The notes under the pieces were generated by a model that worked only from the letters and a program-made list of their open reading frames with translations, was not told where the DNA came from and did not search any database. A stretch of 64,000 nt of DNA from the NCBI GenBank assembly GCA_965202995.1, contig OZ241861.1, positions 483,299 through 547,298 on the forward strand, written 5' to 3'. How positions within the stretch are numbered: position 1 is the stretch's first letter; every line of letters begins with the position of its first letter. Below are positions 1 through 64,000 of the stretch, piece by piece. The translations under genes were made by a program, and so were the position numbers. Source of the DNA: Tepidiformaceae bacterium (GTDB lineage: Bacteria > Chloroflexota > Dehalococcoidia > Tepidiformales > Tepidiformaceae).

Positions 1-867
1 GACCTCGAGTTCTGCCAGTTCCACCCGACCGCCTTCCGCGCGGAGGGCGCGCCGCCCTTCCTCATCTCCGAGGCGCTGCGCGGCGAGGGCGCCGTCCTGC
101 GCGACGCGCGCGGGCGCGCCTTCATGGCCGACTACCACGAGCTGGCCGACCTCGCGCCCCGCGACGTGGTGGCCCGCGCCATGCTGGCGGAGATGCGCGC
201 GGCGGGCGCGGATTGCGTGTGGCTCGACTGCACCGCGCTCGACGGCGTCGACGCGGCGGAGCGCTTCCCCGCCATCGCCGCCTTCTGCCGCGACCACGGC
301 ATCGACATCCGCCGCGATCCCGTGCCCGTGGCCCCCGCCGCGCACTACCTGATGGGGGGCGTGCGCGCGGACGACCGCGGGCGCACCACCGTGCCCGGCC
401 TTTACGCCTGCGGGGAGACGGCGGCCACGGGCGTGCACGGCGCGAACCGGCTGGCCAGCAACTCCCTGCTCGAAACCGCGGCCTTCGCCGTCCGCGCCGC
501 GCGGCGCATCGCGGAGGGCGGCGGGGACGCGCTGCCGCCCGCCGCCGATGCCGTCGCCATCGCGCCGCGCGGCGGCGTCCCCCCCGACCGCGCCGCCGTC
601 CAGCGGCTGCTGTGGGAACGCGCGGGCATCGAGCGCGACGGCGCGGGGCTGCGCGCGGGGCTGGCGGAGGCGCGCGCCTGGCCCGACGCCGCGCCGCACG
701 CCTCGCGCGACTGGCGCGAGCGGCGCGCGCTGGCGCTCTTCGCCGAACTGGCGCTCACCGCCGCGCTGGCCCGCGAGGAGAGCCGCGGCGCGCACTTCCG
801 CACCGACTTCCCCGAACGCGACGACGCCCGCTGGCGGCGGCGGCAGGTGTTCCGCCGTGCCCCCTGA
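1..867 (+). CDS. nadB: L-aspartate oxidase, C-terminal part (5' end lies outside the window)
   Basis: Frame 1 is open from nt 1 (DLEFCQFHPTA...) and continues into ORF-track 124..867. GLYACGETAATGVHGANRLASNSLLE and SRGAHFRTDFPE are typical of NadB/fumarate-reductase-type flavoproteins. Stop TGA 865-867, and nadC follows with an overlap. Confidence 0.9.
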   Translation, partial: DLEFCQFHPTAFRAEGAPPFLISEALRGEGAVLRDARGRAFMADYHELADLAPRDVVARAMLAEMRAAGADCVWLDCTALDGVDAAERFPAIAAFCRDHGIDIRRDPVPVAPAAHYLMGGVRADDRGRTTVPGLYACGETAATGVHGANRLASNSLLETAAFAVRAARRIAEGGGDALPPAADAVAIAPRGGVPPDRAAVQRLLWERAGIERDGAGLRAGLAEARAWPDAAPHASRDWRERRALALFAELALTAALAREESRGAHFRTDFPERDDARWRRRQVFRRAP

Positions 868-1720
868 GCCGCCCCCGGCGGAGGCCGTGGAGGCAGTCGT
901 GCGGCTGGCGCTGGACGAGGATCGCGCGCGCGACGACGCCACCACGGCGGCCACCGTCGCGCCCGGCCTCGTCGCGCACGCGCGGCTGGTCGCGCGCGAG
1001 GCGGGCGTGGCCTGCGGGCTCGGCGTGGCCGCGCGCGTCTTCGCGGCGCTCGACGGGCGCGCGGCCCTCACCGCGCGCGTGGCCGAGGGCGCGCGCTTCG
1101 CCGTCGGGGACGCGCTCGCGGACGTGCACGGCCCCGCGCGCGCCATCCTCTCCGGCGAGCGCACGGCCCTGAACCTCGCCCAGCGCCTCTGCGGCATCGC
1201 CACGCTCACGCGCCGCTTCGCCGACGCCGCGGCGGGGACGGGCTGCGCCGTCCTCGACACGCGCAAGACCGCGCCCGGCCTGCGCGACCTCGAGAAGTAC
1301 GCCGTGCGCTGCGGCGGCGGGCGCAACCACCGCCGCGACCTCGCCGCCATGGCCATGATCAAGGACAACCACCGCGAGGCCATCGCGCGGCAGGGCGGCG
1401 ACCTCGCCGGGGCCGTGGCCGCCATCCGCGCGCGCTCCCCCGGCGTTCCCGTCGAAATCGAGATCGACGCGCTCGATCAACTGGAGGCGGCGCTGGCCGC
1501 GCGCCCCGACTGGATCCTGCTCGACAACATGAGCGCCGCCCAGCTGCGCGAGGCCGTGGCCGCGACGGACGGGCGCGCGAAGCTGGAGGCCAGCGGCAAC
1601 GTCACCCTCGCACGCGCCGCCGAGGTGGCCGCCACGGGCGTGGACGCGCTCTCGGCGGGCGCGCTCACGCACAGCGCCCCCGCGCTCGACCTCTCCCTCG
1701 AAATCGCCTTCCCCGACTGA
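857..1720 (+). CDS. nadC: nicotinate-nucleotide (quinolinate) pyrophosphorylase
   Basis: GTG 857 is in frame with ORF-track 548..1720 and overlaps the nadB stop. Motifs GERTALNLAQRLCGIATLT, DTRKTAPGLR, KYAVRCGGGRNHR and IKDNH are present. The part of the ORF upstream of 857 is Arg/Pro-rich out-of-frame nadB sequence. Confidence 0.88.
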   Translation: MPPEPPPAEAVEAVVRLALDEDRARDDATTAATVAPGLVAHARLVAREAGVACGLGVAARVFAALDGRAALTARVAEGARFAVGDALADVHGPARAILSGERTALNLAQRLCGIATLTRRFADAAAGTGCAVLDTRKTAPGLRDLEKYAVRCGGGRNHRRDLAAMAMIKDNHREAIARQGGDLAGAVAAIRARSPGVPVEIEIDALDQLEAALAARPDWILLDNMSAAQLREAVAATDGRAKLEASGNVTLARAAEVAATGVDALSAGALTHSAPALDLSLEIAFPD

Positions 1721-1725
1721 GCGTG

Positions 1726-3903
1726 CTACGGGACGGGTTCGGCGACCTTGCGCACGTTCACGGGGATGGCGCTCATGACGGGGATGCCCGTGATGGGATC
1801 GTAGTCGCGCCGCGTGTCGGTGAGGCGGCCCGTGTTCGCCCCCAGCTCGCGCACGCGCGCGTCCTCCGCGGGCGCGTCGCCCCAGGCGTGCGCCATGGAG
1901 ACGACGCCCGCGCGCACGTCGGGGGCGGGTTCGACCACGCCGTAGATGGCCGCGCGCGCCGACGCGATCTCGACCACGTCCCCCGCCTCCAGCCCCAGCT
2001 CGGCGAGGTCCAGCGGGTTCATGTAGGCGGGATTGCCCGTGTTCGCGTACCGGCGCATGAGCCGCGGCAGGTCGCGCCCGGAGGAGTTGTAGGACTCCAG
2101 CAGGCGGCGGCTCACGAGGCGGTGCGTGAAGTCCTCGCCCGCGCGGTAGCCGCCGCCCTCGAAGTGCGGCTCGGCGCGCACGGCGGCCAGCTCGGCCAGC
2201 ATCTCCGCGCGGCCCACGTCGAGCCGCGGCGCGCCCGCGCGCTTCGGCGCCACGCGGATGTCGTCGTCCGCGAAGATATGCCCGTGCGGATGCTTCTTCA
2301 CCTCCGCCAGCGGGATGCGCGAGCCCTCGCACATCCGCTCCAGCAGCTCCGACGTGGTCGGCTTCGCGTCGAGGTCCACCTCGCCCCAGGGCATGCGCAG
2401 GGGCGTGCGCATGCGGTTGGCCAGCCCCCAGAAGAACTCCCACTCCTCGATCACGTCCGAGCCCGCGGGCGGATCGACCAGCTTCGGGCCGTACTGCGCG
2501 TAGGGCGCGGGATAGCCCTGGGCGAAGCCGAAGACGCCGGAGAGCGCCTCGTTCGGGAGCGTCGTGTCCTCCCGCTCGAGCGAGAGCCTGGGCGCGATCA
2601 CGTAGTGCGCCAGCTTGGCCGTGGCCGACAGCTTGATGTCGAGCGTGACCAGCAGGTCGAGCGCTTGCAGCGCCTCGTGGGTGCGCAGCTGATCGGGCCA
2701 GGCCGCCATCGGGTTCGAGCCGACGCAGATGAGCGCGCGGATGCGCCCCTCGCCCGGCGTCAGGATCTCCTCCGCCAGCGCGCTCGTGGGCGGCCCGATG
2801 GGCGTGATGGGCAGGTCGCGGATACGCAGCTTCTCGCGCGACTCCCAGTCCGTGCCCTCCTCATACGCCTGCGCGCGGTACTCCTTCGGCTTGCGCAGCA
2901 CGGGCGGGTTGGGCACGCGCTCGCCCTCGCGCAGCCAGCGCCCGCAGACCGTGTTGATGGCGTTGATGAGGTACTCGGTGACGTTGGCGTGGGGCGCGAA
3001 ATCGGGGCCCGTGCCGCTCGTCGCGGAGCCGCGCGCCCCGCCCGCGAAGATGCGCGCCGCGCGCTCCACCAGCGCCGCCGGAACGCCCGCGCGCTCCTCC
3101 ACGTAGTCCGGCGTGAACGGCTCCACCGCCTCACGCAGCGCCTCCACGCCCTTCACGTTGGCGGCGATGAAGTCGCCGTCCACCAGCCCCTCGCCGAGGA
3201 TGACGCGCAGGATGCCCGCCAGCAGCGTGGGATCCTCGCCCGGCTTCACCTGCAGGAACACGTCCGCCTTCTCCGCCGCCTCCGTGCGCCGCGGGTCGAT
3301 CACGATCAGCTTCAGGCCGCGCTGTTTCGCGCGGTGCAGCCGCTTCGCCGGGTTGTACTGGGGGATGCCGCCCCACATGGAGATGGTCGGGTTCGCGCCG
3401 ATCAGCATCCACACGTCGGCGTCGTCGAACATCTGCGGGCCCGCGCCCCAGTTGCCGTGGTAGGCGCGCGCGATGGGCTTGGCGGGCTGGTCGATGGTGC
3501 CCCCGGAGTAGGTCATGTTCGAGCCGATGCCCGCCATGAACGCCCCCGTGAACTGCCCCGACGACGGGTAGGAGAAGCCGTAGGTGCCGCTGAAGGTGGC
3601 CACCGCGCGGGGGCCGTGTTCGGCGATGATGGCGGACAGCCGCTCCGCCACCTCGTCGATGGCGCGCTGGTGGGGGATGGGGCCGAACGTGCCGTCGGGG
3701 GCGCGCTTCTGCGAATGGAGCAGGCGGTCGGGATGGTAGTGCTGTTCCGGCAGCTGCCGCCCCTTGATGCAGGTGAAGCCCTCGTACATGGGGTTCTTGG
3801 CGTCGCCGCGCACCTTGATCGCGCGCCCGTCCTTGATGTCCACCTCGATGCCGCAGAAGGCATGGCAGAAGCGGCAGAAGGTCTGCTTCGTCTCGACGAC
3901 CAT
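1726..3903 (-). CDS. molybdopterin-dependent oxidoreductase (DMSO-reductase/formate-dehydrogenase superfamily catalytic subunit)
   Basis: This is the C-terminal 725 codons of ORF-track 1726..4770. Start ATG 3903 (MVVETKQTFCRFCHAFCGIEV...) has GGAGGG at 3916..3911 upstream. The N-terminal C-x2-C-x3-C...C cluster is typical of the MopB 4Fe-4S domain. The rest of the ORF upstream runs antisense through the low-GC islet. Confidence 0.85.
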   Translation of the reverse strand: MVVETKQTFCRFCHAFCGIEVDIKDGRAIKVRGDAKNPMYEGFTCIKGRQLPEQHYHPDRLLHSQKRAPDGTFGPIPHQRAIDEVAERLSAIIAEHGPRAVATFSGTYGFSYPSSGQFTGAFMAGIGSNMTYSGGTIDQPAKPIARAYHGNWGAGPQMFDDADVWMLIGANPTISMWGGIPQYNPAKRLHRAKQRGLKLIVIDPRRTEAAEKADVFLQVKPGEDPTLLAGILRVILGEGLVDGDFIAANVKGVEALREAVEPFTPDYVEERAGVPAALVERAARIFAGGARGSATSGTGPDFAPHANVTEYLINAINTVCGRWLREGERVPNPPVLRKPKEYRAQAYEEGTDWESREKLRIRDLPITPIGPPTSALAEEILTPGEGRIRALICVGSNPMAAWPDQLRTHEALQALDLLVTLDIKLSATAKLAHYVIAPRLSLEREDTTLPNEALSGVFGFAQGYPAPYAQYGPKLVDPPAGSDVIEEWEFFWGLANRMRTPLRMPWGEVDLDAKPTTSELLERMCEGSRIPLAEVKKHPHGHIFADDDIRVAPKRAGAPRLDVGRAEMLAELAAVRAEPHFEGGGYRAGEDFTHRLVSRRLLESYNSSGRDLPRLMRRYANTGNPAYMNPLDLAELGLEAGDVVEIASARAAIYGVVEPAPDVRAGVVSMAHAWGDAPAEDARVRELGANTGRLTDTRRDYDPITGIPVMSAIPVNVRKVAEPVP

Positions 3904-3927
3904 CGGGGTGCCCTCCGGGCGCGCGTG

Positions 3928-3969
3928 CCGCGCCCCCGCACGATAGCGGAGCGCGATCGCCCCCGCCAG
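3928..3969. repeat. 42-bp direct repeat, left copy (flanks the low-GC islet)
   Basis: ccgcgcccccgcacgatagcggagcgcgatcgcccccgccag is repeated at 5787..5828 with one substitution (c/t). Confidence 0.9.
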
Positions 3970-3999
3970 CGCCGCTAGCCAGATTGGGGCAGACCCGGT

Positions 4000-4028
4000 T
4001 TGCACGCTGGGATCCAAGGTGCTAGCAT
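4000..4028 (+). promoter_or_regulatory. sigma70-like promoter for the DUF262-HEPN operon
   Basis: TTGCAC (4000-4005), 17-nt spacer, TAGCAT (4023-4028). GAGGAG at 4049-4054 precedes ATG 4057. Confidence 0.45.
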
Positions 4029-4056
4029 GACCAGCGACCGCACCTTGTGAGGAGCC

Positions 4057-5205
4057 ATGACGAGCACCGCCCCCTCCCAGCCCCCGCCCGACGAATCGAT
4101 GGACGAGCTCGTTATCGACGAGTCTATCAAGAGTGATCGCGAGCTGGACGAAATTCCGGGGATCGAGCGATACGAGATCGGCTTCTATGGAGCCGACTAT
4201 CCTGTTGATGCTCTGTACAAGCGCCTGACTTCCGCAGAGTCCGCTGCTGAGGGGGATATTTTCATCCCTGATTTTCAGCGCGGCTATATCTGGAGGAAAA
4301 AGCAGGCTGACCGATTCATTGAATCGCTCCTCTTGGGGCTCCCTGTCCCGGGAATTTTCCTCTCCACTGATGCAACCAATCGACGTTTGGTTATCGATGG
4401 AGGCCAACGGCTGAGGACGATCCAGTCCTTCATGGATGGTACGTTCAACGGGCGCGATTATTTGCTTGGAAAAGGAATCCATCGTGATTTCGAAGGCAAG
4501 GGTTATCGTGATTTGCATCCGACTGATCGTCGCCGATTCGACGATGCGATCATTCATGCAACTATCGTCCGCCAAGAAAAGCCTGAAGGAGACAATCGCT
4601 CTCTTCTCTATATTTTTGAGAGGCTGAATACTGGAGGCACTGCTGCTCAACCGCATGAAATCCGTCGAAGCCTTTGGGGAGGGGGTCTGAACGACCTGAT
4701 CAAGTCTTTGGATGAGAACCAGCAATGGCGAGAAGTGTACGGACAGCGTTCCCAACACATGAAAGACCAAGAGTTGATTCTCCGATTTTTCGCCCTGTAT
4801 CTAGACGAGGACCGTTATGGAAAGCGGAAAGAGGAGCGCATGATGAAAGATTTTCTAACGTCGTTCATGGCGCGTAATCGCGACATTGACGTTACTATTG
4901 CGAGCCACCTTGAAGAAGTTTTTTCTGCGGCCATTTCCCTTGTCAATGAATCTCTTGGCAGGACTGCATTCCGTCGCGGAAGAGGTCTGAACGCAGCAGT
5001 TTTCGATTCCGTGATGGTCGCCCTTGCACACACACAAGCCGAGAGTAATCTCCCTAATGCCCAAGAATTCAAAAGGTGCTATGAAGGCCTGCTCGCAAAT
5101 ATTCGATTCGAAGAGGTTACCAGCAGTAGGACTTCACACGAGGCCAATGTTAAAGAACGTCTGCGTTTAGCACGCGAGGCGTTCACTGAATCGGACAGTC
5201 AGTAG
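4057..5205 (+). CDS. DUF262 (ParB-like NTPase/nuclease fold) domain protein, 382 aa, with no recognisable DUF1524/HNH half
   Basis: ORF-track 4057..5205. DUF262 signature IPDFQRGYIWRKKQADRFIESLLLGLPVPGIFL ... VIDGGQRLRTIQSF. The gene is low in G+C (33/60 and 26/60 in lines 4141 and 4561). Confidence 0.8.
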   Translation: MTSTAPSQPPPDESMDELVIDESIKSDRELDEIPGIERYEIGFYGADYPVDALYKRLTSAESAAEGDIFIPDFQRGYIWRKKQADRFIESLLLGLPVPGIFLSTDATNRRLVIDGGQRLRTIQSFMDGTFNGRDYLLGKGIHRDFEGKGYRDLHPTDRRRFDDAIIHATIVRQEKPEGDNRSLLYIFERLNTGGTAAQPHEIRRSLWGGGLNDLIKSLDENQQWREVYGQRSQHMKDQELILRFFALYLDEDRYGKRKEERMMKDFLTSFMARNRDIDVTIASHLEEVFSAAISLVNESLGRTAFRRGRGLNAAVFDSVMVALAHTQAESNLPNAQEFKRCYEGLLANIRFEEVTSSRTSHEANVKERLRLAREAFTESDSQ

Positions 5206-5709
5206 ATGGATTCTCCAGAGATGCCATCGGAGCCTGAGCAGATTGACGCGGCCTTTGATCGTGCCGAGCGTATTGCCCTGAGCAACGAACCTTGGATGGA
5301 TGAGGTTTTGTCCGACTATGCTCACCACCTCTGCATCTTGGCGACGGGATTTCTGGAGCGAGCCGTTGTGCGGGTGTTTCAAGAGTACGTGGATGCTCAC
5401 GGAGATTCTCGGATCGGCAACTACGTGGATCAGACGTTCCAGCGTGAGGGAAGCATGCGAGCGCGAAACATCCTCAGGATCGCTGGTGAATTTGACGAAG
5501 ACTGGAAGAACCGCTTGGATAGTGAGATGACGGAAGAACACAGAATGGCGATTGGAAACCTGTACAGCCACCGAAACAACATTGCACATGGTAGGGACAG
5601 CGACCTGACCTACCGCCAAGTGCGCGACGCTTACAATTCAATCACAGAGACCATCGGTTTTCTCGAGGAGATTGTCGAGTCAACTCCTTCGCGTTATCCC
5701 CGTGCCTAG
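5206..5709 (+). CDS. small HEPN-like protein (Rx4H motif), 167 aa
   Basis: ATG 5206 directly abuts the upstream TAG (5203-5205). R-N-N-I-A-H at codons 123-128 (nt 5572-5589) within LYSHRNNIAHG matches the HEPN Rx4-6H catalytic motif. Low G+C, like the upstream gene. Confidence 0.65.
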   Translation: MDSPEMPSEPEQIDAAFDRAERIALSNEPWMDEVLSDYAHHLCILATGFLERAVVRVFQEYVDAHGDSRIGNYVDQTFQREGSMRARNILRIAGEFDEDWKNRLDSEMTEEHRMAIGNLYSHRNNIAHGRDSDLTYRQVRDAYNSITETIGFLEEIVESTPSRYPRA

Positions 5710-5713
5710 GTGC

Positions 5714-5780
5714 GCGCGTCCTCCGAAGGCCACCCAGTGCAGCGCGCTGTGCAGCAGGTGCCGGAAACCCGCGTTCGCGT
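5714..5780 (-). pseudogene. remnant of the 3' end of a ThuA-like gene (paralogue of 8201..9022)
   Basis: 5714-5780 aligns to 8221-8286 with 61 of 66 positions identical plus a 1-nt indel, by hand alignment. It encodes ...ANAGFRHLLHSALHWVA, compared with ANAGFRRLLHNALHWVA in the intact gene. The indel shifts the frame, and the upstream 90% of the gene is absent. Confidence 0.7.
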
Positions 5781-5786
5781 CGTAGT

Positions 5787-5828
5787 CCGCGCCCCCGCAC
5801 GATAGCGGAGCGTGATCGCCCCCGCCAG
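5787..5828. repeat. 42-bp direct repeat, right copy
   Basis: ccgcgcccccgcacgatagcggagcgtgatcgcccccgccag matches 3928..3969 at 41 of 42 positions. Confidence 0.9.
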
Positions 5829-5868
5829 ACGGTAGACTGCGGCCACCCGACGACGGAGGCGGCCCGAC

Positions 5869-6429
5869 ATGGGCGAACGGGACGGCGCGGATCGCCCGCT
5901 GCCCAACAGCTACTGGGTCATCCCGGGACGTTTCGCGGCTGGCGAATACCCCGGCGCGAAGGATCCCCGCGAGGCCGCCGAGCGACTGCGGACCCTGCTG
6001 CGCGCGGGCATCGACCACTTCATCGACCTGACCGAAGCGCGGGATGGACTGGAGCCGTACGCCGAAGCGCTGGCGGATGAGGCCCGCGCACTCGGCACGA
6101 GCGCCACGCATGAGCGGCATCCAATCGTCGATGTGAGCGTGCCGCGCAACCCGGCGGAGATGGTCGCCATCCTCGACGCCATCGACCGCGCGCTGAGCGA
6201 GGGACGCAGCGTGTACGCTCACTGCTGGGGCGGCGTCGGGCGGACCGGCGCCGTCGTCGGCTGCTGGCTCGTGCGGCACGGCAGGACGGGCGACGAGGCC
6301 CTCGCCCAGGTTGCCGAATGGTGGCGGGGCGCGGAGAAGGCGGACCGCCTGCCCCACTCCCCCCAGACGCGCGAGCAACGCACTTATGTCCGCGAGTGGG
6401 CGGAACCGCCGCCGGAGGAGTCCCGATGA
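5869..6429 (+). CDS. Cys-based protein-tyrosine/dual-specificity phosphatase-like protein
   Basis: ORF-track 5869..6429. The CX5R active-site loop is HCWGGVGRTG. GGAGG at 5855-5859 and TAGACT at 5833-5838 lie upstream. Confidence 0.75.
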   Translation: MGERDGADRPLPNSYWVIPGRFAAGEYPGAKDPREAAERLRTLLRAGIDHFIDLTEARDGLEPYAEALADEARALGTSATHERHPIVDVSVPRNPAEMVAILDAIDRALSEGRSVYAHCWGGVGRTGAVVGCWLVRHGRTGDEALAQVAEWWRGAEKADRLPHSPQTREQRTYVREWAEPPPEESR

Positions 6430-7601
6430 ACGCCGAACCCTTCACCATCGCCATCCCCGACGCGAAGCTGGCCGACCTGCGCGGGCGGCTGGAGCGCGTC
6501 AACTGGGCGCCCGACTTCGCCAACGACGACTGGGCCTACGGCGTGAACGGCGCCTACCTGCGCGAACTCGCCGAACACTGGCTCCGCGGCTACGACTGGC
6601 GCGCGCACGAGGCGGAGATGAACCGCCTGCCCAACTTCCGCGTCGAAATCGAGGGCGCGCCCATCCACTTCGTCCACGTGCGCGGGCGGGGGCCGGACCC
6701 GATCCCGCTCATCCTGTCGCACGGCTGGCCGTGGACCTTCTGGGACCTGCGCCACGTGATCGGCCCCCTCAGCGACCCCGCGGCCCACGGCGGCGATCCC
6801 GCCGACGCCTTCGACGTGGTCGTGCCCTCGCTGCCGGGCTTCGGCTTCTCCACGCCGCTGACCGTGCCCGGCGTCAACTTCTGGCGCACGGCGGACCTCT
6901 GGGACGCGCTCATGCGCGGCGTGCTGGGCTACGAGCGCTACGGCGCGCAGGGCGGCGACTGGGGCGCGCTCGTCACCAGCCAGCTGGGTCACCGCCACGC
7001 GGAGCACGTGATCGGCATCCACCTCACGGACGCGATCCGGCTGGACCTGTTCAGCCACGACCGGCCCTGGGTGCTCGGCGACCCGGGGCTGGCGACGCTG
7101 CCCGCGGGCGAGGCGCGACGGGCGCAGCTGGCGCGCATGCGCCTCTACTCCTCGCACGTGGCCGTGCAGACGCTGGACCCGCAGACGCTGGCCTTCATGG
7201 CGCACGATTCGCCCATCGGCCTCTGCGCCTGGATTCTCGAACGGCGGCGCAACTGGGGCGATACCGGCGGCGACGTGGAATCGCGCTTCCCGAAGGACGA
7301 CCTGCTCACGACGATGATGCTCTACTGGGCCACGGACGCCTTCGTCACCTCGGTGCGCTACTACTTCGAGGCGGCCTGGAACCAGTGGCGGCCGCACCAC
7401 GACCGCGCGCCCGTGGTCGAGGCCCCCACGGGCGTCACCTTCCACGGGCCGGACGCCCCGGCGGAGCCGGGCGAGGCGCTGCGGCGCTACTGGAACCTCG
7501 TGCACTGGGACCGCCATCCGGCGGGCGGCCATTTCGCCCCGGCGGAGGAGCCGGAGGCCATCGTGCGCGGCATCCGCGCCACCTTCCGCGGGCTGCGCTA
7601 G
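6426..7601 (+). CDS. epoxide hydrolase (alpha/beta hydrolase with N-terminal EH domain)
   Basis: ATG 6426 overlaps the upstream stop (ATGA) and is in frame with ORF-track 6318..7601. MNAEPFTIAIPDAKLADLRGRLERVNWAP ... ILSHGWPWTFWD ... PSLPGFGFS is typical of microsomal-type epoxide hydrolases. Confidence 0.8.
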   Translation: MNAEPFTIAIPDAKLADLRGRLERVNWAPDFANDDWAYGVNGAYLRELAEHWLRGYDWRAHEAEMNRLPNFRVEIEGAPIHFVHVRGRGPDPIPLILSHGWPWTFWDLRHVIGPLSDPAAHGGDPADAFDVVVPSLPGFGFSTPLTVPGVNFWRTADLWDALMRGVLGYERYGAQGGDWGALVTSQLGHRHAEHVIGIHLTDAIRLDLFSHDRPWVLGDPGLATLPAGEARRAQLARMRLYSSHVAVQTLDPQTLAFMAHDSPIGLCAWILERRRNWGDTGGDVESRFPKDDLLTTMMLYWATDAFVTSVRYYFEAAWNQWRPHHDRAPVVEAPTGVTFHGPDAPAEPGEALRRYWNLVHWDRHPAGGHFAPAEEPEAIVRGIRATFRGLR

Positions 7602-7621
7602 CCCCTCGCCAGATACAGCTA

Positions 7622-7951
7622 TCAGGTGGTGAAACGGCTCGGGTTCTCCGGCATCAGAACCTCGCCATCGTGAAGGAGCCACTTGGGGTCCGGCCTGCCC
7701 GATGCCCCCAGGCTGCCGTCCTGCCGGAGATACTGGTGGACGACGGCGACCTGCCGTCCGTTGGCGTCGAAGTACCCGACGGCCTGACTACGAGTGCAAA
7801 ACGGCTCACCGGCGCCGGGCGCGGACGGGTGTTTGTCCGTCTTGAGCTGTATAGTGAGCCTGCCAGCTTCGACCGCCTCCACGAAACGAAGCTCGTTGAA
7901 GAGCCGACGCAGACGGGCGGCGGGAACGTAGCGACGCGGAGGGCTGGCCAT
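7622..7951 (-). CDS. hypothetical protein, 109 aa, with atypical codon usage
   Basis: ORF-track 7622..7951. Many A/T-ending codons sit in an otherwise GC3-rich genome. I recognise no motif. The segment HQYLRQDGSLGASGRPDPKWL looks conserved. Confidence 0.45.
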   Translation of the reverse strand: MASPPRRYVPAARLRRLFNELRFVEAVEAGRLTIQLKTDKHPSAPGAGEPFCTRSQAVGYFDANGRQVAVVHQYLRQDGSLGASGRPDPKWLLHDGEVLMPENPSRFTT

Positions 7952-8204
7952 GCCGGAAGCGTACTCCCTTGAGGCCGTGCGGGCGCGGATTCAGCGGTGC
8001 GCCGAGGGCGACGGCAGCCCCGCCGAGCTCGACGACTGGCTCTTCCCCCTCCTCTGGCCGGACGAGGGCGACGCCGACGCGCGCGAACTCGCGTGGAGCG
8101 CCGAACTCCTGCTCATGGAGCTGGGCCGCGGACACTGGACCGAAGCGGCGTTCCGGGAGCAGCTGGCGCTGCTCATCCAGCCCCGCGCCGTCGCCGGACG
8201 CTAG
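7950..8204 (+). CDS. hypothetical protein, 84 aa
   Basis: ORF-track 7950..8204 has strong GC3 bias typical of native coding sequence. Its ATG overlaps the divergent ATG of 7622..7951 within CATG (7949-7952). Its stop shares CTAG (8201-8204) with the convergent ThuA-like gene. Confidence 0.5.
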   Translation: MPEAYSLEAVRARIQRCAEGDGSPAELDDWLFPLLWPDEGDADARELAWSAELLLMELGRGHWTEAAFREQLALLIQPRAVAGR

Positions 8205-9022
8205 CCCCGCGCCCAGGCCCGCGCGTCCTCCGACGCCACCCAGTGCAGCGCGTTGTGCAGCAGACGCCGGAAGCCCGCGTTCGCGTAGCAGTTCGGGCCG
8301 TCCCCGATCTGCATCGCCACCACCGGCGCGTTCCCGCTCTTCTTCGCCCACACCACCAGGTCGCTCCCCTCCGGATGGTCCCACTCCGCCTGCTCGGCGG
8401 CGGGCGCCAGCGGCGGCGGATTGAAGTTCTCCCGCACCATCGGGTAGTCCGTGCGCATCAGCGGCAGGATGCCCGGCTGCGTCTCGAACGCCTTCGACGT
8501 CAGGTACAGCTCGTCCTCGATCTCGAACGGCTCGACGCCCTCCAGCACGGGGTGGCCGATGGCCGCGGGATCGGGCGAGACGACGCCGCGCGGGTTGCCC
8601 CGCGGATCGTGCGCGCCGCCGCGATAGCCCGAGCCCGGCGTCGGCTCGCCGAACACCTCGCCTTGCGTGAGCAGGAACGACGTGCCGCTCACGTCGCGCC
8701 AGCCCGCCCACGCCGGCCACTGCACGATGGCGTGGTTGAGCATGACGATGCCCGTGCCGCGCTCCAGCAGCGCCGCGATGCTGCGCTGGTACTCCTCCGG
8801 CGCGGGCGCGAAGCTGGCCCCCCCGTCCGGACTCTCCGTGCCCCACATGTCGTAGAAGAGCACGGCCTCGTACGCCGCCGCGTTCTCCGGCCGCAGCATC
8901 ACCTGCGCCGCCGGCTGCTCCACCTGCGTCGTCTGCAGCTCCGGATTCTCGTCGAAGATGGCGTAGAAGCCGTTGTAGTCGAAGGGATGCCCCTTCGTCA
9001 CCACCAGCGTGTTCACGGCCAT
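8201..9022 (-). CDS. ThuA-domain (trehalose-utilisation-like) protein
   Basis: This is the C-terminal 273 codons of ORF-track 8201..9907. Start ATG 9022 (MAVNTLVVTKGHPFDYN...) has GGAAGGA at 9037..9031. The C-terminal ANAGFRRLLHNALHWV is typical of ThuA-like proteins. Confidence 0.65.
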   Translation of the reverse strand: MAVNTLVVTKGHPFDYNGFYAIFDENPELQTTQVEQPAAQVMLRPENAAAYEAVLFYDMWGTESPDGGASFAPAPEEYQRSIAALLERGTGIVMLNHAIVQWPAWAGWRDVSGTSFLLTQGEVFGEPTPGSGYRGGAHDPRGNPRGVVSPDPAAIGHPVLEGVEPFEIEDELYLTSKAFETQPGILPLMRTDYPMVRENFNPPPLAPAAEQAEWDHPEGSDLVVWAKKSGNAPVVAMQIGDGPNCYANAGFRRLLHNALHWVASEDARAWARG

Positions 9023-9036
9023 GAGTGCGCTCCTTC

Positions 9037-9855
9037 CTATCCCGCGGGGATGGCGTCGTGGGCCGCGAGGATGGCCGCGAAGCGCGCCTCCACCGCGGGC
9101 TGCGTCTCCGGATGGCTGAGCACGTACAGCTCGTTCCCCCGCACCGCGCGCACCACGCGCGCCGCCAGGTCCTCCGGCTCGATGATCTCCTGCGGCACCC
9201 CCTCGCCCTCCACGCGGTTGGGCGGCTCCGGCCCGCCGTACTCCCCGGGGCGGTTGCGCCCGGCCTCCACGATGCGCGAGCGCACGCCCCCCGGACACAC
9301 CACCGACACGCCGATGCCGTGCTCCGCCAGGTCCAGCGCCAGCGCCTCGCTCAGCCCCACCACGCCGTACTTCGCCGTCGTGTAGGAGACGATGCCCGGC
9401 GTGGCCGCGGGCACCAGCCCCGCGATCGACGCCGTGTTCACGATGTGCCCCCCCTCCCCCTGCGCCACCATGCGCGGCAGGAACGCCTGCACCCCGTGAA
9501 TCACCCCGTACAGGTCCACGCCCAGCACCCAGTCCCAGTCCGCCTCCGTCATGTCCTGCGCCAGCCGGAAGGTGACCACGCCCGCGTTGTTGCACAGCAC
9601 GTGCGCCCCCCCGAACTCCGCCCACGCCGCGTCCGCGAGCGCCTCCAGCGACGCCCGCTCCGTCACGTCGTTCTCCACCGCGATGGCGCGCATCCCCGCC
9701 GCCTCCACCGCCGCCACGGCCTCCGCCGCCATGTCCATCTCGATCTCGCCGATGACGACGTTCATGCCCTCGTTGGCGAAGGCCGCGGCCAGCGCCTTGC
9801 CGATGCCGCCGCCGCCGCCCGTGACGACCGCCGTGCGCCCGCGAAGTTCTTCCAC
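9037..9855 (-). CDS. short-chain dehydrogenase/reductase (SDR)
   Basis: This is the C-terminal part of ORF-track 9037..11607. Start GTG 9855 (VEELRGRTAVVTGGGGGIGKA) follows GGGAGG; GTG 9864 is an alternative start. TGxxxGxG and YxxxK (YTTAKYG) motifs are present. Confidence 0.8.
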   Translation of the reverse strand: MEELRGRTAVVTGGGGGIGKALAAAFANEGMNVVIGEIEMDMAAEAVAAVEAAGMRAIAVENDVTERASLEALADAAWAEFGGAHVLCNNAGVVTFRLAQDMTEADWDWVLGVDLYGVIHGVQAFLPRMVAQGEGGHIVNTASIAGLVPAATPGIVSYTTAKYGVVGLSEALALDLAEHGIGVSVVCPGGVRSRIVEAGRNRPGEYGGPEPPNRVEGEGVPQEIIEPEDLAARVVRAVRGNELYVLSHPETQPAVEARFAAILAAHDAIPAG

Positions 9856-9921
9856 GCGAACCACCTCCCGTTGGCGCGGCAGTGTAGCACGCCGCGCCCC
9901 CGCGCAAGCCCCTGCGGCGGC

Positions 9922-9927
9922 TATACT
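9922..9927 (+). promoter_or_regulatory. -10-like hexamer TATACT immediately upstream of hsdR (possible leaderless mRNA)
   Basis: TATACT at 9922-9927 and ATG at 9937, with no Shine-Dalgarno sequence between them. It is the only AT-rich hexamer in the divergent intergenic region. Confidence 0.35.
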
Positions 9928-9936
9928 GCTCCGCCC

Positions 9937-12279
9937 ATGCTCAACGAGGCCGATACCCGCGCCAAGCTGGTCGATCCCGTCCTGCGCGGGCGCGGCTGGG
10001 TGGAAGGGCTGATCAGGCGCGAGCAGACGCCCGGCCGCATCGACATCGTGGGCGCGGGCGGACGGCGCGGACGCGGGCGCTCCACCGACTACCTCCTCCA
10101 TGCCCGCGTGGACGGCAAGCGCACGCTCCCCATCGCCGTGCTGGAGGCGAAAGCCGAGGAGTACGCGCCCGACCACGGCCTCGAACAGGCGAAGCGCGAC
10201 GCGCGCCTCCACCACGTGCCCTTCGCCTTCGCCACCAACGGCCACCTGTTCGTCGAGCACGAGTTCGCCACGGGCCGCACGACCGCCCCCGCGCCGCTGA
10301 CCGAATTCCCCGGCTGGGACGACTTGCTCCGGCGCTACCTGAAGCAGCGGGAGATCGACCTCACGCGCAAGGAGGCCGCGCCGCTCCTGAAGCCCGCGCG
10401 CGCGCACGACCGCCCCTACCAGTACGCCGCCGTGCGCGCCGTGCTCGAACGCATCGCGCGCGGAGAGAAGCGCCCCCGCGCCCTGCTCTCCCTCGCCACG
10501 GGCACGGGCAAGACGCGCATCGCCGTCAGCCTGCTGCGCGCCCTGGACCGCAGCGGCCAACTCCGCCGCGCCCTCTTCGTCTGCGACCGCAAGGAGCTGC
10601 GCGATCAGGCCCTCGGCGCGCTCCACAACGAATTCAAGGCCGACGCCGCCAAGGCCACCACGCGCAACCCCGAGAAGAACGCCCGCGTCATCGTCGCCAC
10701 CTACCAGACGCTGGGCATCGACGACGAGGGCGGCGACGACTCCTACCTCTCGCGCCACTACCCGGAGAACTACTTCAGCCACATCATCATCGACGAGTGC
10801 CACCGCTCCGCCTGGGGCAAGTGGCGCGCCGTGCTCGACCGCAACCCCGACGCCGTCCACATCGGCCTCACCGCCACGCCCCGCACCTGGGAGCGCGTCG
10901 GCGATCCCGACGACATCGAGACCGAGGACGACGACGCGATCACGCGCGACAACCACCAGTACTTCGGCGAACCCGTCTACGAGTACTCCATCGCCGACGC
11001 CATGGACGACGGCTGGCTCGCCGCCATGAAGCTCGTGCGCGCCGAAATCATCACCGCCGGGCAGCGCGAGCGCGAGGAAGGCGTCAGGAGCGGCGAACTC
11101 GACCCTGATCGCATCCGCGACGCTCGCACGGGCGCGCCCGCGGGCGTCAGCGACATGCCCGAAATCTACCGGGCCGCTTCCATCGAACAGCGCCTCCGCA
11201 TCGAGGAGCGCGTCGAGGAGATGTGCCGCGACCTCTTCCAGCGCCTCCTCGAATCGGGCGGACCGCGCCAGAAGACGCTCATCTTCTGCGCCGGCGACGC
11301 CCATGCCGACCGCGTCGCCGCCGAAATGGGCAACCTCTACGCCGAATGGGCCGATCGCGCGGACGAGCGCCCCGTCGATCCCTACGCCTTCAAGTGCACC
11401 GCCCAGGGCGGGGCCGAGCTGCTCTCCGACTTCAAGGGCGCCGCCTCCCGCGCCTTCGTCGCCTGCACCGTCGACCTCATCACCACCGGCGTCGACGTGC
11501 CCCGCCTCCAGAACGTCGTCTGGTTCCGCTACCTCAAGTCCCCCATCCTCTTCCACCAGATGCTGGGACGCGCCACCCGCATCCACGCCGAAAGCGGCAA
11601 GCTCCACTTCACCGCCTACGACTACACCAACGCCAGCCGCCTGCTCGACGCATCCCTCGCGCAGCGCCCCGAGACCGAGCGCGAACGCAAGCCCGACGGC
11701 GAGCGCGAGGAGCGCGACCCGCCCCGCATCTTCGAGGCCGAGGGCGTCGAGGTCCGCATCGAGCCCGAGGGCGTGGTTGTCATGGTTCCCGAAGGCGGTA
11801 CACTGCGCCGCGTGACGCTCGACGACTACCGCGCCGGCATCGCCGAACGCATCCTCGCCGAAGCGGCCGGCATCGACGCCTTCCGCGAACGCTGGATCGC
11901 GCCCGAGGAACGCCGCGCCATGCTCGATAGCCTGCCGCAGGGCTCGGCCAGCGCCGACATCCTGCGCGCCGCCAGCGACATCGACGAGGGCTGCGACGGC
12001 TACGACGTGCTCGCCAGCGCCGCCTTCGGCGAGACGCCCCGCCCGCGCCTCGAACGCGCCGACCGCTTCGAGGAGACGGAGGAGCGCGGCATCCTGCGCG
12101 CCATCGCCCGCCAGTTCGGCTACGGCGGCACGGACGCCCTCGAAAGCAGCGGCCTCTTCCAGACCCCGGGTGTGCGAGCGGCGGGCGGCCTCGCCGCGCT
12201 CGAACCGGAAGCCGCGAACCGCTTGCTCGACCTGAAGCGCCGCGTGCTCGCCACCGACGCGGAGTGGCGCGACGCATGA
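9937..12279 (+). CDS. hsdR: type I restriction enzyme R subunit (EcoEI-like C-terminal domain)
   Basis: ATG 9937 is in frame with ORF-track 9025..12279. N-terminus MLNEADTRAKLVDPVL. Helicase motifs SLATGTGKT, IIIDECHR and LTATP are present, and the C-terminus is EcoEI_R_C-like. Confidence 0.9.
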   Translation: MLNEADTRAKLVDPVLRGRGWVEGLIRREQTPGRIDIVGAGGRRGRGRSTDYLLHARVDGKRTLPIAVLEAKAEEYAPDHGLEQAKRDARLHHVPFAFATNGHLFVEHEFATGRTTAPAPLTEFPGWDDLLRRYLKQREIDLTRKEAAPLLKPARAHDRPYQYAAVRAVLERIARGEKRPRALLSLATGTGKTRIAVSLLRALDRSGQLRRALFVCDRKELRDQALGALHNEFKADAAKATTRNPEKNARVIVATYQTLGIDDEGGDDSYLSRHYPENYFSHIIIDECHRSAWGKWRAVLDRNPDAVHIGLTATPRTWERVGDPDDIETEDDDAITRDNHQYFGEPVYEYSIADAMDDGWLAAMKLVRAEIITAGQREREEGVRSGELDPDRIRDARTGAPAGVSDMPEIYRAASIEQRLRIEERVEEMCRDLFQRLLESGGPRQKTLIFCAGDAHADRVAAEMGNLYAEWADRADERPVDPYAFKCTAQGGAELLSDFKGAASRAFVACTVDLITTGVDVPRLQNVVWFRYLKSPILFHQMLGRATRIHAESGKLHFTAYDYTNASRLLDASLAQRPETERERKPDGEREERDPPRIFEAEGVEVRIEPEGVVVMVPEGGTLRRVTLDDYRAGIAERILAEAAGIDAFRERWIAPEERRAMLDSLPQGSASADILRAASDIDEGCDGYDVLASAAFGETPRPRLERADRFEETEERGILRAIARQFGYGGTDALESSGLFQTPGVRAAGGLAALEPEAANRLLDLKRRVLATDAEWRDA

Positions 12280-12887
12280 ACCCGGGCGACCCGCTCCCCG
12301 ACGGCTGGCGCTGGACCACGCTGGGGGAGTGCTGTGTTCAGGAACGAAAAGCGATCACCAGCGATAGACCCGAGTATACGGAGATGCCTTACCTGGGGCT
12401 GGAACATATTGAAGGAAGCACCGGGAGGATTCTGGTCAGCGAAAAGGCGGCGCGCGGATCTGAATCCACGAGCAACAACTTTTGCTTCACTCCTGAACAC
12501 GTTCTCTACGGGAAACTCCGTCCGTACCTCAACAAGGTGGCCCTGCCCGATTTTTCGGGGCGTTGCAGCACGGAGATTATCCCGCTCCGCCCTGTCGATA
12601 TGGACCGCGGCTTTCTGGCATGGTTCCTTCGCAGGAGCGATACGGTTGAGTACGCCATGCGGGGCAAGACTGGTTCACGAATGCCTCGCGCATCCATGAA
12701 GGAACTCCTGCTGCTCCCCATCCCCCTGCCGCCGCTGGCCGAGCAGCGCCGCATCGTGGCCGCGCTCGAAACGCGACTCGCCGCCGCAGAGCGCGCCCGC
12801 CACGCTGCCCTCTCCCAGCTCAATGCGCTGGAGGCGATGCCAGCCGCCCTGCTGAGGAAAGTGTTTGAACGCGAGGCCAAAATCTGA
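12276..12887 (+). CDS. hsdS: type I R-M specificity subunit, proximal half (TRD1 plus central conserved region), ending at an in-frame TGA
   Basis: ATG 12276 overlaps the hsdR stop (ATGA). PDGWRWTTLGE ... LPIPLPPLAEQRRIVAALE ... is the typical HsdS TRD and conserved helix. Stop TGA 12885-12887. Confidence 0.85.
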   Translation: MNPGDPLPDGWRWTTLGECCVQERKAITSDRPEYTEMPYLGLEHIEGSTGRILVSEKAARGSESTSNNFCFTPEHVLYGKLRPYLNKVALPDFSGRCSTEIIPLRPVDMDRGFLAWFLRRSDTVEYAMRGKTGSRMPRASMKELLLLPIPLPPLAEQRRIVAALETRLAAAERARHAALSQLNALEAMPAALLRKVFEREAKI

Positions 12888-12901
12888 TTTTGGCCTCGCG
12901 T
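12869..12901. other. perfect 15-bp inverted repeat (3-nt loop) containing the hsdS-interrupting stop codon
   Basis: acgcgaggccaaaat / ctg / attttggcctcgcgt. TGA 12885-12887 spans the loop and the first stem base. It is followed by the tandem 9-mers tcgaaattt x2 (12901-12918) and a T-rich stretch. Confidence 0.85.
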
Positions 12902-13001
12902 CGAAATTTTCGAAATTTGTCGTGTTTTCACCGGTGGTCCCGCTCCACAAGGCAATCAGTACTTTGGGGCGTCCGGTCCGCTCTTCTTTCGCGTTCGGGA
13001 C

Positions 13002-13487
13002 TTGTCGGTGAGTGGTCGGACCACAGCGCTGGCAACAGCCCGTGATCGACTCTCCCCGTCTGCGTTGGATACGCTCAAACTGGTTCCCGTCCAGCCGAAC
13101 ACACTGGTCTTCCCGAAGAGCGGAGCCGCAATTGCCACGAATAACCGAGCCCTCACCACAGTGCCCGGATACTTGGTCAGTCACCTCATGGCGCTTGAAG
13201 CCGGAGATTCAGTCCTGCCACTCTGGCTGTACTATGCATTCTGCACACTGGACATGACCGATTTCTCGGATAATACAGGGTACCCAAGCCTCCGCAAAAC
13301 AACGGTCGAGAGGATTCAAATCCCTCTCCCGCCCATCGACGAACAGCGCGCGATCATCACCGAACTCGAACGGGAAATGGCGGCCACGGAGCAGGCGCGT
13401 ACGGCGGCGCGCGAGCGGCTGGCGCTTGCCGAAGCGCTGCCGGGTGCTATCCTGCGGCGCGCTTTCGCGCCCGGAGCCTCCGCATGA
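13002..13487 (+). CDS. hsdS: type I R-M specificity subunit, distal half (TRD2 plus C-terminal conserved region); possibly an untranslated pseudogene fragment
   Basis: ORF-track 13002..13487 (TTG start). The same frame is open from 12888, directly after the TGA, and reads FWPRVEIFEICRVFTGGPAPQGNQYFGASGPLFFRVRDL, a typical TRD start. IQIPLPPIDEQRAIITELE forms the distal conserved helix. The stop overlaps the hsdM ATG. Confidence 0.7.
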   Translation: MSVSGRTTALATARDRLSPSALDTLKLVPVQPNTLVFPKSGAAIATNNRALTTVPGYLVSHLMALEAGDSVLPLWLYYAFCTLDMTDFSDNTGYPSLRKTTVERIQIPLPPIDEQRAIITELEREMAATEQARTAARERLALAEALPGAILRRAFAPGASA

Positions 13488-15022
13488 CCTCGGCCATCGC
13501 CTCCCAGTCCTCGCTCGACGCGCGCATCAAGACCGTGTGCGACGTGCTGCGCCGCTCGAACTGCGCTGGCGCGCTCCAGTACGTGCCGGAGCTGACGTGG
13601 CTGCTTTTCCTGCGCTTCCTCGACGAGCGCGAGGAACGGGAGGCGCGGGACGCGGCGGCGCTGGGGCGGCGGTACGAGGCATCGATCCAGGAGCCCTTCC
13701 GCTGGCGCGACTGGGCCGCGCCCGACGGCGTGAAGCGCAACCTGCTGCAGCATGGGGCGGGGAACTCCGTTTTCGCGTTTCTCGAGGGCGACCTGCTGCC
13801 GTACCTCCACGAGCTGGGGAACAACGGGGGCACGCCCCGCCAGCGGCTCATCGGCCAGATTCTCTCCAGCGTGGACGGCACGCGCGTGGACACGGAGCGC
13901 AACTTCTACGACGTGGTGGACCTCGTGCACGAGATTCGGTCGGGCGAGATGGACGACCAGCACCTGTTCCCGCTGTCGGGGGCCTACGAGGGCCTGCTGC
14001 TCTCGATGGGGGAGAAGAACAACGACGGCGGGCAGTTCTTCACGCCGCGCGAGGTGGTGCGGGCGATGGTGCGCGTGGTCGCCCCGACGGTGGGCGAGAC
14101 GGTGTTCGACCCGTGCTGCGGGACGGGCGGCTTCCTGGCGCAGGCCTTCGAGCACATGCGCGCGAACCTGCCCCCGGAGGCGACGGGCGAGGCGCTGGAG
14201 CGGCTGAGCGGCGAGACGTTCTACGGCACGGAGAAGGACACCCTCGTCTACCCGATCGCGCTGGCCAACCTCGTGCTCCACGGCATCGACGAGCCGCACA
14301 TCCAGCACGCCAACACGCTCACGCGCGCGGAGGAGTACGGCGGGCTCTTCGAGGACGCGCCGGACCAGTTCGACGTGATCCTCACGAATCCCCCGTTCGG
14401 CGGCAAGGAGGGCGCGGACGCGCAGAACCACTTCGACTACCCGACGTCCTCGACGCAGGTGCTCTTCCTGCAGGAGGTGATCGAGAGCCTGAAGCGGGGC
14501 GGGCGCGCGGGCTTCGTGGTGGACGAGGGCCTGCTCTTCCGCACGAGCGAGCGGGCCTTCGTGCAGACGAAGCGCAAGCTGCTGGACGAGTGCGACCTGT
14601 ACTGCGTGGTGAGCCTCGCGCCGGGCGTGTTCACCTCGGCCGGTTCGGGCGTGAAGAGCAACCTGCTGTTCTTCAACAAGGGGCAGCCGACGGAGCGCAT
14701 CTGGTACTACGAACTGTTCCCGCCGGAGTGGACCGACCGGAAGGGGCAGACGCGGCCGGGCACGCGCTTCACCAAGAAGTACCCGCTGACGCTGGCGCAC
14801 TTCGAGGAGTTCTTCGCGCTGCTGCCGGAGCGGGCCGATTCGGAGCGCTCGTGGACGGTGACGCGGGAGCAGGTGGAGGCGAACGGCTACGACCTGAAGG
14901 CGGTCAACCCGCACCGCCCGGACGACTCGGACACGCGCACGCCGGAGGAGCTGCTGGCGGAGATCGCGGGCCACGGGCGGGAGCTGGAGTCGGCGCTCGC
15001 GGAGCTGCGGTCGGCCTTGTAG
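13484..15022 (+). CDS. hsdM: type I R-M N6-adenine DNA methyltransferase subunit
   Basis: ORF-track 13484..15022. It has an ATGA overlap with hsdS. Motifs FDPCCGTGGFL (SAM binding) and NPPFGG (catalytic) are present. Confidence 0.92.
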   Translation: MTSAIASQSSLDARIKTVCDVLRRSNCAGALQYVPELTWLLFLRFLDEREEREARDAAALGRRYEASIQEPFRWRDWAAPDGVKRNLLQHGAGNSVFAFLEGDLLPYLHELGNNGGTPRQRLIGQILSSVDGTRVDTERNFYDVVDLVHEIRSGEMDDQHLFPLSGAYEGLLLSMGEKNNDGGQFFTPREVVRAMVRVVAPTVGETVFDPCCGTGGFLAQAFEHMRANLPPEATGEALERLSGETFYGTEKDTLVYPIALANLVLHGIDEPHIQHANTLTRAEEYGGLFEDAPDQFDVILTNPPFGGKEGADAQNHFDYPTSSTQVLFLQEVIESLKRGGRAGFVVDEGLLFRTSERAFVQTKRKLLDECDLYCVVSLAPGVFTSAGSGVKSNLLFFNKGQPTERIWYYELFPPEWTDRKGQTRPGTRFTKKYPLTLAHFEEFFALLPERADSERSWTVTREQVEANGYDLKAVNPHRPDDSDTRTPEELLAEIAGHGRELESALAELRSAL

Positions 15023-15085
15023 CGTTGCGGGGCGCGGCGCGGGCGCGCACGATGGGCGCCACCATCACCAGGGGAGGCGCGCCCC

Positions 15086-15616
15086 ATGAGCACCACGCCG
15101 CTGGACATCCTCCGCACGGGCCTCGAGTCGATGCACGGGATGCTCGACCAGGCGCTCGGCGACATGACGCTGGAGCACCTCAACTTCCGCCCCCGCGAGG
15201 GCGGCCTCAGCCCCTTCTTCAGCCTCTGGCACTACGTCCGCACCGAGGACAACATCGTCAACTACGTCGTGCGGGGGCGGCCCACGGTGTGGCTCGAGGG
15301 CGGCTACGACGGGCGCCTCGGGCTGCACCGCACGGCGCAGGGCACGGGCATGTCGGACGCGGACGCGAAGGCGCTCGCGCTCACCGACCTGGACGGCTGG
15401 CGCGAGTACCAGCCGCGCGTGTGGCGGGCCACGGCGGCGTACCTGGGGGAGCTGTCGGCGGACGAGTTCGACGCGCGCACGGTGACGATCAAGCCGCTGG
15501 GGGAGATGTCGCTCTGGCAGGCGCTGAACGGCGTGTGCCTGAGCCACGGCTACCGTCACGTGGGCGAGATCGAGTACGCGCGGGGCGTGATGGGGCTCGG
15601 CGGGCTCACCGTCTGA
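15086..15616 (+). CDS. DinB-family (DinB_2/DUF664-like) metal-dependent protein
   Basis: ORF-track 15086..15616. The pattern is that of a four-helix DinB fold, with H-containing helices (FSLWHYVRTED ... SHGYRHVGEIEY). Confidence 0.6.
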   Translation: MSTTPLDILRTGLESMHGMLDQALGDMTLEHLNFRPREGGLSPFFSLWHYVRTEDNIVNYVVRGRPTVWLEGGYDGRLGLHRTAQGTGMSDADAKALALTDLDGWREYQPRVWRATAAYLGELSADEFDARTVTIKPLGEMSLWQALNGVCLSHGYRHVGEIEYARGVMGLGGLTV

Positions 15617-15708
15617 GGCGGCGTCTGGCGCGCGGGCGCGGCGCTCGTTAAGCTGCCGCTCGCATCCCGGCGCGGCGCGGGCCGCGCACGCAACGCAGGA
15701 GTGGCGTG

Positions 15709-16485
15709 ATGAAGCTGGAAGGCAAGGTCGCCGCCGTCACGGGCGGCAGCCGCGGCATCGGGCGCGGCATCGTGGAGGCGTTCCTCGCGGAGGGCGCCAG
15801 CGTCGTCCTCAACGGGCGCAGCGCGGAGAAGGGCGAGCGCGCGCTGGCGGAGATGGGGGCGGGCGAGCGCGCCCACTTCCTGGCCGGCGACGTGACGCGG
15901 GAGGAGACGATCAGGGGGCTGGTGGACGGCGCCGTCGCGCGCTACGGGCGCATCGACATCCTCGTGAACAACGCGGGCGGCAGCTCGGGCTTCGCGCCCG
16001 TGGCGCAGATGGAGAACGAGGCCTGGGACCACACCATCCGCTGGAACCTGTCGGCCACCTTCTGGGGCATCAAGCACGCCTTCCGCCACATGCTCCCCCA
16101 GGAGAGCGGGCGCATCATCAACGTCTCCTCGCTGGAGGGGAAGCACGGCAAGCCCGGCATCGCCGCCTACGTGGCCGCCAAGCACGCCATCAACGGCCTC
16201 ACGAAGAGCGCGGCGCAGGAGGTGGGTACGACGGGCATCACCGTGAACGCCATCTGCCCGGGGCTGATCGAGACGGACATCGTGCGCGAGAGCGGGGCCG
16301 CCGCCGCCGCCTCCATGGGCCTCACCTACGACGAGATGGTGCAGCAGTTCGCCGACGAGTCCGCCATCAAGCGCATGAACACCGTCGAGGAGGTCGGCGC
16401 CGTGGCCGTGCTCCTCGCCTCCGACGTGGGCGCGGGCATCACGGGCGCGCTCTGGTCGGTGGACGGCGGCACCGCGGCCTACTAG
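15709..16485 (+). CDS. SDR-family oxidoreductase (FabG/3-hydroxybutyrate dehydrogenase-like)
   Basis: ATG 15709 lies 7 nt after AGGAG (15697-15701). TGGSRGIG, NNAG and YVAAKHA motifs are present. Confidence 0.85.
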   Translation: MKLEGKVAAVTGGSRGIGRGIVEAFLAEGASVVLNGRSAEKGERALAEMGAGERAHFLAGDVTREETIRGLVDGAVARYGRIDILVNNAGGSSGFAPVAQMENEAWDHTIRWNLSATFWGIKHAFRHMLPQESGRIINVSSLEGKHGKPGIAAYVAAKHAINGLTKSAAQEVGTTGITVNAICPGLIETDIVRESGAAAAASMGLTYDEMVQQFADESAIKRMNTVEEVGAVAVLLASDVGAGITGALWSVDGGTAAY

Positions 16486-16495
16486 GAGCGCGAAC

Positions 16496-18229
16496 ATGAG
16501 CGACAAAGTCGAACTCCTCTGCAGCTGGGACAGCGTCCACACGCCGCCCCACAGCGCCTACACGACGACGAACGCCGCCGAGGTGCTGCCGGGCGTGACC
16601 CGCCCCCTGCCCGCCGACATCTGGCGGGAGTGGGACTACATCTGGAACCACGGCGTGCTCGAGGACCTGGGCGTGCTCGACCTCGTGCCCCTGCCCAAAC
16701 CGCCGGGGACCACCATCCTGCCCTTCATCGGCGGGCGCTTCGTCATCAACTACGCCCTCACCATGCAGTTCACGTCCACCTACCAGGTGGGCGAGGGCAG
16801 CGACTTCCTCAAGCAGTTCCTCGAGGGCGGCGACGCCCTCAAGAGCGACGCCGCCTCCGATGAGGAGCGCGCCGCCGCCACGCGCGCGCGCATCACCGAG
16901 CGCTGGGAGGCGAACGCGGCCACCTGGGCCAAAAACCGCGAGATCACCTACGACGCCTGGCGCCACTCCCGCGTGCGCGACTGGAGCGCCGCCAGCGACG
17001 CCGACCTGATCGAGGCACTGGACGAGGGCATCACGCTGGCGGGCCGCCTCTTCATCTCCCACTACTACAGCTCCGTCGGCGGTGGCGAGTACACCACCAT
17101 CATCGGTGACATCCTCAAGGAGCACATCCCCGACCACCCGCCGGAGTGGACGAACACCATCACCAGCGGCCTCACGGACGTGGAGAGCGCGCTGCCCGCG
17201 AAGGCCATCTGGGATCTGAGCCGCTTCGCGCTGGCCCGCCCCGCGCTGGCGGACGACCTGCGCACGCTCACGGCGGACGGCCTCACCGCGCGGCTGGCCT
17301 CGCCGCCCGACGACGGCTGGCGCGCCTTCGCCGCCGAGTACGCCGCCTTCGTCGACCAATTCGGCTTCCGCGGCCAGAACGAGACGGACCCCTCCCACCG
17401 CACGTGGGACGAGGCCCCCAACTTCGTGCTGAGCAGCATCCAGGCCGACCTGCAGGCCCCGCCCGAACGCGATCCGCACGCGCTGGAACGGAAGCAGGCG
17501 GCGGCGCGCGAGGCGGTGGAGCACGACATCGAGGCGCGCCTGCCCGCCGAGACGCTGGACGGCTTCCGCCACGCCCTGCGGCTGGCCCAGACGCTGAACC
17601 GCGGGCGCGAGGGCAGCAAGGCCAACTGGGCCCGGGCCTGCCGCACGCAGCGCCCGCCCGTCATGGAGCTGGCCCGGCGGCTGGTCGCGCGCGGCGTCGT
17701 CGATGACGCCGACGACGTGTGGTACCTGCGCCTGCCGGAGCTGCGCGAGGCCGCGCGGGGCGAGCTCGACGCGGCGCGCGCGAAAGCGGGCGTGGCCAGC
17801 CGCCGCGAGGAGCGCGCCCGCCTCGAGGGCTACGAGCTGCCCGTGCTGTTCGACTGGCCCGTCGAGCTCATCCCCCGCGAGCGGGCCGCGGCGGCGGAGT
17901 CGGCCTCCTACGAGGGGCTGGGCATCAGCCCCGGGCGGGCCACCGGGCGCGCGCGCGTCATCGAGAGCGCCGAGGCGGCCATGAGCGCCGACCTCGCGCC
18001 CGGCGACATCCTCATCGCGCCCGTCACCGACGCCGCCTGGACGCCGCTCTTCATCCCCGCCGCGGGCGTGGTCGTGGAGACGGGCGGCGTGCTGAGCCAC
18101 GCGGCCACGGTGGCGCGCGAGTTCGGCATCCCCGCCGTGGCCCAGATCCGCGGCGTCACCTCGCTCATCCCGAACGGCGCCACGGTCACGCTCGACGGCG
18201 CCGCCGGCACCGTCACGGTCGAGCCGTAG
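16496..18229 (+). CDS. PEP-utilising enzyme family protein (mobile phosphohistidine domain at the C-terminus)
   Basis: ORF-track 16496..18229. The C-terminal GDILIAPVTDAAWTPLFIPAAGVVVETGGVLSHAATVAREFGIPAV is the PEP-utilisers mobile domain. Confidence 0.75.
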   Translation: MSDKVELLCSWDSVHTPPHSAYTTTNAAEVLPGVTRPLPADIWREWDYIWNHGVLEDLGVLDLVPLPKPPGTTILPFIGGRFVINYALTMQFTSTYQVGEGSDFLKQFLEGGDALKSDAASDEERAAATRARITERWEANAATWAKNREITYDAWRHSRVRDWSAASDADLIEALDEGITLAGRLFISHYYSSVGGGEYTTIIGDILKEHIPDHPPEWTNTITSGLTDVESALPAKAIWDLSRFALARPALADDLRTLTADGLTARLASPPDDGWRAFAAEYAAFVDQFGFRGQNETDPSHRTWDEAPNFVLSSIQADLQAPPERDPHALERKQAAAREAVEHDIEARLPAETLDGFRHALRLAQTLNRGREGSKANWARACRTQRPPVMELARRLVARGVVDDADDVWYLRLPELREAARGELDAARAKAGVASRREERARLEGYELPVLFDWPVELIPRERAAAAESASYEGLGISPGRATGRARVIESAEAAMSADLAPGDILIAPVTDAAWTPLFIPAAGVVVETGGVLSHAATVAREFGIPAVAQIRGVTSLIPNGATVTLDGAAGTVTVEP

Positions 18230-18411
18230 GGGGCGGGGGCGGCGCGCGGCTTGGCATCGCGGGCCCCTGCGGGCCAGCGACGGCGGCGGGGCTGACGGAG
18301 CTGGCGCTGTACAACGTGGAGGGCGGGCACGGACGCCTGGGCGGGCGCGGGCTACCCACGGGGGACTGATACACTGGTTCCAGCGAAACGGCTCATCGGA
18401 GGCGCGGAGCG

Positions 18412-19101
18412 ATGAAAACCGTCACGGAAGCCCGAACGAACCTGTCCTTCGAGGGCATCTACGAGGCGCCGGAGGCGGCGCGATACCTGAAGGCGGCCGA
18501 CCGCGGGGCGAAGGTCTACCCGGTCCGCTCGGCCACCATTATCCGCTGGATTCGTCAGGGACTCTCCTCGCTCGATCTTGTCGATACTCCCGGCGCGGAG
18601 CTGGTGATCACCTTCGAGGATCTGGTTTCGATGCGCGTGATTGCCGCCCTGCGTGCGGCGGACATCCAGTGGAAGGAGATCCGCGCGACGGAGCGCTGGT
18701 TGCGGAACGAACTTGGCATCCCCCGCCCGTTCGCGTCGGAGTCCCTCTGGGCGGGACGGGGGCAGGTGTTCGGCGACTGGACGAGCCAGCTGCTGGCCGC
18801 GAGCCTGCACGGGCAGGCGGCGTTCGAGATGCTGCACCAGTACCTGATTCCCGTGCATGGCCTGAGCTTCGACCAGGCGTCCGGCATGGCGAATTCCTGG
18901 GAGGCGGCGCCGTCCATCCTGCTGGCGCCGGAAATCCAGTTCGGGGCGCCCTGCATCAAGGGGACGCGCATCCCGGCGCGAACCATCGCGGGGATGATCG
19001 ACGCCGGAGATTCCAGGGAATGGGTGATGGGGGAGTTCGGAATCTCGAAAGAGGAGGCGGATGCCGCCTGTGAATGGGAACATCGTCTCCGAGCCGCATA
19101 A
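18412..19101 (+). CDS. DUF433-domain protein (putative antitoxin-like) with an N-terminal extension
   Basis: ORF-track 18412..19101. The C-terminal IQFGAPCIKGTRIPARTIAGMIDAGDSREWVMGEFGISKEE matches the DUF433 pattern. Confidence 0.65.
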   Translation: MKTVTEARTNLSFEGIYEAPEAARYLKAADRGAKVYPVRSATIIRWIRQGLSSLDLVDTPGAELVITFEDLVSMRVIAALRAADIQWKEIRATERWLRNELGIPRPFASESLWAGRGQVFGDWTSQLLAASLHGQAAFEMLHQYLIPVHGLSFDQASGMANSWEAAPSILLAPEIQFGAPCIKGTRIPARTIAGMIDAGDSREWVMGEFGISKEEADAACEWEHRLRAA

Positions 19102-19105
19102 CCCC

Positions 19106-19174
19106 TTGTTCCTGCTTGATGAGTCGCTGGTCCCGGCCGTCGCTCGCGCACTGAATGCGGTTGGCTACCGGGAG
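19106..19174 (+). pseudogene. truncated DUF5615 (PIN-like toxin) remnant
   Basis: An in-frame TTG at 19106 gives (M)FLLDESLVPAVARALNAVGY, the characteristic DUF5615 N-terminus. After about 22 codons the frame becomes Arg-rich nonsense and runs into the convergent VOC gene. Confidence 0.5.
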
Positions 19175-19214
19175 AGGCTGCGGAGCGGTCAACGGCGAGG
19201 GGCGAGGAGCGGGG

Positions 19215-19589
19215 CTACTGGCGGAGGGCGCGCGTCTCCGGCGTCTCGATCAGCTGGCAATGGTTGCCGTCGGGGTCGAGGAAGGTCGAGATGCGCCCGC
19301 CCCAGGGCTCCTCGCCCTTGCTGCGCACGAAGGCCGCGCCGCCCGCCTCCAGCCGCGCATGCTCCGCGTCGAGGTCGTCCACCACGAAGTTGATGAGGCA
19401 ACGCTTCGCGTCGGCGGCGGGGCCGCGCACCTCGTCGTGGGCGCTCACGATGAGGTAGCTCTGGCCCAGCGCGAACGCGCCCGGGCTCATCTCCGGCGCG
19501 GGCGTCAGCCCCACGACGTCGCGGTAGAACGCGATCAGCCGCTCCGGCCGCTCGCTCCCCAGGTTGAGCGACAGCGACGGCAGGATCAC
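19215..19589 (-). CDS. glyoxalase/bleomycin-resistance (VOC) family protein
   Basis: This is the C-terminal 124 codons of ORF-track 19215..20060, starting at GTG 19589 (VILPSLSLNLGSERPERLIAFYRDVVGL...). ...GGRISTFLDPDGNHCQLIE is typical of VOC proteins. Confidence 0.75.
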   Translation of the reverse strand: MILPSLSLNLGSERPERLIAFYRDVVGLTPAPEMSPGAFALGQSYLIVSAHDEVRGPAADAKRCLINFVVDDLDAEHARLEAGGAAFVRSKGEEPWGGRISTFLDPDGNHCQLIETPETRALRQ

Positions 19590-19594
19590 GGACG

Positions 19595-20536
19595 CTACCC
19601 CGCGAAGCCGTCGATGGCGGCGAGGTCGTCGGGCGTGAGCGCCCAGCCCGCCGCCGCCACGTTGGCGCGCACCTGATCGGGCCGCGTGGCGCCGGAGATG
19701 ACGCTGGGCACACCCTCCTGCGCGAGCAGCCAGCTCATGGCCAGGTCGAGCACGGTGTGGCCGCGCTCCGCCGCGAACGCCTCCGCCTTCGCGAGGACGT
19801 CCCAGTTGCGGTCGTTCACGTACTTGCCCGCCAGCCCGGCCAGCATCCCCTCGCTGAAGCGGCTGCCCTCCGGCATCTCCGCGTCGCGGCGGTACTTGCC
19901 CGTGAGGAAGCCCGCGGCCAGCGGGAAGTAGGGCAGGATGCCGAAGCCGCAGTCGCGCGCGGCGGGCGCGACCTCGGCCTCGATGCCGCGCTCCACGAGG
20001 CTCCACTCGTTCTCCACGGAGACGTAGGGCGCGAGGCCGTTCGCGGCCGTCGTCTCGCACGCCTCCGCGATCTGCGCGGCGGACACGTTGGAGATGCCCG
20101 CGTGGCGCACCTTGCCCGCCTTCACGGCGTCGTCCAGCGCGCGCGCCGTCTCCTCCGCGGGCGTGTCCGGGTCGGGGAAATGGACCATGTAGAGGTCCAC
20201 GTAGTCGGTGCCGAGCCGCCCCAGGCTCTTCTCCAGGGCGTTCGTGATGTACTCGCGGGAGCCGCTGCCGGGCGAGGCCATGTCCGCGCCGGGCATGCCG
20301 AACTTGGTGGCGATGACGGTCTCACCGCGGCGCCCGCCGAGGGCCGCGCCCAGCATCTCCTCCGAGGCGCCCATGCCGTACATCTCCGCCGTGTCGAAGA
20401 AATTGACGCCCAGGTCGAGCGCCGTGTCGACCACGGCCCTGGCGGTGTCCGCGTCGATCCTCATGCCGAAGTTGTTGCAGCCGAGCCCCACGACCGAGAC
20501 TTCCAGGTCCGAGCTGCCGATGGTGCGTTTCTCCAC
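19595..20536 (-). CDS. aldo/keto reductase
   Basis: ORF-track 19595..20536. LEVSVVGLGCNNFG ... NFFDTAEMYG ... GKVRHAGISN are AKR hallmarks. Confidence 0.88.
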   Translation of the reverse strand: MEKRTIGSSDLEVSVVGLGCNNFGMRIDADTARAVVDTALDLGVNFFDTAEMYGMGASEEMLGAALGGRRGETVIATKFGMPGADMASPGSGSREYITNALEKSLGRLGTDYVDLYMVHFPDPDTPAEETARALDDAVKAGKVRHAGISNVSAAQIAEACETTAANGLAPYVSVENEWSLVERGIEAEVAPAARDCGFGILPYFPLAAGFLTGKYRRDAEMPEGSRFSEGMLAGLAGKYVNDRNWDVLAKAEAFAAERGHTVLDLAMSWLLAQEGVPSVISGATRPDQVRANVAAAGWALTPDDLAAIDGFAG

Positions 20537-20606
20537 GATGACGGCCTCCGTGCGTGCGTTCGCGCGCAGTGTAGGGCAATCGGCGGCGGGGCGCGCATCG
20601 GGGGCC

Positions 20607-21869
20607 TCAGGTGGGCGCGAACTCCAGCTCCAGCGACGCCACCGAGCGCATGGCCGTACCCTCGCCCATGCGCGGGTTGCGCCCGGGCTTGATGCGCACG
20701 TCGCCGACCGCCTCGAGGAGCGCGCGCGAGCCGATCACCGCCTCCGCCCGCGCCAGCTGGTAGCCCACGCAGAAGTGCTTGCCCAGCCCGAAGCCGAGGT
20801 GGCTCGCGCGCCCGCCCTCGCGGTGGCCCACGCGCGTCTCCTTCCCGAAGTACAGGTCCTCGCGGAAGAGGTCGAAGCGCTCCGGCTCGGCGAAGACGCG
20901 CTCGTCGTGGTTGGCCGAGTGCATGGAGAGGTGCGCGACCGCGCCCGCCGGGATGGCCGCGCCGCGCACGGCCGCCTCGCGCAGCGTCACCCGCGGCTCG
21001 CCGCCGACCGGCCCGGAATGGCGCATCGTCTCCGTGAAGGCGCGGTCCAGCAGCCCGTGGTCGCGCCGCACCCCGGCGAACTGGTCGGGATGGTTGAGCA
21101 GCAGCCACCAGAGGTTGGCGATGGCCTTGTCCGTGGTCTCGCCGCCCGCCGTCAGCAGCAGGCTCGTGAAGGCCTTGACGTCGTGCGCCGACAGCCGTTC
21201 GCCGTCCACCTCCGCCGCGCACAGCCGCGAGATGAGGTCGTCGCCCGGCTGGCGCCGCCGCTCGCGCACGAACGGCTCCAGGTACTCGTGGAACTCGCGG
21301 TTGGCCGCGATGCCCGCCCGCCGCAGCGCCGGATCGGGCGACAGCCCCGCCAGGAACGTCGGGTACCAGCGGCGGAAGCGGTCGCGGTCGGAGCGGGGCA
21401 GCGCGAGCATGTCCACGATCACGTTCACGGGCAGGCGCGCGCTGAACTCGCTCACGAGGTCCGCCTCGCGCTTCGCCGCCATGCCGTCCGCCAGCTCGCG
21501 CGCGGCCTTCTCCGTGAAGCGCGCGACCAGCTCGCGCACGTTGCCCTCGACGACGGGCAGGAAGGCGTCCAGCCGGCGGCCCACGAATTCGGGCGCGACG
21601 ATGGCGCGCTTGCGCGTGTGCTCGTCCCCGTCCATGGCCGTGAGCGAGGGGCCGAAGACGGCGCTGTGCGACTGCTCCATGATGCTGCTGGAGAACGTGT
21701 CGTGGTCGAGGAAGCCCGCCACAACGTCCTCGTAGCGCGTGATCCACCAGACGCCGTCGCGCGGGTTGCGCCAGACGGGGTGTTCGTCGCGCAGCCGCCG
21801 CAGGGCCGGATACGGGTCCAGCCGGAAGGCTTCCCCCTCCAGCAGGCGCGGGTCGAACGGCTCGCTCAT
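20607..21869 (-). CDS. cytochrome P450
   Basis: ORF-track 20607..21869. The heme-binding loop is FGLGKHFCVGYQLA and the I-helix is LLLTAGGETT. Confidence 0.9.
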   Translation of the reverse strand: MSEPFDPRLLEGEAFRLDPYPALRRLRDEHPVWRNPRDGVWWITRYEDVVAGFLDHDTFSSSIMEQSHSAVFGPSLTAMDGDEHTRKRAIVAPEFVGRRLDAFLPVVEGNVRELVARFTEKAARELADGMAAKREADLVSEFSARLPVNVIVDMLALPRSDRDRFRRWYPTFLAGLSPDPALRRAGIAANREFHEYLEPFVRERRRQPGDDLISRLCAAEVDGERLSAHDVKAFTSLLLTAGGETTDKAIANLWWLLLNHPDQFAGVRRDHGLLDRAFTETMRHSGPVGGEPRVTLREAAVRGAAIPAGAVAHLSMHSANHDERVFAEPERFDLFREDLYFGKETRVGHREGGRASHLGFGLGKHFCVGYQLARAEAVIGSRALLEAVGDVRIKPGRNPRMGEGTAMRSVASLELEFAPT

Positions 21870-21899
21870 GGCGCGCAGGATACGCCGCCCGCGCCGCGT

Positions 21900-22340
21900 T
21901 CAGCGCGCGGGATGCACGGCGCGCACGCACTCCACGAGCAGATTCCCGATGAAGTCCGCCAGCGGCGAGTCGTCCGGGGGCAGGCCTTGGATTTCGCTGT
22001 GCGAGGGGTCCGCGGGGTAGCCGTCCCCGGCATCCAGCGGCATGTGCGTGAAACACAGCGCCCCCAGATGCTCGCGCACCTGGCGCTTCGCGTCGCCGAC
22101 GCCCAGCTCGGCGAAACGCCCGCCGGGTCGCAACGCCAGACGGGAGCGGCGTCGTACCTCGGCGATGCGGGCTGCCGTATCTCCGATCGCGTCGAACCCT
22201 TCCAGCCAGTGGACGGAGAGGCCGGTCTCGTCGGAACGCAGGCGGAACGCGCCGACCGCGAGGCTGCCATCCAGGTGGACGAACGACGGCTTCGCATAGC
22301 GAACGACATGGTCGCCATCGGGCAGGTCGTCGCCGGTCAC
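21900..22340 (-). CDS. hypothetical protein, 146 aa (distal gene of a two-gene cassette)
   Basis: ORF-track 21900..22340. GTG start with a 4-nt overlap onto the upstream gene. Native GC3 bias. No motif recognised. Confidence 0.55.
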   Translation of the reverse strand: MTGDDLPDGDHVVRYAKPSFVHLDGSLAVGAFRLRSDETGLSVHWLEGFDAIGDTAARIAEVRRRSRLALRPGGRFAELGVGDAKRQVREHLGALCFTHMPLDAGDGYPADPSHSEIQGLPPDDSPLADFIGNLLVECVRAVHPAR

Positions 22341-22735
22341 GTGCCCGCCGTCAGGGGAAGGTCGAACGCGCCAACCTGCCCCCTGACCCCTTCGAGCGTA
22401 TCCGTTCCGTACGCGCGGGAGGCTTCGGCCGCTCCGGCGCGTTTCGTGAAGACGACGAACGCCACCGTCCCGTCCCCGCGAAACTGAAGGCCCAGATGGC
22501 TCCCGTCGGCGCCCTTCCAGACGGCGCGCAGGTTCCCGTTCTCCAGCAGCGACAACTCCGCGCGATCCATCCCCGACGACGACCGCACGAACGCCCAGAA
22601 GTCCCGCTCCGAGGCCTCATTCACCACGATGTCGTCGGCGGGCGCGCCATCGCGCAGGGAGGCGATGCGAGCGCGGTAGGCGTCCGCGACGCTCCCCGAC
22701 GCGCCGTTCGGTCGGGCGACGGGCTCAGTGGCCAT
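22337..22735 (-). CDS. hypothetical protein, 132 aa (proximal gene of a two-gene cassette)
   Basis: ATG 22735 (MATEPVARPNG...) is in frame with ORF-track 22337..22792. GGAGG (22746..22742) lies 6 nt upstream, and a TAGGAT-like -10 sits at 22773..22768. Confidence 0.55.
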   Translation of the reverse strand: MATEPVARPNGASGSVADAYRARIASLRDGAPADDIVVNEASERDFWAFVRSSSGMDRAELSLLENGNLRAVWKGADGSHLGLQFRGDGTVAFVVFTKRAGAAEASRAYGTDTLEGVRGQVGAFDLPLTAGT

Positions 22736-22805
22736 TCCGCGCCTCCGTCGCGCCATCGCGCCACCCCATCCTACTCCACCCGGCACCGGCATCTCCCCTC
22801 CCCGC

Positions 22806-23753
22806 TCAGCCCCGGCCCGCCGCGTCCAGGGCGGCGGCGAGGCGCGGGAAGAGGGGGCGCGCGTTGCCCGCGCCGATGGCCGCCAGCTGCGTCGCGTCGA
22901 AGCCCGACTCCTCCCGCAGCCAGGCGATGGCCCCGTCCACGTCCGCGCGCGAGAAGGCCGGGTAGTCCGTGCCGAAGATGAGGTGGTCCGCGTCCGTCAC
23001 CGTGAGCAGGCTCGGGAGCGCCGTGGCATGGCAGCACACGGCCACGTCGTAGTAGAGGCGCCCCAGGTAGGCCGCCACGCCCGCGGGCGCGTTCGTGCGC
23101 AGCGGCTCCGCGCCCTCGGAGCGCGCCACGCGCCCCGCGATGTAGGGGAAGCAGCCGCCCGCGTGCGCCATGATCCAGCGCAGGTTCCCGTACCGCTCGA
23201 ACGCCCCCGACGCCAGCAGACTGCCGATGGCGCGCGTCGTCTCCACGGGGAAATCGACGACGGAGGCGGGCAGGCCGGGCACCCCCACGGGCGAGGCCGT
23301 GGGATGCAGGTGGATGGTCGCCCCGCGCCGGTCGAGCGCCGCCAGCACGGCGTCGAAGCGCTCCGCGCCGATGAGATCGGGGCCCACGCCGCTGGGCAGG
23401 AGCACGCCGTCCATGCCCAGCTCGTCGAACGCGCGGTCGAGCTCGGCGCGGGCCGCGTCGGGGTCCACGATGGGCAGCGTGGCGAACGCCCCGAAGCGGT
23501 GGGGCCAGCGCCGCGCCACGCCCGCGAGATAGTCGTTCGCGGCGCGATGGAGGGGGATGGCCGCCGCCGGGTCCGCCACGTCGGCCACGAAGATGATGGG
23601 CGTGAGCACGGCGGCGGCGATGCCGCTGGCGTCCATGTCGGCGAGCGCCCGTTCGGGCGTCCAGCCGCCGCCCACGGTGATGCCGACGCGGGCCGCCGCC
23701 TCCGCGATTTCGGCGGCGGGCACATGATGGTGTACGTCGATCATGCCGTTCAT
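22806..23753 (-). CDS. amidohydrolase-2 (ACMSD-like metal-dependent hydrolase/decarboxylase) family protein
   Basis: ATG 23753 (MNGMIDVHHHV...) follows GGAGGGAG and is in frame with ORF-track 22806..23852. It shows the HxH ... H ... D pattern (IHLHPT, AHAGG, FGTDYP). Confidence 0.8.
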   Translation of the reverse strand: MNGMIDVHHHVPAAEIAEAAARVGITVGGGWTPERALADMDASGIAAAVLTPIIFVADVADPAAAIPLHRAANDYLAGVARRWPHRFGAFATLPIVDPDAARAELDRAFDELGMDGVLLPSGVGPDLIGAERFDAVLAALDRRGATIHLHPTASPVGVPGLPASVVDFPVETTRAIGSLLASGAFERYGNLRWIMAHAGGCFPYIAGRVARSEGAEPLRTNAPAGVAAYLGRLYYDVAVCCHATALPSLLTVTDADHLIFGTDYPAFSRADVDGAIAWLREESGFDATQLAAIGAGNARPLFPRLAAALDAAGRG

Positions 23754-23915
23754 GGCGCTCCCTCCGGCAGCGTTCCGTCCGCCACCATCGTACGCGACGG
23801 GAGCGTACGGGGGCGCGGGCGAGCGGCGAGAGACTTGGCGACCGTCAGCCATCCTGGCACAAGCGCGCTACTGCGGCGCGACGCGCAACCCGGAGGCGCG
23901 CGCACCGGTGTCGGT

Positions 23916-24425
23916 TCAGGAAGCGTCGCGGCCCGTCATGAGGCGGGCGCGCTGCTCGCGCTCGCGACGGCGGGAACGGGTGCCGTAGACGAAGGCCCCG
24001 ATGATGGCGGGCAGCGGGAAGGCCGCGAAGGCCACCGCGAACCAGGGACGATCCACCAGCACGGCAACGAGCGCCAGCGCCTCGAAGCCGAGCGTCAGGA
24101 GCGCCCCGCTCACAAGGCCCGCCCACGACCGCTGGCCCTCCTGTCGCAGCGCCTCGGTCTCCAGTTCGGCGCGATGGCCGGCCTGCCCCTCCGCCATCCT
24201 CACGATGCGATCAGCCGCGCCGGGGAGGACGGCCTCGTACTTCTCCAGCTCATCCGCCGACGGCAAGGGACCGGCGTGCAGGGACGCCTCAAGCGTAAAG
24301 ACTGCGGGGAGCTGTGCGAGTATCTCCGCGGGAAGCTGTTCAAGGATCTCGGGAAGAGCCGGCGATGCCTGCTCATCATCGGCGTCGGGAACCGCCAACT
24401 CCCCCGACTCGTTCTCCTGGCTCAC
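23916..24425 (-). CDS. DUF2335-like membrane protein
   Basis: ORF-track 23916..24425. PSADELEKYEAVLPGAADRIVRMAEGQAGHRAELE is followed by two TM helices, which matches my recollection of the DUF2335 pattern. It has a GTGA overlap with the upstream small gene. Confidence 0.55.
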   Translation of the reverse strand: MSQENESGELAVPDADDEQASPALPEILEQLPAEILAQLPAVFTLEASLHAGPLPSADELEKYEAVLPGAADRIVRMAEGQAGHRAELETEALRQEGQRSWAGLVSGALLTLGFEALALVAVLVDRPWFAVAFAAFPLPAIIGAFVYGTRSRRREREQRARLMTGRDAS

Positions 24426-24649
24426 GGCCGGTCGGCGTTCTCCGGTTTCCTGACCGTGATGGTGACCTCGTACACGCCCATCGCGTTCCGCAGGTCGTCG
24501 CCGACCGCCTGCCAGTCCTGCCCGATGGCGTAGCGGTCGGCCTGCGGGCCGCTGAGCGCGCTGTTGAACTCGGTCAGCGTGCCGCCGAAGTCGATGAGCC
24601 GCCCAAGACCTTCCCAGAAGCTGGGGCGGGCGAACAGGAAATCGGACAT
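24422..24649 (-). CDS. small hypothetical protein, 75 aa
   Basis: ATG 24649 (MSDFLFARPSFWEGLGRLIDFGG...) lies 7 nt after GAAGGAG. A TAAGAT -10-like hexamer sits at 24676..24671. In frame with ORF-track 24422..24670. Confidence 0.55.
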   Translation of the reverse strand: MSDFLFARPSFWEGLGRLIDFGGTLTEFNSALSGPQADRYAIGQDWQAVGDDLRNAMGVYEVTITVRKPENADRP

Positions 24650-24704
24650 CGGAACGCTCCTTCCCCCCACATCTTACAGGCGCGCGGCCCGCGCCGCCAG
24701 CCGC

Positions 24705-25559
24705 TCAGGAGACCTCGCGCCAGTAGCGCTCGATGGCCTCGATGTGCGCGCGCGGACCGTCCAGGCCCGCGTTCATGGTGCGCATGGAGACGTAGTCCGC
24801 GCCCGCCTCGCGCCAGCGCTCCGCCTCCGCCGTCCAGCCGTCGGGGCCGTCCGCGTAGTTCACCATGGCCTCGACGCCGAACTCGGCGGGGTCGCGCCCC
24901 CCGCGCGCGAGGTGGCCGCGGATCGTCTCCAGCGCGGCGAGCGCGTCCGTCGAGCTCCCGCCGAAGATGAAGCCGTCGCCGATGCGCGCGGCGCGCTCGA
25001 AGGCGGGCGCGCTGAAGCCGCCGAACCAGATGGGGATGCGCCTGCCCGGCAGCGGGTTCAGGCCCGCGCGGTCGATGCGGTGCCATTCGCCCGCGAAATC
25101 GACGACGGGCTCGGCCCACAGCCGCCGCAGCACCTCGATCTGCTCCTCCTGCCGCCTGCCGCGGTTCCCGAAGCGCTCGTTGAGGGCGTCGTACTCCACG
25201 TAGTTCCAGCCCGTGCCCACGCCCAGCCGCAGCCGCCCGCCGGAGAGGATGTCCACCTCGGCGGCCTGCTTGGCCACGAGCGCGGTCTGGCGCTGGGGCA
25301 GGATGATGACGCCCGTGACCAGCCCCACGCGCTCCGTGACGGCGGCCAGGTAGCCGAACAGCGTGAAGGGCTCGTGGAAGGCGGACTCGTGCGTGTAGGG
25401 GCCCCACAGCCGCGGCTCGCGCTCGGGCGTCGCGCCCAGCACGTGGTCGTAGGCGAGGATGTGCGAGTAGCCCAGCCCCTCCGCCGTCTGCGCGAAATCG
25501 CGGATCACGGACGGGTCCGCGCCGATCTCGGTCTGGGGGAAGATGACGCCGATTCGCAT
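24705..25559 (-). CDS. luciferase-like monooxygenase (LLM) family flavin/F420-dependent oxidoreductase
   Basis: ORF-track 24705..25559. MRIGVIFPQTE ... LGVGTGWN is typical of the LLM class. Confidence 0.8.
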   Translation of the reverse strand: MRIGVIFPQTEIGADPSVIRDFAQTAEGLGYSHILAYDHVLGATPEREPRLWGPYTHESAFHEPFTLFGYLAAVTERVGLVTGVIILPQRQTALVAKQAAEVDILSGGRLRLGVGTGWNYVEYDALNERFGNRGRRQEEQIEVLRRLWAEPVVDFAGEWHRIDRAGLNPLPGRRIPIWFGGFSAPAFERAARIGDGFIFGGSSTDALAALETIRGHLARGGRDPAEFGVEAMVNYADGPDGWTAEAERWREAGADYVSMRTMNAGLDGPRAHIEAIERYWREVS

Positions 25560-25616
25560 GGGCCCGCTCCGTTCGCGCGATGGCCGCAGTCTACGCCCCT
25601 CCGCCCGCCCGGCGCG

Positions 25617-26054
25617 CTACTCGAACGCCTCCACCGCCACGTCCACGGTGACGCGGCCCGCGCGCTCGAACTCGAGCGTCAGCGCGAACGTCTCGCCCGG
25701 CGCCGGAACCTCCGCCACGCCGAGCAGCATGACGTGATAGCCGCCGGGGCGCAGGGAGACGCTCCCGCCCGGCGCGATGGGGATGCCGCCCGCGACCTCG
25801 CGCATCATCGCGCTCCCGTCCACGGTCGCGATCTCGTGCAGCTGCGCGTCGTCCGCGATCTCCGTCGCGGCGGCGACGAGCGCGTCCCCCGCGCCCGTGA
25901 CGCGGACGTCGAAGTAGACGGCCCCCAGATCGGTCGTGGTGAAGCGCGCGCGGGCGTTGTCGATGACGACGCCGCCGTCCCCGTCGTCGTCGCCGCAGGC
26001 CGCGAGCGCGCCCGCGCAGAGGACGAGCGCGGCGAGCGCCGCCTTCCCGATCAC
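25617..26054 (-). CDS. copper chaperone PCu(A)C (DUF461) lipoprotein
   Basis: GTG 26054 has a GTGA overlap with the sco stop and is in frame with ORF-track 25617..26135. Lipobox LAAC. The pattern is GSAMMREV ... PGGYHVMLLGV. Confidence 0.75.
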   Translation of the reverse strand: MIGKAALAALVLCAGALAACGDDDGDGGVVIDNARARFTTTDLGAVYFDVRVTGAGDALVAAATEIADDAQLHEIATVDGSAMMREVAGGIPIAPGGSVSLRPGGYHVMLLGVAEVPAPGETFALTLEFERAGRVTVDVAVEAFE

Positions 26055-26758
26055 GAAGGCTCTTGCCAGCCCTCGGCGGCGAGCAGGGGCAGGTCGTGCG
26101 CCATGATCTCGCGCAGCCCGCCGCCCTCCAGCCACGGGTAGACGATGTGGCCCAGGTCGTCGGGCGTGTAGGCGATGAGGTAGGAGGCGTGGTTCACGCT
26201 GTAGCGCCCGTCGCCCAGCTCCGTCTTCACGATGGGGGCCATGCCCAGCGAGCCCAGCAGCGCCGCGAGCGTCTCCGCGTCGGGGATGAGGCCGGTGAAG
26301 CGGCTGTCCCAGAGGTCGAGCCAGCGCCGCACCTCGGCGGGACCGTCGCGGTCGGGGTCGGTCGTGATGAACAGCACGCGCACGCCCTCCGCGAGCGCGG
26401 GGTCCATCGCCTCCAGCGTCTTCGCCAGGTCGAGCATGTGCGTGGGGCAGATGTCGGGGCAGTGCGTGTAGCCCAGGTAGACGAGCGTGAGGGCCCCCGC
26501 GGTCTCCGCGAGGATGTCGAACGGCTCCCCCTCGGTGTCGGTGAGCGTGAAGGCGGGCTTGGGCAGGGGCGGCGTGACGCGCGCGCCGCGATAGACGACC
26601 TCGCCCGCGCCCTCCACCTCGAAAGCGCGACCGTCGCCGGAGCTGCCACCATCGCCGCCGCAGGCCGCCAGCACGCCAATCGCCAACGCGCCAATCGCCA
26701 ACGCGCCAATCGCCAACGCGCCAATCGCCAACGCGCCAATCGCCAACAGCCCCCTCAC
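26051..26758 (-). CDS. SCO1/SenC-family copper-binding thiol-disulfide protein (lipoprotein)
   Basis: GTG 26758 has a GTGA overlap with the upstream stop and is in frame with ORF-track 26051..28138. It has a thioredoxin-like HCPDICP motif. The signal peptide has a (LAIGA)x5 repeat and the lipobox VLAAC. Confidence 0.85.
   Translation of the reverse strand: MRGLLAIGALAIGALAIGALAIGALAIGVLAACGGDGGSSGDGRAFEVEGAGEVVYRGARVTPPLPKPAFTLTDTEGEPFDILAETAGALTLVYLGYTHCPDICPTHMLDLAKTLEAMDPALAEGVRVLFITTDPDRDGPAEVRRWLDLWDSRFTGLIPDAETLAALLGSLGMAPIVKTELGDGRYSVNHASYLIAYTPDDLGHIVYPWLEGGGLREIMAHDLPLLAAEGWQEPS
26675..26749. repeat. 15-bp tandem repeat x5 (gccaatcgccaacgc) inside the SCO signal-peptide coding region
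   Basis: There are four perfect copies (26675-26734) and a fifth with 13 of 15 positions (26735-26749). The repeat is in frame and encodes LAIGA repeats on the minus strand. Confidence 0.9.
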
Positions 26759-27801
26759 GCCCGTCCCCCCGGCGGCGGCGCCGGACGCCACTCCGCGCCC
26801 GCGCCGTCGGCGGCGTCGAGGCGGTGGCCCAGCCGCTCCTCGTGCGCGGCCCAGCGCCAGGCCGCGGCCAGCAGCGCGATCAGCCCGAGCGCCTCGCCGC
26901 CGATGAACATGACCGCGCCCGCGATGCGCTGGTCGAGCAGCGCGTCCGGCCCCCACTCGCGCGGAATGGCCGCCAGCGGCGCGTAGATGACGTTGTCCGG
27001 TTCGTGGAAGAGCAGCCCCAGGAAGGCGTGGATGGGCACCAGCGCGAGCAGGTAGGCCATCCGCACGGGATGCGCCAGCGGCCGGCTCACGGGGTTGCCG
27101 TCCACCACCGGCCACCAGTAGTGCAGCCCCGCGAAGAGGAAGAGCGCGTAGCCCGCGAAATGGAGGACGGCGTTCCCGAGACTCTCCTCGAAGGCGGGCG
27201 TGACGTACCAGAGCAGGGGCACGGCGGCGAAGAGCGCCACGCCCGTGAGCGGGTGCGCGAAGGCGCGGAAGGCGCGCGCGTGCAGCAGCGGGCGGATGCG
27301 GCGGCGGCGCTCCCGTCCCGCCGCGATCAGCCACAGCGTGGCGGGCGCGCCCGCCAGGATGAGCGGCGGCGCGATCGTGATGAGGATGAAATGCTGCGCC
27401 ATGTGCAGCGTGAGGAAGGTGCCGTCGTAGGCGGCCACGGGGCCGAACACGGTGAGGGCCGTGAGCGCCAGCCCGCCCAGGCAGGCGGCGGCGCGGCGGC
27501 GCGAAACCGGCGACCGTCCGCCGACGGCCCGCGCCCGCCCGTACACGCGCGCGTACCAAACGGCGGCCAGCGCGATCAGATAGAGCGGGATCGGTTCGAT
27601 GGCGAAGGTGAGGAGCGCCCGCGGGAACTCCGGCGGGGGGACCGCCGCCCACGAGCACACCCACACCCAGCCCGTGCCGCCGCCGGCCCCGCGCAGGGCC
27701 AGCGTGGCGGCCACGCTCGCCAGCAGCCCGCCGACGGCCGCCAGCGCCGCCGTGCGCCCCGACATGCGCGCCGCCGCGCCCGCGATCCCGCCCATGCGCA
27801 C
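26755..27801 (-). CDS. ctaG: cytochrome c oxidase assembly factor, Caa3_CtaG-type membrane protein
   Basis: ORF-track 26755..27801. It is a polytopic membrane protein with LHMAQHFILITIAPPLILAGAP, typical of Caa3-type CtaG. Confidence 0.7.
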   Translation of the reverse strand: MRMGGIAGAAARMSGRTAALAAVGGLLASVAATLALRGAGGGTGWVWVCSWAAVPPPEFPRALLTFAIEPIPLYLIALAAVWYARVYGRARAVGGRSPVSRRRAAACLGGLALTALTVFGPVAAYDGTFLTLHMAQHFILITIAPPLILAGAPATLWLIAAGRERRRRIRPLLHARAFRAFAHPLTGVALFAAVPLLWYVTPAFEESLGNAVLHFAGYALFLFAGLHYWWPVVDGNPVSRPLAHPVRMAYLLALVPIHAFLGLLFHEPDNVIYAPLAAIPREWGPDALLDQRIAGAVMFIGGEALGLIALLAAAWRWAAHEERLGHRLDAADGAGAEWRPAPPPGGRA

Positions 27802-27901
27802 AGCTTACCCGCTCGCCCCTTGCCGCCAATCGCCGCCGCGCGGGCAACGTGGTAGAACGCGGGGCGAACCGTCCGCCAACCGGCGGCGGCTGGGGGACCG
27901 C

Positions 27902-28663
27902 ATGAACATCAACGGACTGAGCGCCATCGTGACCGGCGGCGGCTCCGGCCTCGGCGAGGCCGCCGCACGCGAACTCGCCGCGCACGGCGCGCGGGTCGCC
28001 ATCCTCGACCTCGCCCGCTCCAACGGCGGCGGCGTGGCCGCGGACCTCGGCGGCGTCTTCGTCGAGGCCGACGTGACCAGCGACGAGCAGGTCGCGCGCG
28101 CCGTGGCGGACGCGGCGGCGGCTCACGGCGGCGTGCACCTGCTCGTCAACTGCGCGGGCATCGCCACCGCCGAGCGCACCGTGGGGCGCGACGGCCCCGC
28201 CAGCCTCGAGGGCTTCGCGCGCACCGTGAACGTCAACCTCATCGGCACCTTCAACGCCATCCGCGTGGCGGCGGCGGCGATGGTCGGGAACGAGCCCACG
28301 GAGGACGGCGAGCGCGGCGTGATCGTGAACACCGCCTCCGTGGCCGCCTTCGAGGGCCAGATCGGGCAGGCCGCCTACTCCGCCTCGAAGGGCGGCGTGG
28401 TGGGCATGACGCTGCCCATCGCGCGCGACCTCGCGCGGGACGGCGTGCGCAACAACACCATCGCGCCCGGCCTCTTCCTCACGCCCATGCTGCTGGGCCT
28501 GCCCGAGGAGGCGCGCGAGGCGCTGGGCGGCGTGACGCCCTTCCCCTCGCGCCTGGGCAAGCCGGAGGAGTACGCCCGGCTGGTCCGCGCCATCATCGAG
28601 AATCCGATGATCAACGGCGAGACGATCCGGCTCGACGGCGCCCTCCGCCTCGCGCCCCGCTGA
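27902..28663 (+). CDS. SDR-family oxidoreductase (3-hydroxyacyl-CoA dehydrogenase type-2-like)
   Basis: ATG 27902 (MNINGLSAIVTGGGSGLGEA...) is in frame with ORF-track 27599..28663. YSASKGG and PGLFLTPM are present. Confidence 0.85.
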   Translation: MNINGLSAIVTGGGSGLGEAAARELAAHGARVAILDLARSNGGGVAADLGGVFVEADVTSDEQVARAVADAAAAHGGVHLLVNCAGIATAERTVGRDGPASLEGFARTVNVNLIGTFNAIRVAAAAMVGNEPTEDGERGVIVNTASVAAFEGQIGQAAYSASKGGVVGMTLPIARDLARDGVRNNTIAPGLFLTPMLLGLPEEAREALGGVTPFPSRLGKPEEYARLVRAIIENPMINGETIRLDGALRLAPR

Positions 28664-28716
28664 GCGCCCCGCCGTCCGGCGCCCGCGCCGGGCGCGATTT
28701 GCCCCCGCGGCCCGCC

Positions 28717-30261
28717 ATGCCCCACACTGCGCCCGTGCTCGCCAGGGTGCGGTCGAGCGCGGTTTCCGGGCTCGACGGCGTGATGGTCGACGTCGAGGTC
28801 GACATCTCGCGCGCGCAGAATCCGACGACGGCGGTCGTGGGCCTGCCCGACGCCGCCGTGCAGGAATCGCGCGAGCGCGTGCGCGCGGCCATCCGCAACA
28901 GCGCCCTCACCTGGCCCTTCAACAGCCGCATCACCGTGAACCTCGCCCCCGCCGACCTGCGCAAGGAGGGGCCCGCCTACGACCTGCCCATCGCCACGGG
29001 CATCCTCGTGGCCAGCGGGCAGGTGGATGCCGCGCTCGACGACGCCGTGTTCGTGGGCGAACTCGCGCTCGACGGCGAGGTGCGCGCCATTCGCGGGGCC
29101 CTGCCCATGATCGCCGTGGCGCGGGACCGGGGCGCGCGCCGCGCCTTCGTGCCCGCCCCCAACGCGCCCGAGGCCGCGCTCGTGGACGGCATCGAGGTCT
29201 ACCCCGTGGCCTCCCTCGCGCAGCTGGCCATGCACCTGCTGGGCAAGGATCCCATCGCGCCCTGGTCCGCCGAGGCCGCGCCCGCCGCGGAGGCGCCCGA
29301 GGGCGGCCCCGACCTGGGCGAGGTGATCGGGCAGGAGCACGTGAAGCGGGGGCTGGCCGTGGCCGCCGCGGGCGGGCACAACGTGCTCATGCGCGGGCCG
29401 CCGGGCAGCGGCAAGACGCTGCTGGCGCGCGCCATCCCCTCCATCCTGCCGCCCATGACGAACGACGAGGCGCTGGAGGTGACGCGCATCTACAGCGTGG
29501 CCGGGCTGCTGCCGCCCGGCGCGGGCCTGCTGCGCGAGCGCCCCTTCCGCGCGCCCCACCACACCATCTCCCATGCGGGGCTGGTGGGCGGCGGCTCCAA
29601 CCCGCGCCCGGGCGAGATCACGCTCTGCCACCACGGCGTCCTCTTCCTCGACGAGCTGCCCGAATTCGGCCCGCAGGTGCTGGAGGTGCTGCGCCAGCCG
29701 CTGGAGGACCGCACGGTCACCATCAGCCGCGCGCGCTCGGCCGCCACCTTCCCCGCCAGTTTCGCCCTCGTGGCCGCCCAGAACCCCTGCCCCTGCGGCT
29801 ACCGCGGCGACCCCGCGCGCGAGTGCATCTGCTCGCCCAACGCGGCGGCGCGCTACCAGCGCCGCGTCTCCGGCCCCGTGCTCGACCGCATCGACATCTT
29901 CCTCGACGTGCCGCGCGTGGACTACGAGAAGCTGACGGAAGCCGCGCCGGGCGAGCCCTCTTCCGCCATCGCCGCGCGCGTGGGGGCCGTGCGCGCCATC
30001 CAGCGGGAGCGCTTCGCGGACGCCGACACGCGCCTCAACGCGGAGATGGGCCCGGCGGCGGTGCGCGAACACGCGCAGGCCAGGATGGACCGCGACGCCG
30101 CCGCCCTGCTCGCCGCCGCCACGCGCCAGATGGCGCTCTCCGCGCGCGCCTTCCACCGCGTGCTCAAGGTGGCGCGCACGGTGGCCGATTTCGAGGAGGC
30201 CGGGGCCATCGGCGCGGGGCACATGGCCGAGGCCCTGCAGTACCGCGAACGGACGGAGTAG
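28717..30261 (+). CDS. comM: YifB/ComM-family Mg-chelatase-like AAA+ ATPase
   Basis: ATG 28717 is in frame with ORF-track 28699..30261. It has a Lon-protease-like N-domain, Walker A GPPGSGKT, GVLFLDELPEF and a C-terminal chelatase domain. Confidence 0.9.
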   Translation: MPHTAPVLARVRSSAVSGLDGVMVDVEVDISRAQNPTTAVVGLPDAAVQESRERVRAAIRNSALTWPFNSRITVNLAPADLRKEGPAYDLPIATGILVASGQVDAALDDAVFVGELALDGEVRAIRGALPMIAVARDRGARRAFVPAPNAPEAALVDGIEVYPVASLAQLAMHLLGKDPIAPWSAEAAPAAEAPEGGPDLGEVIGQEHVKRGLAVAAAGGHNVLMRGPPGSGKTLLARAIPSILPPMTNDEALEVTRIYSVAGLLPPGAGLLRERPFRAPHHTISHAGLVGGGSNPRPGEITLCHHGVLFLDELPEFGPQVLEVLRQPLEDRTVTISRARSAATFPASFALVAAQNPCPCGYRGDPARECICSPNAAARYQRRVSGPVLDRIDIFLDVPRVDYEKLTEAAPGEPSSAIAARVGAVRAIQRERFADADTRLNAEMGPAAVREHAQARMDRDAAALLAAATRQMALSARAFHRVLKVARTVADFEEAGAIGAGHMAEALQYRERTE

Positions 30262-30339
30262 CCGTCGCGCGAACGCCCGTTTGACAGCGAACGCGCGTTC
30301 CCCGAAACTGTGCGGACCTTCCCGAACGGATGTGCCGCC

Positions 30340-30570
30340 ATGGTCAACCCGCTCCCCACGATCGTCTTCGATGTCCTGCTCGTCGGAACGGCGGCGACGC
30401 TGTTCGCGGCGGTGATCCGCCCGATGGCGTCGGCGGGGATGCGGGCGGGCCTCCGCCGGGGCCCGGCGCGGTGGCTGGCGCGCGTTCGGGGCGGGACGCG
30501 CCCCGACGGCCGGCGTCGCGCGGCTCCCCTCGCCGCGCGGCGCCGGACCCGGCGCGCGGACGCGGCCTAG
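30340..30570 (+). CDS. possible small membrane protein (one TM helix plus an Arg-rich tail)
   Basis: An internal ATG of ORF-track 30310..30570 gives MVNPLPTIVFDVLLVGTAATLFAAVI. A TTGACA at 30281-30286 lies upstream. The 3' end overlaps the relA stop. It could be a GC artefact. Confidence 0.25.
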   Translation: MVNPLPTIVFDVLLVGTAATLFAAVIRPMASAGMRAGLRRGPARWLARVRGGTRPDGRRRAAPLAARRRTRRADAA

Positions 30571-32759
30571 CGCGCCGTGCGGTGGCAGCTGCGCACGCCG
30601 CGGATCGTCTCCATGCGCGTGAGCAGCCGCGAAATCTGCGCGATGCCGCTCGTCTCCAGCGTGGCCAGCACCGTCACCGTGCCGTTGCCGTTCCGCGTCG
30701 TGGCCACGTCCACCATGTTCACGTCCTCGGCGGCCACGATGGCGCTCAGGTCGCGCAGCAGCCCCACGCGGTCCCAGGCGTCCACGCGGATGGCCGCCGG
30801 GTAGCGCCGCTCCTCGCCCGCGTCCCAGTCCACGTCGATGAGCCGGTCGCGCTCGCGCTCGTGCAGCACGTTGTGGCAATCGGCGCGGTGCACGGTGACG
30901 CCGCGGCTGCGCGTCACGTAGCCGCGCACGCTGTCCCCGTGCACCGGGTTGCAGCAGCGCGCGAGGCTCGTTTCGAGGCCGTTCACGCCGAACGCGCGCG
31001 GCCCCGCGCCGTCGCCCCGCGCGGAGGGACGGCCCACGGGGATATCGTCCGCCTCGTCCCGCTCCCGCCGCTGCAGCAGGGCGCTCGCCTTGCGCGTGAG
31101 CGACTCCACGCCGATGTCGCCGTAGCCGATGGCGGCCAGCAGATCCTCCCAGCTCTTGCCCGGATAGAGGGCCAGCACCTCGTCGCGGTGGTCGCTCAGG
31201 TCGAGGGCGAGGCGGCGCATCTCGCGCTCCAGCATCTCGCGCCCGCGCTCCACGCTCTCCGCGCGCTGCCGCTTGCGGAACCACTGGCGCACCTTCTGCC
31301 GTCCGTTGGCCGTGCGCAGGTAGCCGAGGCTCTCGCTCAGCCAGTCGCGCGAGGGGCCGTTGCGCGAGCGGCTGCGCATGATCTCGACCACGTCGCCGTT
31401 CTGCAGGACGGCGTTGAGCGGGGCCATCTTGCCGTTCACCTTGGCCCCGATGGTCTGGTGGCCGAGGTCGGTGTGGATGCGGTAGGCGAAATCGAGGGGC
31501 GTGGCCCCGGCGGGCAGGTCGAGCACGTCGCCGCGCGGCGAGAGCGCGAACACCTGGTCGTCGAACACGTCCGTCTTCACGCTCTCGACGAACTCCTCCG
31601 CGCCCGCCAGCTCGCGCTGCCACTCCAGCAGCTGGCGCAGCCAGGCGATGCGCTCCTCGTCCCCGGCGGTGCGCTCGCCGCCGCCCTTGTAGCGCCAGTG
31701 CGCGGCCACGCCGTACTCGGCCACGCGGTGCATCTCGCGCGTGCGGATCTGCACCTCGAGGGGGCGCGCGCCGGGGCCGATGACGGTCGTGTGCAGCGAC
31801 TGGTACATGCTCGCCTTGGGGCTGGCGATGTAGTCGTCGAACTGCCCCGGCAGGGGGCGCCAGGTGGCGTGCGTCACGCCCAGCGCGGCGTAGCAGGCGG
31901 CCACGTCGTCCACCAGCACGCGCAGCGCCAGCAGGTCGTAGATCTGGTCGAACGACTTGGCCTCGCGCCCGTAGCGCCGCGCCTTCTGGTGGATGGAGTA
32001 GATGTGCTTGGCGCGGCCCGTGACCTCGGCCTCGATGCGGGCGTCGTCGAGCTGCAGGCGCAGGCCCGCGGCCACGTCCTCGATGTAGCGTTCGCGCGCC
32101 AGGCGCGTGGCGTCGAGGCGCGCCGCGATCTCCTGGTAGCGCTCCGGCTCGAGGTAGCGGAAGGCGAGATCCTCCAGCTCCCACTTGATCTGCCAGATGC
32201 CGAGGCGCGTGGCCAGCGGCGCGAAGATGTCCATCGTCTCCCGCGCGATGCGCCGCTGCTTCTCCGGGCGCAGGGCCCAGAGCGTGCGCATGTTGTGCAG
32301 GCGGTCGCAGAGCTTGATCAGCACCACGCGCACGTCCGCCGCCATGGCCAGCAGCATCTTGCGCAGGTTGCGCGCCTGCGCCTCGTCGCCGTCCTCCTCG
32401 CCCACGCGCAGGGGCAGCCGGTCGAGCTTCGTCAGCCCCTCCACCAGCCGCGCCGCGTCCTCGCCGAAGCGCGCCGCGATCTCGGCGTTGGGCACGCCGC
32501 AGTCCTCCTGCACGTCGTGCAGCAGCGCGGCCACGATGGACGCCTGGTCCAGCTCCAGCCCGGCCACCAGCCGCGTGACCTCCACGGGATGGGTCACGTA
32601 GGGCTCGCCCGTGCGCCGCAGCTGGCCCGCGTGGCTCTCGGCGGCGAAGGCGCAGGCCTCGGCGATGAGGGGGATGCGCTCCTCGGGCAGGTAGGCGCGC
32701 ACGCGGTCGAGCAGGGCGGCCGCCCCGGGGGATTCCCGGAGTTCCGCCGCGACGCTCAC
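30567..32759 (-). CDS. relA: bifunctional (p)ppGpp synthetase/hydrolase (RelA/SpoT homologue)
   Basis: GTG 32759 is in frame with ORF-track 30567..32972. It has the HD domain (HDVQED), the synthetase domain (YIASPKASMYQSLHTTV), and TGS and ACT regions. Confidence 0.92.
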   Translation of the reverse strand: MSVAAELRESPGAAALLDRVRAYLPEERIPLIAEACAFAAESHAGQLRRTGEPYVTHPVEVTRLVAGLELDQASIVAALLHDVQEDCGVPNAEIAARFGEDAARLVEGLTKLDRLPLRVGEEDGDEAQARNLRKMLLAMAADVRVVLIKLCDRLHNMRTLWALRPEKQRRIARETMDIFAPLATRLGIWQIKWELEDLAFRYLEPERYQEIAARLDATRLARERYIEDVAAGLRLQLDDARIEAEVTGRAKHIYSIHQKARRYGREAKSFDQIYDLLALRVLVDDVAACYAALGVTHATWRPLPGQFDDYIASPKASMYQSLHTTVIGPGARPLEVQIRTREMHRVAEYGVAAHWRYKGGGERTAGDEERIAWLRQLLEWQRELAGAEEFVESVKTDVFDDQVFALSPRGDVLDLPAGATPLDFAYRIHTDLGHQTIGAKVNGKMAPLNAVLQNGDVVEIMRSRSRNGPSRDWLSESLGYLRTANGRQKVRQWFRKRQRAESVERGREMLEREMRRLALDLSDHRDEVLALYPGKSWEDLLAAIGYGDIGVESLTRKASALLQRRERDEADDIPVGRPSARGDGAGPRAFGVNGLETSLARCCNPVHGDSVRGYVTRSRGVTVHRADCHNVLHERERDRLIDVDWDAGEERRYPAAIRVDAWDRVGLLRDLSAIVAAEDVNMVDVATTRNGNGTVTVLATLETSGIAQISRLLTRMETIRGVRSCHRTAR

Positions 32760-32839
32760 CCGCCCGCTCCCGCGCGCTTTCTCATTGGACGCCCCTCGCC
32801 CTATCCTAGCACCGACGCCCCCATGGGGCGGGAGCGGAC

Positions 32840-34123
32840 ATGAGCGCACGGTTCCAGACGCCGCGGGGCACGGAGGACGTGCTCCCCGACGAGCAGCCGC
32901 GCTGGCGCCGGATGGCGGCGGCGGCGGACGAGATCGCGCGCCTCTTCGGCTACGAGCGCATCGACACGCCATCCTTCGAGGCCGCCGCCCTCTTCGAGAA
33001 GGGCGCCGGCGACGCCACCGACATCGTCGAGAAGGAGATGTACGCCTTCGAGGATCGCGGCGGCGAGACCCTCGCCCTCGCGCCCGAGGCCACGCCCGCC
33101 ATCTGCCGCGCCTGGCTGGAGCACGGCATGGCCAGCCGCCCCCAGCCCGTGCGCCTCTACACCACCGCGCGCATGTTCCGCTACAGCCGCCCCCAGCTGG
33201 GCCGCCTGCGCCAGTTCACGCAGTTCGACTGCGAGGCCATCGGCTCCGGCGGCGCGCTGGCCGACGCCGAGCTGATCGAGCTGCACTGGCGCTTCTGCGA
33301 GCGCCTCGGCCTGCGCGACCTGGAGCTGCGCCTCGGCAGCATCGACGACCCCGCGCCGCGCCGCGCCTACCTCGACCGCCTGCGCGACCACTACCGCCCC
33401 CTGCGCGACCGCCTCTCGCCGGACAGCCAGCGGCGGCTGGAGCGCAACCCCCTGCGCCTGCTCGACAGCAACGACGAGCGCGACCGCGAGCTGCGCGCGG
33501 GCGCGCCCACGCCCCTCGACCGCCTGAGCGACGACGCCGCCGCCCACTTCGCCGCCGTGCGCGAGGCGCTGGACGCGGCGGGCGTGCCCCACACCGTGGA
33601 CCCCCTGCTCGTGCGCGGCCTCGACTACTACAACCGCACCGTCTGGGAGATCGTCCCCCGGGGCGACGAGCGCGCGCAGGGGTCGATCGGCGCGGGCGGG
33701 CGCTACGACGGCCTCATGGAGACGCTGGGCGGCCCCCCCACGCCCGCCGTCGGCTTCGCCGCGGGGCTGGAGCGCATCGTCATCGAGATGAAGCGGCAGG
33801 GGCTGGACGGGCCCGCGCCGCCCGCGCCCGACGCCTTCGTGATCCACGCCGGGGAGGGCGCCGCGCGGGCCGCCGCGCGCGCCGCCGCCGAACTGCGCGC
33901 GCGCGGGCTGGCCGCCGTCACGGGCGAGCCCGGACGCTCCCTGCGCGCCCAGCTGCGCCGCGCCAACGCCAGCGGCGCGCGCGTGGCCGTCATCATCGGC
34001 GCCGACGAGCTGGCGCGCGGAACCGCCGCCGTCAAGGACCTGCGTGGCGACGGCGCGCAGGAGGACGCCCCCCTCGACGCGCTGGCGGAGCGGCTGGCCG
34101 CGCGCCTCGCGGACGCGGGCTGA
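32840..34123 (+). CDS. hisS: histidine--tRNA ligase
   Basis: ORF-track 32840..34123. RGTEDVLP, MFRYSRPQLGRLRQFTQF and GGGRYDGL motifs are present. Confidence 0.93.
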   Translation: MSARFQTPRGTEDVLPDEQPRWRRMAAAADEIARLFGYERIDTPSFEAAALFEKGAGDATDIVEKEMYAFEDRGGETLALAPEATPAICRAWLEHGMASRPQPVRLYTTARMFRYSRPQLGRLRQFTQFDCEAIGSGGALADAELIELHWRFCERLGLRDLELRLGSIDDPAPRRAYLDRLRDHYRPLRDRLSPDSQRRLERNPLRLLDSNDERDRELRAGAPTPLDRLSDDAAAHFAAVREALDAAGVPHTVDPLLVRGLDYYNRTVWEIVPRGDERAQGSIGAGGRYDGLMETLGGPPTPAVGFAAGLERIVIEMKRQGLDGPAPPAPDAFVIHAGEGAARAAARAAAELRARGLAAVTGEPGRSLRAQLRRANASGARVAVIIGADELARGTAAVKDLRGDGAQEDAPLDALAERLAARLADAG

Positions 34124-34128
34124 CCGTC

Positions 34129-35205
34129 GTGGACGACGCCGCGCGCCGCCGCCTCGACGAGCTGCGGGCGCGCCACGACGCGATCACGGAGGAGATGGGC
34201 CGGCCCGACGTGGCCGCGGATTATGACAAGGTGGCGCGGCTGGCCCGGGAGCACGCCGCCATCGCCCCCGCCGTCGAGCTGCTGAACCGCTACCGCGAGG
34301 CCGAGCGCGCCCGCGACGAGGCCCGCGCCCTGCTCGCCGAGGACGACCCCGACCTGCGCGAGCTGGCCGGGGACGAGGCCGCGGCGGCGGACGAGCGCCT
34401 GGCCGCCCTCGACGCCGAGATCCCCCGCGCCCTGCTGCCGCGGGACGCGCGCGACGACCGCAACGTGATCATGGAGATCCGCGCGGGCACGGGCGGCGAG
34501 GAGGCCGCCCTCTTCGCGCGCGACCTCTTCCGCGCCTACCACCGCTACAGCGAGCGCCGCGGCTGGCGCACGGAGCTCGTGAGCGCCTCGGAGACGGGCC
34601 TCGGCGGCCTGCGCGAGGTCGTCTTCGGCGTGAACGGCGAGGGCGCCTTCTCGCGCCTCAAGTACGAGAGCGGCGTGCACCGCGTGCAGCGCGTGCCCGA
34701 AACGGAGGCGCAGGGGCGCATCCACACCTCCACCGCCACCGTGGCCGTGCTGCCCGAGGCCGCCGAGGTGGAGGTCGACGTCAACGAGAAGGACCTGCGC
34801 GTGGACATCTTCCACGCCTCCGGCGCGGGCGGCCAGAACGTGAACAAGGTGGCCACGGCGGTGCGCCTCACGCACCTGCCCACGGGCCAGGTGGTCGTCT
34901 GCCAGGACGAGCGCTCGCAGCTGAAGAACCGCGTCCGCGCCATGACCGTGCTGCGCGCCCGCCTGCTGGACGCCGAACGGGAGAAGCAGGAGCGCGATCT
35001 CACCGCCGAACGGCGCACGCAGGTGGGCAGCGGCGACCGCAGCGAGAAGGTCCGCACCTGGAACTTCCCGCAGGACCGCATCACCGACCACCGCGTGGGG
35101 CTGACCGTGCACAACCTGCCCGACCGCCTGGACGGGAACCTCGACGACATCATCGACGCGGTGGCGGCGGCGGACGAGGCGGCGCGGCTGCGGGCCACGG
35201 CGTGA
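34129..35205 (+). CDS. prfA: peptide chain release factor 1
   Basis: GTG 34129 is in frame with ORF-track 32785..35205. GGQ (SGAGGQNVNK) and the RF1-type PxT region are present. Confidence 0.92.
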   Translation: MDDAARRRLDELRARHDAITEEMGRPDVAADYDKVARLAREHAAIAPAVELLNRYREAERARDEARALLAEDDPDLRELAGDEAAAADERLAALDAEIPRALLPRDARDDRNVIMEIRAGTGGEEAALFARDLFRAYHRYSERRGWRTELVSASETGLGGLREVVFGVNGEGAFSRLKYESGVHRVQRVPETEAQGRIHTSTATVAVLPEAAEVEVDVNEKDLRVDIFHASGAGGQNVNKVATAVRLTHLPTGQVVVCQDERSQLKNRVRAMTVLRARLLDAEREKQERDLTAERRTQVGSGDRSEKVRTWNFPQDRITDHRVGLTVHNLPDRLDGNLDDIIDAVAAADEAARLRATA

Positions 35206-36023
35206 GCGCGCGCGCCGCCGCCGCCTCCGCCCGCGCGCGGCTGGAAGCGGCGGGCGTGCCCGACGCCGCCATCGAGGCGGAGACGCTCACGCTGCACGCG
35301 AGCGGCCTCGACCGCGCCGCCTACTTCGCGGGCGCGCCCATCGACGCCGCCTCCGCCGCCCGCCTCGAGGCGCTGCTGGCCCGCCGCCTGCGCCGCGAAC
35401 CCACGCCCTACCTGACGGGCGTGCGCGAATTCCACGGCGTGGAGCTGGCCGTGGGGCGCGGCGCGCTCATCCCCCGCCCCGAGACGGAGCTGCTCGTCGA
35501 ACTGGGCCTCGCCGAGCTGCGCGAACGCCCCGACGCCATCGTGATCGACGTGGGCGCGGGCTGCGGCGCCGTGGCCCTGGCGCTGGCGCTGGCCGAGCCG
35601 CGCGCGCGCGTGCTCGCCACCGACCTGAGCGCCGACGCCCTGCGCCTGGCCGCGCGCAACGTGGCCCGCCACGGCGCGGCGGTCGCGCTCGCGCGGGGCC
35701 ACCTCGCCGCCGCCGTGGCGCGCGCCGACGTGGTGCTCGCCAACCTGCCCTACGTGCCCGCGCGCGCCATCGACGCGCTGCAGCCGGAGATACGCCGCTG
35801 GGAGCCGCGCCTCGCGCTCGACGGGGGCGCGGACGGCCTCGACCTCGTGCGCGCCCTGCTCGACGACTGCGGCGCGCGCCTGCGCCCCCGCCTCGCCGCC
35901 CTCGAGGTGGGGCCGGGACAGGCCGGGCCCGTGGCCGCGTACGCCGCCGCGCTGGGCGCGGAGACGGACGTCGCGCCCGACCTCGCGGGGCGGGAACGGG
36001 CCGTCACGGCGCGATGGCGGTGA
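35202..36023 (+). CDS. prmC: release-factor glutamine N5-methyltransferase
   Basis: ORF-track 35202..36023. It has a GTGA overlap with prfA. SAM motif VIDVGAGCG and an NLPY variant of NPPY are present. Confidence 0.85.
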   Translation: MSARAAAASARARLEAAGVPDAAIEAETLTLHASGLDRAAYFAGAPIDAASAARLEALLARRLRREPTPYLTGVREFHGVELAVGRGALIPRPETELLVELGLAELRERPDAIVIDVGAGCGAVALALALAEPRARVLATDLSADALRLAARNVARHGAAVALARGHLAAAVARADVVLANLPYVPARAIDALQPEIRRWEPRLALDGGADGLDLVRALLDDCGARLRPRLAALEVGPGQAGPVAAYAAALGAETDVAPDLAGRERAVTARWR

Positions 36024-36811
36024 GGCTCGTCGCGCTCGACATCGACGGCACGCTGCTGCCGTCCGCGGGGCCCCACCGCGGCGAGCTCTCCCCGCGCCTG
36101 CGGGCGGCGATACGCGCGCTGGCGGCGAGCGGCTGCGCCGTCGTGCTGGCCAGCGGGCGGATGCTGCCGGGCGTCGTGCGCGTGGCCCGCGAACTCGGCC
36201 TGACCGCGCCGCTCATCGCGCAGGACGGCTGCGTGACCGCCGACGCCGACGGCCGCATCGCGCGCGAGCGGCGCATCGATCCCGCCCTCGCCCTCGACGT
36301 CGTCGGCTGGGCCCGCGCGCGCGGCTACGCCTGCGAGTGGTTCGGCACGCACCGCTACGCCGCCAGCGAGGAATCGGAGGCCACGCGCGTCTACGGCGAG
36401 ATGTGCGGCGTGTCCCCGGAGTACCATCCCGCGCCGGAGACGCTGGGCATCGAGCCCAACGGCGTGGGCGTGCTCAGCGACGGTGAGCGCTCCGCCGCCG
36501 TGCACCGCGCCCTCGCCGCGCGCCACGGCGACGCCCTCACGCTGCTCGATTTCCCGCACGTGACCGTGGCCGTCGCGCCCGACGCCAGCAAGGGCCGCGC
36601 GCTGGCGCTCGTGGCCCGCGACCTGGGCGCGCCGCGCGCGCGGACGCTGGCCATCGGCGATAGCGTGAACGACGCCTCCATGCTGGCCTGGGCGGGCCGC
36701 GGGCTGGCCGTGGCCGGCGCCGACCGCCACGCCCGCGAGGCCGCCGACGAGACGCTCCCCGACGAGGTGGACGCCGTGGCGCGGGCGCTGGAGCGCCTGC
36801 TCCCGCGCTAG
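36014..36811 (+). CDS. Cof-type HAD-IIB phosphatase
   Basis: ORF-track 36014..36811. LVALDIDGTLL ... GDSVNDASML are present. Confidence 0.85.
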   Translation: MAVRLVALDIDGTLLPSAGPHRGELSPRLRAAIRALAASGCAVVLASGRMLPGVVRVARELGLTAPLIAQDGCVTADADGRIARERRIDPALALDVVGWARARGYACEWFGTHRYAASEESEATRVYGEMCGVSPEYHPAPETLGIEPNGVGVLSDGERSAAVHRALAARHGDALTLLDFPHVTVAVAPDASKGRALALVARDLGAPRARTLAIGDSVNDASMLAWAGRGLAVAGADRHAREAADETLPDEVDAVARALERLLPR

Positions 36812-37401
36812 GTCGGGTCGATGCGGTGCCAGACGCGCATGAGCGCCAGCGAGACCGCGAGGATGGCCAGCGTCGCGCCCGCCACCGGCGCCGCCACCCG
36901 CACCCAGTCCAGCGTGGCCCCCTCCGCGGGCGTGGCGGCGGGCACGGCGTACTGCCCCGTGACCGCGCGGATGCGCGCCGTCAGCTCGGCCTCCGGCAGC
37001 CGCTCCGGCGGGCTGGCCCCGTTCACGGCCACGCCGTCCGCGATGACGAAGAGGGCGGACGCGAGCGGCGCTTCGTAGCCCGTTCCCCCACGCCGCAGCG
37101 CCGCCAGCGCGCGCATTCCCGCGGGGGGCGTGACGGCGAGGGGACAGCCGTCCCCGCCACCCGACGCCAGCGGGACCGCGTCCGCCGAGGCCGCGCCCTT
37201 GAGCCAGGCCTCCGGCAGGATGGCCGCGCCGCCAGCGCGCTCCGTCACCTCGCCCACGACCACCGCGTCGAAATCGGCGAGCGAGAAGCGCAGGTCGGCG
37301 AGGTCGAGGCGCGGGCACTCATCCCCCTGCGCGCGCGCGTTTCCCGTCGCGAGGAGGGCGGCCAGCGCCAGCGCCGCGAGGGCCGCGGCGGCGCGCCCCA
37401 T
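36808..37401 (-). CDS. exported hypothetical protein with a C-terminal membrane anchor
   Basis: ATG 37401 (MGRAAAALAALALAALLATGNARA...) begins the last 197 codons of ORF-track 36808..38628. It has a signal peptide and a C-terminal TM helix (VAAPVAGATLAILAVSLALM). Confidence 0.6.
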   Translation of the reverse strand: MGRAAAALAALALAALLATGNARAQGDECPRLDLADLRFSLADFDAVVVGEVTERAGGAAILPEAWLKGAASADAVPLASGGGDGCPLAVTPPAGMRALAALRRGGTGYEAPLASALFVIADGVAVNGASPPERLPEAELTARIRAVTGQYAVPAATPAEGATLDWVRVAAPVAGATLAILAVSLALMRVWHRIDPT

Positions 37402-37424
37402 CGTGCCGCCGTCCCCGTCGCGGC

Positions 37425-38570
37425 CTACGATTCCGCCTGCGCGAACTGGTAGATCTTGCCCTCCGTCTTGATGGAGGGGGCGATCACCATCTCCGCTTCC
37501 TGGAATTCGCGGATGGTGTGCGCGCCGCACATGCCCATGGCCGTGCGCAGCGCGCCCGCCAGGTTCTCCGTGCCGTCGGTGCGGCTGGTGGGGCCGAAGA
37601 GCGTCTTCTGCAGCGTCGTGTTCACGCCCACGAACACGCGCGTGCCGCGGGGCAGGTCGGCATGCGAGGTGGCCATGCCCCAGTGGTAGCCGCGCCCGGG
37701 CGCCTCCGTGGTGGCCGCGAAGGGCGACCCCATCATCACACCGTCCGCCCCCGCCGCGAAGCACTTGCACACGTCCCCGCCGGTGCGGATGCCGCCGTCG
37801 GTGATGATGGGCACGTAGTTGCCCGTCTCTGCGAGGTGGGCCTCGCGCGCGGCGGCGCAGTCGATGGTGGCGGTCACCTGCGGCACGCCGATGCCGAGCA
37901 CCTCGCGGCTGGTGCAGCCCGCGCCCGGCCCCACGCCCACGAGCACGGCGGCCACGCCCGTGCGCATCACCTCGCGCGTGGCCGTGAAGCCCACCGTGTT
38001 GCCCACCGCCACGGGAATGCGAACCTGCTCCAGCAGCTTCTCGAAGCGCAGCCCCTCGATGCTGCTCGATTCGTGCCGCGCCGTCGTCACCGTGCTCTGC
38101 ACCACGAGCAGGTCCGCGCCCGCCTCCTGCACGATGGGCGCGTAGCGCTTCGTGCTCTTCGGCGTCACGGACACGGCCGCCACGGCCCCGCCCTCCTTCA
38201 TCTCCGCCACGCGCCGCGCCACCAGCTCGTCGCGGATGGGGCGCTGGAAGGCCGCCTGCAGGATGGCCGTGGCCTCGTCGCGGTTCACCGAGGCCACCTC
38301 GTCGAGAATCGGGCGCGGCTCGTCGTAGCGCGTCCAGATGCCCTCCAGGTTGAGCACGCCGAGGCCGCCCGCCCCGTGCATCAGCCGCGCGAAGGCCGGA
38401 TCCACCACCGCGTCCATGGCCGAGGCGATGAAGGGCAGGTCGAAATGGTGCGGCCCGATGTCGAGGCCGATCTCGACCAGCTCGGGGTTGATCGTCGATT
38501 CGCCGGGCACGATGGCCACGTCGTCGAACCCGTAGGCGTGCCGGAGCTGCTTGATGCGCGGGGCGTTCAC
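37425..38570 (-). CDS. IMP dehydrogenase-family protein (GuaB3-like, no CBS pair evident)
   Basis: GTG 38570 lies 7 nt after GAAGGAGG and is in frame with ORF-track 37425..38684. YGFDDVAIVPG ... GVGPGAGCTSREVLGIGVPQ ... GGIRTGGD is the IMPDH/GMPR barrel. Confidence 0.85.
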   Translation of the reverse strand: MNAPRIKQLRHAYGFDDVAIVPGESTINPELVEIGLDIGPHHFDLPFIASAMDAVVDPAFARLMHGAGGLGVLNLEGIWTRYDEPRPILDEVASVNRDEATAILQAAFQRPIRDELVARRVAEMKEGGAVAAVSVTPKSTKRYAPIVQEAGADLLVVQSTVTTARHESSSIEGLRFEKLLEQVRIPVAVGNTVGFTATREVMRTGVAAVLVGVGPGAGCTSREVLGIGVPQVTATIDCAAAREAHLAETGNYVPIITDGGIRTGGDVCKCFAAGADGVMMGSPFAATTEAPGRGYHWGMATSHADLPRGTRVFVGVNTTLQKTLFGPTSRTDGTENLAGALRTAMGMCGAHTIREFQEAEMVIAPSIKTEGKIYQFAQAES

Positions 38571-38808
38571 GGGCGGTCCTCCTTCGGGACGTGCGAAAGG
38601 CCGCGTCCCGAAAGGCGGGGCGCGGCAACGGGCGGAGCGGACGCGGCGCGGGGGTTCACCGGAGCGGATTCCGTTCGGGACCAAGCGGATCGGAACGCAT
38701 CGTCACGGCTCCCCCCAGCCTAGCGCCGCGCCCGCGCGCGGGCAACGCCGTTCGCCCCGCGCTGGCCGGAATTCGCACGGGCGCGGCCATTCTGTGAAGC
38801 TGGCGCGC

Positions 38809-39666
38809 ATGGACGAGCTCGCCCCCGGCCTCTACGTGGTGGCCACGCCCATCGGCAACCTCGGCGACCTGGGCGAGCGTGCGGCGGCGGTGCTGCGCGC
38901 GGCCACGCTCGTGGCCGCCGAGGACACGCGCTCCCTGCGCCGCCTGGCGCGCCGCGCGGACGTCGCCGCCCCCGCCATGAGCCTCACCGAGCACAACGTG
39001 GAGGCCCGCATCCCGCGCCTGCTGGAGGCCGCGCGCGCGGGCCCCGTGGCCCTCGCCTGCGACGCGGGCACGCCCCTCGTGGCCGACCCCGGCGCGCGCG
39101 CCGTGGACGCCGCCCACCGCGCGGGCGTGCCCGTGCGCGCCGTGCCCGGCCCCTCCGCGCTCACCGCGGCGCTCTCCGTGGCCGGCTTCGACGCCAGCGA
39201 CGTGCGCTTCGGCGGCTTCCCTCCGCGCGCAGCGGGCAAGCGGCGGCGCTGGCTGGCGGAGGCCGCGCGGGGCGCGCGCACGCTCCTCTTCTTCGAGAGT
39301 CCGCGGCGGGTGGCCGCGACCCTGCGCGACGCCGCCGACGCGCTCGACGACCCGCCCGCCGCCGTCTGCCGCGAGCTCACGAAGCTGCACGAGGAGACGG
39401 TGCGCGGCCCCGCCTCCGCGCTGGCCGAACGCTTCGCGGAGACGCGCGGCGAGTGCGCGGTGGCCATCGACCTGCGCGGCTGGGCGGCGCGCGCCGACGA
39501 GCGCGAGCTGCGCGCCTACCTCGCCGAGATGCGGGAAGCGGGCGCGCGACGGGCGGCGGCGGCGGCGCTGGCGGCGCGGCGCTTCGGCGTGCCCCGCGCG
39601 CGCGCCTGGGACGCCTGGCCGGACGCGGACGGCGGCGGCGGGGCCGCCAACGCGCGACGGTGCTAG
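38809..39666 (+). CDS. rsmI: 16S rRNA (cytidine1402-2'-O)-methyltransferase
   Basis: ATG 38809 is in frame with ORF-track 38551..39666; GTG 38794 is an alternative start. LYVVATPIGNLGDL ... AEDTR ... DAGTPLVADPG ... LTKLHEE are present. Confidence 0.88.
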   Translation: MDELAPGLYVVATPIGNLGDLGERAAAVLRAATLVAAEDTRSLRRLARRADVAAPAMSLTEHNVEARIPRLLEAARAGPVALACDAGTPLVADPGARAVDAAHRAGVPVRAVPGPSALTAALSVAGFDASDVRFGGFPPRAAGKRRRWLAEAARGARTLLFFESPRRVAATLRDAADALDDPPAAVCRELTKLHEETVRGPASALAERFAETRGECAVAIDLRGWAARADERELRAYLAEMREAGARRAAAAALAARRFGVPRARAWDAWPDADGGGGAANARRC

Positions 39667-39669
39667 AAT
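39661..39669 (+). promoter_or_regulatory. extended -10 element TGcTAGAAT upstream of metG (inside the end of rsmI)
   Basis: TGC at 39661-39663 plus TAGAAT at 39664-39669, 29 nt before GTG 39698. Confidence 0.4.
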
Positions 39670-39697
39670 CCGCGTACCGCTCGCCAAAGGGGACGCC

Positions 39698-41347
39698 GTG
39701 GCCGAACGCATCTTCGTGGGTGTGGCCTGGCCCTACGCGAACTATCTGCTCCACGCCGGGCAGGCGGCGGGGGCCTACCTCCCCGCCGACATCTTCGCGC
39801 GCTACCACCGCATGGCCGGGAACGACGTGCTCATGGTCTCCGGCTCCGACTGCCACGGCACGCCCATCACCGTGGCCGCTGGGGACGAGGGCGTCGCCCC
39901 CCGCGACGTCATCGACCGCTACCACCCCAAAATGCTGGAGTGCTGGGAGCGCTTCGGCATCTCCTTCGACCTTTACACGACCACGCTCACGGAGAACCAC
40001 CGCGAGACCGTGCAGGCCATCTTCACGCGCCTGCTGGAGCGGGGCCACCTCTACCGCGGCGCCCAGGACCAGCTCTACGACCCCGAGGCCGGGCGCTTCC
40101 TGCCCGACCGCTACGTGGAGGGCACCTGCCCGCGCTGCGCCGCCGCCGACGCCCGCGGCGACCAGTGCGACCAGTGCGGATCGCAGCTGGACGCCATCGA
40201 CCTGATCGAGCCGCGCAGCCGCCTGAGCGGGGCCGCGCCGGAGGTGCGCCGCTCCGAGCACTTCCTGCTGCGCCTCTCCGCTTTCGGGGACGAACTGGCC
40301 GCGTGGGTGCGTAAGCAGGCGCACTGGAGGCGGAACGTGGCCAACTTTACGCTGGGCGTCCTCGACGAGGGGCTCAAGGACCGCGCCATCACGCGCGACA
40401 TCGACTGGGGCGTGCCGGTGCCCGTGCCGGGCTACGAGGACAAGCGCATCTACGTGTGGTTCGACGCCGTCATCGGCTACCTCTCCGCCTCCCGCGAATG
40501 GGCCGCCCGCGAGGGCGATCCGGAGGCGTGGCGCGCCTGGTGGGAAGACGGCGACGCCCGCGCCTTCTACTTCATCGGCAAGGACAACATCGTCTTCCAC
40601 ACGCTCATCTGGCCCGCCATGCTCCTCGGCCACGGCGGCCTCGACCTGCCCCACGACGTGCCCGCCAACCAGTACGTCACCTTCGCCTCCGGCCAGAAGC
40701 AGAGCAAGTCGAAGGGCGCCGCCACCTGGCTGCTCGACCTGCTCGACGCCTACGACGCCGACGTGGTGCGCTTCTACCTCACGCGCATCATGCCCGAGAC
40801 CGCCGACGCCGAATTCCGCGAGGACGAGCTGATCCGCGCCAACAACGAGGTGCTGATCGCCACCTGGGGCAACCTCGTGAACCGCGTGCTGGCCATGATC
40901 CGGCGCGACTTCGGCGGCGCCGTGCCCGACCCCGGCGCGCCCGGCGCGGAGAGCGCGGCGCTGCTGGACGCGGTGCGCGCGGGCTTCGACCGCTGCGGCG
41001 CGGAGTACGCCGCCTGCCGCTTCCGCGGCGCCCTGCGCGAGGCCCTCTCCATCGCCCAGGAGGCCAACCGCTACCTCGACGCGCGCGCCCCCTGGAAGGC
41101 CGTGCGCGAGGACCGCGCGCACGCCGCCGAGACGCTGCACACGGCCCTGCAGGCCATCTCCGGGCTGTGCGCCCTGCTCCATCCCGTGCTGCCCTTCTCC
41201 ACCGCGCGGCTGCACGCCATCCTCGGCCACGAGGGCGACCCCCGCACGACGGGCTGGCGCCTGCTCGAGGCCCCCGCCGGTCGCCCCCTCGGCGAGGGCG
41301 GCGCGCTCTACCGCAAGATCGACCTGCCCGAGGCGGCCACCGCCTGA
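39698..41347 (+). CDS. metG: methionine--tRNA ligase
   Basis: ORF-track 39698..41347. It has a HIGH-like region (PYANYLLHAGQ), the zinc knuckle CPRCAAADARGDQCDQC and KMSKS-like KQSKS. Confidence 0.92.
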   Translation: MAERIFVGVAWPYANYLLHAGQAAGAYLPADIFARYHRMAGNDVLMVSGSDCHGTPITVAAGDEGVAPRDVIDRYHPKMLECWERFGISFDLYTTTLTENHRETVQAIFTRLLERGHLYRGAQDQLYDPEAGRFLPDRYVEGTCPRCAAADARGDQCDQCGSQLDAIDLIEPRSRLSGAAPEVRRSEHFLLRLSAFGDELAAWVRKQAHWRRNVANFTLGVLDEGLKDRAITRDIDWGVPVPVPGYEDKRIYVWFDAVIGYLSASREWAAREGDPEAWRAWWEDGDARAFYFIGKDNIVFHTLIWPAMLLGHGGLDLPHDVPANQYVTFASGQKQSKSKGAATWLLDLLDAYDADVVRFYLTRIMPETADAEFREDELIRANNEVLIATWGNLVNRVLAMIRRDFGGAVPDPGAPGAESAALLDAVRAGFDRCGAEYAACRFRGALREALSIAQEANRYLDARAPWKAVREDRAHAAETLHTALQAISGLCALLHPVLPFSTARLHAILGHEGDPRTTGWRLLEAPAGRPLGEGGALYRKIDLPEAATA

Positions 41348-42162
41348 TGCGCCTCGTCGATTCCCACAGCCACCTGCAGGACGCGCGCTTCGACGCCGAC
41401 CGCGAGGCCGTGCTGGCGCGCGCCGCCGCGGCTGGCGTGGAGGCCATCGCCGTCTGCGGCGAGGATCTCGCCTCCAGCGAGGCCGCCGTCGCCCTGGCCG
41501 CGCGCACGGACGCCCCGCGCCTCTTCGCCACGGCGGGCTTTCACCCGCACGAGGCCGCGCGCGCCACGGACGAAGCGCTCGACGCCATCGAGCGGCTCGC
41601 GCGCGAGGGGCGCGTGGCCGCCATCGGCGAAATCGGCCTCGACTTCCACCGCGAACGCGCCCCGCGCGCGGTCCAGCGTCGCGCCCTCGACGCGCAGCTG
41701 GAGCTGGCGGCGCGGCTGGGGCTGCCCGTGAGCGTCCATTCGCGTGGCGCCGAGGCCGAGCTGGAGCCGCACCTGGCCCGCTTCGCCGCGCGCTCGCCGC
41801 TGGCCGCGCGGGGCCGCCCCCACGGCGTGCTCCACGCCTTCGGAGGCGCGCCGGAACAGGCGCGGCGCTACGTGGCGCTGGGCTTCCTCGTCTCGCTCGC
41901 CTGCTCGGCGGGCTACCGCGCCAACGACGAGGCGCGTCGCGTGGCCGCCGAGCTGCCGCCCGACGCCCTGCTCATCGAGACCGACAGCCCCGCCCTGCCG
42001 CCGCGCGACCGCCGCGGCGAGCGCAACGAACCGGCGCACGTGCGCGACGCCGCCGGGGTCGTGGCCGGGGCGCGCGGCGAACCCGTCGAGGCGGTCGCCG
42101 CCGTCACCGCCGCCAACGCCCTGCGCCTCTTCGGCGCTGCCGTCGCGGAGGCCCCCGCGTGA
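41347..42162 (+). CDS. tatD: TatD-family metal-dependent DNase/hydrolase
   Basis: ATG 41347 shares one nt with the metG stop (TGATG) and is in frame with ORF-track 40456..42162. MRLVDSHSHL ... GEIGLDFH ... VSVHSR ... IETDSP are present. Confidence 0.88.
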   Translation: MRLVDSHSHLQDARFDADREAVLARAAAAGVEAIAVCGEDLASSEAAVALAARTDAPRLFATAGFHPHEAARATDEALDAIERLAREGRVAAIGEIGLDFHRERAPRAVQRRALDAQLELAARLGLPVSVHSRGAEAELEPHLARFAARSPLAARGRPHGVLHAFGGAPEQARRYVALGFLVSLACSAGYRANDEARRVAAELPPDALLIETDSPALPPRDRRGERNEPAHVRDAAGVVAGARGEPVEAVAAVTAANALRLFGAAVAEAPA

Positions 42163-43148
42163 CGCAGGCGCGGCAGGCGCGCATGGCGGCCGCCCTCTAC
42201 GGGCCCGTGGCCGAGGACATGATCCTCGTGGACGACCTGCTGGAGTCGGTGAAGCGCGTGGAGCTGGCCCCCCTGCGGCGGATGCTCGACCACGCCCTCG
42301 CGCCGCGCGGCAAGCGGCTGCGGCCCGCGCTCGTGCTGCTGGCGGGGGCCTTCGGCGACTACGACCTCAACCGCCTCACGCCGCTGGGCGCGGCCATCGA
42401 GCTGCTGCACACGGCCAGCCTCGTGCACGACGACGTGGTGGACGGCGCCAACAGCCGCCGCGGGCGGCCCACCGCCAACGCCGTGTTCGACAACGCCCTC
42501 ACCGTGCTGCTCGGCGACTTCATGTTCGCCAACGCGGCGGAGATGGTGACGCGCACGGGCAGCCTCGCCGTCACCCGCCTCTTCGCCCTCACGCTCATGA
42601 AGATGACGAACGGCGAGCTGGACCAGGACGCCGCCGCCTTCGACGTGGGGCGCGACGTGCAGCAGTACCTCTGGCGCATCGGCGGCAAGACGGCGGCCCT
42701 CTTCGCCACCTCCACGCAGGGCGGGGCCATGCTGGCGGGCTGCGACGACGAGGGCGTCGAGGCCCTGCGCGGCTACGGCTACAACCTCGGCATGGCCTTC
42801 CAGATCATCGACGACATCCTCGATTTCGTGGGCGACGAGGACGAGATGGGCAAGCCCGCGGGCGGCGACCTGCTGGAGGGCACGATCACGCTGCCCGCGC
42901 TCTTCTACCTGCGCTCGGCCCCGCGCGAGAATCCCGTGCGCCGCTTCCTCGCCGCCGGGGACGGGCGCGCCGCGCGCCTGCCGGAGGCCCTCACCGCCGT
43001 GGTCCAGTCGGACGCCATCGAGTCGGCGCGGTCGCTGGCGCGCGAGTTCGCGGAGCGCGCCGCCGGGGGCCTCGCCGCGCTGCCCGCGGGCGACGCGCGC
43101 CGCACGCTCGACGAGCTGGGCGGCTACGTGCTCACGCGCCGCGCCTGA
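42159..43148 (+). CDS. polyprenyl diphosphate synthase (trans-IPPS, long-chain type)
   Basis: ORF-track 42159..43148. Two DDxxD motifs are present (LVHDDVVD, IIDDILD). Confidence 0.88.
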   Translation: MTQARQARMAAALYGPVAEDMILVDDLLESVKRVELAPLRRMLDHALAPRGKRLRPALVLLAGAFGDYDLNRLTPLGAAIELLHTASLVHDDVVDGANSRRGRPTANAVFDNALTVLLGDFMFANAAEMVTRTGSLAVTRLFALTLMKMTNGELDQDAAAFDVGRDVQQYLWRIGGKTAALFATSTQGGAMLAGCDDEGVEALRGYGYNLGMAFQIIDDILDFVGDEDEMGKPAGGDLLEGTITLPALFYLRSAPRENPVRRFLAAGDGRAARLPEALTAVVQSDAIESARSLAREFAERAAGGLAALPAGDARRTLDELGGYVLTRRA

Positions 43149-43203
43149 GCGCATCGCGCCCGCGCCCGTTGCCGCGCCGCCGACGGGCGCGTACGATTCC
43201 CGC

Positions 43204-43821
43204 ATGGTCGCGTTCGACACGCTCAAGGCCTCCCAGCGGCTGCGGAAAGCGGGGTTCCCCGAGGATCAGGCGAACGCGCTCGTCTCGGCCTTCGCCGAGG
43301 ACATCGGCGCGAACCTCGCCACGAAAGACGACATCGCCCTCCTGCGCAAGGACTTCGACGTCCTCCGGCACGACTTCGACGTCCTCCGCCACGACGTCGC
43401 CAGCGACATCGAGTCGCTCAGGGAGAGCATGGAACGGGAGAACGCGGCGCTGCGGAAGGACTTCGCCAACGAGATGGCGGCCTTGCGGAAGGACTTCACC
43501 AATCAGATGGCGGCGCAGCAGGGCGAACTCGCCAACGCGATGGCGGCCTTGCGGAAGGACTTCGCCAACCAGATGGCGGCGCAGCAGAGCGAACTCGCCA
43601 GCCAGACGGGGGCGCTCCGCACGGACGTCGCCAACCAGGTGGCGGCGCAGCAGCGCGAACTCGCCAATCAGACGGCGGCGCTGCGGAAGGACTTCGCCAG
43701 CGAGCGGGAACTCCTCCGGAAGGAGATCAGCCTGCGCATCGCGCTGGGCTTCACCGGCGCCACGACGCTGATCCTGGCCGCCATCGGCGCGGCCACCGGC
43801 ATCATCGTCGCGCTTACCTGA
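43204..43821 (+). CDS. DUF1640-like coiled-coil protein with internal 22-aa repeats and a C-terminal TM anchor
   Basis: ORF-track 43204..43821. The N-terminus FDTLKASQRLRKAGFPEDQANALVSAF resembles DUF1640. AALRKDFANQMAAQQ.ELA repeats and the C-terminal helix GATTLILAAIGAATGIIVAL are present. Confidence 0.65.
   Translation: MVAFDTLKASQRLRKAGFPEDQANALVSAFAEDIGANLATKDDIALLRKDFDVLRHDFDVLRHDVASDIESLRESMERENAALRKDFANEMAALRKDFTNQMAAQQGELANAMAALRKDFANQMAAQQSELASQTGALRTDVANQVAAQQRELANQTAALRKDFASERELLRKEISLRIALGFTGATTLILAAIGAATGIIVALT
43351..43392. repeat. 21-bp tandem duplication (gacttcgacgtcctccgNcac x2)
   Basis: 43351-43371 and 43372-43392 differ at one position and encode DFDVLRH DFDVLRH. Confidence 0.85.
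43444..43704. repeat. 66-bp (22-codon) tandem repeats, about 3.5 units plus a leading half unit
   Basis: Units start at 43444 (half unit), 43477, 43543, 43609 and 43675. Units 43477 and 43543 are near-identical. Confidence 0.85.
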
Positions 43822-44281
43822 GCTTCCGCTTCAGCTCCGGGTGGATGCGGCTGGGCACGCCCTTCTTGATCACGTCCCGCCGCTCGTAGGCGGCGCGCAC
43901 CTCGCTGGGCGGGATGGGGTTGTTGAACATGTCCACGAGATCGCCCCTCGCCGCCGTCTCGCGCATGTCGCGCAGGGCGGAGCGCTCCCCCCGCGTGAGC
44001 CCCGGCTTCGGCTTCGGCTTGTTGATCTCGGGATGCTCGTTGGGGCGCCCCCCCGTGAGGCGCTTGCTCACCTTCTTGCCCAGGTGCCAGTAGGTGCCGT
44101 CGTCGGGAATCTTGCGCGGATAGCCGTCGCGGAAGGTGAAGGCCGAGAACGACGTGGGCATGATGCGCCCCGCCTCCTCGTAGCACTCCGGGCAGGGCAC
44201 CGGCTCCGACGCCTCGCGCATGGGGCGCAGCTCCTCGAACACCCCGTGGCAGGGCTGGCAGTAGTACTCGTAGAGGGGCAT
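43814..44281 (-). CDS. FmdB-family zinc-ribbon protein with a long basic C-terminal extension
   Basis: ORF-track 43814..44281. MPLYEYYCQPCHGVFEELR ... VPCPECY is the CxxC...CxxC FmdB ribbon. Its 3' end overlaps the convergent gene by 8 nt. Confidence 0.7.
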   Translation of the reverse strand: MPLYEYYCQPCHGVFEELRPMREASEPVPCPECYEEAGRIMPTSFSAFTFRDGYPRKIPDDGTYWHLGKKVSKRLTGGRPNEHPEINKPKPKPGLTRGERSALRDMRETAARGDLVDMFNNPIPPSEVRAAYERRDVIKKGVPSRIHPELKRKLR

Positions 44282-44313
44282 GGCGTACCTCGCGGCGAGC
44301 GGCCTCGCGCCCC

Positions 44314-45120
44314 CTAGTCTACCGCGTCCGCCGTTGCGGGATACGCCCCCCGCGCGGCGTGGCGCTCAAGCGCGCCCACGCCCTCCGCGAAACGGCGCGC
44401 GTTCGGCTCGCGGTCGAGGTGGTAGCGCACGAGCTCGGCGATGGCCGCGCGCAGCTCCGCGGCGTCGGCGGACGACGCGCGCACCGCCGCGAAGGCCTCC
44501 GCGTCCGCGCGCCGCGCGAAGCGCAGCAGCTTGACCACGGCCACGGAGACGGCGCGCCCGCCCCCCGCGTTCGCGCGGCACGGACGGCAGACGAGCCCGC
44601 CCGCCGACGGCGAGAGCAGCGTCTCCTCCTCCGGCAGCCGCCCCTCGCAGAGGGCGCAGGCGTCGATGCGCGGCTCGTAGCCGAGGAGCGAGAGCAGACG
44701 CAGCTCGAAGTGGCGCGCGACCAGCGGCCCGCCGCCCCCGTCCAGCGCCTCCAGCGTCGCCGTCAGCAGGGCGTACAGCTCCGGCAGGGGCTCGCGCTCG
44801 CCCGTGAAGCGGTCGACCAGCTCGATGCAGCAGAGCGCCTCCGCGCCCGCGGCCAGGTCCTCGCGCAGGCGGCGGTGGGCGGAGACGGTCTCGGCCTGCG
44901 TGAAGACGTCGAGCGTGCGCCCGCGCGCCAGCAGCAGGCGGCTGCGCGTGAGCGGTTCGAGGTGGCCGCGCATGCGGCTGCGGGCCTTGCGCACGCCCTT
45001 GGCGATGGCGTCGAAGCGGCCCTCCTCGCGGGTGAACACGGTGAGGATGCTGTCGGCCTCGCCGAGGTTGCGGCGGCGCAGGACGACGCCCTCGGCGCGG
45101 TAGACGCGCGGCCTCGCCAC
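44314..45120 (-). CDS. recO: DNA repair protein RecO
   Basis: ORF-track 44314..45120. It has an OB-fold N-terminus (VYRAEGVVLRRRNLGEADSILTVFTREEG) and the Cys4 motif CALCEG...CRPC. Confidence 0.9.
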   Translation of the reverse strand: MARPRVYRAEGVVLRRRNLGEADSILTVFTREEGRFDAIAKGVRKARSRMRGHLEPLTRSRLLLARGRTLDVFTQAETVSAHRRLREDLAAGAEALCCIELVDRFTGEREPLPELYALLTATLEALDGGGGPLVARHFELRLLSLLGYEPRIDACALCEGRLPEEETLLSPSAGGLVCRPCRANAGGGRAVSVAVVKLLRFARRADAEAFAAVRASSADAAELRAAIAELVRYHLDREPNARRFAEGVGALERHAARGAYPATADAVD

Positions 45121-45121
45121 G

Positions 45122-45724
45122 CTACAGCTCCTGCCGCCCTTCCAGCGCCCGCGCGAGCGTCAGGTCGTCCATGTACTCGAGGTCCGCGCCGCTGGGCAGG
45201 CCCCGCGCGAGGCGCGTGACGCGCACGCCCAGCGGCCCCAGCAGGCGCTGCAGGTACATGGAAGTGGCCTCCCCCTCGAGGCTGGGATTGGTGGCCATGA
45301 TCACCTCCCCCACGCCGCCCGCCTCCACGCGCTCCGTGAGTTCGCGCACGCGCAGCTGCTCCGGCCCCACGCCCTCGATCGGATTGAGCGCGCCGTGCAG
45401 CACGTGGTAGAGGCCGCGGTAGCCGCCCGTGCGCTCCACCACCAGCACGTCCAGCGGTTGCTCCACCACGCAGATGAGGGCGCGGTCGCGGCGCTCGTCG
45501 GCGCAGAGGGCGCAGGGGTCCGCCTCCGTGATGTTCCAGCAGGCGCCGCAGAACACGATGCGGCGCTTCACGTCGCCGAGCGCGCGCGCCAGCGCCAGCG
45601 CCTCGTCCTCGGGCGCGCGCAGCACGTGGTAGGCCAGGCGCTGGGCCGACCGGGGGCCGATGCCCGGCAGGCGGGTGAACTCCTGGATCAGGCGGGCGAT
45701 CGGCTCCGGCGCGCCGTCGGACAC
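45122..45724 (-). CDS. recR: recombination protein RecR
   Basis: ORF-track 45122..45724. It has RLPGIGPRSAQRLAYHVL (HhH), the C4 zinc finger CGACWNITEADPCALC and a Toprim domain. Confidence 0.93.
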   Translation of the reverse strand: MSDGAPEPIARLIQEFTRLPGIGPRSAQRLAYHVLRAPEDEALALARALGDVKRRIVFCGACWNITEADPCALCADERRDRALICVVEQPLDVLVVERTGGYRGLYHVLHGALNPIEGVGPEQLRVRELTERVEAGGVGEVIMATNPSLEGEATSMYLQRLLGPLGVRVTRLARGLPSGADLEYMDDLTLARALEGRQEL

Positions 45725-45730
45725 GCCGCC

Positions 45731-46087
45731 TCAGCCGCCGGAGCCGGGCAGCTCGAGCCCGCCCGTCAACATGCCGAGCGAATCCGCCTGCAGCGCGGCG
45801 GCGCGTTCGGCGGCGTCGTGGATGGCCGCCACCACCAGATCCTCGAGCATCTCCACGTCGTTCGGATCGACCACGTCGGGCTCGATTTTGACCTCCCGCA
45901 CCTTCTGCTCGCCGCTCATCGTGACGCGCACGGCCCCTCCCCCGGCGCTGCCCTCCACCGTGCGCGCGGCGAGCTCCTCCTGCGCGCGCTGGAGCATCGC
46001 CTGCGCCTCGGCCATCTGGTCGGCGCGCGGACGCGCCCCCCCGCCGCCGCGGCGCAGATAGCGGTTGCGGCCCGCCCCCTTCGCCAT
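45731..46087 (-). CDS. ybaB: YbaB/EbfC nucleoid-associated protein
   Basis: ATG 46087 begins the last 118 codons of ORF-track 45731..47602 and shares one nt with the dnaX stop. AQAMLQRAQEELAARTVEGSAGGGAVRVTMSGEQKVREVKIEP is the YbaB pattern. Confidence 0.85.
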   Translation of the reverse strand: MAKGAGRNRYLRRGGGGARPRADQMAEAQAMLQRAQEELAARTVEGSAGGGAVRVTMSGEQKVREVKIEPDVVDPNDVEMLEDLVVAAIHDAAERAAALQADSLGMLTGGLELPGSGG

Positions 46088-47583
46088 CAGGAGCGCTCCG
46101 GCGGGGGCGGAGGCGGGCCGTCGCCGGACCCCACGGGCGTCGCGCCCATGGCCCGCGCCGCCTCCGCCAGATGCCCGCCCCGCGCGGGCGGACGCGCGGG
46201 CGCGGCCTTCTCGATGCGCTCCACGGCCAGCGTCACCGGGCGCTTCAGCAGCTCCCCCGCCTTCTGCTCCACGAGCGTGCGCCCGTCGTTGTCGATCTTC
46301 TGCAGGTGGATGGGATGGTAGAAGCCGAGCCGCAGCTCGTCCCCGTCCATGGCCAGCACCTCGCAGGAGCCGTTCAGCCACGCGGCGAGCGTGGGCTGGG
46401 CCATCTTGCAGCGCGTGTAGAGCTCGTCGAGGAAGCGCTCCTCGCGGCTGCGCTCCTCGCCGCCAGCGGCGCCCGCGGGGCGGCGCGGACGCGCGGGACG
46501 GCGGGGACGGCTCTCGCGCTGGCCGTCCGCGCGGCGCTCCCCTTCCGGAGCGGCGGCGGGCGCGACGGCGCGGGCGGGGCCCAGCACGGCGGCGGCGCAG
46601 GCCACCTCCAGCGGCACGGGGCTGCCCGGATCGCGACGGAAATCGGCCCCCGCCAGCTCCGCCACCGCCGTCGTCAGCGTCTCCACCTCGGGGGCGCGCT
46701 CGCGGGCGGCGGAGAGCAGGCGCTCGCGCAGCGTATCGATCGTCTCGCGCGTGAAGCGGGCGATGTCGAGGCCGTCGGCGGCCACCTCGCGGGCGAGCGC
46801 GAGCGCCGCGCCGAGATCCCGCGCGGCGAGCGCCCCGGCCAGCTGCTCCGTGCGCTCGTCGCGCACCAGCCCCAGTCCCTCCAGCACGTCGTCGGTGCCC
46901 GGCGCGGGGCCGTAGGTGGCCGCGATCTGCTCCAGCAGCGTGATGGCGTCGCGCAGCGCCCCGCGCGCCTCCCGCGCGATGGCCAGCAGCCCCTCCTCCG
47001 GCACCGCATAGCCCTCGCGCCCGGCGATGTAGGCCAGCCGCTCCACCATCGCCTCCACGGCCACGCGCCGGAAATCGAAGCGCTGGCAGCGCGAGACGAT
47101 GGTCGGCGGCAGCTCGTGCAGCTCCGTCGTGGCGAGGATGAAGATGGCGTGCGGCGGCGGCTCCTCCAGCGTCTTCAGCAGCGCGTTGAAGGCCCCCGTG
47201 GTGAGCATGTGCACCTCGTCCAGCAGGTACACCTTGCGGTCCAGGTCGCTGGGCGCGAACGCGATCTTGTCGCGCAGCTCGCGCACGTCGTCGATGCCGC
47301 GGTTGCTGGCCGCGTCCATCTCGATCAGGTCGAGCGCCGTCCCGCGGTTGATGGCCTCGCAGGCCGCGCAGGCGTTGCACGGATCGCCCTCCTCGCGCTC
47401 GCGGCAGTTCACCGCCTTCGCCAGGATGCGCGCCGTCGTCGTCTTGCCCGTGCCGCGCGGCCCCGCGAAGAGGTAGGCGTGCGCCACCTGGTCCGTGATC
47501 AGCGCGTTGCGCAGCGTGGACACCACGTGGTCCTGGCCGACCACCTCGTCGAAGCCGCGCGGGCGCCACTTGCCGTAGAGCAC
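46087..47583 (-). CDS. dnaX: DNA polymerase III subunit gamma/tau
   Basis: GTG 47583 (VLYGKWRPRGFDEVVGQDHV...) follows GGAAGGGGG and is in frame with ORF-track 46087..47814. Walker A GPRGTGKTT, the zinc module CREREEGDPCNACAAC and DEVHML are present. Confidence 0.9.
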   Translation of the reverse strand: MLYGKWRPRGFDEVVGQDHVVSTLRNALITDQVAHAYLFAGPRGTGKTTTARILAKAVNCREREEGDPCNACAACEAINRGTALDLIEMDAASNRGIDDVRELRDKIAFAPSDLDRKVYLLDEVHMLTTGAFNALLKTLEEPPPHAIFILATTELHELPPTIVSRCQRFDFRRVAVEAMVERLAYIAGREGYAVPEEGLLAIAREARGALRDAITLLEQIAATYGPAPGTDDVLEGLGLVRDERTEQLAGALAARDLGAALALAREVAADGLDIARFTRETIDTLRERLLSAARERAPEVETLTTAVAELAGADFRRDPGSPVPLEVACAAAVLGPARAVAPAAAPEGERRADGQRESRPRRPARPRRPAGAAGGEERSREERFLDELYTRCKMAQPTLAAWLNGSCEVLAMDGDELRLGFYHPIHLQKIDNDGRTLVEQKAGELLKRPVTLAVERIEKAAPARPPARGGHLAEAARAMGATPVGSGDGPPPPPPERS

Positions 47584-47696
47584 GATTCCCCCTTCCCCCC
47601 AAGCATACGCAAGGGCGGGGATCCGTGCGGACCCCCGCCCCGCGTTTTCGCCCGAACCGGACCCGCCCGACGGCGGGCCCGCGCGATGCGGCGGCG

Positions 47697-47900
47697 CTAG
47701 GCCGCGCGCGCCAGCTTCTGGCGGAGACGGTCGATGCGCAGTTCCTCGTCCGCGATCTCGCGGGCGAGCGCCTCCTCGGCGCGGATGGCGTCCCACTCCC
47801 CGCGGAACCGCCATTCCGGCGAATTCAGCAGCAGCGAGCGCTCCAGAAGGACCGACCGGGCCAGTTCGTGCTCGAACACGGTTTCACCTCCGGCGAGCAT
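47697..47900 (-). CDS. possible small protein, 67 aa, downstream of the riboswitch candidate
   Basis: ATG 47900 is in frame with ORF-track 47697..48209. It has high GC3 and a helical, charged sequence (EEALAREIADEELRIDRLRQKLARAA). It is the only minus-strand ORF between the aptamer and dnaX. Confidence 0.35.
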   Translation of the reverse strand: MLAGGETVFEHELARSVLLERSLLLNSPEWRFRGEWDAIRAEEALAREIADEELRIDRLRQKLARAA

Positions 47901-48040
47901 CGGCGGCGGCGTCCCCGCCACGGGAACGGCACCGGGCGTCGTCGTCGGGGCCGCTGGCCGTCTCGGGACGGTTCGGGTCCGGGCGTTCGCGTGCGAACCG
48001 GAGCGAAGCGGTCGAGAGACCCCCACGATTGAGGTCCCTC

Positions 48041-48152
48041 CCACGCCTGCGAGGTTAGCTGACGGGCTGCGACCGGAGGTGTCGCCCGCGGATGCGGTTC
48101 GCCCCGATGTGGCGGTTCCCCCGCTCCCCCGAAGGGGATTCGGCGGCAGCGG
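48041..48152 (-). promoter_or_regulatory. candidate c-di-AMP riboswitch (ydaO/kimA class)
   Basis: The minus-strand RNA reads CGCCGAAUCC (48145..48136), CCCC-UUCG-GGGG hairpin (48137..48126), AGCGGGGGAACC (48125..48114), UCGGGGCGAACC (48107..48096), GGGCGAC, and GUCAGCUAACCUCGCAGGCG (48063..48044). These match, in order, the blocks I recall from Bacillus subtilis ydaO: CGCUUAAUC, hairpin, AGCGGGGGACCC, UUGGGGUGAAUCC, GGGCGA, GUCAGCUAACCUCGUAAGCG. Confidence 0.6.
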
Positions 48153-48211
48153 ATGCTGCCCCCACCACCGTGCCCGCCCCCGCGTTAACGCGCAAGCGCG
48201 GGGCGCCACGC

Positions 48212-50914
48212 CTACTCAAGCAGCTCCCCCGCGATCACTCCTATCCAGATCTTCTCGCCCGTTTCCACGAGGTACTGCCCGGTCTCGATGCGAGCGACGG
48301 GATACGTCGGAAGCGGGCGCACCACCACGCATCCCCCGTCGAGCCCACTGGCATGGACAGGGGAATGGAAATCGCGGTTCTCGAATCCGTGTGGCTGCGA
48401 TTCCACGGAAAGCTCCTCCACGTCGATGGGATAGACATGGAGGAAGAAAGTGGGGACATCCACGGAAAAATCACAAGCATTATTACTCACATAGATAATA
48501 TCCTGATCCAAAAGATACACATCCCAGCCGGAGTTAGTCAGAACGGAGTTTCCCAGTGCATCCAGGAAGTCCCTGCTGATCTCCGCAGGGTTACGATCCG
48601 AAAGAAAGATCACTCCCCTCCATATCTTCTCACTCGTTTCCAAATGGTATCGCCCTGTCTCGATGAGAGCGACAGGATACGTCGGAAGTGAACGCACGAC
48701 TACGCATCCATCGTCGAGCGCATCGGCATAGAAAGGGGAATGGAAATCGCGGTTCTCGAATCCGTGTGGTTGCGACTCCGCAGGAAGATCTTCTCTATCG
48801 ACAGGATGGATATGGAGGAAAAAGGGATGGGTATCCACGGAGAATTCGCAGGTGTCATCAGAAACATAGATAATGTCTTGATCCGAAAGGTACACATCCC
48901 ATCCGGAATTGCTCAGAACCGGGAGGCCCAGTGTGTCCAGGAAATCCCTGCTGATCTCTGTGGATCTACGTTCTCTGGCAAAATCGATGGCACCATACCA
49001 AATTCTGTCATCACCTGAGAATTGTCCTGTCACAATCCGGGAAAAGGGATACCGAGGCAGTGGATGAAGAGCAACACACGTCCCTTCAAGATTGACAGAA
49101 TTTTCCGAGAAAAAGAAGCTTTGATTCTCAAACTTCGCTCCCTGCGATTCCAAGGGAAGATCGTCGATGGTGGAGGGAAAGATGTGAACAAAGAAGGTAG
49201 GGCGTGTTTCTTCGCAGTTGTCGGTAACATAGAGAAGCGAATCGTCGGAGCGATACACTTCGTATTCCTTTCTCTCCAGAGTGGGATATCCTAAATGATC
49301 CAGTATCTCGGGAAATGTTTCTGCTGTATTGTGATAAAGATCGATTAACACTTGGGAATCATGCACCAAATAGAGTGTAATATCCCCGGTCACTTTTGCG
49401 TCATAAAGGATGTTGGTATTTCCTTGAATATTAGCAAGTTTTTCAAGCAAAACGATATCATTCACTTCTGCATTAAAGAATGCGATCCAAAGACGCCTGC
49501 TTTCTCGTAAATCGAGCAGGTCATCCAGACATGATTTCTTGTTGCACACTCTGTAGTATTTCGGGATATCTCCTCCGTAGTGTATTTTTATAAAAGGCAT
49601 CCCTCCTATGAAAGGACCCGGTTCTCCTTCTGTCCAGAAAATGATATCCCCTTCTTCTCGCCATTCTTCGACACTGGCGATGGCAACTTCAAATGACAGG
49701 GGTTCCGAAAATAATCCATCTTCATTCGTGATAGAAAGTACGCCAATGAATCCTATGACAAGCACTGATCCAGAACATATTATAGCCCTGATGGAAATTT
49801 TCAAGGAACCAGTTAGATTGGTAAGCAATTCCGAAGCTACCGGGATACACTGGGAAAATGCCACTATGATGACTGGTCCCCATAAGGTGGAATGTCGGTT
49901 GGCGCCAATGGGGTATTCCTGAAATATCGCGGCACTCAATGCAATAACCATACTGATCAGGAACAGGATTGTGAGTTCGCTTCTTCTTCTAATATGCTTG
50001 CCAAGAGCGAAAAGGGCAATACTGAATCCAATCAGGGCAAAAAATGGAATGATTTCAACATGGTATCCAAGAATTTCTCTGAATTTATCGTAGCTGAATT
50101 GAACAATTTCTCCCACGTTTGTCAATCTTCCCTGATAGTAATCATCCTGAAGATAACCATCACGCGCCCATCCAGCCCTCCATCCATCAGTATGGTACTG
50201 CAGAGTGCTGAACCATGCCGTAACGCTCCCCGCCGACAGCGCCAACACCGGCGCTATCGAGAACGAGACCGTATCCCTAATCCCAGCCATCCACTTCCCC
50301 CTTCCCCAGCCTGTATCGAGGCCCCGCTTCATGACGATCATCAGCACCATCGCCACGCCGAGCAACACCAAGCCATATTGCAGAAGCGGACCGACAAACA
50401 GCGTTACTGGTAGCAGCCATCGCTTTTCCCCTTTCAGGTACCACAGCGCCCCGGCTAGCATGATCACCACCAGCAGCGCGTCTATCGAATACTCCCGCAC
50501 ATCCCGTGCCTCATGAATCGCGGCCACGGACACCGCCATGAGAACACCAGCGGGGAAGGCCACCGACCGTCTGACCCCGGCCAGGGGGAGCAACACCACG
50601 AGCGCGGCCACCGTGAGCGTGCTCGCCACCGCCGGCGCCAGCCGGATGCTGAGACGGGATACTTCAATCTTCTGGATGAGCCACAGGCCAATCGGCCAGA
50701 GGATCGGCGACGAATTCTGGGTACGCGTGTTCTCGATGAGCTCCCCGAACGACCCTTGTGCATTGAGAGATGCAATCGCTTCATCAGCACGGAGACCATC
50801 GGAAGGAAGGGCATAGAACCGCGGCACGGCAGCGGCAACGACCAGAACCACGCATGCGACATAGTACAGCGTCGATTCCCTGGGCCACCGCAGCCCCCGG
50901 AGCCGTTCCCACAT
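48212..50914 (-). CDS. ArnT/PMT-like (GT39/GT83-type) membrane glycosyltransferase fused to a large C-terminal region with three tandem repeats of about 125 aa
   Basis: ATG 50914 (MWERLRGLRWPRESTLYYV...) is in frame with ORF-track 48212..51001, giving 900 aa. The N-terminal part is a polytopic membrane region with the pattern RADEAI...SSPILWPIGLW...RLAPAVASTL, typical of PMT_2/ArnT. The last 369 aa are three repeats. Confidence 0.75.
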   Translation of the reverse strand: MWERLRGLRWPRESTLYYVACVVLVVAAAVPRFYALPSDGLRADEAIASLNAQGSFGELIENTRTQNSSPILWPIGLWLIQKIEVSRLSIRLAPAVASTLTVAALVVLLPLAGVRRSVAFPAGVLMAVSVAAIHEARDVREYSIDALLVVIMLAGALWYLKGEKRWLLPVTLFVGPLLQYGLVLLGVAMVLMIVMKRGLDTGWGRGKWMAGIRDTVSFSIAPVLALSAGSVTAWFSTLQYHTDGWRAGWARDGYLQDDYYQGRLTNVGEIVQFSYDKFREILGYHVEIIPFFALIGFSIALFALGKHIRRRSELTILFLISMVIALSAAIFQEYPIGANRHSTLWGPVIIVAFSQCIPVASELLTNLTGSLKISIRAIICSGSVLVIGFIGVLSITNEDGLFSEPLSFEVAIASVEEWREEGDIIFWTEGEPGPFIGGMPFIKIHYGGDIPKYYRVCNKKSCLDDLLDLRESRRLWIAFFNAEVNDIVLLEKLANIQGNTNILYDAKVTGDITLYLVHDSQVLIDLYHNTAETFPEILDHLGYPTLERKEYEVYRSDDSLLYVTDNCEETRPTFFVHIFPSTIDDLPLESQGAKFENQSFFFSENSVNLEGTCVALHPLPRYPFSRIVTGQFSGDDRIWYGAIDFARERRSTEISRDFLDTLGLPVLSNSGWDVYLSDQDIIYVSDDTCEFSVDTHPFFLHIHPVDREDLPAESQPHGFENRDFHSPFYADALDDGCVVVRSLPTYPVALIETGRYHLETSEKIWRGVIFLSDRNPAEISRDFLDALGNSVLTNSGWDVYLLDQDIIYVSNNACDFSVDVPTFFLHVYPIDVEELSVESQPHGFENRDFHSPVHASGLDGGCVVVRPLPTYPVARIETGQYLVETGEKIWIGVIAGELLE
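48215..49321. repeat. three tandem coding repeats (about 369, 375 and 363 nt) encoding an unrecognised domain
   Basis: The repeat units are 48215-48583, 48584-48958 and 48959-49321. The first two share long identical runs, e.g. the 36-nt aggggaatggaaatcgcggttctcgaatccgtgtgg at 48359-48394 and 48734-48769 (offset 375). The third unit is recognisable only at protein level. Confidence 0.85.
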
Positions 50915-50954
50915 GAACGCGCACAGGCTACAGGCCTCGCCCCCGCGACGCAAC

Positions 50955-52490
50955 TCAGCGCACGCGCAGGATGACGCCGTCGGGGAGCTCCGCCACCGCA
51001 TCCAGCGCGGACGACGCCTGCAGTTCGGCGGGGCCGTAGCCGTAGTTGGCGTTCGCGGGCCAGTCGCGGAACCAGACGACCCAGGCGCCGGGCCGTGCGC
51101 CGTCGAGCGCCCGCTCCACGCGGTCGCGCGCCTCCGGCAGGCGCTGGTAGCGGTTCGCGGGGCCGAGGGCGATGTACAGCAGGTCGTGACGGTTGGAGAG
51201 GAACTCCGCGCCCCGCGGCTCGCCGAACCATTCCACCGTGGGGAAATCGCCCCGCCAGTCCGCGCTCCAGTCGGGCAGCAGCGCGACGAGGTCGTCCCGC
51301 GCGATGGCGTGCGCGGTGAGCCCCGCGTTCCCCAGCGTCCAGAGCGCGAGCGCGCCCGCGACGGCGATGGCGGCGGCGCGGACCGGAAGCGCGTGCGCCC
51401 CGCGCCGCCAGAGCCGGTCCGCCGCCAGCGTCAGCAGGAAGATCGCGGGAACGATGCAGGGGAGCAGCTGCCGCGAGAAGCTGTCCGTCCCGGACAGGGT
51501 CGCCAGCGTGAAGAGGTAGCAGGCGGTGAACACGGCCACGAAGACGCTCGCCGTCACCAGGCTCGCGCGCGCCCGCCCGCTTTCCGCCACGCGCCAGCCC
51601 GCCGCCGCGACCGCGAGCGCACCGGCCGCCAGCAGCGCGAGCGCCGCCGCCTCCGTCATGGCGCCGGGCGTCCCCCCCGACGGCGGGACGAGGAAGATCC
51701 AGTCCGCGGCGACGTCGATCATGCCGTCCCGAATCTGGCTCGCGGACAGGCCCGAGGGCGAACGCGCGCCCCCGAGGCTCCCCGTGAGCGAGAGATTGCG
51801 CAGCATCCAGAGCGCAAGGGGAATCGCCGCCAGCGCCGCCCAGACGGCCACGCGCCGCACGCGCTCCGGCAGGGGGGCGTCGCGCCGGAACAGGAGCAGC
51901 GGCGCGACGGCCAGCGCCAGTGCGACGCCCATGAAGCGCGCGAGGCAGGCGAGAGCCGCGAACAGCGCCGCCCACGCGAACGCCGCTCGCCCGCCGCCGT
52001 TCAGGTGCACCGCCGTGAGCATGAGCGCGAGCAGCGTGAGCAGGATGAAGAGCGGCTCGGACATGGCGAGCGCGGAGATGTTGGCCAGCGGGATGGCGAG
52101 GGCCGCGGCCAGACAGCCCAGCGCGACGAACGGGCGCGCCACGCCGCACCAGCGCAGCCACCAGCCGAGCGCGACGACGGTCAGGCCGAGACAGGCGGCG
52201 TTGAGCGGCCCCGCCACCGCGTGGGGATCGACGACGAAGAAGCCCGCCGCCGCCAGCAGCATCGGAAAGAGCGGCGGGAACGACACGTAGCTCCGGTCGA
52301 GGAAGCCCGCGAACCCGTCCCCGTCCGCCAGCCGCCGCGCCACGCCGATGTAGTTGACGGCGTCGCCGTGGAAGACGCCGCCGTGAACGGCCTCCCGCAG
52401 CAACGCGAGCGCCACGCCCAGCAGGGCGATGCCGAGCACGAGCAGCGCGAAGCGGTCGGGGCGGGGGAACGTCAGCGCGCCGTCTCCCAC
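50955..52490 (-). CDS. ArnT/PMT-like membrane glycosyltransferase (second copy, native GC)
   Basis: GTG 52490 is in frame with ORF-track 50955..52835; the start is uncertain. It is polytopic, with GDAVNYIGVARRLADGDGF...FPPLFPMLLAA typical of the PMT_2 family. It overlaps the upstream methyltransferase gene by 19 nt. Confidence 0.7.
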   Translation of the reverse strand: MGDGALTFPRPDRFALLVLGIALLGVALALLREAVHGGVFHGDAVNYIGVARRLADGDGFAGFLDRSYVSFPPLFPMLLAAAGFFVVDPHAVAGPLNAACLGLTVVALGWWLRWCGVARPFVALGCLAAALAIPLANISALAMSEPLFILLTLLALMLTAVHLNGGGRAAFAWAALFAALACLARFMGVALALAVAPLLLFRRDAPLPERVRRVAVWAALAAIPLALWMLRNLSLTGSLGGARSPSGLSASQIRDGMIDVAADWIFLVPPSGGTPGAMTEAAALALLAAGALAVAAAGWRVAESGRARASLVTASVFVAVFTACYLFTLATLSGTDSFSRQLLPCIVPAIFLLTLAADRLWRRGAHALPVRAAAIAVAGALALWTLGNAGLTAHAIARDDLVALLPDWSADWRGDFPTVEWFGEPRGAEFLSNRHDLLYIALGPANRYQRLPEARDRVERALDGARPGAWVVWFRDWPANANYGYGPAELQASSALDAVAELPDGVILRVR

Positions 52491-53329
52491 GTGATCAGCA
52501 GCCCCCGCAGCGTCGGGCGCCACGCCGGACGCCAGCGCCCGTCCGCATCGCGCGCGAACAGCTCGTCGAGGCGCGCGACGATACGCTCCTCCGCGCCCGG
52601 CGCGTCCTCCGCCTCCGCCTCGGCCAGCGCGAAGGCGACCGCCTCGTCCGCGGTCGCGGGCAGGGGACCGCGTTCGGGCCAGTCGAACGGCTCCGGCAGG
52701 AGGAGCACCTCCGGCAGCAGCCCCATGTCCCACAGCACGACCAGCAGCTCGCGGTGGCCGGGCCCGCACGCCTGCTCCACCCCGAAGGCGGCCTCGAAGA
52801 GGCGGGCGTTGCGCGCGGGCGGCGTCGGACTCCACACGTGGACGACGGCGCGGCGCGCGGCGGCGCGGTCGAGTTTATGCAGGAACGCCTCGATCTCGCG
52901 CACGAAGTAGACGACGTCGACGCTGACGGCGACGTCGCCCTCGACCTCCGCGTCGAGCCAGGCTTCGGGCGCGAGCGCGGCGTTGCCGATGCCCGCCTCC
53001 CGCATCAGCTCGAGGAAGGCCTCGCCCATGCCGGGCGCGGGCTCGACGTTCGTGAGCGCGCGGCAGCGCAAGGCCAGCGGCAGCCCGATGCGTCCCGCGC
53101 CGCCGCCCACGTCGATCACGTGGTCGTCCGCGCGCACGAACCCGGCCAGCCGCGCGAGGTTCGGATCGAGCGGACGGCGCGGGTCGAAGCGGTAGGAGGG
53201 AGCGTTGCGGCTCCAGCGGGCCGAATCGAGCGCGTCCAGCCCCAGCTCGCGCCGCTGCGCGTCGACCGCATCGACCAGCTCGCGGTAGCGCTCGGCCGCC
53301 GTCATCGCGCGCACAGGATAGCCCGCCAT
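52472..53329 (-). CDS. class I SAM-dependent methyltransferase
   Basis: ORF-track 52472..53329. SAM motif I is VIDVGGGAGRIGLPLA. ATG 53305 is an alternative start. Confidence 0.75.
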   Translation of the reverse strand: MAGYPVRAMTAAERYRELVDAVDAQRRELGLDALDSARWSRNAPSYRFDPRRPLDPNLARLAGFVRADDHVIDVGGGAGRIGLPLALRCRALTNVEPAPGMGEAFLELMREAGIGNAALAPEAWLDAEVEGDVAVSVDVVYFVREIEAFLHKLDRAAARRAVVHVWSPTPPARNARLFEAAFGVEQACGPGHRELLVVLWDMGLLPEVLLLPEPFDWPERGPLPATADEAVAFALAEAEAEDAPGAEERIVARLDELFARDADGRWRPAWRPTLRGLLITWETAR

Positions 53330-53347
53330 GCGCCCCCGCGCCGCGCG

Positions 53348-54061
53348 TCACGGATCGCGCGCGGGCCGCGCGCGCAACAGGGCGTAGGCGAGCGCCCCCA
53401 GCACGGCCCCCACGATGGGCCCGACCCAGTAGACCCAGTGCGCGGTCCATTCGCCGCTCGCGAGGGCTGGGCCGAACGAGCGCGCGGGATTCATGGAGGC
53501 GTTGGCGATCGGCCCCCAGCCGATGGCGGCGAGCCCCACCCAGGCGCCGACGGCCACGCCCGCGAACGCCCCCTGCGCGCGCTCGTCCGTGGCCACGCCG
53601 AAGACGATGAGCGCGAGGAAGAAGGTGAGCGCGATCTCGGAGAGCAGGGCCGCGTCCACGCCGCCGATGCGCGGGACCGTGGCCCCGGCGTCGCCCGCCT
53701 CCCCGACGATGGCCGCGATGGCCAGCCCCGCGAGCGCTCCGCCCGCCAGCTGCGACGCCGCGTAGGCGAGCGCGCGCGCCGCGCCGATGCGCCCCGTGAC
53801 GAGGAAGGCGACGGTGACGGCGGGGTTGACGTGCGCGCCGGAGACGTGGCCGAGGGCGAGGATGACGGCCGTCACCGCGAGGCCGAAGGCGAGGCCCACG
53901 CCCACGCCCGTGACCGCGCCGCCGCTGGCCGCGTCCACCGCCATCGCGCCCGCGCCCGCGAACACCAGCGCGAAGGTCCCCAGCGCCTCCGCGAGGCAGC
54001 TGGCCAGCGCGCCGCGCCGGTCCGCCAGCCACGCGCGGTCGGCCCCCAGCGGGTCAGGCAT
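53348..54061 (-). CDS. MIP-family channel (aquaporin/glycerol facilitator)
   Basis: ORF-track 53348..54061. Two NPA boxes are present (SGAHVNPAVT and NASMNPARSFGP). Confidence 0.9.
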   Translation of the reverse strand: MPDPLGADRAWLADRRGALASCLAEALGTFALVFAGAGAMAVDAASGGAVTGVGVGLAFGLAVTAVILALGHVSGAHVNPAVTVAFLVTGRIGAARALAYAASQLAGGALAGLAIAAIVGEAGDAGATVPRIGGVDAALLSEIALTFFLALIVFGVATDERAQGAFAGVAVGAWVGLAAIGWGPIANASMNPARSFGPALASGEWTAHWVYWVGPIVGAVLGALAYALLRARPARDP

Positions 54062-54100
54062 CCGCGACGGTTCGCGGGCGCGATGCGGTCGGAGCGCGCG

Positions 54101-55429
54101 TCACGGGATGGATTCGTGGAACCCGTCGGCGACGTGGCCCTCCGCCGCCAGCCGTGCGTACTCCTCGCCGGAGACGCCCAGCAGCTCGCGGTACACGTAT
54201 TCGTTGTCCTGGCCCATGGCCACGGGCGCGCGCCGGATGCCGCCCTCGCACGCGGGCAGGGCGTAGAGCGGCCCCGGACAGGCGTAGCGCCCCCTGCCGT
54301 CGGGCAGGTCGCACTCCTCGTAGAGGCCGCGGGCGCGCACGTGCGCGTCGCCGAGCACACGCCAGCCGGGCAGCACGGGCGCCGCGGGCACGCCCGCCCC
54401 CTGCAGGCGGTGGAAGAGCGCCTCGTCGTCGAACCCGCGCGTCCACTCCCCAATGTGCGCGTCGATGGCGTCGTGGCGCGCGAAGCGGCCCGACGCGCTG
54501 GCCAGCGCCGCGTCGGCGGCCCAGTCGGGGTCGCCCATCGCCGACCGCAGCGCCGCCCACTCGCCGTCGTCCGTCACGGAGATGGCGATCCAGCGGTCGT
54601 CGCCGGGGCCGCCGTCTCCGTCCGGGCGGCAGGGGTAGACGCCGCAGGGCGCGTGGCCGTGGATGGAGCGGTTGCCGGCGGCGCGCTCCACCTCGCCGTT
54701 GAGGCTGTAATCGAGGTAGGCCTGCGCGAACATGGCGGCGGCGTTCTCCGCCTGCGCCAGCTCGATGAGCTGCCCGCGGCCCGTGTTGCGCCGGTGCCAG
54801 AGCGCCATGAGCACGGCCAGCGCGATCTGCGCCCCGCTCGTGTAGTCGGCGGAGAAGATGGCGGACTTGGCGTCCGGCGGCGCGTCCGCGTAGCCGCGCA
54901 GCAGCTGGTGCCCCATCACCCCCTCCAGGTGCGCCCCCAGCGTGCGCGCGTCCGCGTAGTCGCCCGTGAGCCCGTAGCCGGACGCGCGCACGAAGATGAC
55001 GTCCGCGCGCCGCTCCCGCAGCCACTCCCAGGTGACGCCCAGCTTCTCCATCGTGCCCACGGCGCTGTTCTCGATCACCACGTCGGAGCGCGCCACCACG
55101 CGCCCGAGGATGGCCCGCCCCTCGGCGCGGCGCAGGTCCACCGTGAAGCTGCGCTTGTTGCGGAACATGCCCACGAACAGCGAGCAGCAGTTCCACGGGC
55201 GCGGCCCCGGATCGTCGTCGGGGAAGGACGTCGACGCCGGCCAGGCGCGCGCCTCCTCGGGCGTGGGACGCGCCCGCGGCCCGCGCGTGAGCGGCTGCCA
55301 CACGTACTGGTTCTCGGCCTTCAGCACCTCCGCGCCGAGGTCGGCCAGCAGCGCCGTCGAGAAGGAGCCCGCCCACACGCCCGTGAGGTCCACCACGCGC
55401 ACGCCGTCGAGGGGCAGGGGGACGCTCAC
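54101..55429 (-). CDS. CoA-transferase family III (CaiB/BaiF-type)
   Basis: ORF-track 54101..55429. LDGVRVVDLTGVWAGSFSTALLADLGAEVLKAE is typical. Confidence 0.85.
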   Translation of the reverse strand: MSVPLPLDGVRVVDLTGVWAGSFSTALLADLGAEVLKAENQYVWQPLTRGPRARPTPEEARAWPASTSFPDDDPGPRPWNCCSLFVGMFRNKRSFTVDLRRAEGRAILGRVVARSDVVIENSAVGTMEKLGVTWEWLRERRADVIFVRASGYGLTGDYADARTLGAHLEGVMGHQLLRGYADAPPDAKSAIFSADYTSGAQIALAVLMALWHRRNTGRGQLIELAQAENAAAMFAQAYLDYSLNGEVERAAGNRSIHGHAPCGVYPCRPDGDGGPGDDRWIAISVTDDGEWAALRSAMGDPDWAADAALASASGRFARHDAIDAHIGEWTRGFDDEALFHRLQGAGVPAAPVLPGWRVLGDAHVRARGLYEECDLPDGRGRYACPGPLYALPACEGGIRRAPVAMGQDNEYVYRELLGVSGEEYARLAAEGHVADGFHESIP

Positions 55430-55438
55430 GGCCGCAGC

Positions 55439-56356
55439 CTACGCCCCGCCGGAGGCGGGCGCGGCGACCTCCTCGCTGAACCAGGCGAGGTCGTCGAAGT
55501 CGGAGGAGGAGACGGCCAGCTCGGAGACGCCCGCGGCGGCGAAGGCGGCGACCTGTTCGCGCATGTGGTCGGCGTCGCCGTGGAGGACGCCGCGATAGTC
55601 CCAGCGCGTGGCCGTCTCCGCGCGTCCCCAGCCGCGCGCCATGATCGCGATGCCGCCCGCGAGCTCGTCCGCCGCGGCGCGCGTGCGGCCGCGCGCGAGG
55701 ATGACGTCGGCGGTGATGGCGAAGGCGTCGGGATCGCGGCCCGCATCGGCGAGCGCCTCGCGGGCGCGTTCGGCCAGCGCGGCCACCTGCGCGGGGCCGA
55801 GCTGCCAGGTGTTGAGGCCGTCCGCCTCGCGCGCCGCCAGCCGCAGCAGGACGCCATCGCGGTTCAGCCCCACGACGATGGGCGGATGGGGCCGCTGCAC
55901 GGGCTTGGGCAGGAAGGACGCGCCCCCCTCGAGGCGGTAGTGCTCGCCCGCGAACTCCGCCGCCTCTTCCGTCCAGAGCGCCCTGAGCACGCGGATGCCC
56001 TCGCCGAGCTGGCGCACGCGCCCGCGGAAGTCCGGCATCGCGAAGCCATAGGGGGCGAAGTCGGCGTGCTCGTAGCCCGTGCCGATGCCGAGCACGGCGC
56101 GCCCGCCGGAGAGGCGGTCCACGGTGGCCACCTGCTTGGCCAAGCGGAAAGGATGGTGGAAGGGCATGCCCGTGACGTGCGTGCCCAGCCGCAGGCGCTT
56201 CGTGCGTCCCGCCGCCCAGGCGAGCCAGCTCCAGGCGTCGGGCTGCTCGAAGGAGGGGTGATCGACGACGTAGAGGGCGTCGAAGCGGAGCGCGTCCAGC
56301 TCGGCCAGGCGCCTGTCGAGGGCGCCCGCGCCCGTGGCGACGACGCCGAAACGCAT
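55439..56356 (-). CDS. LLM-family flavin/F420-dependent oxidoreductase
   Basis: ATG 56356 shares one nt with the upstream stop. MRFGVVATG... LGIGTGYEHADF is the LLM pattern. It is the C-terminal 305 codons of ORF-track 55439..57466. Confidence 0.8.
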   Translation of the reverse strand: MRFGVVATGAGALDRRLAELDALRFDALYVVDHPSFEQPDAWSWLAWAAGRTKRLRLGTHVTGMPFHHPFRLAKQVATVDRLSGGRAVLGIGTGYEHADFAPYGFAMPDFRGRVRQLGEGIRVLRALWTEEAAEFAGEHYRLEGGASFLPKPVQRPHPPIVVGLNRDGVLLRLAAREADGLNTWQLGPAQVAALAERAREALADAGRDPDAFAITADVILARGRTRAAADELAGGIAIMARGWGRAETATRWDYRGVLHGDADHMREQVAAFAAAGVSELAVSSSDFDDLAWFSEEVAAPASGGA

Positions 56357-57144
56357 CAGTCCGCGGCCTCTCCGGCCAGCAGTTCGAGGTCGTCGATCTT
56401 GCCGAACATGTAGGGCAGGAACGATTCGCCGGGCACGCGCGCGAGGATTTCGCCGCGGGTATAGGTGTCGCCCTCGCTGTAGGTGAGGCCGAGCAGCTCG
56501 CGCACGGGCACGTCGGCGACGGGATCGTGGGGCGCTTCCCGCAGCAGCAGCTCGCCCTCGAGGCGCTCGACGAGGCGCGTGCTCCCCGTGTGCCGCACGC
56601 GCACGAGCACGGGGTCGTTGTCGAAGCCGCAGCCGTCGGGCGCGGGCATGAACTTGAAGTAGAAGCGCGAGGTCTCGCGCGACGGGCCCGCCCGCAGCCG
56701 CTCCACGGCGCGCCCGCGAATCTCGATGTAGGCCACGCCGTATCGCTCGATCGTGCCCGTGATCTCGTCGCCGTCGCGGCGCACGCGGATGTCCGCCACT
56801 TTCTTCGGCTCGCCGTAGAGCTCGCGCCCGAAGACGACGGCGCTGTCCGTGGACATGGGCATGGTGACGGGGTAGTCGCCCACGACGTCGCCGTAGCGGC
56901 AGCGCACGTTGAGGCCGCCCGCGCCGAAGGGCTGGAGCGTGTTGCTGCGCCCGATCCAGGAGACGCCGGCGGAGGCGATGGGCTCGTCCGCCGGTTCGAG
57001 CGGCGGCGGCAGGAGCGCCGCGATCACCTCCGGATCCGTGCGGAAGACGGCGGAGAGGCCGCGGAAGCGCTCGAAGGCGGGCGCGGCGTAGAGCGCCCGC
57101 AGGCGGCGCACCTCGTCGAGGGTCTTCACGTAGCGGAGCTTCAT
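56356..57144 (-). CDS. acetoacetate decarboxylase (ADC)-family protein
   Basis: ORF-track 56356..57144. The size and the pattern FGRELYGEPKK ... YFKFMPAPDG resemble the ADC family. Confidence 0.6.
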   Translation of the reverse strand: MKLRYVKTLDEVRRLRALYAAPAFERFRGLSAVFRTDPEVIAALLPPPLEPADEPIASAGVSWIGRSNTLQPFGAGGLNVRCRYGDVVGDYPVTMPMSTDSAVVFGRELYGEPKKVADIRVRRDGDEITGTIERYGVAYIEIRGRAVERLRAGPSRETSRFYFKFMPAPDGCGFDNDPVLVRVRHTGSTRLVERLEGELLLREAPHDPVADVPVRELLGLTYSEGDTYTRGEILARVPGESFLPYMFGKIDDLELLAGEAAD

Positions 57145-57162
57145 GCGGGGCCTCCTTCGGCG

Positions 57163-57999
57163 TCAGTCCATGCGGGAGCCGCCGTCGACGTTGAGCGCCT
57201 GCCCGGTCATGTAGGAGGCGTCGTCGGAGGCGAGGAAGGCGACGGCGGCGGCCTGCTCCTCGACGGTGGCCTGGCGGCCCATGAGCAGGGCGCGGCGGAT
57301 GGCGGCCTTCGACGTCCCGGGCTCGCGCCCCGCGACCTCGTCGTAGCGCCCGAAGGTGCCGTCCATCATGTCCGTGTCCGTGGAGCCGGGACAGACGACG
57401 TTCACGCGGATGCCGTGTCTGGCCAGTTCGAGCGCGAGCTGCTGCGTGAGGCCGTGCATGGCCCACTTGGTGGCGCAGTAGGCGCCGTAGTCGGGGATGC
57501 CGATGCGCCCCGCCGTGGAGGAGATGTTGACGATGGCGCCGCCGCCCGCCTTCACCATCTCGCGCCCCACTGCGCGGATGACGCGGTAGAGGCCGTGCAG
57601 GTTCACGTCCACCGTGCCGAACCAGTTCTCGTCGGTCATGTCGAGGATGGGCGCGGCCCCGGCATCGCTGGGCAGGGCGGCGTTGTTCACGAGGATGTCG
57701 ATCCTGCCGAATTCGGCCACCGCGGCGTCCACGGCGCGGCCCACGGAGTCGGCGTCGGTCACGTCGCAGTCGAGGGCGAGGGCGCGACGGCCCAGCGCGC
57801 GCACCTCGTCGGCCACGCTGGCGACGCCCTTCCAGCCGCGCTCGCGCTCGTGCGCGGGGAAGGAGGCGGGATCGCGCGGGCGTCCGGTGACGGCCACGTC
57901 GGCGCCGTCGCGCGCGAGGCGCAGGGCGATGGCGCGCCCGATGCCGCGATGGCGCGCCGCGCCCGTGACGAAGGCGGCCCTGCCGTCCAGCCTGCCCAT
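57163..57999 (-). CDS. SDR-family oxidoreductase
   Basis: ORF-track 57163..57999. VTGAARHRGIG, NNAA and YCATKWA are present. Confidence 0.85.
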   Translation of the reverse strand: MGRLDGRAAFVTGAARHRGIGRAIALRLARDGADVAVTGRPRDPASFPAHERERGWKGVASVADEVRALGRRALALDCDVTDADSVGRAVDAAVAEFGRIDILVNNAALPSDAGAAPILDMTDENWFGTVDVNLHGLYRVIRAVGREMVKAGGGAIVNISSTAGRIGIPDYGAYCATKWAMHGLTQQLALELARHGIRVNVVCPGSTDTDMMDGTFGRYDEVAGREPGTSKAAIRRALLMGRQATVEEQAAAVAFLASDDASYMTGQALNVDGGSRMD

Positions 58000-58003
58000 C
58001 GCC

Positions 58004-58483
58004 TCAGGCGCCGGTGATGGCGCCCAGCTCCTCCCACGACATGGCGCGGCGCGCGTTCCAGTGGGCCACCCAGCTGTCGGTCACGCCCTGGTAGCCGTGG
58101 TGGTAGTCCACCTCGAGGGTGACCTTGCCCTCGTCGTTGAATTCGAGGCGCGACATGCCCTCGAAGGTGCGCCAGCGCCCGTAGTTCTCGTCGTTCTCGT
58201 CCATGACCTGGCTGTAGGCCATCCAGAGGATGGCGATGCCGCGGTGGCCCTCGGCGACGTACACCTCCTCGACGGGCACGCGCAGCGTGATGCCCACCTT
58301 GCGCCTGGCCCAGAAGTGGCGGATCTCCTCCTTGCCGCGCATGGCGCCGTCGTGGTTGACGATGTCGCGCATGACGCCGTCGTCGGCGAACCACTCGTCG
58401 GGGCCGTAGGGGTCGCCGCTGCTCCAGCCGCCCTCCTCGAAGAGCTTGCGGCCGGTCTCGATGTCGTTCGGTCCCACGGGCAT
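58004..58483 (-). CDS. SnoaL-like/NTF2-fold protein
   Basis: ORF-track 58004..58483. The size and an alpha+beta cone-like pattern fit the fold. This is a weak assignment made from composition and context. Confidence 0.5.
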   Translation of the reverse strand: MPVGPNDIETGRKLFEEGGWSSGDPYGPDEWFADDGVMRDIVNHDGAMRGKEEIRHFWARRKVGITLRVPVEEVYVAEGHRGIAILWMAYSQVMDENDENYGRWRTFEGMSRLEFNDEGKVTLEVDYHHGYQGVTDSWVAHWNARRAMSWEELGAITGA

Positions 58484-58545
58484 GGCGTTCCCTCCTCCGT
58501 GCGGCGCGCATTCTAGCGGGCCGCGCGGCGCGGCGGGGCGGCTCC

Positions 58546-58812
58546 TCAGCCGCCGCCGATGGCGGGCACGAACTGGATCTCCGCGTCCTCGCCCACGGGC
58601 TGGAGCAGGCCGAGGTGGTTCGTCTCGCCGTCGATGGCCGCCATGATCTCGGGGATGAGGCGCCCGTCCTCGTCGAGCAGGCGCGCCTTCATGCCGGGGA
58701 AGCGGGCGTCGAGGGCGTCGATCACCTGGCGCAGGGTGCGGCCGGGGACGGCGACGGAACGCTCGCCCCCGGTGAGCCCCTCGAGGAGCGACGGGATGAA
58801 GACGGTGGCCAC
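58546..58812 (-). CDS. MoaD/ThiS-family ubiquitin-like sulfur-carrier protein
   Basis: GTG 58812 is in frame with ORF-track 58546..59097. The product is 88 aa and ends ...EIQFVPAIGGG, a C-terminal Gly-Gly. Confidence 0.7.
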   Translation of the reverse strand: MATVFIPSLLEGLTGGERSVAVPGRTLRQVIDALDARFPGMKARLLDEDGRLIPEIMAAIDGETNHLGLLQPVGEDAEIQFVPAIGGG

Positions 58813-58823
58813 GCGCGCGCCCG

Positions 58824-61121
58824 CTAGCCCTCCGGCGGCACCGCCCCCAGCGCCTCGAGCACGTTGGCGGGCGACATGGGCAGGTGCGTCATGCGCACGC
58901 CGGTGGCGTCGCGCACGGCGTTGGCGATGGCCGCCATGGGGGGCACGATGGGCACCTCGCCCACGCCGCGGATGCCGTAGGGATGGCCCGGATTGGGCAC
59001 CTCCACGATCTGCGTGTCGATCATGGGCAGGTCGAGGCTGGTGGGCATGCGGTAGTCGAGGAAGCTGGGGTTGGCCATGGCCCCGTCCTCGCCCCACACG
59101 TACTCCTCGTTCAGCGCCCAGCCGATGCCCTGCACGGCCCCGCCCTGCATCTGCCCCTCCACGTAGGAGGGATGGATGGCCGTGCCCGCGTCCTGGATGA
59201 CGGTGAAGCGCAGGATGTCGACCTTGCCCGTCTCCGGGTCCACCTCCACGTCCACGATGTTGCCGGCGAAGGCGGGGCCCACGCGCGTGGGGTTGGAGCT
59301 GGCGGAGGCGCTGATGGGGCCGCCCGTGCGCAGCTGCTGGCGCGCCACCTCCTTCCAGGAGACGGACTCGCCGCCGGCGGAGAAGGTCCCGTCGGCGAAG
59401 GCCACGTCCTCCGGCTCCGCCTCCAGCAGGATGGCGGCGCGGCGCGTCATCTCGCCCTTCACGTCCTCGGCGGCGGCGATGACGGCGATGCCGGTGGAGA
59501 AGGCGGTGCGGCTGCCGCCGGTCACGCCCGTCCAGCCCACGGAGTCGGTGTCGCCCACGGTGGGCTGCACGTCCTCGGCGCGCAGGCCCAGCGCCTCCGC
59601 CGCCTGCATGGCGAGGGCGGCGCGCATGCCGCCGATGTCCACGGAGCCGGTGACGAGGGCGATGGTGCCGTCGGCGTTCACGGTGACGGTGGCGGAGGAC
59701 TGGTTGCCGCCGTTGAACCAGAAGCCCATGGCCACGCCGCGCCCGCGGTTGGGCCCCTCAATGGGGGCGGAGTAGTGGGGATGGTTGACGATGGCCTCCT
59801 CCACCTCCACGCAGCCGATGGCGGGGAAGGGCACGCCGCTGGGCATGCGGTCGCCCTCGCGCGTGGCGTTGCGCAGGCGGAACTCCATGCGCTCCATGCC
59901 GATCTCCGCGGCGAGCTCGTCGATCACGCTCTCCACGGCGAAGGCCGCCTGCGGCGAGCCCGGCGCGCGGTAGGCCCCCACCTTCGGCTTGTTCACGACC
60001 ACGTCGTAGCCGTCCACGAGCAGGTGCTCGACGTCGTAGGGGGCGAGGGCGGTCATGGCCCCGGCGCCCACGGGCGAGCCCGGGAAGGCCCCCGCCTCGT
60101 AGGCCATCCACAGCTTCGCGGCGGTGATGACGCCGTCCCTCGTGGCCCCGATGCGGGCGCGGATGACCGTGGCGGAGGTGGGCCCCGATGCCTCGAACAC
60201 CTCCGTGCGGCTCATCGTCACCTGCACGGGCCGCCCGCTTTCGCGCGAAAGCAGGGCCGCCACCGGATCGACGTGCACGTAGGTCTTCGCGCCGAAACCG
60301 CCGCCGATCTCCATGGGGATGACGGTCACGCGGCCCTCGGGCACGCCGAGGATGGCGGCCGCCTGCCCGCGGATGCCGAAGGCCCCCTGCGTGCTCGTCC
60401 AGATGGTCACGTGCCCGTCCGGCGCCCAGCGCGCGGTGGAGGTGTGCGGCTCGATGTAGCCCTGGTGCACGGTGCTGGTGGTGAACTCGCGCTCGACGAT
60501 CGCGTCCGCCGCCGCGAAGCCCTCCTCCAGCTCGCCGCGCCGGAACTGCAGGTGGCTGGCGACGTTGCTGTGCACGCCCGTGTCGTCGCCGCGCGTCCAG
60601 CGTTCGGCGATGGAGCGCGTGGTCATGGCCTCGTGCAGCAGGGGGGCGTCCTCGCGCATGGCGTCGAGCGCCGTGAGGACGACGGGCAGGGGCTCGTATT
60701 CGACCTCGATCAGGTCGAGCGCCTCCTCCGCCGCGTGCGGGTTGGCGGCGGCCACGGCGGCCACGGCGTGCCCCTTGTAGAGCACCTTGTCCCGCGCCAG
60801 GCAGTTCTCCGCCAGCATGCGCGCGTTGCCCATCGTCTCGCCGTAGTCGATGAGCGTGTCCCGCACGATGGGCACGTCCGCGCCGGTGACCACGGCCTTC
60901 ACGCCGGGCAGGGCGCGCGCGCGGCTGGCGTCGATGGAGACGATGCGCGCGTGGCCGTGGGGGCTGCGCAGGATCTTGCCGTGGAGCGCGTCCGGCAGGC
61001 GCACGTCGGCGCCGTAGCGCGCGCGGCCCGTCACCTTGTCGACGCCGTCGTGGCGGATGGGGCGGCTCCCGACGACCGTGTAGCCGCTCTTGGGGGCGCT
61101 GCGGTCCGCGATGGTGGTCAT
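58824..61121 (-). CDS. xanthine dehydrogenase/aldehyde oxidase/CoxL-type molybdopterin-binding large subunit
   Basis: ATG 61121 (MTTIADRSAPKSGYTVVGSRPIRHDGVDKVTGRARYGAD...) is in frame with ORF-track 58824..61778, giving 765 aa. The a/b-hammerhead and MoCo-binding domain patterns are present. Confidence 0.88.
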   Translation of the reverse strand: MTTIADRSAPKSGYTVVGSRPIRHDGVDKVTGRARYGADVRLPDALHGKILRSPHGHARIVSIDASRARALPGVKAVVTGADVPIVRDTLIDYGETMGNARMLAENCLARDKVLYKGHAVAAVAAANPHAAEEALDLIEVEYEPLPVVLTALDAMREDAPLLHEAMTTRSIAERWTRGDDTGVHSNVASHLQFRRGELEEGFAAADAIVEREFTTSTVHQGYIEPHTSTARWAPDGHVTIWTSTQGAFGIRGQAAAILGVPEGRVTVIPMEIGGGFGAKTYVHVDPVAALLSRESGRPVQVTMSRTEVFEASGPTSATVIRARIGATRDGVITAAKLWMAYEAGAFPGSPVGAGAMTALAPYDVEHLLVDGYDVVVNKPKVGAYRAPGSPQAAFAVESVIDELAAEIGMERMEFRLRNATREGDRMPSGVPFPAIGCVEVEEAIVNHPHYSAPIEGPNRGRGVAMGFWFNGGNQSSATVTVNADGTIALVTGSVDIGGMRAALAMQAAEALGLRAEDVQPTVGDTDSVGWTGVTGGSRTAFSTGIAVIAAAEDVKGEMTRRAAILLEAEPEDVAFADGTFSAGGESVSWKEVARQQLRTGGPISASASSNPTRVGPAFAGNIVDVEVDPETGKVDILRFTVIQDAGTAIHPSYVEGQMQGGAVQGIGWALNEEYVWGEDGAMANPSFLDYRMPTSLDLPMIDTQIVEVPNPGHPYGIRGVGEVPIVPPMAAIANAVRDATGVRMTHLPMSPANVLEALGAVPPEG

Positions 61122-61211
61122 GCGCGCTGGCCTCCTGCCGTGGTGCGCCCATCCTACGCCATCGCGGCGGCGCGGGATGCGGAGCGCGCCCGCGGGCGGC
61201 ACAATCGCGCC

Positions 61212-61931
61212 ATGGCGGGCGCGCGGACGCGGACGGGGGCCTGGGCGGCGGCGCTCGCCTGCCTGCTGCTGGCCGCCTGCGCGGGCGCGGACGACGGCGG
61301 CACGGCGGACGACGCGCCGGACGCGCGCTCGCTGCTCGAACGGGCGGCGGAGCGCTTCCGCGACGTGCGCGGCTTCCACTTCGTCTACGACTTCGAGGGC
61401 GGCGGCGCGCCCATCGTCTTCGACCTCGTGATGGAGCGCGCCGAGGGCGACGTGGCGCGGCCCGACCGCATGCGCGCCGCCGTGCGCGCCATCGCGCCCC
61501 AGCTGGGCCGCATCCGCGTCGAGGTCGATTTCGTGGGCGTGGGCGACGACTCCTGGATCACCAACCCCTTCAACCGCGAGGAGTGGCGCGCGCTGGACGG
61601 CAACCCCGTGGCCCGCGCCTTCGACCCCGTCGCCGGCATCGACGCCGCCGTGCGCTCCGTCGCCGACCCCGTGGTGACGGGCGCGGAGCGCGTCGGGGGC
61701 GCCGACGTCTGGCGCGTCGAGGGCACGCTCGATTCGGGCGCGCTCGACGCCTTCGTGAGCGACGGCGAGCCCGGCCACGAGGTGCGCGCCGCCGTCTGGA
61801 TCGAGCGCGGGCGCTTCCTCGTGCGGCGCGTGCGCCTCGTGGGGCGGCTGGCGGCGGACGAGCCCGCGGACCTCGTGCGGCGCATCGAGCTGAGCGGCTT
61901 CGACCGCCCCGTCGCCATTGAGCCGCCCTGA
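61212..61931 (+). CDS. LppX/LprAFG-family lipoprotein (LprG-like)
   Basis: ATG 61212 is in frame with ORF-track 58884..61931. It has the lipobox LLLAAC. The size and the pattern FHFVYDFEGG ... WRVEGTLD resemble the LprG-family lipid-binding fold. It is followed by an MFS gene, as in mycobacteria. Confidence 0.6.
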   Translation: MAGARTRTGAWAAALACLLLAACAGADDGGTADDAPDARSLLERAAERFRDVRGFHFVYDFEGGGAPIVFDLVMERAEGDVARPDRMRAAVRAIAPQLGRIRVEVDFVGVGDDSWITNPFNREEWRALDGNPVARAFDPVAGIDAAVRSVADPVVTGAERVGGADVWRVEGTLDSGALDAFVSDGEPGHEVRAAVWIERGRFLVRRVRLVGRLAADEPADLVRRIELSGFDRPVAIEPP

Positions 61932-61933
61932 CG

Positions 61934-63394
61934 GTGGCGAACGCGGCGGCGGGGGCGCGGGCGGCCTGGCCGCTGGTGATCGCGCTCGGGCTGGGCGTCT
62001 TCGTGGGGGGCTTCGACCAGACCTTCGTGGTCCCCGTGCTGGCCGCCATGCTCGGCGACCTGGGCGTGGCCGTGGACGAGCTCGAACGCAGCTCCTGGAT
62101 CCTGAACGGCTACCTGCTCGGCTACACCGTCGCGCTGCCGCTCATGGGCCGCCTGACCGACGTGTACGGCGCGCGGCGCGTCTTCACGGCGGGGATGCTC
62201 GTGTTCATGGGCGGCTCCGTGCTCGTGGCGCTCGCGCCGAACCTGCCCCTGCTGGCGGCGGCGCGCGCGGTGACGGCCATGGGCGGGGGCGCGCTCGTGC
62301 CCGTGGCGCTGTCCGTGGCCGCGCGACGGCTGCCGCGCTCGCGGCGCGCGCTGGGGCTGGGCGCCATCTCCACGCTCGACGACGCCTCCAGCCTGGCGGG
62401 GCCGCTCTGGGGCACGCTCATCGGCGTCTGGCTCGGCTGGCGCGGCCTCTTCTGGATGAACATCGCCCTCGCCCTGCCCGTGCTCGCGGTCGTGCTCGTC
62501 CTGCTGGCCCGCGCCAGCGACGACGCGGCGCGCGCTCCCCGCGAGCGCGTGGACTGGCCCGGCGCGCTGCTGCTGGCGGGCGCGCTCACGGCGCTCACCT
62601 TCGCGCTGGCGGGCGCGGGCGAGCGGCTGCGCGAACCCTGGGCGGCGGCGCTGCTGCCGGCGGGCGCGGCGGCGCTGCTGGCGGCCTTCGTCGCGCGCCA
62701 GCTGCGCGTGGCCGCGCCCCTCGTGGACGTGCGCATGTTCCGCCGCCCGCGCGTGGCCCTCGCCAACGCCGTCTTCCTGCTGGAGGGCATGGCGCTGGTC
62801 ACGGCCTTCGTGAACGTGCCCCTGCTGGCCGACCTCGTCTGGGGGCTGGAGGGCGCGGGGCCAGGGCTGATGCTGGGGCGCATGGTGCTGTTCATGGCCG
62901 TGGGCGGGCTGGCGGGAGGCGCCCTCGCCACACTGGCGGGCTACCGCCTCGTATCCCTGCTGGGATTCGCCCTCGCCGCCGCCGGGCTCTTCGCCATGGC
63001 CGCCTGGGCCGACCAACCGGGCCCGGCCTCGCTCTGGATCGCGCTGGGGCTGGCGGGGCTGGGCTTCACGCTCGCCGACGCCTCCCTCTACGCGACCGTC
63101 ATCGAGGGCGTGGAGGAGGCGCGGCGCGCGTCCGCCGCCGCCGTGCTCCAGCTCTGGCAGACGCTGGGCATGATCGTGGGCGTGGCCATCCTCAGTTCGC
63201 GCGGGCTGGGGCGCTTCGACGAGCGCGCCGCGAGCCTCTTCGCCGCCGACCTCTTCGACATCACCGAGGCGCAGCTGCTCACCGTCGTGCGCCAGACGAT
63301 GAACGAGACGTTCGTGGCGGCGGGCGCGCTCATGGTCGTCGCCGCCGCGCTCGCGCTGGGCCTCGGCGGCGGACGCCTGCGCGGCGGAGGGTGA
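61934..63394 (+). CDS. MFS transporter (DHA2/EmrB-like, P55-like)
   Basis: ORF-track 61934..63394. It has multiple TM helices and the MFS motif A-like GRLTDVYGARRV. Confidence 0.85.
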   Translation: MANAAAGARAAWPLVIALGLGVFVGGFDQTFVVPVLAAMLGDLGVAVDELERSSWILNGYLLGYTVALPLMGRLTDVYGARRVFTAGMLVFMGGSVLVALAPNLPLLAAARAVTAMGGGALVPVALSVAARRLPRSRRALGLGAISTLDDASSLAGPLWGTLIGVWLGWRGLFWMNIALALPVLAVVLVLLARASDDAARAPRERVDWPGALLLAGALTALTFALAGAGERLREPWAAALLPAGAAALLAAFVARQLRVAAPLVDVRMFRRPRVALANAVFLLEGMALVTAFVNVPLLADLVWGLEGAGPGLMLGRMVLFMAVGGLAGGALATLAGYRLVSLLGFALAAAGLFAMAAWADQPGPASLWIALGLAGLGFTLADASLYATVIEGVEEARRASAAAVLQLWQTLGMIVGVAILSSRGLGRFDERAASLFAADLFDITEAQLLTVVRQTMNETFVAAGALMVVAAALALGLGGGRLRGGG

Positions 63395-63405
63395 GCGCCG
63401 CCCGC

Positions 63406-64000
63406 TCAGTCGGTGAAGACGCCGCCGTGCGGGTGCAGCATCGCGCCCGTGTAGAAGCTGGCGTCGTCGCTGGCCAGGAAGAGCGCCGTCCGCGCCACCT
63501 CGGCGGGGCGGCCCATGCGGCGCATGGGCGTGAGGCGCATGGCCCACGCGCCCGTGTCGGCCTCGTCGATGCCCGCCGTCATGGGCGTCTCGATGAAGCC
63601 GGGGCCGATGGCGTTCACGCGCACGCCGTGCGGGGCCAGCTCCAGCGCCAGCACCTTCGTCAGCATCCACACGCCCGCCTTCGAGACGCAGTAGGGGCCC
63701 ACGCCCTGCAGCGGCACCTTCGCCATGATGGAGGCCACGTTGACGATGGCCCCGCCGTTGCCCGCCGCCACCATGCGGCGCGCCACGGCGCGGGCGGAGA
63801 GCATGACGCCCGTGAGGTTCACGTCGAGCACCTTCTGCCAGGCCTCGACGGGCGCGTTCAGGAGGTGCGTGGCGGTGGGATCGGACTCCGCGTGGGGGGC
63901 GATGCCCTCGGGGTCGAGGTAGCGCCAGTTGCTGATGCCCGCCGCCGCCAGCAGCACGTCGATGCCGCCGAAGGCCGCCTCGGCGTCCCGCGCCAGCGTC
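63406..64000 (-). CDS. SDR-family oxidoreductase (N-terminus outside the window)
   Basis: ORF-track 63406..63957. The same frame stays open to nt 64000 (...FGGIDVLLAAAGIS). YCVSKAG and PGFIETPM are present. Confidence 0.85.
   Translation of the reverse strand, partial: TLARDAEAAFGGIDVLLAAAGISNWRYLDPEGIAPHAESDPTATHLLNAPVEAWQKVLDVNLTGVMLSARAVARRMVAAGNGGAIVNVASIMAKVPLQGVGPYCVSKAGVWMLTKVLALELAPHGVRVNAIGPGFIETPMTAGIDEADTGAWAMRLTPMRRMGRPAEVARTALFLASDDASFYTGAMLHPHGGVFTD

Follow-up and report, generated by a model that had tools for sequence, protein, structure and literature searches.

The low-G+C islet at positions 3970 to 5786 of the 64-kb stretch of DNA analysed here (the window) carries a divergent member of PD-T4-2, a known anti-phage system and not a new one, because its pairing of a DUF262 gene with a RiboL-PSP-HEPN gene is that of PD-T4-2, validated in E. 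coli in 2022. We consider the islet to be best explained as an anti-phage cassette of PD-T4-2 type that consists of two genes and was acquired horizontally, sensor-to-RNase mechanism included, with a probability of roughly 0.7. As described from E. coli ECOR65, PD-T4-2 has a DUF262 gene as its first component and a RiboL-PSP-HEPN gene as its second (Vassallo et al., 2022; PMC9519451): it was selected and validated against T4, protects when cloned, and restores T4 plaquing when it is deleted from its native strain (PMC9519451). An "operon with ParB" was already listed for the Ribo L-PSP-HEPN family in the 2013 survey of HEPN proteins (Anantharaman et al., 2013), PD-T4-2 is part of PADLOC and is treated in reviews, and RefSeq already annotates DUF262 plus HEPN pairs in E. 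coli plasmids and P2-like prophages. The original prediction, which presented the pair as uncharacterised and as the strongest candidate for a novel system, is overturned by this precedent of the same, phage-validated architecture.

An islet between direct repeats

The islet has 53.4% G+C against 72.3% for the window: the count of G+C per 60 bases falls from 44 (line beginning at 3601) to 33 (4141) and 26 (4561) and is again 43 at 5701, and GC3 is 0.54 in ORF1 and 0.62 in ORF2 but 0.85-0.97 in the neighbouring genes. The low-G+C islet of the original prediction is thereby borne out, its per-line counts match exactly, and nearly all of the sequence items reported with it (ORFs, motifs and G+C values) are present as stated. 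Positions 3970 to 5786 coincide exactly with the interval enclosed by two copies of a 42-nt direct repeat (41/42 identical), of which the left (3928-3969) is intergenic and lies 5' of a minus-strand molybdopterin oxidoreductase gene, and the right (5787-5828) was located by a repeat search of the window; the repeat occurs in 2 copies within the window, against 0 expected by chance from shuffles. It was absent from the features listed earlier for this DNA. In the near-identical sister genome L002 the cassette is bordered by the same repeat, 53 nt long there. At the right end of the inserted segment, a 3'-end fragment of a thuA-like gene (5713-5780, minus strand) is 91% identical to the 3' end of the resident thuA at 8220-8286 (73% over 22 aa by tblastn), and in the relatives L004 and L005 the cassette adjoins a thuA gene. 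The order 3' of ORF2 continues with the right direct repeat and then a DSP-phosphatase gene.

Overall, the cassette looks horizontally acquired. A self-mobile element, whether an integrative element or an IS, was rejected because the segment holds only two ORFs, neither of them a recombinase, and its flanking repeats are direct only, with no inverted repeats. When JGI metagenome contigs were scanned for the core of the direct repeat, CGCACGATAGCGGAGCGYGATC, there were 0 matches, and hence neither an empty site nor other cargo between repeats was recovered from them. Contigs of 1.8-1.9 kb in Logan/ENA, which have identical 30-nt ends, are read as assembly-graph loops produced by the direct repeat and not as a circular form of the cassette. 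At the same site, L002 carries another allele, whose coding DNA is 54-82% identical, and the type I R-M system that lies 4.3 kb from the cassette is replaced in the sister strain by a type ISP enzyme. In nature, the cassette acts as an allele that can be exchanged, within a variable region rich in defence genes.

The leader of the cassette (3970-4056, plus strand) contains TTGCAC (4000-4005), a 17-nt spacer and TAGCAT (4023-4028), called extended -10-like because TGC precedes it, as well as a Shine-Dalgarno sequence, GAGGAG (4049-4054), that is only 2 nt from the ORF1 ATG. The leader is about 90% identical in L002, whereas the coding DNA diverges to the extent given above, and L004 has a similar TGCTATCAT upstream of ORF1. 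The islet had been credited with its own promoter, and both the spaced hexamers and GAGGAG are physically there; as a promoter, however, the hexamers do not rise above chance, since they agree with the sigma-70 consensus at just 7/12 positions and a sigma-70 promoter scan of 3850-5950 called no site, so that any promoter function of the leader is one that we infer from its sequence only. A terminator scan of 3850-5950 gave terminator-like sites at chance level, inside ORF1, and an Rfam search of 3500-6500 returned nothing meaningful, which argues against an RNA antitoxin or a riboswitch in that interval.

ORF1 is a DUF262 protein

ORF1 (4057-5205, plus strand; 382 aa) is a PD-T4-2_A/NsnA-like protein, which matches PF03235 (DUF262/GmrSD_N) of Pfam at 8.4e-26 and, among the PADLOC models, NsnA at 3.3e-66 and PD-T4-2_A at 1.4e-48, the last over model positions 56-362 of 363. 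NCBIfam gave no match for either ORF1 or ORF2. A disordered, acidic N-terminal tail (aa 1-38) is followed by a ParB-like DUF262 NTPase domain (about aa 40-175) and by an all-helical, ParBDB-like C-terminal domain (about aa 181-380). Three motifs of DUF262 (QRxxxW and others, as defined in PMC12065111) are conserved across 34 homologues: motif I, F-Q-R-G-Y-I-W (QRxxxW; 4273-4293, plus strand), with F73, Q74, R75 and W79 invariant; motif II, D-G-G-Q-R (4396-4410, plus strand), the predicted NTP-binding centre, to which the literature assigns a role in NTP binding and hydrolysis, with D114, G115, Q117 and R118 invariant; and motif III, F-E-R-L-N (FxxxN; 4615-4629, plus strand), with R189 and N191 invariant and F187 at least 90% conserved. 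The DUF262 domain had initially been recognised from FQRGYIW and VIDGGQRLRTI, both of which are present. With the AF2 model of ORF1 (pLDDT 83) as query, Foldseek returned BrxU (7p9k; probability 1.0) as the best match and ParB/Noc CTPases next, and against PDB sequences only the short DUF262 motif was matched (BrxU and other DUF262 entries). At E<=0.001, more than 7,000 homologues of ORF1 occur among the searched representatives of 90%-identity clusters, and among GTDB species representatives the family has at least 494 relatives.

The earlier impression that ORF1 has no DUF1524/His-Me half proved sound: Pfam gives no such match, the model shows only helices at the C-terminus, and none of the His residues there is invariant. 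An ordinary GmrSD is ruled out on the same grounds, DUF1524 being absent. Like GmrSD, BrxU and SspE, ORF1 combines a DUF262 NTPase bearing QRxxxW, DGxQR and FxxxN with a helical middle domain, and BrxU is the best structural match of its model; unlike them, it is without the DUF1524 His-Me DNase, and because the likely effector is instead a separate RNase, RNA rather than modified DNA is the predicted target.

ORF2 is a HEPN protein with a conserved Rx4H motif

ORF2 (5206-5709, plus strand; 167 aa) is a stand-alone, PD-T4-2_B-like HEPN protein of RiboL-PSP type and the predicted RNase effector. Its match to PF18735 (1.4e-11, 45.1 bits) lies above the gathering cut-off of 28.4, with weaker Pfam matches to Swt1 and MAE_28990, and its predicted catalytic motif, R-N-N-I-A-H (Rx4H; 5572-5589, plus strand), is followed by G: among 142 representatives of the family, H128 and G129 never vary, conservation is at least 90% at R123, I126 and A127, and RxxxxHG is found in 67/72 genomic neighbours of ORF1 homologues. 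The HEPN assignment made from the letters of this motif is upheld by both the Pfam score and the conservation, and the presence of a full catalytic Rx4H signature under such strong conservation points to an active RNase. With the RiboL-PSP-HEPN family of Anantharaman et al. (2013), ORF2 shares a passing PF18735 gathering score and the conserved Rx4-6H, and it differs slightly in standing alone, without the endoRNase L-PSP fusion behind the family name.

The AF2 model of ORF2 (pLDDT 94.7) is all-helical, with seven helices, and its top Foldseek matches among natural proteins are HEPN structures (2hsb, 2q00, 6m6w, 7bxo, 1ylm and 1jog), which are weak (E 0.5-1.2, TM 0.37-0.58) and have probabilities of 0.6-0.89, except for 1jog at 0.35; a search of PDB sequences with the ORF2 family gave nothing significant. 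A word-based homologue search recovered 4 relatives only, and the family became visible with an exhaustive HMMER search, at 1027 clusters at 50% identity. HepT/MntA (HEPN-MNT) toxin-antitoxin systems were rejected as a classification, the partner of ORF2 being a DUF262 protein with no MNT domain by Pfam.

The roles of the two proteins could also be reversed, with ORF1 as the nuclease of a DNA-targeting, restriction-like system and ORF2 as an accessory or regulatory, nucleotide-binding HEPN protein. ParB-fold domains have been called DNases, the 2013 survey names the neighbour "ParB nuclease" and sets HEPN families within R-M contexts, among solved structures the type IV enzyme BrxU comes closest to ORF1, and there are loci with ORF1 alone. 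Yet in all characterised DUF262 proteins (GmrSD, BrxU, SspE) DUF262 is the NTPase or sensor and it is DUF1524, absent here, that cleaves, and ORF2 keeps its strongly conserved Rx4H, which together make this arrangement very improbable.

The two genes are paired across many phyla

The stop codon of ORF1 abuts the start codon of ORF2 (TAG|ATG, with ORF1 at 4057-5205 and ORF2 at 5206-5709), just as had been read initially, and the genes are predicted to be co-transcribed and translationally coupled. They are almost always together: at 69/78 informative GTDB loci, spread over many phyla and including one archaeon, an ORF2 homologue lies directly 3' of the ORF1 homologue in the same order (with a -4 nt overlap between the genes in 49 of the 69), and in the reverse direction a DUF262 gene lies upstream in 6/6 informative contigs of the ORF2 family. 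The co-occurrence of the two families, which had been suggested as a check by gene neighbourhood, thus holds from either side. Most of the paired loci (59/69) have a G+C below that of their flanks, and homologues are found on E. coli plasmids, P2-like prophages and temperate phages. The exceptions are of several kinds: ORF1 occurs alone at nine of the 78 informative loci, which is why it may have an activity of its own; a truncated ORF2 stands beside an intact ORF1 at three loci; and at one (L088) ORF2 is intact and ORF1 is apparently disrupted, possibly through an assembly error.

These exceptions bear on whether the pair is an addiction module resembling toxin-antitoxin systems, in which ORF2 would be a constitutively toxic HEPN RNase and ORF1 its protein antitoxin, and in which the main role would be to stabilise carrier DNA, with phage defence at most a side effect. 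If a toxin cannot persist without its antitoxin, then the asymmetry is expected: ORF1 solo or next to a truncated ORF2, and the ORF2 family with ORF1 upstream in each of its informative contigs. Moreover, a homologous pair makes up almost all of the cargo of 3.9-kb E. coli plasmids and is also present on IncX1 plasmids, and many HEPN proteins, such as HepT, are toxins of this sort. We regard an addiction module as unlikely nevertheless, given that it was a selection for phage resistance that yielded the E. coli homologue, whose deletion sensitises the native strain (PMC9519451), that a 382-aa ORF1 with invariant NTPase motifs exceeds by far what an antitoxin needs, and that L088, unless misassembled, retains ORF2 with a disrupted ORF1. 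It is also not mutually exclusive with the anti-phage reading.

Relationship to PD-T4-2 and Menshen

In both the cassette and PD-T4-2, the gene for a DUF262 protein of about 350-385 aa that lacks DUF1524 precedes, on the same strand, that for a small HEPN protein of RiboL-PSP type; their B proteins have the same Pfam affinities (RiboL-PSP, MAE_28990 and Swt1), the ranking for ORF2 being that of HHpred for PD-T4-2B, and both systems reside on mobile or variable DNA. They differ in host, which here is a high-G+C Chloroflexota bacterium, and in being distant in sequence: with E. coli plasmid and prophage homologues as comparators in place of the ECOR65 founder (QOYX01000002, RCO39066.1), identity to the prophage proteins is about 31% for A (E 7e-51) and 24% for B. 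The PD-T4-2_A score of ORF1 nonetheless falls within those of the E. coli members (7e-42 to 2e-55), and the E. coli PD-T4-2-like A proteins, as ORF1 does, score higher on NsnA than on PD-T4-2_A. Because ORF2 matches none of the three PADLOC PD-T4-2_B models at E<=1, a rule-based tool would probably miss PD-T4-2 at the islet. The same models give 28 matches among the 142 representatives of the ORF2 family (19, 6 and 3, respectively), and a B protein from an E. coli IncX1 plasmid is likewise missed. By hhalign, the ORF2 family is related to E. coli B proteins with probabilities of 99.2%, 99.0% and 95.4%, the first being for the B protein of a P2 prophage (pairwise E 2e-8) that itself matches PD-T4-2_B at 1.4e-8.

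Menshen (NsnABC; Millman et al., 2022; Li et al., 2025) has a protein, NsnA, with which ORF1 aligns end to end (43-381 of 385), so that ORF1 shares its architecture of ParB-DUF262 plus ParBDB, a proposed DNA sensor. Neither the NsnB ATPase nor NsnC (inPIN plus toxin) is present at the islet, where the partner is a single 167-aa HEPN protein. That NsnA is the best PADLOC match of ORF1, and that the cassette sits within a rearranged, indel-rich region, would suit a horizontally transferred element in decay and no longer functional, or else a former Menshen system now without its NsnB and NsnC, but this is barely credible: both ORFs are full length and keep every catalytic motif, the two-gene state is the conserved one, both in E. 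coli and at the 69 paired loci among the 78, the E. coli A proteins also score best on NsnA, and next to the pair there is neither an ATPase gene nor an NsnC-like gene, whether whole or as a remnant. A Menshen remnant was rejected, the pair having no NsnB or NsnC and its downstream gene encoding a HEPN protein.

Discussion

If the islet is a PD-T4-2-type cassette, a dimer of ORF1 would bind DNA and, like GmrSD, BrxU and SspE, would be switched by NTP binding or hydrolysis. On recognising phage DNA, which might be modified, ORF1 would change its conformation and thereby release or activate an ORF2 HEPN dimer, which would cut RNA (tRNA, rRNA or mRNA); translation would stop, and the infection would be aborted. 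A separate HEPN RNase would in this way fill the place that the fused His-Me DNase occupies in enzymes of GmrSD type. A search of the literature on PD-T4-2 found no mechanistic study, and we infer the order from sensor to effector, the RNA target and the abortive outcome for systems of this type; the coupling of DNA sensing to RNA cleavage is a reasonable hypothesis.

In the anticodon nucleases PrrC and RloC, an NTPase module governs a latent HEPN-type RNase directed against T4-like phages, and in PrrC the NTPase is fused to the nuclease and restrained by a type I R-M enzyme. The resemblance of ORF1 and ORF2 to these proteins is a functional analogy only, with no sequence relationship claimed. 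More tentatively, and with somewhat more doubt than conviction, PD-T4-2-type systems could be viewed as the counterpart of type IV restriction in a split form that targets RNA, in which a GmrSD-like ParB-fold NTPase would recognise foreign, perhaps modified, DNA and turn on not a DNase but a separate HEPN RNase. The Chloroflexota clade, whose B subunits are missed by defence-finder models and whose alleles are swapped at one site in near-identical genomes, could then be an unrecognised, fast-evolving subtype.

The PD-T4-2-type family is very widespread and is probably under-counted, since its HEPN subunit is so variable that PADLOC misses most members. The locus opens no new class of system: it is a distant member, from a high-G+C Chloroflexota bacterium, of a defence family validated only in E. 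coli, and as such provides useful comparative material on the control of HEPN RNases by DUF262 sensors.

A bounded low-G+C islet with two abutting genes

The islet at 3970-5786 has a G+C content of 53.4% and the whole window 72.3%, and third-codon G+C is 0.54 in ORF1 and 0.62 in ORF2, as against 0.85-0.97 in five neighbouring genes. The 60-base G+C counts of 44, 33 and 26 in the original prediction were exact on recount, and the sequence contains the direct TAG-ATG abutment of ORF1 (4057-5205, 382 aa) and ORF2 (5206-5709, 167 aa) and all three quoted motifs: FQRGYIW, VIDGGQRLRTI and RNNIAH (5572-5589). A 42-nt direct repeat that had gone unreported flanks the islet (copies at 3928-3969 and 5787-5828, matching at 41/42 positions; chance predicts none), and the span 3970-5786 first proposed for the islet is exactly the DNA between the two copies.

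The islet had also been credited with its own promoter (TTGCAC-17-TAGCAT) and a GAGGAG box. Hexamers and box exist, but promoter status is plausible rather than established: the hexamers agree with the sigma-70 consensus at only 7/12 positions, and a promoter scan of the cassette region reported no promoter. In the allele of a near-identical sister genome (contig L002), the leader keeps about 90% identity, whereas coding DNA is only 54-82% identical; this conservation, together with a TGCTATCAT element upstream of the ORF1 homologue in L004, a relative carrying the cassette, lends weak support to the promoter reading.

A DUF262 protein paired with a HEPN protein

The sole Pfam match of ORF1 is GmrSD_N/DUF262 (8.4e-26, aa 66-206). 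Across 34 homologues, the three DUF262 motifs QRxxxW, DGxQR and FxxxN are invariant, and no invariant C-terminal histidine was found. In the AlphaFold model (pLDDT 83), a disordered acidic tail (aa 1-38) precedes an alpha/beta domain, and the C-terminal half is entirely helical; the closest structure to the model is BrxU (probability 1.0), with ParB/Noc CTPase domains next. The Pfam scan, the helical C-terminal model and the lack of an invariant C-terminal histidine agree that ORF1 has no DUF1524/His-Me domain, which bears out its description as a DUF262 protein without that half and led us to reject an ordinary GmrSD. The N-terminal tail (window 4057-4170; pLDDT below 50) is strongly acidic, DESMDELVIDESIKSDRELDE, with a DE/SD pattern kept among close homologues, and might serve as a docking peptide or as an autoinhibitory mimic of DNA.

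The HEPN assignment of ORF2 was likewise upheld, both by a match to HEPN_RiboL-PSP above the Pfam gathering score (45 bits vs 28.4; Swt1 and MAE_28990 are weaker) and by conservation of the RNNIAH site: across 142 members representing the family, H128 and G129 never vary, and conservation is at least 90% at R123, I126 and A127. Its predicted structure is all-helical (pLDDT 94.7), and the top natural-protein Foldseek matches are HEPN domains (AF_0298, SSO HEPN, HepT, YutE and HI0074), albeit weak (E 0.5-1.2, TM 0.37-0.58). An exhaustive HMMER search found 1027 clusters at 50% identity, nearly all of 150-165 aa.

A scan with an ORF1 profile, covering a single genome for each GTDB species, returned at least 494 relatives. 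Among the best 80 of these, two loci end too early for the downstream gene to be judged, and 69 of the 78 informative loci carry an ORF2-family gene directly downstream on the same strand, as the original prediction required; in the reverse direction, a DUF262 gene or fragment lies upstream in all six ORF2-family contigs that extend far enough to show it. Among the taxa are Chloroflexota, Acidobacteriota, Cyanobacteriota, Spirochaetia, Rhodothermales, Planctomycetes, Nitrospiraceae, Burkholderiales and one Thermoplasmata archaeon. The two genes overlap by 4 nt in 49 loci and by 1 nt in five, and abut in three; cassette G+C lies more than 5 points below the flanks in 59 of 69 (median difference -10 points). 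ORF1 occurs without ORF2 in nine loci and with a shortened ORF2 in three. A related cassette (ORF2-family representative P0125) sits between IS3-family transposase genes in contigs L087 and L088; the L088 copy has an apparently split DUF262 gene and a whole HEPN gene.

Membership in the PD-T4-2 family

The islet is a real and well-observed finding, yet not a new kind of system: the architecture that the original prediction took for uncharacterised and novel is that of PD-T4-2, which came out of a functional selection applied to the E. coli pangenome and is listed as "DUF262, HEPN", validated, in Supplementary Table S1 of that study (Vassallo et al., 2022; PMC9519451). Once PD-T4-2 was deleted from ECOR65, its native strain, T4 formed plaques again, and HHpred assigns 2A to PF03235 (99.7%) and 2B to PF18735 (97.8%), then MAE_28990 and Swt1 (PMC9519451), the same profile as that of ORF2. 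A 2013 HEPN survey already lists "Ribo L-PSP-HEPN ... operon with ParB". Reviews place PD-T4-2, Menshen and Dazbog among the DUF262 systems that lack DUF1524, and describe PD-T4-2 as largely uncharacterised; our literature search found no mechanistic paper on it.

PADLOC models match ORF1 nearly full length (NsnA, 3.3e-66; PD-T4-2_A, 1.4e-48), and none of the three PD-T4-2_B models matches ORF2. As comparators we used three E. coli pairs labelled "DUF262/GmrSD domain" and "HEPN domain-containing protein" in RefSeq: one beside the replication gene of an IncX1 conjugative plasmid (365 + 180 aa), one that is almost the sole cargo of a 3.9-kb plasmid (373 + 191 aa) and one between the CI repressor and integrase genes of a P2-like prophage (384 + 211 aa); these settings are contigs L084, L085 and L086. 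Their A proteins behave as ORF1 does (NsnA, 1e-65 to 1e-68; PD-T4-2_A, 7e-42 to 2e-55), and their B proteins match PD-T4-2_B at 1.4e-8, at 4.4e-4 or not at all. The hhalign program links the ORF2 family to the three B proteins with probabilities of 99.2%, 99.0% and 95.4%, aligning the RNxxAHG site, and BLASTP links the window's pair to the prophage pair (A, 31% identity, E 7e-51; B, 24%, E 2e-8). From these A-protein scores and B-protein alignments, the window's pair is, at the level of sequence, a distant but genuine PD-T4-2 family member. The B subunit is the fast-evolving partner, to which current models are insensitive: the three PD-T4-2_B models match 19, 6 and 3 of the 142 ORF2-family representatives (best, 1.6e-9). 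Membership in Menshen (NsnABC) was rejected because neither NsnB nor NsnC lies beside the pair.

The main rival to phage defence is a toxin-antitoxin or addiction role, which the presence of a homologous pair on tiny plasmids and the asymmetry between solo ORF1 and solo ORF2 support; such a role and the defence reading are compatible with each other.

Probable allele replacement in a variable, defence-rich neighbourhood

The genes flanking the islet keep synteny with Tepidiformaceae (Chloroflexota) MAGs at 83-89% amino-acid identity, and the flanks in L002, a 1.09-Mb ENA contig, are 96-100% identical to the window. The L002 cassette (9922-11712) occupies the same site but is only 54-82% identical (150-nt bins; ORF1 protein 69%, ORF2 74-78%), apart from a 93%-identical patch in the 3' part of ORF2. 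A divergent cassette with such a patch, set between near-identical flanks, suggests that alleles at a defence locus were replaced or underwent mosaic recombination. The flanking repeat recurs in L002, where it is 53 nt long; a 68-nt stretch behind ORF2 (5713-5780) is a piece of a thuA 3' end and matches the resident thuA at 91% identity; the islet segment encodes no recombinase; and in the relatives L004 and L005 the cassette occupies a different position within this neighbourhood, between the epoxide-hydrolase gene and a thuA gene. On the simplest reading, cassette and thuA stub were moved or imported into an intergenic region, duplicating 42-53 nt of target, and alleles were later exchanged by recombination. 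At the L004/L005 site, the window has a 588-bp segment (7611-8198) that is missing from L002 and whose ORFs have no Pfam match.

Short-read assemblies yield the cassette by itself, on a contig of about 1.8-1.9 kb (L001, 1889 bp; others of 1817-1893 bp, holding P0001, P0003 and P0004). The 30-nt ends of L001 are identical, spaced 1859 nt apart, and we attribute such contigs to loops that the flanking repeat creates in the de Bruijn graph; they do not prove that the cassette exists as a circle.

Defence genes are plentiful around the islet, and the region is variable. A type I restriction-modification system at 9997-15022, 4.3 kb from the cassette, comprises hsdR (9997-12279), two half-size hsdS genes (12264-12887 and 13002-13487) and hsdM (13484-15022); L002 has a 1596-aa type ISP restriction-modification enzyme (L002 14727-19517) in its place. 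Directly past the right repeat lies a conflict-type DSP protein phosphatase gene (5869-6429; HCWGGVGRTG; PF22785 "polymorphic toxin system" phosphatase, 1.1e-15), which is deleted in L002 save for its last ~50 nt. A second low-G+C islet at 48000-51001 (1-kb G+C 0.43-0.59; window mean 0.72) holds a single long minus-strand ORF (48212-51001, 929 aa), an orphan large protein on apparently foreign DNA; Pfam and PADLOC scans of its 928-residue translation gave no match.

A proposed mechanism

The window's pair has assigned domains, conserved motifs of an NTPase and an RNase, translationally coupled genes that almost always occur together and a mobile, defence-type context, and its E. coli homologue PD-T4-2 has a phage-defence phenotype (PMC9519451). 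In GmrSD, BrxU and SspE, DUF262 acts as a sensor powered by NTP and turns on a nuclease. By analogy with these enzymes and with general HEPN biology, ORF1 would bind DNA and sense a phage-specific feature, NTP binding or hydrolysis would switch its conformation, and an ORF2 HEPN dimer would be freed or activated to cut RNA, such that translation would be blocked and infection would abort. What remains novel is the mechanism of the family, its under-detected HEPN subunit and the swap of alleles between near-identical genomes.

Follow-up and report, generated by a model that had tools for sequence, protein, structure and literature searches.

Random gene switching in bacteria is known to proceed by repeat-tract slippage, recombinase-driven inversion, gene conversion, and methylation. 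For type I restriction-modification, the closest described case is NgoAV of Neisseria gonorrhoeae (hsdS1/hsdS2), a phase-variable type IC specificity gene whose half subunit is active and recognizes the symmetric site GCA N8 TGC (PMC9577141, PMC3874165). One reversible mutation fuses the two NgoAV parts and alters specificity; strains of both kinds occur, with further decay in many of them. Laboratory type IC truncations (EcoDXXI deltaC, made with Tn5, EcoDXXI deltaN, and EcoR124I delta50) are also active as homodimers, and TRD1 plus the central conserved helix suffice for a homodimer that reads a palindrome of the TRD1 half-site (PMC3874165). According to a review, no equivalent HsdS homodimers have been reported outside type IC among the type I families (PMC3874165).

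The window, by which we mean the whole 64,000-nucleotide stretch of DNA analyzed here, contains an hsdS gene with a natural interruption behind TRD1 and the central helix, as in NgoAV (208 of 410 aa). In both, the first ORF is about 200 aa long, the second part could be re-fused by one mutation, and, for the window, whole alleles with the same palindrome arms exist. NgoAV, however, switches by poly-G slippage with a change of frame, whereas the two states here share one frame and differ in tip orientation, sense versus stop, with no tract. NgoAV is also type IC, whereas the HsdR here is EcoAI-like, and half-subunit activity and switching are predictions for the window's system. The 203-aa product has the same make-up as the engineered truncated HsdS proteins, although those are type IC laboratory mutants, and the central and distal helices of its gene are 53% identical. 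The earlier note's comparison with truncated HsdS is supported: this first ORF has the architecture of homodimer-active truncated HsdS (EcoDXXI deltaC, EcoR124I delta50, and NgoAV; PMC3874165).

Spacer inversion, arm homogenization, and reversibility by template switching have been documented in coding DNA (PMC8604942; PMC8794818). The quasipalindromes concerned, in yeast genes (PMC8604942) and RNA genes (PMC8794818), resemble the hsdS family of the window in their perfect arms, short spacers, and reverse-complement alleles; their flips are recurrent and reversible, and arms change in compensation without intermediates, as in the hsdS family. Those cases, however, involve amino acid changes or maintenance of RNA stems, and no stop/sense toggle at a phylum-conserved domain boundary of a defense gene is described in them. 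Inverting hsdS systems of the SpnD39III type (PMC7394358) and simple-sequence-repeat systems (PMC7383803) reach the same outcome, a change of specificity without gene gain, but the former depend on a recombinase plus multiple hsdS copies that carry long inverted repeats and the latter on a repeat tract, neither of which is present around this operon.

The split hsdS and its junction palindrome

The locus is a type I restriction-modification system, with an S subunit of two TRDs, each with a conserved helix, and HsdM and HsdR alongside. As the earlier note had read it, the order is hsdR-hsdS-hsdM, and ATGA overlaps join all three genes (hsdR/hsdS at 12276-12279 and hsdS/hsdM at 13484-13487). 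The features are as follows.

9937 to 12279, forward strand: hsdR, 780 aa, EcoAI-like type I restriction subunit, intact; Pfam ResIII, SWI2_SNF2, Helicase_C, and EcoEI_R_C
12276 to 12887, forward strand: hsdS 5' ORF, predicted half HsdS of 203 aa ending in TGA (translation; Pfam Methylase_S at residues 8 to 170)
about 12276 to 12704 and about 12705 to 12884, forward strand: TRD1 and central conserved helix, parts of the hsdS 5' ORF
12869 to 12901: perfect 16+1+16 palindrome, ACGCGAGGCCAAAATC/T/GATTTTGGCCTCGCGT, 33 bp, with its dyad center T at 12885, the first base of TGA
12885 to 12887, forward strand: tip codon TGA, whose base 12885 (T) is the dyad center
12888 to 13487, forward strand: hsdS 3' part, 199 in-frame open codons, silent in the split state
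about 12888 to 13304 and about 13305 to 13484, forward strand: TRD2 and distal conserved helix, parts of the hsdS 3' part
12901 to 12918, forward strand: two tandem 9-mers, CGAAATTTT CGAAATTTG, encoding VEIFEIC, the conserved TRD2 start
13484 to 15022, forward strand: hsdM, 512 aa, intact; Pfam HsdM_N and N6_Mtase

We place the hsdR start at 9937 (MLNEADTRAK), which is also the start in the related scaffold L220, and not at the longest-ORF start, 9025. HsdR appears to be EcoAI-like, that is, type IB-like, although its score against the NCBIfam profile NF046051 (restrict_EcoAI), 395.5 bits, is under the curated cutoff of 550; the EcoEI_R_C match scores 24.3 against a cutoff of 24. G+C content is 0.58 and 0.56 in the two TRDs versus 0.70 to 0.72 in the conserved helices, hsdR, and hsdM, in agreement with the lower values noted earlier for both TRD-coding parts. 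Other statements of the earlier note also held when re-derived: the hsdS frame is continuous and of normal size (12276-13487, 404 codons), its sole internal stop is the TGA at 12885-12887 (codon 204), and the cut falls exactly after the central conserved helix, leaving a 203-aa first ORF of TRD1 plus that helix. An alternative genetic code is indeed unlikely, as TGA is a common ordinary stop across the genome. Pfam Methylase_S matches in both halves of hsdS, and the protein read through the stop matches the solved HsdS structures 3okg and 5ybb over its full length (E about 3e-28). Natural specificity proteins of ~200 aa with the window's TRD1 type are many.

The palindrome, absent from the earlier note, would account both for where the stop lies and for how it could revert. 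It sits at the boundary between the end of the central coiled-coil helix and the start of TRD2 and extends imperfectly to 21+1+21 with two mismatches (12864-12906); folded as RNA, the region gives -32 kcal/mol (z = -5.85). The 2.54-Mb genome contains 21 perfect palindromes with arms of at least 12 and loops of at most 5, of which the hsdS one is the fourth longest, and only four with arms of at least 16. Because such palindromes are so few and this one ranks so high, the coincidence of the sole in-frame stop with the dyad center cannot be put down to chance. The tandem 9-mers at 12901-12918 are likely a crossover zone for TRD2 exchange, since alleles retain this stretch and diverge in TRD2 right after it.

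Known switching devices were also sought. No homopolymer or simple-sequence repeat tract is present at the hsdS junction, where the states differ by the palindrome's center base. In the window around the operon and in seven related contexts, no nearby recombinase was found and no additional hsdS cassettes flanked by long inverted repeats, which argues against a recombinase-driven invertible hsdS shufflon. A REP/RAYT-type or other in-frame mobile hairpin was likewise rejected, as the palindrome is single-copy (within the genome, only its two arms match) and palindrome-free homologs have a linker of equal length.

Arm variation, tip orientation, and selection in relatives

Twelve different arm sequences, all perfect, occupy the same central-helix/TRD2 junction in related hsdS genes across the phylum. 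Across them, 192/192 cells are Watson-Crick, with no wobble and no mismatch; all 16 pairs vary on both sides, and one-sided changes number 0. The covariation score is 1.009 versus 0.204 when shuffled (exceeded in 0/500), although the palindromes were picked as palindromes and the pair statistics are inflated accordingly. The compensatory change in one relative, L103, was predicted from its protein and then confirmed in DNA. Identical perfect arms around a reverse-complement spacer and concerted two-arm change without one-sided intermediates are hallmarks of template switching, and their presence in this family is consistent with that process.

Ten stop-bearing alleles were read as DNA; in all ten the splitting stop lies in the tip, with TRD2 open in frame behind it, and one of them, L222, carries another stop deeper in its silent half. 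Opposite tip orientations were found on three arm variants. On the window's own arms (V1), the center is T in the window and L220 and A (AGA) in L001, L106, and L107; on V2 arms, it is T (TAA) in L109 and L110 and A (AAA) in L002 and L104; and a variant with 28-bp arms has the loop TTT in L199 and L222 and AAA in L221. The sense codon that the earlier note had proposed to look for at codon 204 in relatives therefore exists, as AGA (Arg) with identical arms and as AAA (Lys) in sister arm variants. Over 3 kb, L221 and L222 share 99.8% identity, and their hsdS genes (1236 nt) differ solely by the AAA/TTT loop, an exact 3-nt tip inversion turning CAA AGA (Gln Arg) into CTT TGA (Leu stop), and by one other base. 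The sense sequence of this variant was predicted from the split allele alone and later found as protein P0304.

At a single center base, an A-to-T inversion is indistinguishable from an ordinary transversion; the multi-base inversion comes from a relative and not from the window's locus.

Split and whole members also share clusters at 90% identity. The first half of the window's protein differs from P0300, which has R at the tip, by 1 aa in 203; a mixed cluster sets P0122 and P0302 against P0301; and P0306 (202 aa, ending ...SPGSP) is identical to the first 202 aa of P0307 (406 aa, ...SPGSPLRRTW). Stops occupy the tips of unrelated palindromes as well, in L111 and L194 (both TAA), L196 (loop CCTA), and L224 (TAA), the last being a split allele from another class of the phylum, and the whole alleles L193, L195, and L197 have TTA in the tip. 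Within the window's species-level lineage, the sampled sequences covering the junction are split in 3/3 cases (the window, P0298/L220, and the fragment P0299). With all three split and the closest whole allele, P0300, bearing a different TRD2, the split state may be stable in this lineage; a search for whole alleles that share the TRD2 of the window gave none at >90% identity.

TRD2 behind the TGA is under purifying selection, as strongly as hsdM. Between the window and L220, both with TGA, dN/dS is 0.086 behind the stop and 0.037 for TRD2 alone, compared to 0.077 for hsdM and 0.32 for hsdR. The binomial P of finding at most 3 nonsynonymous codons among 19 in this comparison is 5.5e-7, and the window branch has 18 synonymous and 5 nonsynonymous changes in the hsdS 3' part. 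In all six split alleles checked, TRD2 remains open for 195 to 205 codons, up to the overlap with hsdM. The second stop of L222 shows that the split state can also lead to decay.

A proposed hairpin-tip flip and its alternatives

A stop at the hairpin tip, together with relatives bearing either tip orientation, points to a reversible switch, so far undescribed, between complete and half-size forms of the targeting protein. We consider it fairly likely, though well short of certain, that the window's hsdS is the "split" state of such a hairpin-tip flip. At replication, the nascent strand would leave its template for the complementary arm of the opposite strand, copy across the center, and return, an event that goes by the names intermolecular template switching and inverted-repeat spacer inversion. 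The center would be replaced by its complement, turning AGA (Arg) into TGA, and the same event backwards would give AGA again, making the change reversible by nature. Template switching would also copy one arm onto the other, such that the arms would stay complementary while their sequence drifts. In the split state, a 203-aa half HsdS (TRD1 and central helix) would be made, as follows directly from the sequence, and TRD2 would go untranslated yet stay intact. Two such half subunits probably dimerize and, together with HsdM and HsdR, recognize a symmetric bipartite site, given the type IC truncations, the natural half-size relatives, and the 53% helix identity. After a flip, HsdS would be 403 aa long and contain both TRDs, and its target site would be asymmetric. 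The sequences themselves show the palindrome, the stop in its tip, identical arms with opposite tips, the 3-nt inversion between near-identical contigs, recurrence in several lineages, and purifying selection on TRD2; the replication mechanism, how often the tip flips, what the half HsdS does and recognizes, and any selection on the switch itself are inferred.

Alternatively, the palindrome could be a mutational hotspot without switching function, its error-prone center knocking hsdS out repeatedly and in effect irreversibly, with split alleles as recent dead ends; the palindrome might then persist through mRNA structure, as a recombination hotspot for TRD exchange, or by self-perpetuation through template switching. 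Such a hotspot accounts equally well for the recurrence and the tip position of the stops, and both the second nonsense mutation in the silent half of L222 and the lack of a whole allele with the window's TRD2 at >90% identity fit it. The mechanism is symmetric, however, and reversion is therefore expected as often as the forward flip. A dead end would moreover drift towards a dN/dS of 1, whereas TRD2 stands at 0.04 to 0.09 despite a TGA common to the window and L220 at 2.7% divergence; the full TRD2 frame survives in 6/6 split alleles; and TTA, AGA, or AAA tips in whole alleles look like traces left by stops that reverted. We regard the hotspot as an unlikely explanation, albeit one that deserves serious weight. 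Among the readings that the earlier note had left side by side, phase variation fits best, the selection on TRD2 disfavors an old inactivated pseudogene, and recoding fares poorly. By recoding, UGA readthrough, selenocysteine, or termination-reinitiation would give full-length HsdS or both halves, which would agree with purifying selection behind the stop, with the tRNA-Sec (anticodon tca) of the genome, and with the wild-type specificity restored by co-expressed EcoDXXI halves (PMC3874165). We nevertheless find it very improbable: other split alleles have TAA, and L222 tolerates a second stop downstream. Selenocysteine is rejected, as no SECIS or other Rfam match was found and homologs have Arg, Lys, or Leu at the codon 204 position, not Cys or Sec. 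UGA-U is a strong termination context, which counts against readthrough, and with the tip codon in the A site the 5' arm would lie inside the ribosome, leaving the hairpin without effect on decoding. As for reinitiation, the first in-frame ATG/GTG/TTG after the TGA comes only at codon 39, and its position differs in other split alleles.

A one-off nonsense mutation, with the palindrome as a coincidence, would require just one A-to-T change, but the stop is at the exact center of one of the four palindromes with arms of at least 16 in 2.54 Mb, the tip coincidence is seen again in at least five other palindrome lineages, and only one stop outside the tip occurs in these hsdS genes; the chance of this being the explanation seems slight indeed. 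It is hardly credible that the TGA is a sequencing or assembly artefact, a hairpin tip written in the wrong orientation. Palindromes do collapse in de Bruijn graphs, and we reason that in the 28-bp-arm variant (59 bp in total) k-mers of 31 or less could not tie the loop orientation to the flanks. With 16+1+16 palindromes, in contrast, any k of at least 21 should tie the center to a mismatched flank at offset 17. The assembly error allowed for in the earlier note is refuted by the same TGA in L220, an independently assembled metagenome scaffold from another sample that is 97.3% identical over 8.7 kb; L109 (ENA) and L110 (Logan) also agree, and split alleles are present in the single-contig genomes G139, G209, and G492.

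Possible consequences of the proposed hairpin-tip switch

It is possible, and we propose it tentatively, that the palindrome at the junction has been selected as a contingency device and represents a new class of phase variation: a perfect hairpin, maintained by template switching, whose tip codon is sense one way and stop the other. The use at whole-allele tips of the rarest codons, TTA, AGA, and AAA (0.06%, 0.7%, and 5.8% of their own codon families in this genome), would be a sign that the capacity to switch is selected. With such a device, a lineage could alternate between two-TRD and one-TRD HsdS, and so between two specificities of restriction and methylation, without a repeat tract, a recombinase, or a spare copy.

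If the hairpin-tip flip is real, a stop/sense toggle in the tip of a self-maintaining palindrome would be an added mechanism of gene switching with no dedicated enzyme, and it would be nearly invisible in annotation, where it resembles a pseudogene. A stop at the dyad center of a perfect palindrome in an otherwise intact gene would offer a search rule for other gene families. Of the "broken" hsdS genes that genomes and MAGs contain, many would then be silent but recoverable, and a single templated event could alter host-range barriers and methylomes in uncultured lineages.

The hsdS reading frame and its junction palindrome

The features considered here are as follows.
9025-9936, upstream part of the longest hsdR open reading frame
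12276-12704, first target-recognition domain (TRD1) of hsdS
12276-13487, hsdS reading frame
12869-12901, palindrome at the junction of the central conserved helix and TRD2
12885-12887, in-frame TGA (codon 204)
12901-12918, tandem 9-mers directly 3' of the palindrome

The hsdS frame comprises 404 codons with the TGA as its only internal stop, which bears out the earlier note's description of a split gene in an otherwise normal frame, and Pfam Methylase_S matches each half. Its neighbors are an EcoAI-like hsdR and an hsdM, joined to it by ATGA overlaps at both junctions, as had been proposed. The low G+C claimed for both TRD-coding parts was likewise confirmed, at 0.56 to 0.58 versus 0.69 to 0.72 in the helices and adjacent genes. 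We place the hsdR start at ATG 9937 (780 aa), which is not the start of the longest open reading frame and is shared by orthologs and by L220, a metagenome scaffold of a close strain. The longest frame (1,084 aa, GTG 9025) is ~300 codons too long, and TATACT precedes the ATG.

The T that opens the TGA (base 12885) lies at the center of a perfect 16+1+16 palindrome, ACGCGAGGCCAAAATC-T-GATTTTGGCCTCGCGT, which can be extended to 21+1+21 with two mismatches. The RNA fold of this region has a free energy of -32 kcal/mol (z = -5.85). The 2.54-Mb genome holds 21 perfect palindromes (arms of ≥12, loops of ≤5), among which this one ranks fourth in length. It is single-copy in its own genome and is therefore no REP-type element; as the linker is equally long in homologs that lack it, it is not an insertion either, and a mobile REP-like hairpin is thus ruled out. 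Repeated REP-like palindromes (GTAGGGGCG...CGCCCCTAC; ...CCTCCCGCAGG...) do surround type I loci in other genomes of the class (L202 and L203, from genomes G056 and G064, and L225) and are unrelated to the junction palindrome. A search at the hairpin for an intrinsic terminator or internal promoter returned no match. The tandem 9-mers beyond it, CGAAATTTT CGAAATTTG, encode VEIFEIC. Because alleles with different TRD2 types have this stretch in common and diverge just behind it, it may be the crossover point for TRD2 exchange.

Arm variants and tip codons in relatives

Full-length relatives from metagenome contigs (403 to 407 aa, ≤90% identical) all have a perfect palindrome in the corresponding position. 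The prospect of a sense codon in orthologs at the position of the TGA was upheld on comparison: they carry AGA (Arg) or AAA (Lys). The arms differ among these relatives, and the changes are compensatory.

Arm variants in whole-allele form (sense codon in the tip, the center or loop of the palindrome)
Variant, sequence
V1, ...GAGGCCAAAATC-A-GATTTTGGCCTC...
V2, ...GACGCCACGATT-A-AATCGTGGCGTC...
V3, ...GAGGCCAAGATT-A-AATCTTGGCCTC...
V4, ...GCCGCCACGATT-A-AATCGTGGCGGC...

In the window the arms are those of V1, but the central base is T rather than A. Across 12 arm sequences, 192/192 cells were Watson-Crick, all 16 pairs varied on both sides (0 on one side only), and the covariation score was 1.009 versus 0.204 in shuffles (exceeded 0/500 times), figures that describe a set picked for being palindromic and are no unbiased test. 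The right-arm change CGT to CGG in V4 was predicted from protein alone and then confirmed in the DNA, and in protein junctions of further relatives (PRSP-xxx-L-x'x'x'-WRW) the codon-by-codon reverse-complement rule holds. A comparable junction palindrome was absent from more distant homologs. Our scan of named genomes returned distant relatives only, with ≤47% identity in the central helix and without the junction palindrome; a few short palindromes seen there are probably due to chance. This hsdS was absent from 27/27 species genomes of the same genus, and none of the 80 JGI metagenome loci with the window's TRD1 type had the junction palindrome.

Querying with the 203-aa first half turned up other half-size products. 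In the split alleles listed next, the stop again lies in a palindrome tip.

Tip codons of further alleles
Locus, palindrome or source, tip codon
L109 and L110, V2 with center T, TAA
L111, unrelated 17+1+17 palindrome, center is the middle A of TAA
L194, same-class species genome, TAA
L199, same-class species genome, 28-bp arms, loop TTT, CTT TGA
L196, same-class species genome, 24-bp arms, loop CCTA, TCC TAA
L193, L195, and L197, whole alleles, TTA (Leu) at center
L224, another class of the phylum, 18+1+18 palindrome, TAA

Both tip orientations were seen for three arm variants. L221 (whole) and L222 (split), each from a different sample, share 99.8% identity across 3 kb; of the four base differences in hsdS, three are loop AAA versus TTT, an exact 3-nt inversion that turns Gln-Arg into Leu-stop. 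The L221-type sense sequence had been derived from a split allele alone before it was seen. The related protein P0300 matches the first half of the window's HsdS except at 1 residue in 203, with Arg at the tip and another TRD2; the whole counterpart of L109 is P0301; and P0306 (202 aa) agrees with P0307 (406 aa) at all of its 202 residues and has a stop where the latter has Leu. The window hsdS is more than a broken gene: it represents one state of a palindrome-tip flip that recurs where the central helix meets TRD2. This flip is found across a phylum.

Intermolecular template switching at inverted repeats, which homogenizes arms and inverts the spacer, is recurrent and reversible and occurs in coding DNA (PMC8604942); arm homogenization with spacer inversion is documented in RNA genes too (PMC8794818). 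Switching between the palindrome arms would invert the tip while keeping the arms complementary. It would account for perfect arms without wobble intermediates, for the confinement of stops to the tip, for L221 and L222 differing at several bases by an exact inversion, and for the rarest codons occupying the tips of whole alleles (AGA, AAA, and TTA have 0.7%, 5.8%, and 0.06% of their families in this genome). Since inversion is symmetric, reversion would be expected at a rate equal to that of the forward flip. Our literature search returned no paper that connects a stop codon and a palindrome tip with hsdS.

Alternative readings of the stop

The earlier note had asked whether the locus holds a half-size subunit, a pseudogene, or a recoded gene; the half-size frame stood, and neither an old pseudogene nor recoding was supported. 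All six split alleles checked have 195 to 205 open codons behind the stop, ending at the hsdM overlap, and on the window branch the unique codon changes in TRD2 are 18 synonymous and 5 nonsynonymous. L220, assembled from another sample, shares the TGA and has 97.3% identity with the window along 8.7 kb. Between these two TGA-bearing strains, dN/dS behind the stop is low (0.086; TRD2 alone, 0.037; elsewhere, 0.29 in the first half, 0.077 in hsdM, and 0.32 in hsdR), and an old pseudogene is therefore excluded. Translational recoding of the TGA is unlikely, and selenocysteine in particular was rejected, even though aragorn, run on the whole genome, finds a tRNA-Sec (anticodon tca), so that the organism decodes some UGA as selenocysteine: a SECIS search returned no match, TAA is the stop in other split alleles, the residue at this position in homologs is Arg, Lys, or Leu, and there is no conserved restart codon behind the stop. 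Ribosome hopping between matched take-off and landing codons was set aside on inspection, as ATC/ATT pairs are present in V1 and V2 and in none of the other palindrome lineages.

A tip written in the wrong orientation by sequencing or assembly is conceivable from short k for the 59-bp palindrome. For 33-bp palindromes we reject it, as any k of ≥21 links the center to asymmetric flank; for L109 and L110 the ENA and Logan assemblies are concordant, and the suggestion of an assembly error at the TGA is not borne out, given the independent assembly of L220. An operator for a dimeric protein is unlikely, since most arm positions vary from one variant to another while complementarity is kept.

Half subunits, mobile domains, and the two states of hsdS

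In its architecture the 203-aa product matches the half subunits known to be active in EcoDXXI, EcoR124I, and NgoAV (PMC3874165, PMC9577141). Its gene's two conserved helices are 53% identical. Natural half-size genes with the window's TRD type are common, and many JGI loci are genuine ~200-aa hsdS genes, which serve as precedent only. JGI contig VSSL01021045.1 (L113) has a two-ORF hsdS without a palindrome, in which a 202-aa half ends in TAA and is directly followed by an in-frame ATG and 201 more codons, a proper restart.

The window's TRD1 type is found as TRD2 in L106, L107, L199, and L222, and occupies both positions in L199 and L222. The domain has moved between the two positions, as has been described for Helicobacter hsdS. 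The type I operon has at least three different genomic contexts among relatives. Beside it, several relatives (L103, L104, and L109) carry a large gene for a type ISP enzyme (Mrr_cat, ResIII, ISP_coupler, Type_ISP_C), and the two form a small defense island. Elsewhere in the window's own genome (C1:980045-981172), a second Methylase_S domain pair lies within a 1,694-aa open frame, whose product may be a type IIG or type ISP-like enzyme with R, M, and S parts fused.

In L222 (4001-5236), hsdS has a further nonsense mutation, CAG to TAG at nt 1183, which lies in the distal helix and is not in its twin L221. It looks like a first step of decay in the silent half, and it suggests that a split allele has no need of this half and may go on to lose it. 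The toggle may be selected, or the tip may be only a mutational hotspot. Taken together, the simplest reading of the tip flip is a toggle that switches HsdS reversibly between whole and half.

Follow-up and report, generated by a model that had tools for sequence, protein, structure and literature searches.

A predicted c-di-AMP riboswitch of the ydaO/kimA class in the leader of a small orphan gene of Tepidiformaceae

Features of the locus

The window, by which we mean the whole 64-kb stretch of DNA from an uncultured member of the Tepidiformaceae (Chloroflexota) that was analysed, carries on its minus strand a candidate promoter, a match to the c-di-AMP riboswitch family, a structured leader, a small open reading frame (ORF) for a 60-aa protein, and a cluster containing dnaX, ybaB, recR and recO. 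The aptamer is on the same strand as the small ORF and lies 150 nt upstream of its start. The interval in front of the small ORF had been described in the earlier note as non-coding, and this is borne out: GC content by codon position is flat in all three frames of the aptamer-to-ORF stretch and also along the in-frame upstream extension of the ORF across the aptamer, and the distance from aptamer to ORF among homologs (178–183 nt) varies by amounts not divisible by three. Coding sequence or a conserved upstream ORF in the leader was rejected on these grounds and because neither frame nor length is conserved. The upstream gene ends with the stop codon TAG 48214-48212, and the gap, given earlier as 310 nt, measures 311 nt to the in-frame ATG at 47900. 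Counted to GTG 47879, a better-supported start with a GGAGG (47891-47887) 7 nt upstream, the gap is 332 nt.

A candidate promoter occupies 48167-48195 (minus strand), with a -35 hexamer TTGCGC (48195-48190), a 17-nt spacer and a -10-like CACGGT (48172-48167), and transcription would be predicted to start near 48160. Strain-level sequence conservation begins just 5′ of TTGCGC; both hexamers are conserved (in the -10, the A in second and the T in sixth place) and the spacer is variable. GTTAAC, which had been put forward as a possible -10 element, is located as claimed (48189-48184) and sits at the beginning of the variable spacer. The alignment appears to fit TTGCGC/CACGGT better, leaving GTTAAC as one alternative candidate; a consensus promoter scan did not call TTGCGC/CACGGT.

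Identity and fold of the aptamer

A covariance-model search with RF00379, the check proposed in the earlier note, gives a match at 48155-48029 (minus strand) that covers model positions 1–134 of 134 with 71.2 bits and an E-value of 1.5e-14 (cmscan), just under twice the curated gathering score of 38 bits. The assignment to the ydaO/kimA class, made beforehand from the letters of the interval 48041-48152, thus holds; that interval falls within the match, which is the sole Rfam match above the gathering score in the window. The P1-to-P1 core spans 48145-48044. The blocks on which the assignment was based (CGCCGAAUCC, a CCCC-UUCG-GGGG hairpin, AGCGGGGGAACC, UCGGGGCGAACC, GGGCGAC and GUCAGCUAACCUCGCAGGCG) are all found on the minus strand in the order described.

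The sequence also threads onto the architecture of the class: all 25 consensus base pairs of P1–P7 are standard pairs, and a partner for the pseudoknot stands 2 nt 3′ of P1. In the cmscan alignment the conserved core agrees with the RF00379 consensus (GAA junctions, GGGGGAaCC and GuCAGCUAACC) at CGCCGAAUCCC, GCGGGGGAACC, GGGGCGAAC and CCCGUCAGCUAACCUCGCAGGCG, with small deviations at the P6/P7 junction (UA to GG) and 3′ of P7 (GAA to CAG). Where the crystallised ydaO RNA (4QLM; PMC5393176) reads CCCGUCAGCUAACCUCGCAAGCGU, the window reads CCCGUCAGCUAACCUCGCAGGCGU, identical at 23 of 24 positions. For these comparisons the features of the class were drawn from the Rfam output and from PMC5393176, PMC9960051, PMC6488665 and PMC7266159. 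An extra 5′ hairpin, P0 (GGCAGC-AUCC-GCUGCC; 48145-48160, minus strand), abuts P1 and lies outside the Rfam model.

We conclude that the element is almost certainly a genuine c-di-AMP riboswitch of the ydaO/kimA class. Synthesis of c-di-AMP by the host organism is assumed; no DisA_N-domain protein or diadenylate cyclase gene was found among the approximately 47 scanned ORFs of the window.

Conservation in related loci

Eighteen loci encoding the small protein were scanned, and each has the aptamer, scoring 59–71 bits irrespective of the gene upstream. An ORF of 60–74 codons always lies about 180 nt beyond it. Aptamer and small ORF co-occur and are absent together. Helices P1–P7 are 96–100% paired across the family alignment, and for the full proposed structure 99.1% of cells are paired, as against 41–57% with the partners slid. 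Covariation is seen among related loci: the family alignment has compensatory pairs in P7, H3 and H4, and the more diverged loci add such pairs in P0, P6 and H3; within the aptamer itself these changes are in P7 and P6, respectively, most aptamer pairs being invariant within this narrow lineage and covariation support limited. P0 is paired in all homologs, and in locus L023 it has a compensatory change of C-G to U-A that gives GGUAGC/GCUAUC.

The small ORF and its product

The presumably regulated gene (47697-47879, minus strand) encodes a protein of 60 aa (VFEHELARSVLLER...LARAA). Its GC content at codon positions 1, 2 and 3 is 0.79, 0.43 and 0.90, a coding signature similar to that of other genes of the window, and its variable sites are mainly synonymous third positions, a pattern of substitution which indicates that the ORF is under purifying selection. 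The protein is predicted by AlphaFold to form two helices (pLDDT 92), and it has an invariant N-terminal helix and an invariant C-terminus (...RAA/QAA). No match was found in Pfam, NCBIfam, PDB sequences or PDB folds (Foldseek). A profile search of 1.84 billion proteins recovered only 10 representatives of the family, which is confined to one Tepidiformaceae subclade.

We regard the small ORF as a very likely direct target of the riboswitch. The expectation voiced earlier that the target would belong to the usual classes, K+ or osmolyte transporters or cell-wall hydrolases, is not borne out, since the downstream gene encodes this lineage-restricted protein. The usual associations of the class are with K+, osmolyte and amino-acid transporters and with cell-wall remodelling enzymes (PMC7266159, PMC3766115). 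Such associations are typical of the class and do not define it.

Leader hairpins and the translation start

Towards the start of the ORF there are two further hairpins with compensatory changes. H3 (47904-47934, minus strand; 13 bp, loop UGG) was identified with RNAalifold, has a folding energy of -20.1 kcal/mol and shows a compensatory change of U-A to C-G, with further support from locus L025. H4 (47867-47902, minus strand) encloses both the Shine-Dalgarno GGAGG (47891-47887, within CCGGAGGUG at 47893-47885) and the GTG start codon (47879-47877); two pairs of its 8-bp stem show compensatory changes of G-C to A-U, and on the 3′ side both fall on a synonymous third position, in codons 2 and 4. 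CCGGAGGUG is also complementary, without mismatch over 9 nt, to CACCUCCGG in P7.

Three other pairings were considered and set aside. A 15-nt long-range complementarity between 48157-48143 and 47910-47896 involves a portion of the P0 loop that is not conserved among homologs. An 'anti-P1' pairing of GGCGU with ACGCC, suggested by RNAalifold, is weak, with 5 bp only and the ACGCC box altered in L023. Pairing of CCGCCAC in P4 with GUGGCGG of the H3 loop is unsupported; by our own estimate, chance would produce about 13 perfect 7-nt complements in 366 nt of the same composition.

The pseudoknot and the mode of control

The P7 hairpin loop, ACCUCCG (48074-48080, minus strand), is invariant in all homologs, and its anti-Shine-Dalgarno-like CCUCC (48079-48075) is the 5′ strand of the pseudoknot. 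It corresponds to the loop CUCCUUC of the crystallised ydaO RNA, which pairs with the tail GAAGGAG (PMC5393176). The 3′ strand of the canonical pseudoknot is a proximal GGAGG (48037-48041, minus strand), invariant, 2 nt after P1 and at the position of the GaGaGg tail of the Rfam consensus; the duplex of the two strands has a predicted energy of -10.2 kcal/mol. The P7 loop is complementary both to this GGAGG and to the distal Shine-Dalgarno. Both pseudoknot strands being invariant, the loop-tail pairing is seen as complementarity, not as covariation.

Overlapping the proximal GGAGG is hairpin H1 (GAGGGACCUC/GGGGGUCUCUC, 10 bp; 48014-48040, minus strand), an RNAalifold prediction that is invariant in all homologs and has four bases in common with the pseudoknot strand. 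Its folding energy is -16.6 kcal/mol, or -7.9 kcal/mol with GGAGG blocked, so that in the energy model full H1 (-16.6) and truncated H1 plus pseudoknot (-7.9 and -10.2 kcal/mol) make a balanced switch, and H1 is a candidate switching helix. Since the pseudoknot, H1 and the Shine-Dalgarno are all invariant, covariation neither confirms them nor shows which GGAGG the P7 loop uses.

We favour, tentatively, translational repression of the small ORF by c-di-AMP. Solved members of the class bind two c-di-AMP molecules per RNA. Ligand would lock P1 and the pseudoknot between CCUCC of the P7 loop and GGAGG 48041-48037; as this GGAGG is also the base of H1, ligand binding and full H1 would be mutually exclusive, and the choice between H1 and pseudoknot would constitute the switch. 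The output would most likely be at translation of the small ORF, because the leader is without an intrinsic terminator, H4, which covaries, holds the Shine-Dalgarno and GTG, and the P7 loop is complementary to this Shine-Dalgarno. For the sign, repression, we go by the analogy of the class, whose characterised members all show it. Between the H1/pseudoknot region and the Shine-Dalgarno lie 150 nt, and constrained folding of the bound and free states in nine homologs gave no consistent ligand-dependent change in its accessibility.

A scan of 47400-48500 found no terminator-like site, and 3′ of H1 there is no U tract. A transcriptional OFF switch would have to act without a canonical terminator, the ligand promoting premature termination within the 150-nt leader in a Rho-dependent or polymerase-intrinsic manner. 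Termination of this sort has been discussed for Streptomyces rpfA, high-GC relatives are without canonical terminators (PMC9960051), and action far from the start is possible, as the kdp terminator of B. thuringiensis lies 143 bp before kdpF (PMC6488665). The leader 3′ of H1 is mildly C-rich, but with a C/G ratio of just 1.1–1.6 a Rho-utilisation signal is unpersuasive, and this weak bias together with the highly structured leader (H3, -20 kcal/mol) disfavours Rho loading. The GACGACGAC box is moreover not conserved in L023, and a report cited in PMC9960051 has the Streptomyces case as Rho-independent. We judge transcriptional control of this kind unlikely.

Competition for the P7 loop could also work with the opposite sign. 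In the ligand-free state H1 would hide the proximal GGAGG and the P7 loop (ACCUCC) would pair with the Shine-Dalgarno in the H4 loop, blocking translation; in the bound state the P7 loop would instead form the canonical pseudoknot with the proximal GGAGG, leaving the Shine-Dalgarno free. The complementarity that this ON switch needs extends over 6 bp in every homolog and reaches 9 bp in the window, its duplex (-10.9 to -12.1 kcal/mol) is comparable to that of the proximal pseudoknot (-10.2 kcal/mol), the unconstrained fold of the window pairs the P7 region with the Shine-Dalgarno, and the covariation of H4 implies that presentation of the Shine-Dalgarno in a loop appears selected. The match may, however, be a by-product, as complementarity to a strong Shine-Dalgarno comes automatically with a pseudoknot strand of the GGAGG type; an uncompensated change of the loop G to A breaks the seventh pair, folding does not predict the loop–Shine-Dalgarno pairing in eight of the nine homologs, and all characterised class members are OFF switches (PMC9960051, PMC6488665). 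An ON switch is in our view improbable.

The proximal GGAGG might itself be a real ribosome-binding site, from which translation of an upstream ORF, or of a form of the protein with an N-terminal extension, would begin in the H1 loop; the pseudoknot would directly occlude this site, and the main ORF would be translated by coupling. All 13 homologs have a GUG, UUG or AUG 6–10 nt after the proximal GGAGG. The upstream ORF is in frame with the main ORF in six homologs, and in four it stops at the main start or no more than 7 nt away from it, GUGA overlaps being among these cases. Neither its frame nor its length is conserved (1 codon in L023, 25 in L024), however, and at 72% GC long open frames are expected by chance. 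The flat codon-position GC and non-triplet length changes of the leader likewise speak against it, and H1 would bury such a site in the ligand-free state as well. This reading is given very little credence.

Relationship with the dnaX cluster

Two hairpins and a promoter-like box separate the small ORF from dnaX. T1 (GGGCCCGCC-GUCG-GGCGGGUCC; 47659-47680, minus strand) follows the stop codon of the small ORF, and its stem sequence differs between clades with the pairing kept. T2 has a covarying 12-bp stem (47640-47613) and, with its tail UUGCGUAUGCUU, extends over 47601-47640 (minus strand); it is a candidate terminator that lacks a clean U tract and was not called in a consensus terminator scan. 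The tail includes a -10-like TATGCT (47607-47602), the probable dnaX promoter, and a TATGCT or TATACT box is conserved downstream of the stem. The genes dnaX, ybaB, recR and recO probably form a separate transcription unit outside the control of the riboswitch.

Control of the whole cluster (small ORF, dnaX, ybaB, recR, recO and a Zn-ribbon gene) by read-through would link c-di-AMP to replication and recombinational repair. The cluster genes are all on the same strand with short gaps, the order riboswitch–small ORF–dnaX is conserved wherever contigs extend far enough, and in the interval between the small ORF and dnaX the terminator scan called no canonical U-tract terminator. The discovery of c-di-AMP with DisA, a protein that scans DNA integrity, may also be counted on this side. 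Against it stand the two covarying GC-rich hairpins and the conserved -10-like box, as well as locus L026, in which the aptamer and most of the ORF are deleted and the hairpins, -10 box and dnaX are retained. More distant relatives (L027–L031) retain this dnaX cluster, with ybeY directly 5′ of dnaX and the riboswitch absent, and a literature search found no paper connecting a c-di-AMP riboswitch with dnaX. On balance, read-through control seems to us distinctly unlikely. A tie between riboswitch and dnaX across the wider Chloroflexota is unsupported, as six dnaX loci with 62–77% DnaX identity have no RF00379 match.

Significance

The best overall explanation is that the element is a functional ydaO/kimA-class riboswitch in the 5′ leader of a small orphan gene of Tepidiformaceae, with c-di-AMP binding predicted, and we hold this with high confidence. 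It adds a confidently identified c-di-AMP riboswitch for the Tepidiformaceae, for which a literature search (not exhaustive) found no such paper, and it gives an orphan small-protein family its first functional clue, namely membership of a c-di-AMP regulon. The understanding of the riboswitch class is left unchanged. The locus is a compact natural example of a c-di-AMP riboswitch that has no terminator and probably acts on translation. Its anti-Shine-Dalgarno-like loop has the choice of two partners, a decoy GGAGG and the real ribosome-binding site, and a mechanism of this kind is hypothesised but unproven for C. glutamicum nlpC. A bolder proposal, to which we attach only slight probability, is that the riboswitch marks a new c-di-AMP-controlled two-helix effector of about 60 aa at the head of dnaX-ybaB-recR-recO, possibly coupling c-di-AMP to replication or recombinational repair, and that the two GGAGG sites may compete for the P7 loop; if they do, this could be the first ON-type c-di-AMP riboswitch.

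Comparison with known c-di-AMP riboswitches

With the ydaO/kimA class in general (RF00379, the B. subtilis kimA leader, and the Thermoanaerobacter RNA of PDB 4QLM/4QLN) the element shares the seven-helix aptamer, the conserved core (CCCGUCAGCUAACCUCGCAGGCGU, 23 of 24 positions in the crystal RNA), the pseudoknot of the P7 loop with the tail just 3′ of P1, and a position in the 5′ leader of a same-strand gene. It differs from those examples in having no intrinsic terminator 3′ of the aptamer, in the additional 5′ hairpin P0 abutting P1, in the structured leader of about 150 nt between aptamer and ORF, and in its target, which is a 60-aa orphan protein, not a K+/osmolyte transporter.

The riboswitch of the Bacillus thuringiensis kdpFABC operon is likewise far from the start codon and is of the OFF type, but it has a canonical hairpin and U-tract terminator and controls a K+ transporter operon (PMC6488665). 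That of Streptomyces coelicolor rpfA, as described in PMC9960051, is also without a canonical terminator and belongs to a high-GC host of the Gram-positive type; it differs in being reported to lower transcript levels and in its target, a secreted muralytic enzyme.

The c-di-AMP riboswitch of C. glutamicum nlpC has no terminator. Action on translation is reported for it, a CUCC–GGAG(RBS) pairing is proposed, and the evidence favours translational control of the first gene only (PMC9960051). Both hosts are high-GC, both elements are without a canonical terminator, and both have a CUCC riboswitch element complementary to the GGAG of a ribosome-binding site. The target of the nlpC element is an NlpC/P60 cell-wall peptidase, whereas that of the window is a 60-aa orphan; the window, moreover, has two GGAGG sites, a proximal one in H1 and a distal one in H4, the latter being the real Shine-Dalgarno, which lies 150 nt from the aptamer.

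Identification of the aptamer

The entire 64-kb window was scanned with Rfam 15, and the sole match above the gathering score is RF00379 (c-di-AMP riboswitch, ydaO/yuaA leader), located at 48155-48029 on the minus strand and spanning positions 1-134 of the 134-position model. An earlier note had proposed a ydaO/kimA-class riboswitch here from a series of sequence blocks, and had named the covariance-model search and the threading of these blocks as the means to refute it; the match, at 71.2 bits (E = 1.5e-14), exceeds the gathering score of 38, and all of the blocks occur in this interval, in the order listed, and thread onto helices P1-P7 and a pseudoknot. Standard pairs are present at 25/25 consensus base pairs in the parsed cmscan alignment, the helices being P1 (CGCC/GGCG), P2 (UCC(CC)-UUCG-(GG)GGA), P3 (GCGGGG/CCUCGC), P4 (CG/CG), P5 (GGG/CCC), P6 ((C)CGC/GCG(G)) and P7 ((G)CGAC/GUCG(C)).

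The RNA of the ydaO crystal structure 4QLM includes CCCGUCAGCUAACCUCGCAAGCGU, to which CCCGUCAGCUAACCUCGCAGGCGU corresponds in the window; in that RNA the P7 loop, CUCCUUC, has its complement, GAAGGAG, in the 3' tail (sequence in PMC5393176, which mentions a pseudoknot of 5-6 bp). Equivalent complementarity exists in the window between the counterpart P7 loop, ACCUCCG (48080-48074, minus strand), and a proximal GGAGG (48041-48037, minus strand) 2 nt past P1, assigned as pseudoknot partner by complementarity. Judged on its sequence, the element is almost certainly a bona fide RF00379 member.

Genomic setting

The long ORF called by the ORF-finder (48209-47697) reads through the aptamer, with a coding appearance confined to its last 60 codons. 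In this small ORF (47879-47697, minus strand) GC content at codon positions 1, 2 and 3 is 0.79, 0.43 and 0.90, resembling dnaX, recR and recO, and upstream of its start the values are flat, at about 0.70-0.81. The likely start is the GTG at 47879, 7 nt past a GGAGG (47891-47887). Downstream on the same strand are dnaX (GTG 47583 to 46087), ybaB, recR (45724-45122), recO (45120-44314) and a Zn-ribbon protein gene.

The upstream gene (51001-48212, minus strand; stop TAG 48214-48212) encodes 929 aa and lies in a low-GC island (about 50%, versus 72% for the window; GC3 0.57). Its product has weak PMT/Agl23-like matches only, and the part encoding the C-terminus carries a 375-nt tandem repeat (48233-48958; 1.9 copies, 79% matches). 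Since sister strains hold different genes in this slot (510, 726, 772 or 900 aa), it looks strain-variable, and is probably a horizontally acquired, glycosylation-type island.

Elsewhere, type I restriction-modification genes are present on the plus strand (ResIII/helicase HsdR-like, 9025-12279; HsdM N6-methylase, 13484-15022), with GC falling to 65% between them (12001-14000); another low-GC patch (55%) is at 4001-6000. A full-length RelA/SpoT homolog (30567-32972, minus strand; HD_4, RelA_SpoT, TGS and ACT domains), part of another nucleotide second-messenger system, lies 15 kb from the riboswitch. No diadenylate cyclase gene was found among the approximately 47 window ORFs scanned, and synthesis of c-di-AMP by the host is thus assumed.

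A small protein family associated with the aptamer

Searches with the 60-aa protein gave no match in Pfam or NCBIfam and no resemblance to PDB sequences or folds; with a profile, 1.84 billion representative proteins yielded 10 family members only. Homologs with 50-95% identity occur in metagenome assemblies, and the protein also occurs in five species representatives from GTDB, each titled Tepidiformaceae bacterium (Chloroflexota); three metagenome contigs of greater divergence were added to the set. RF00379 (59-71 bits) lies directly upstream of the small ORF in 18/18 Rfam-scanned loci, some of these being one genome present in two collections. Conservation among loci starts just ahead of the leader, and the gene 5' of the aptamer varies, encoding proteins of 510, 726, 772, 900 or 929 aa, or a cupin. 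Among 15 distinct alleles, codons 1-34 have 9, 7 and 17 variable sites at codon positions 1, 2 and 3, many variants being synonymous pairs (e.g. CAC/CAT, AAC/AAT, CCG/CCC, GAA/GAG), and the AlphaFold model has two helices (residues 2-18 and 21-59; pLDDT 92). By these sequence signatures the small ORF is a real gene.

Codons 5-13 (47867-47839; 27 nt, GAACTGGCCCGGTCGGTCCTTCTGGAG) are almost invariant in DNA, with one synonymous variant in 15 alleles; because the remainder of the ORF, unlike this segment, gathers synonymous changes, a constraint at the RNA level is suggested, beyond the hairpin H4 described below. The C-terminal half is poorly conserved apart from its end, which is always ...RAA or ...QAA (47697-47705; all homologs). 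C-terminal Ala-Ala resembles ssrA-type ClpXP degrons, and if it acts as one the protein would be short-lived.

The probable target gene

The distance from the small-ORF stop to dnaX is 113-190 nt among loci. Two minus-strand hairpins, T1 (47680-47659) and T2 (47640-47613), occupy this interval, with stems that differ in sequence by clade but stay paired, and 3' of T2 are a U-containing tail and a -10-like box, TATGCT in the window clade and TATACT in others. Some read-through from the riboswitch transcript into dnaX is conceivable, T2 having no clean U tract, but these hairpins and the box precede dnaX, and the dnaX cluster persists without the aptamer, so that we consider control of the whole cluster by this route improbable. 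Among dnaX loci taken from progressively more distant relatives, those at 62-74% DnaX identity have dnaX-ybaB-recR-recO-Zn-ribbon intact, with ybeY 75-155 nt upstream and neither small ORF nor RF00379 at the locus. The related MAG locus L026 (DnaX 77% identical) lacks about 1.2 kb relative to locus L012 (L026 1793-2500, L012 4534-6315), a deletion that takes the 3' part of an AP-endonuclease gene, the cupin gene, aptamer, leader and about 61 small-ORF codons. The small-ORF tail (...IKLDRAA*) is retained, fused to the truncated AP-endonuclease gene, and is followed by T1, T2, TCCGTTCTATACT with the -10 box kept, and an intact dnaX. At L012 itself (6380-8245) dnaX and ybaB are called as one 621-aa fusion, probably an assembly indel; they are separate in all other loci.

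From the L026 deletion and the riboswitch-less relatives with intact dnaX clusters, it follows on comparative grounds that aptamer and small ORF together make up a module that is separable, is limited to a single Tepidiformaceae subclade and is not needed by dnaX; the small ORF is therefore the probable direct target. A full-text literature search found no link between dnaX and c-di-AMP riboswitches.

Leader structure and mechanism

Comparative analysis gives a candidate minus-strand promoter (TTGCGC 48195-48190 and CACGGT 48172-48167, with a variable 17-nt spacer), with transcription predicted to start near 48160. The minus-strand leader hairpins are P0 (48160-48145), which adjoins P1 and has a compensatory change in locus L023; H1 (48040-48031/48023-48014; 10 bp, invariant), whose first four pairs use the pseudoknot GGAGG; H3 (47934-47904; 13 bp, compensatory changes); and H4 (47902-47894/47874-47867), whose loop carries the Shine-Dalgarno and GTG. 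In two of the eight H4 pairs G-C is replaced by A-U, and the 3' bases of both fall at third positions, in codons 2 and 4, where the changes are synonymous. Taking the 60 proposed pairs together, 99.1% of cells pair, versus 41-57% with partners slid by 1-3 columns.

Because GGAGG is common to both, and from the computed energies (full H1 -16.6 kcal/mol, falling to -7.9 once GGAGG is blocked; P7 loop paired to the proximal GGAGG -10.2), the pseudoknot and H1 are modelled as mutually exclusive and nearly isoenergetic, as a ligand-tipped switch needs. The P7 loop can also pair with the real Shine-Dalgarno, over 6 bp in all homologs (-10.9 to -12.1 kcal/mol), and in the window the complementarity is a perfect 9-mer, CACCUCCGG/CCGGAGGUG. 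No locus varies in the P7 loop, in H1 or at either GGAGG, so covariation cannot tell which GGAGG the loop uses. When nine homologs were folded with and without constraint (aptamer enforced, pseudoknot bases blocked), Shine-Dalgarno accessibility was altered in the window sequence only.

A start codon (GUG, UUG or AUG) 6-10 nt past the proximal GGAGG in 13/13 homologs could open an upstream ORF in the H1 loop, but neither frame nor length is conserved and we regard this as very improbable. In the window the codon is at 48026-48024; in L023 the ORF is a minimal AUG-UAG start-stop. No intrinsic-terminator-like site was found in 47400-48500, and premature termination without a canonical terminator seems unlikely, the leader C/G ratio being only 1.1-1.6.

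We tentatively favour translational repression by c-di-AMP, because the leader has no terminator, because the C. glutamicum nlpC riboswitch shows translational behaviour and repression by c-di-AMP (PMC9960051), and because all characterised members are OFF switches (PMC9960051, PMC6488665), which also makes an ON switch via loop competition rather improbable. In the repression reading, c-di-AMP would stabilise P1 and the pseudoknot while disfavouring H1, and this shift would alter translation initiation at the small ORF.

Comparison with known riboswitches

Among terminator-less members with such CUCC/GGAG complementarity, the nlpC riboswitch alone has been studied by experiment (PMC9960051). 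Relative to textbook RF00379 members, the window has an extra hairpin (P0), no terminator, a long, structured leader and a different target, an orphan small protein, whereas published targets encode transporters of K+, amino acids and osmolytes, and enzymes of cell-wall remodelling (PMC7266159, PMC3766115). The riboswitch assignment is solid and unsurprising; as leads, the orphan target and the dual-GGAGG platform are of modest interest.
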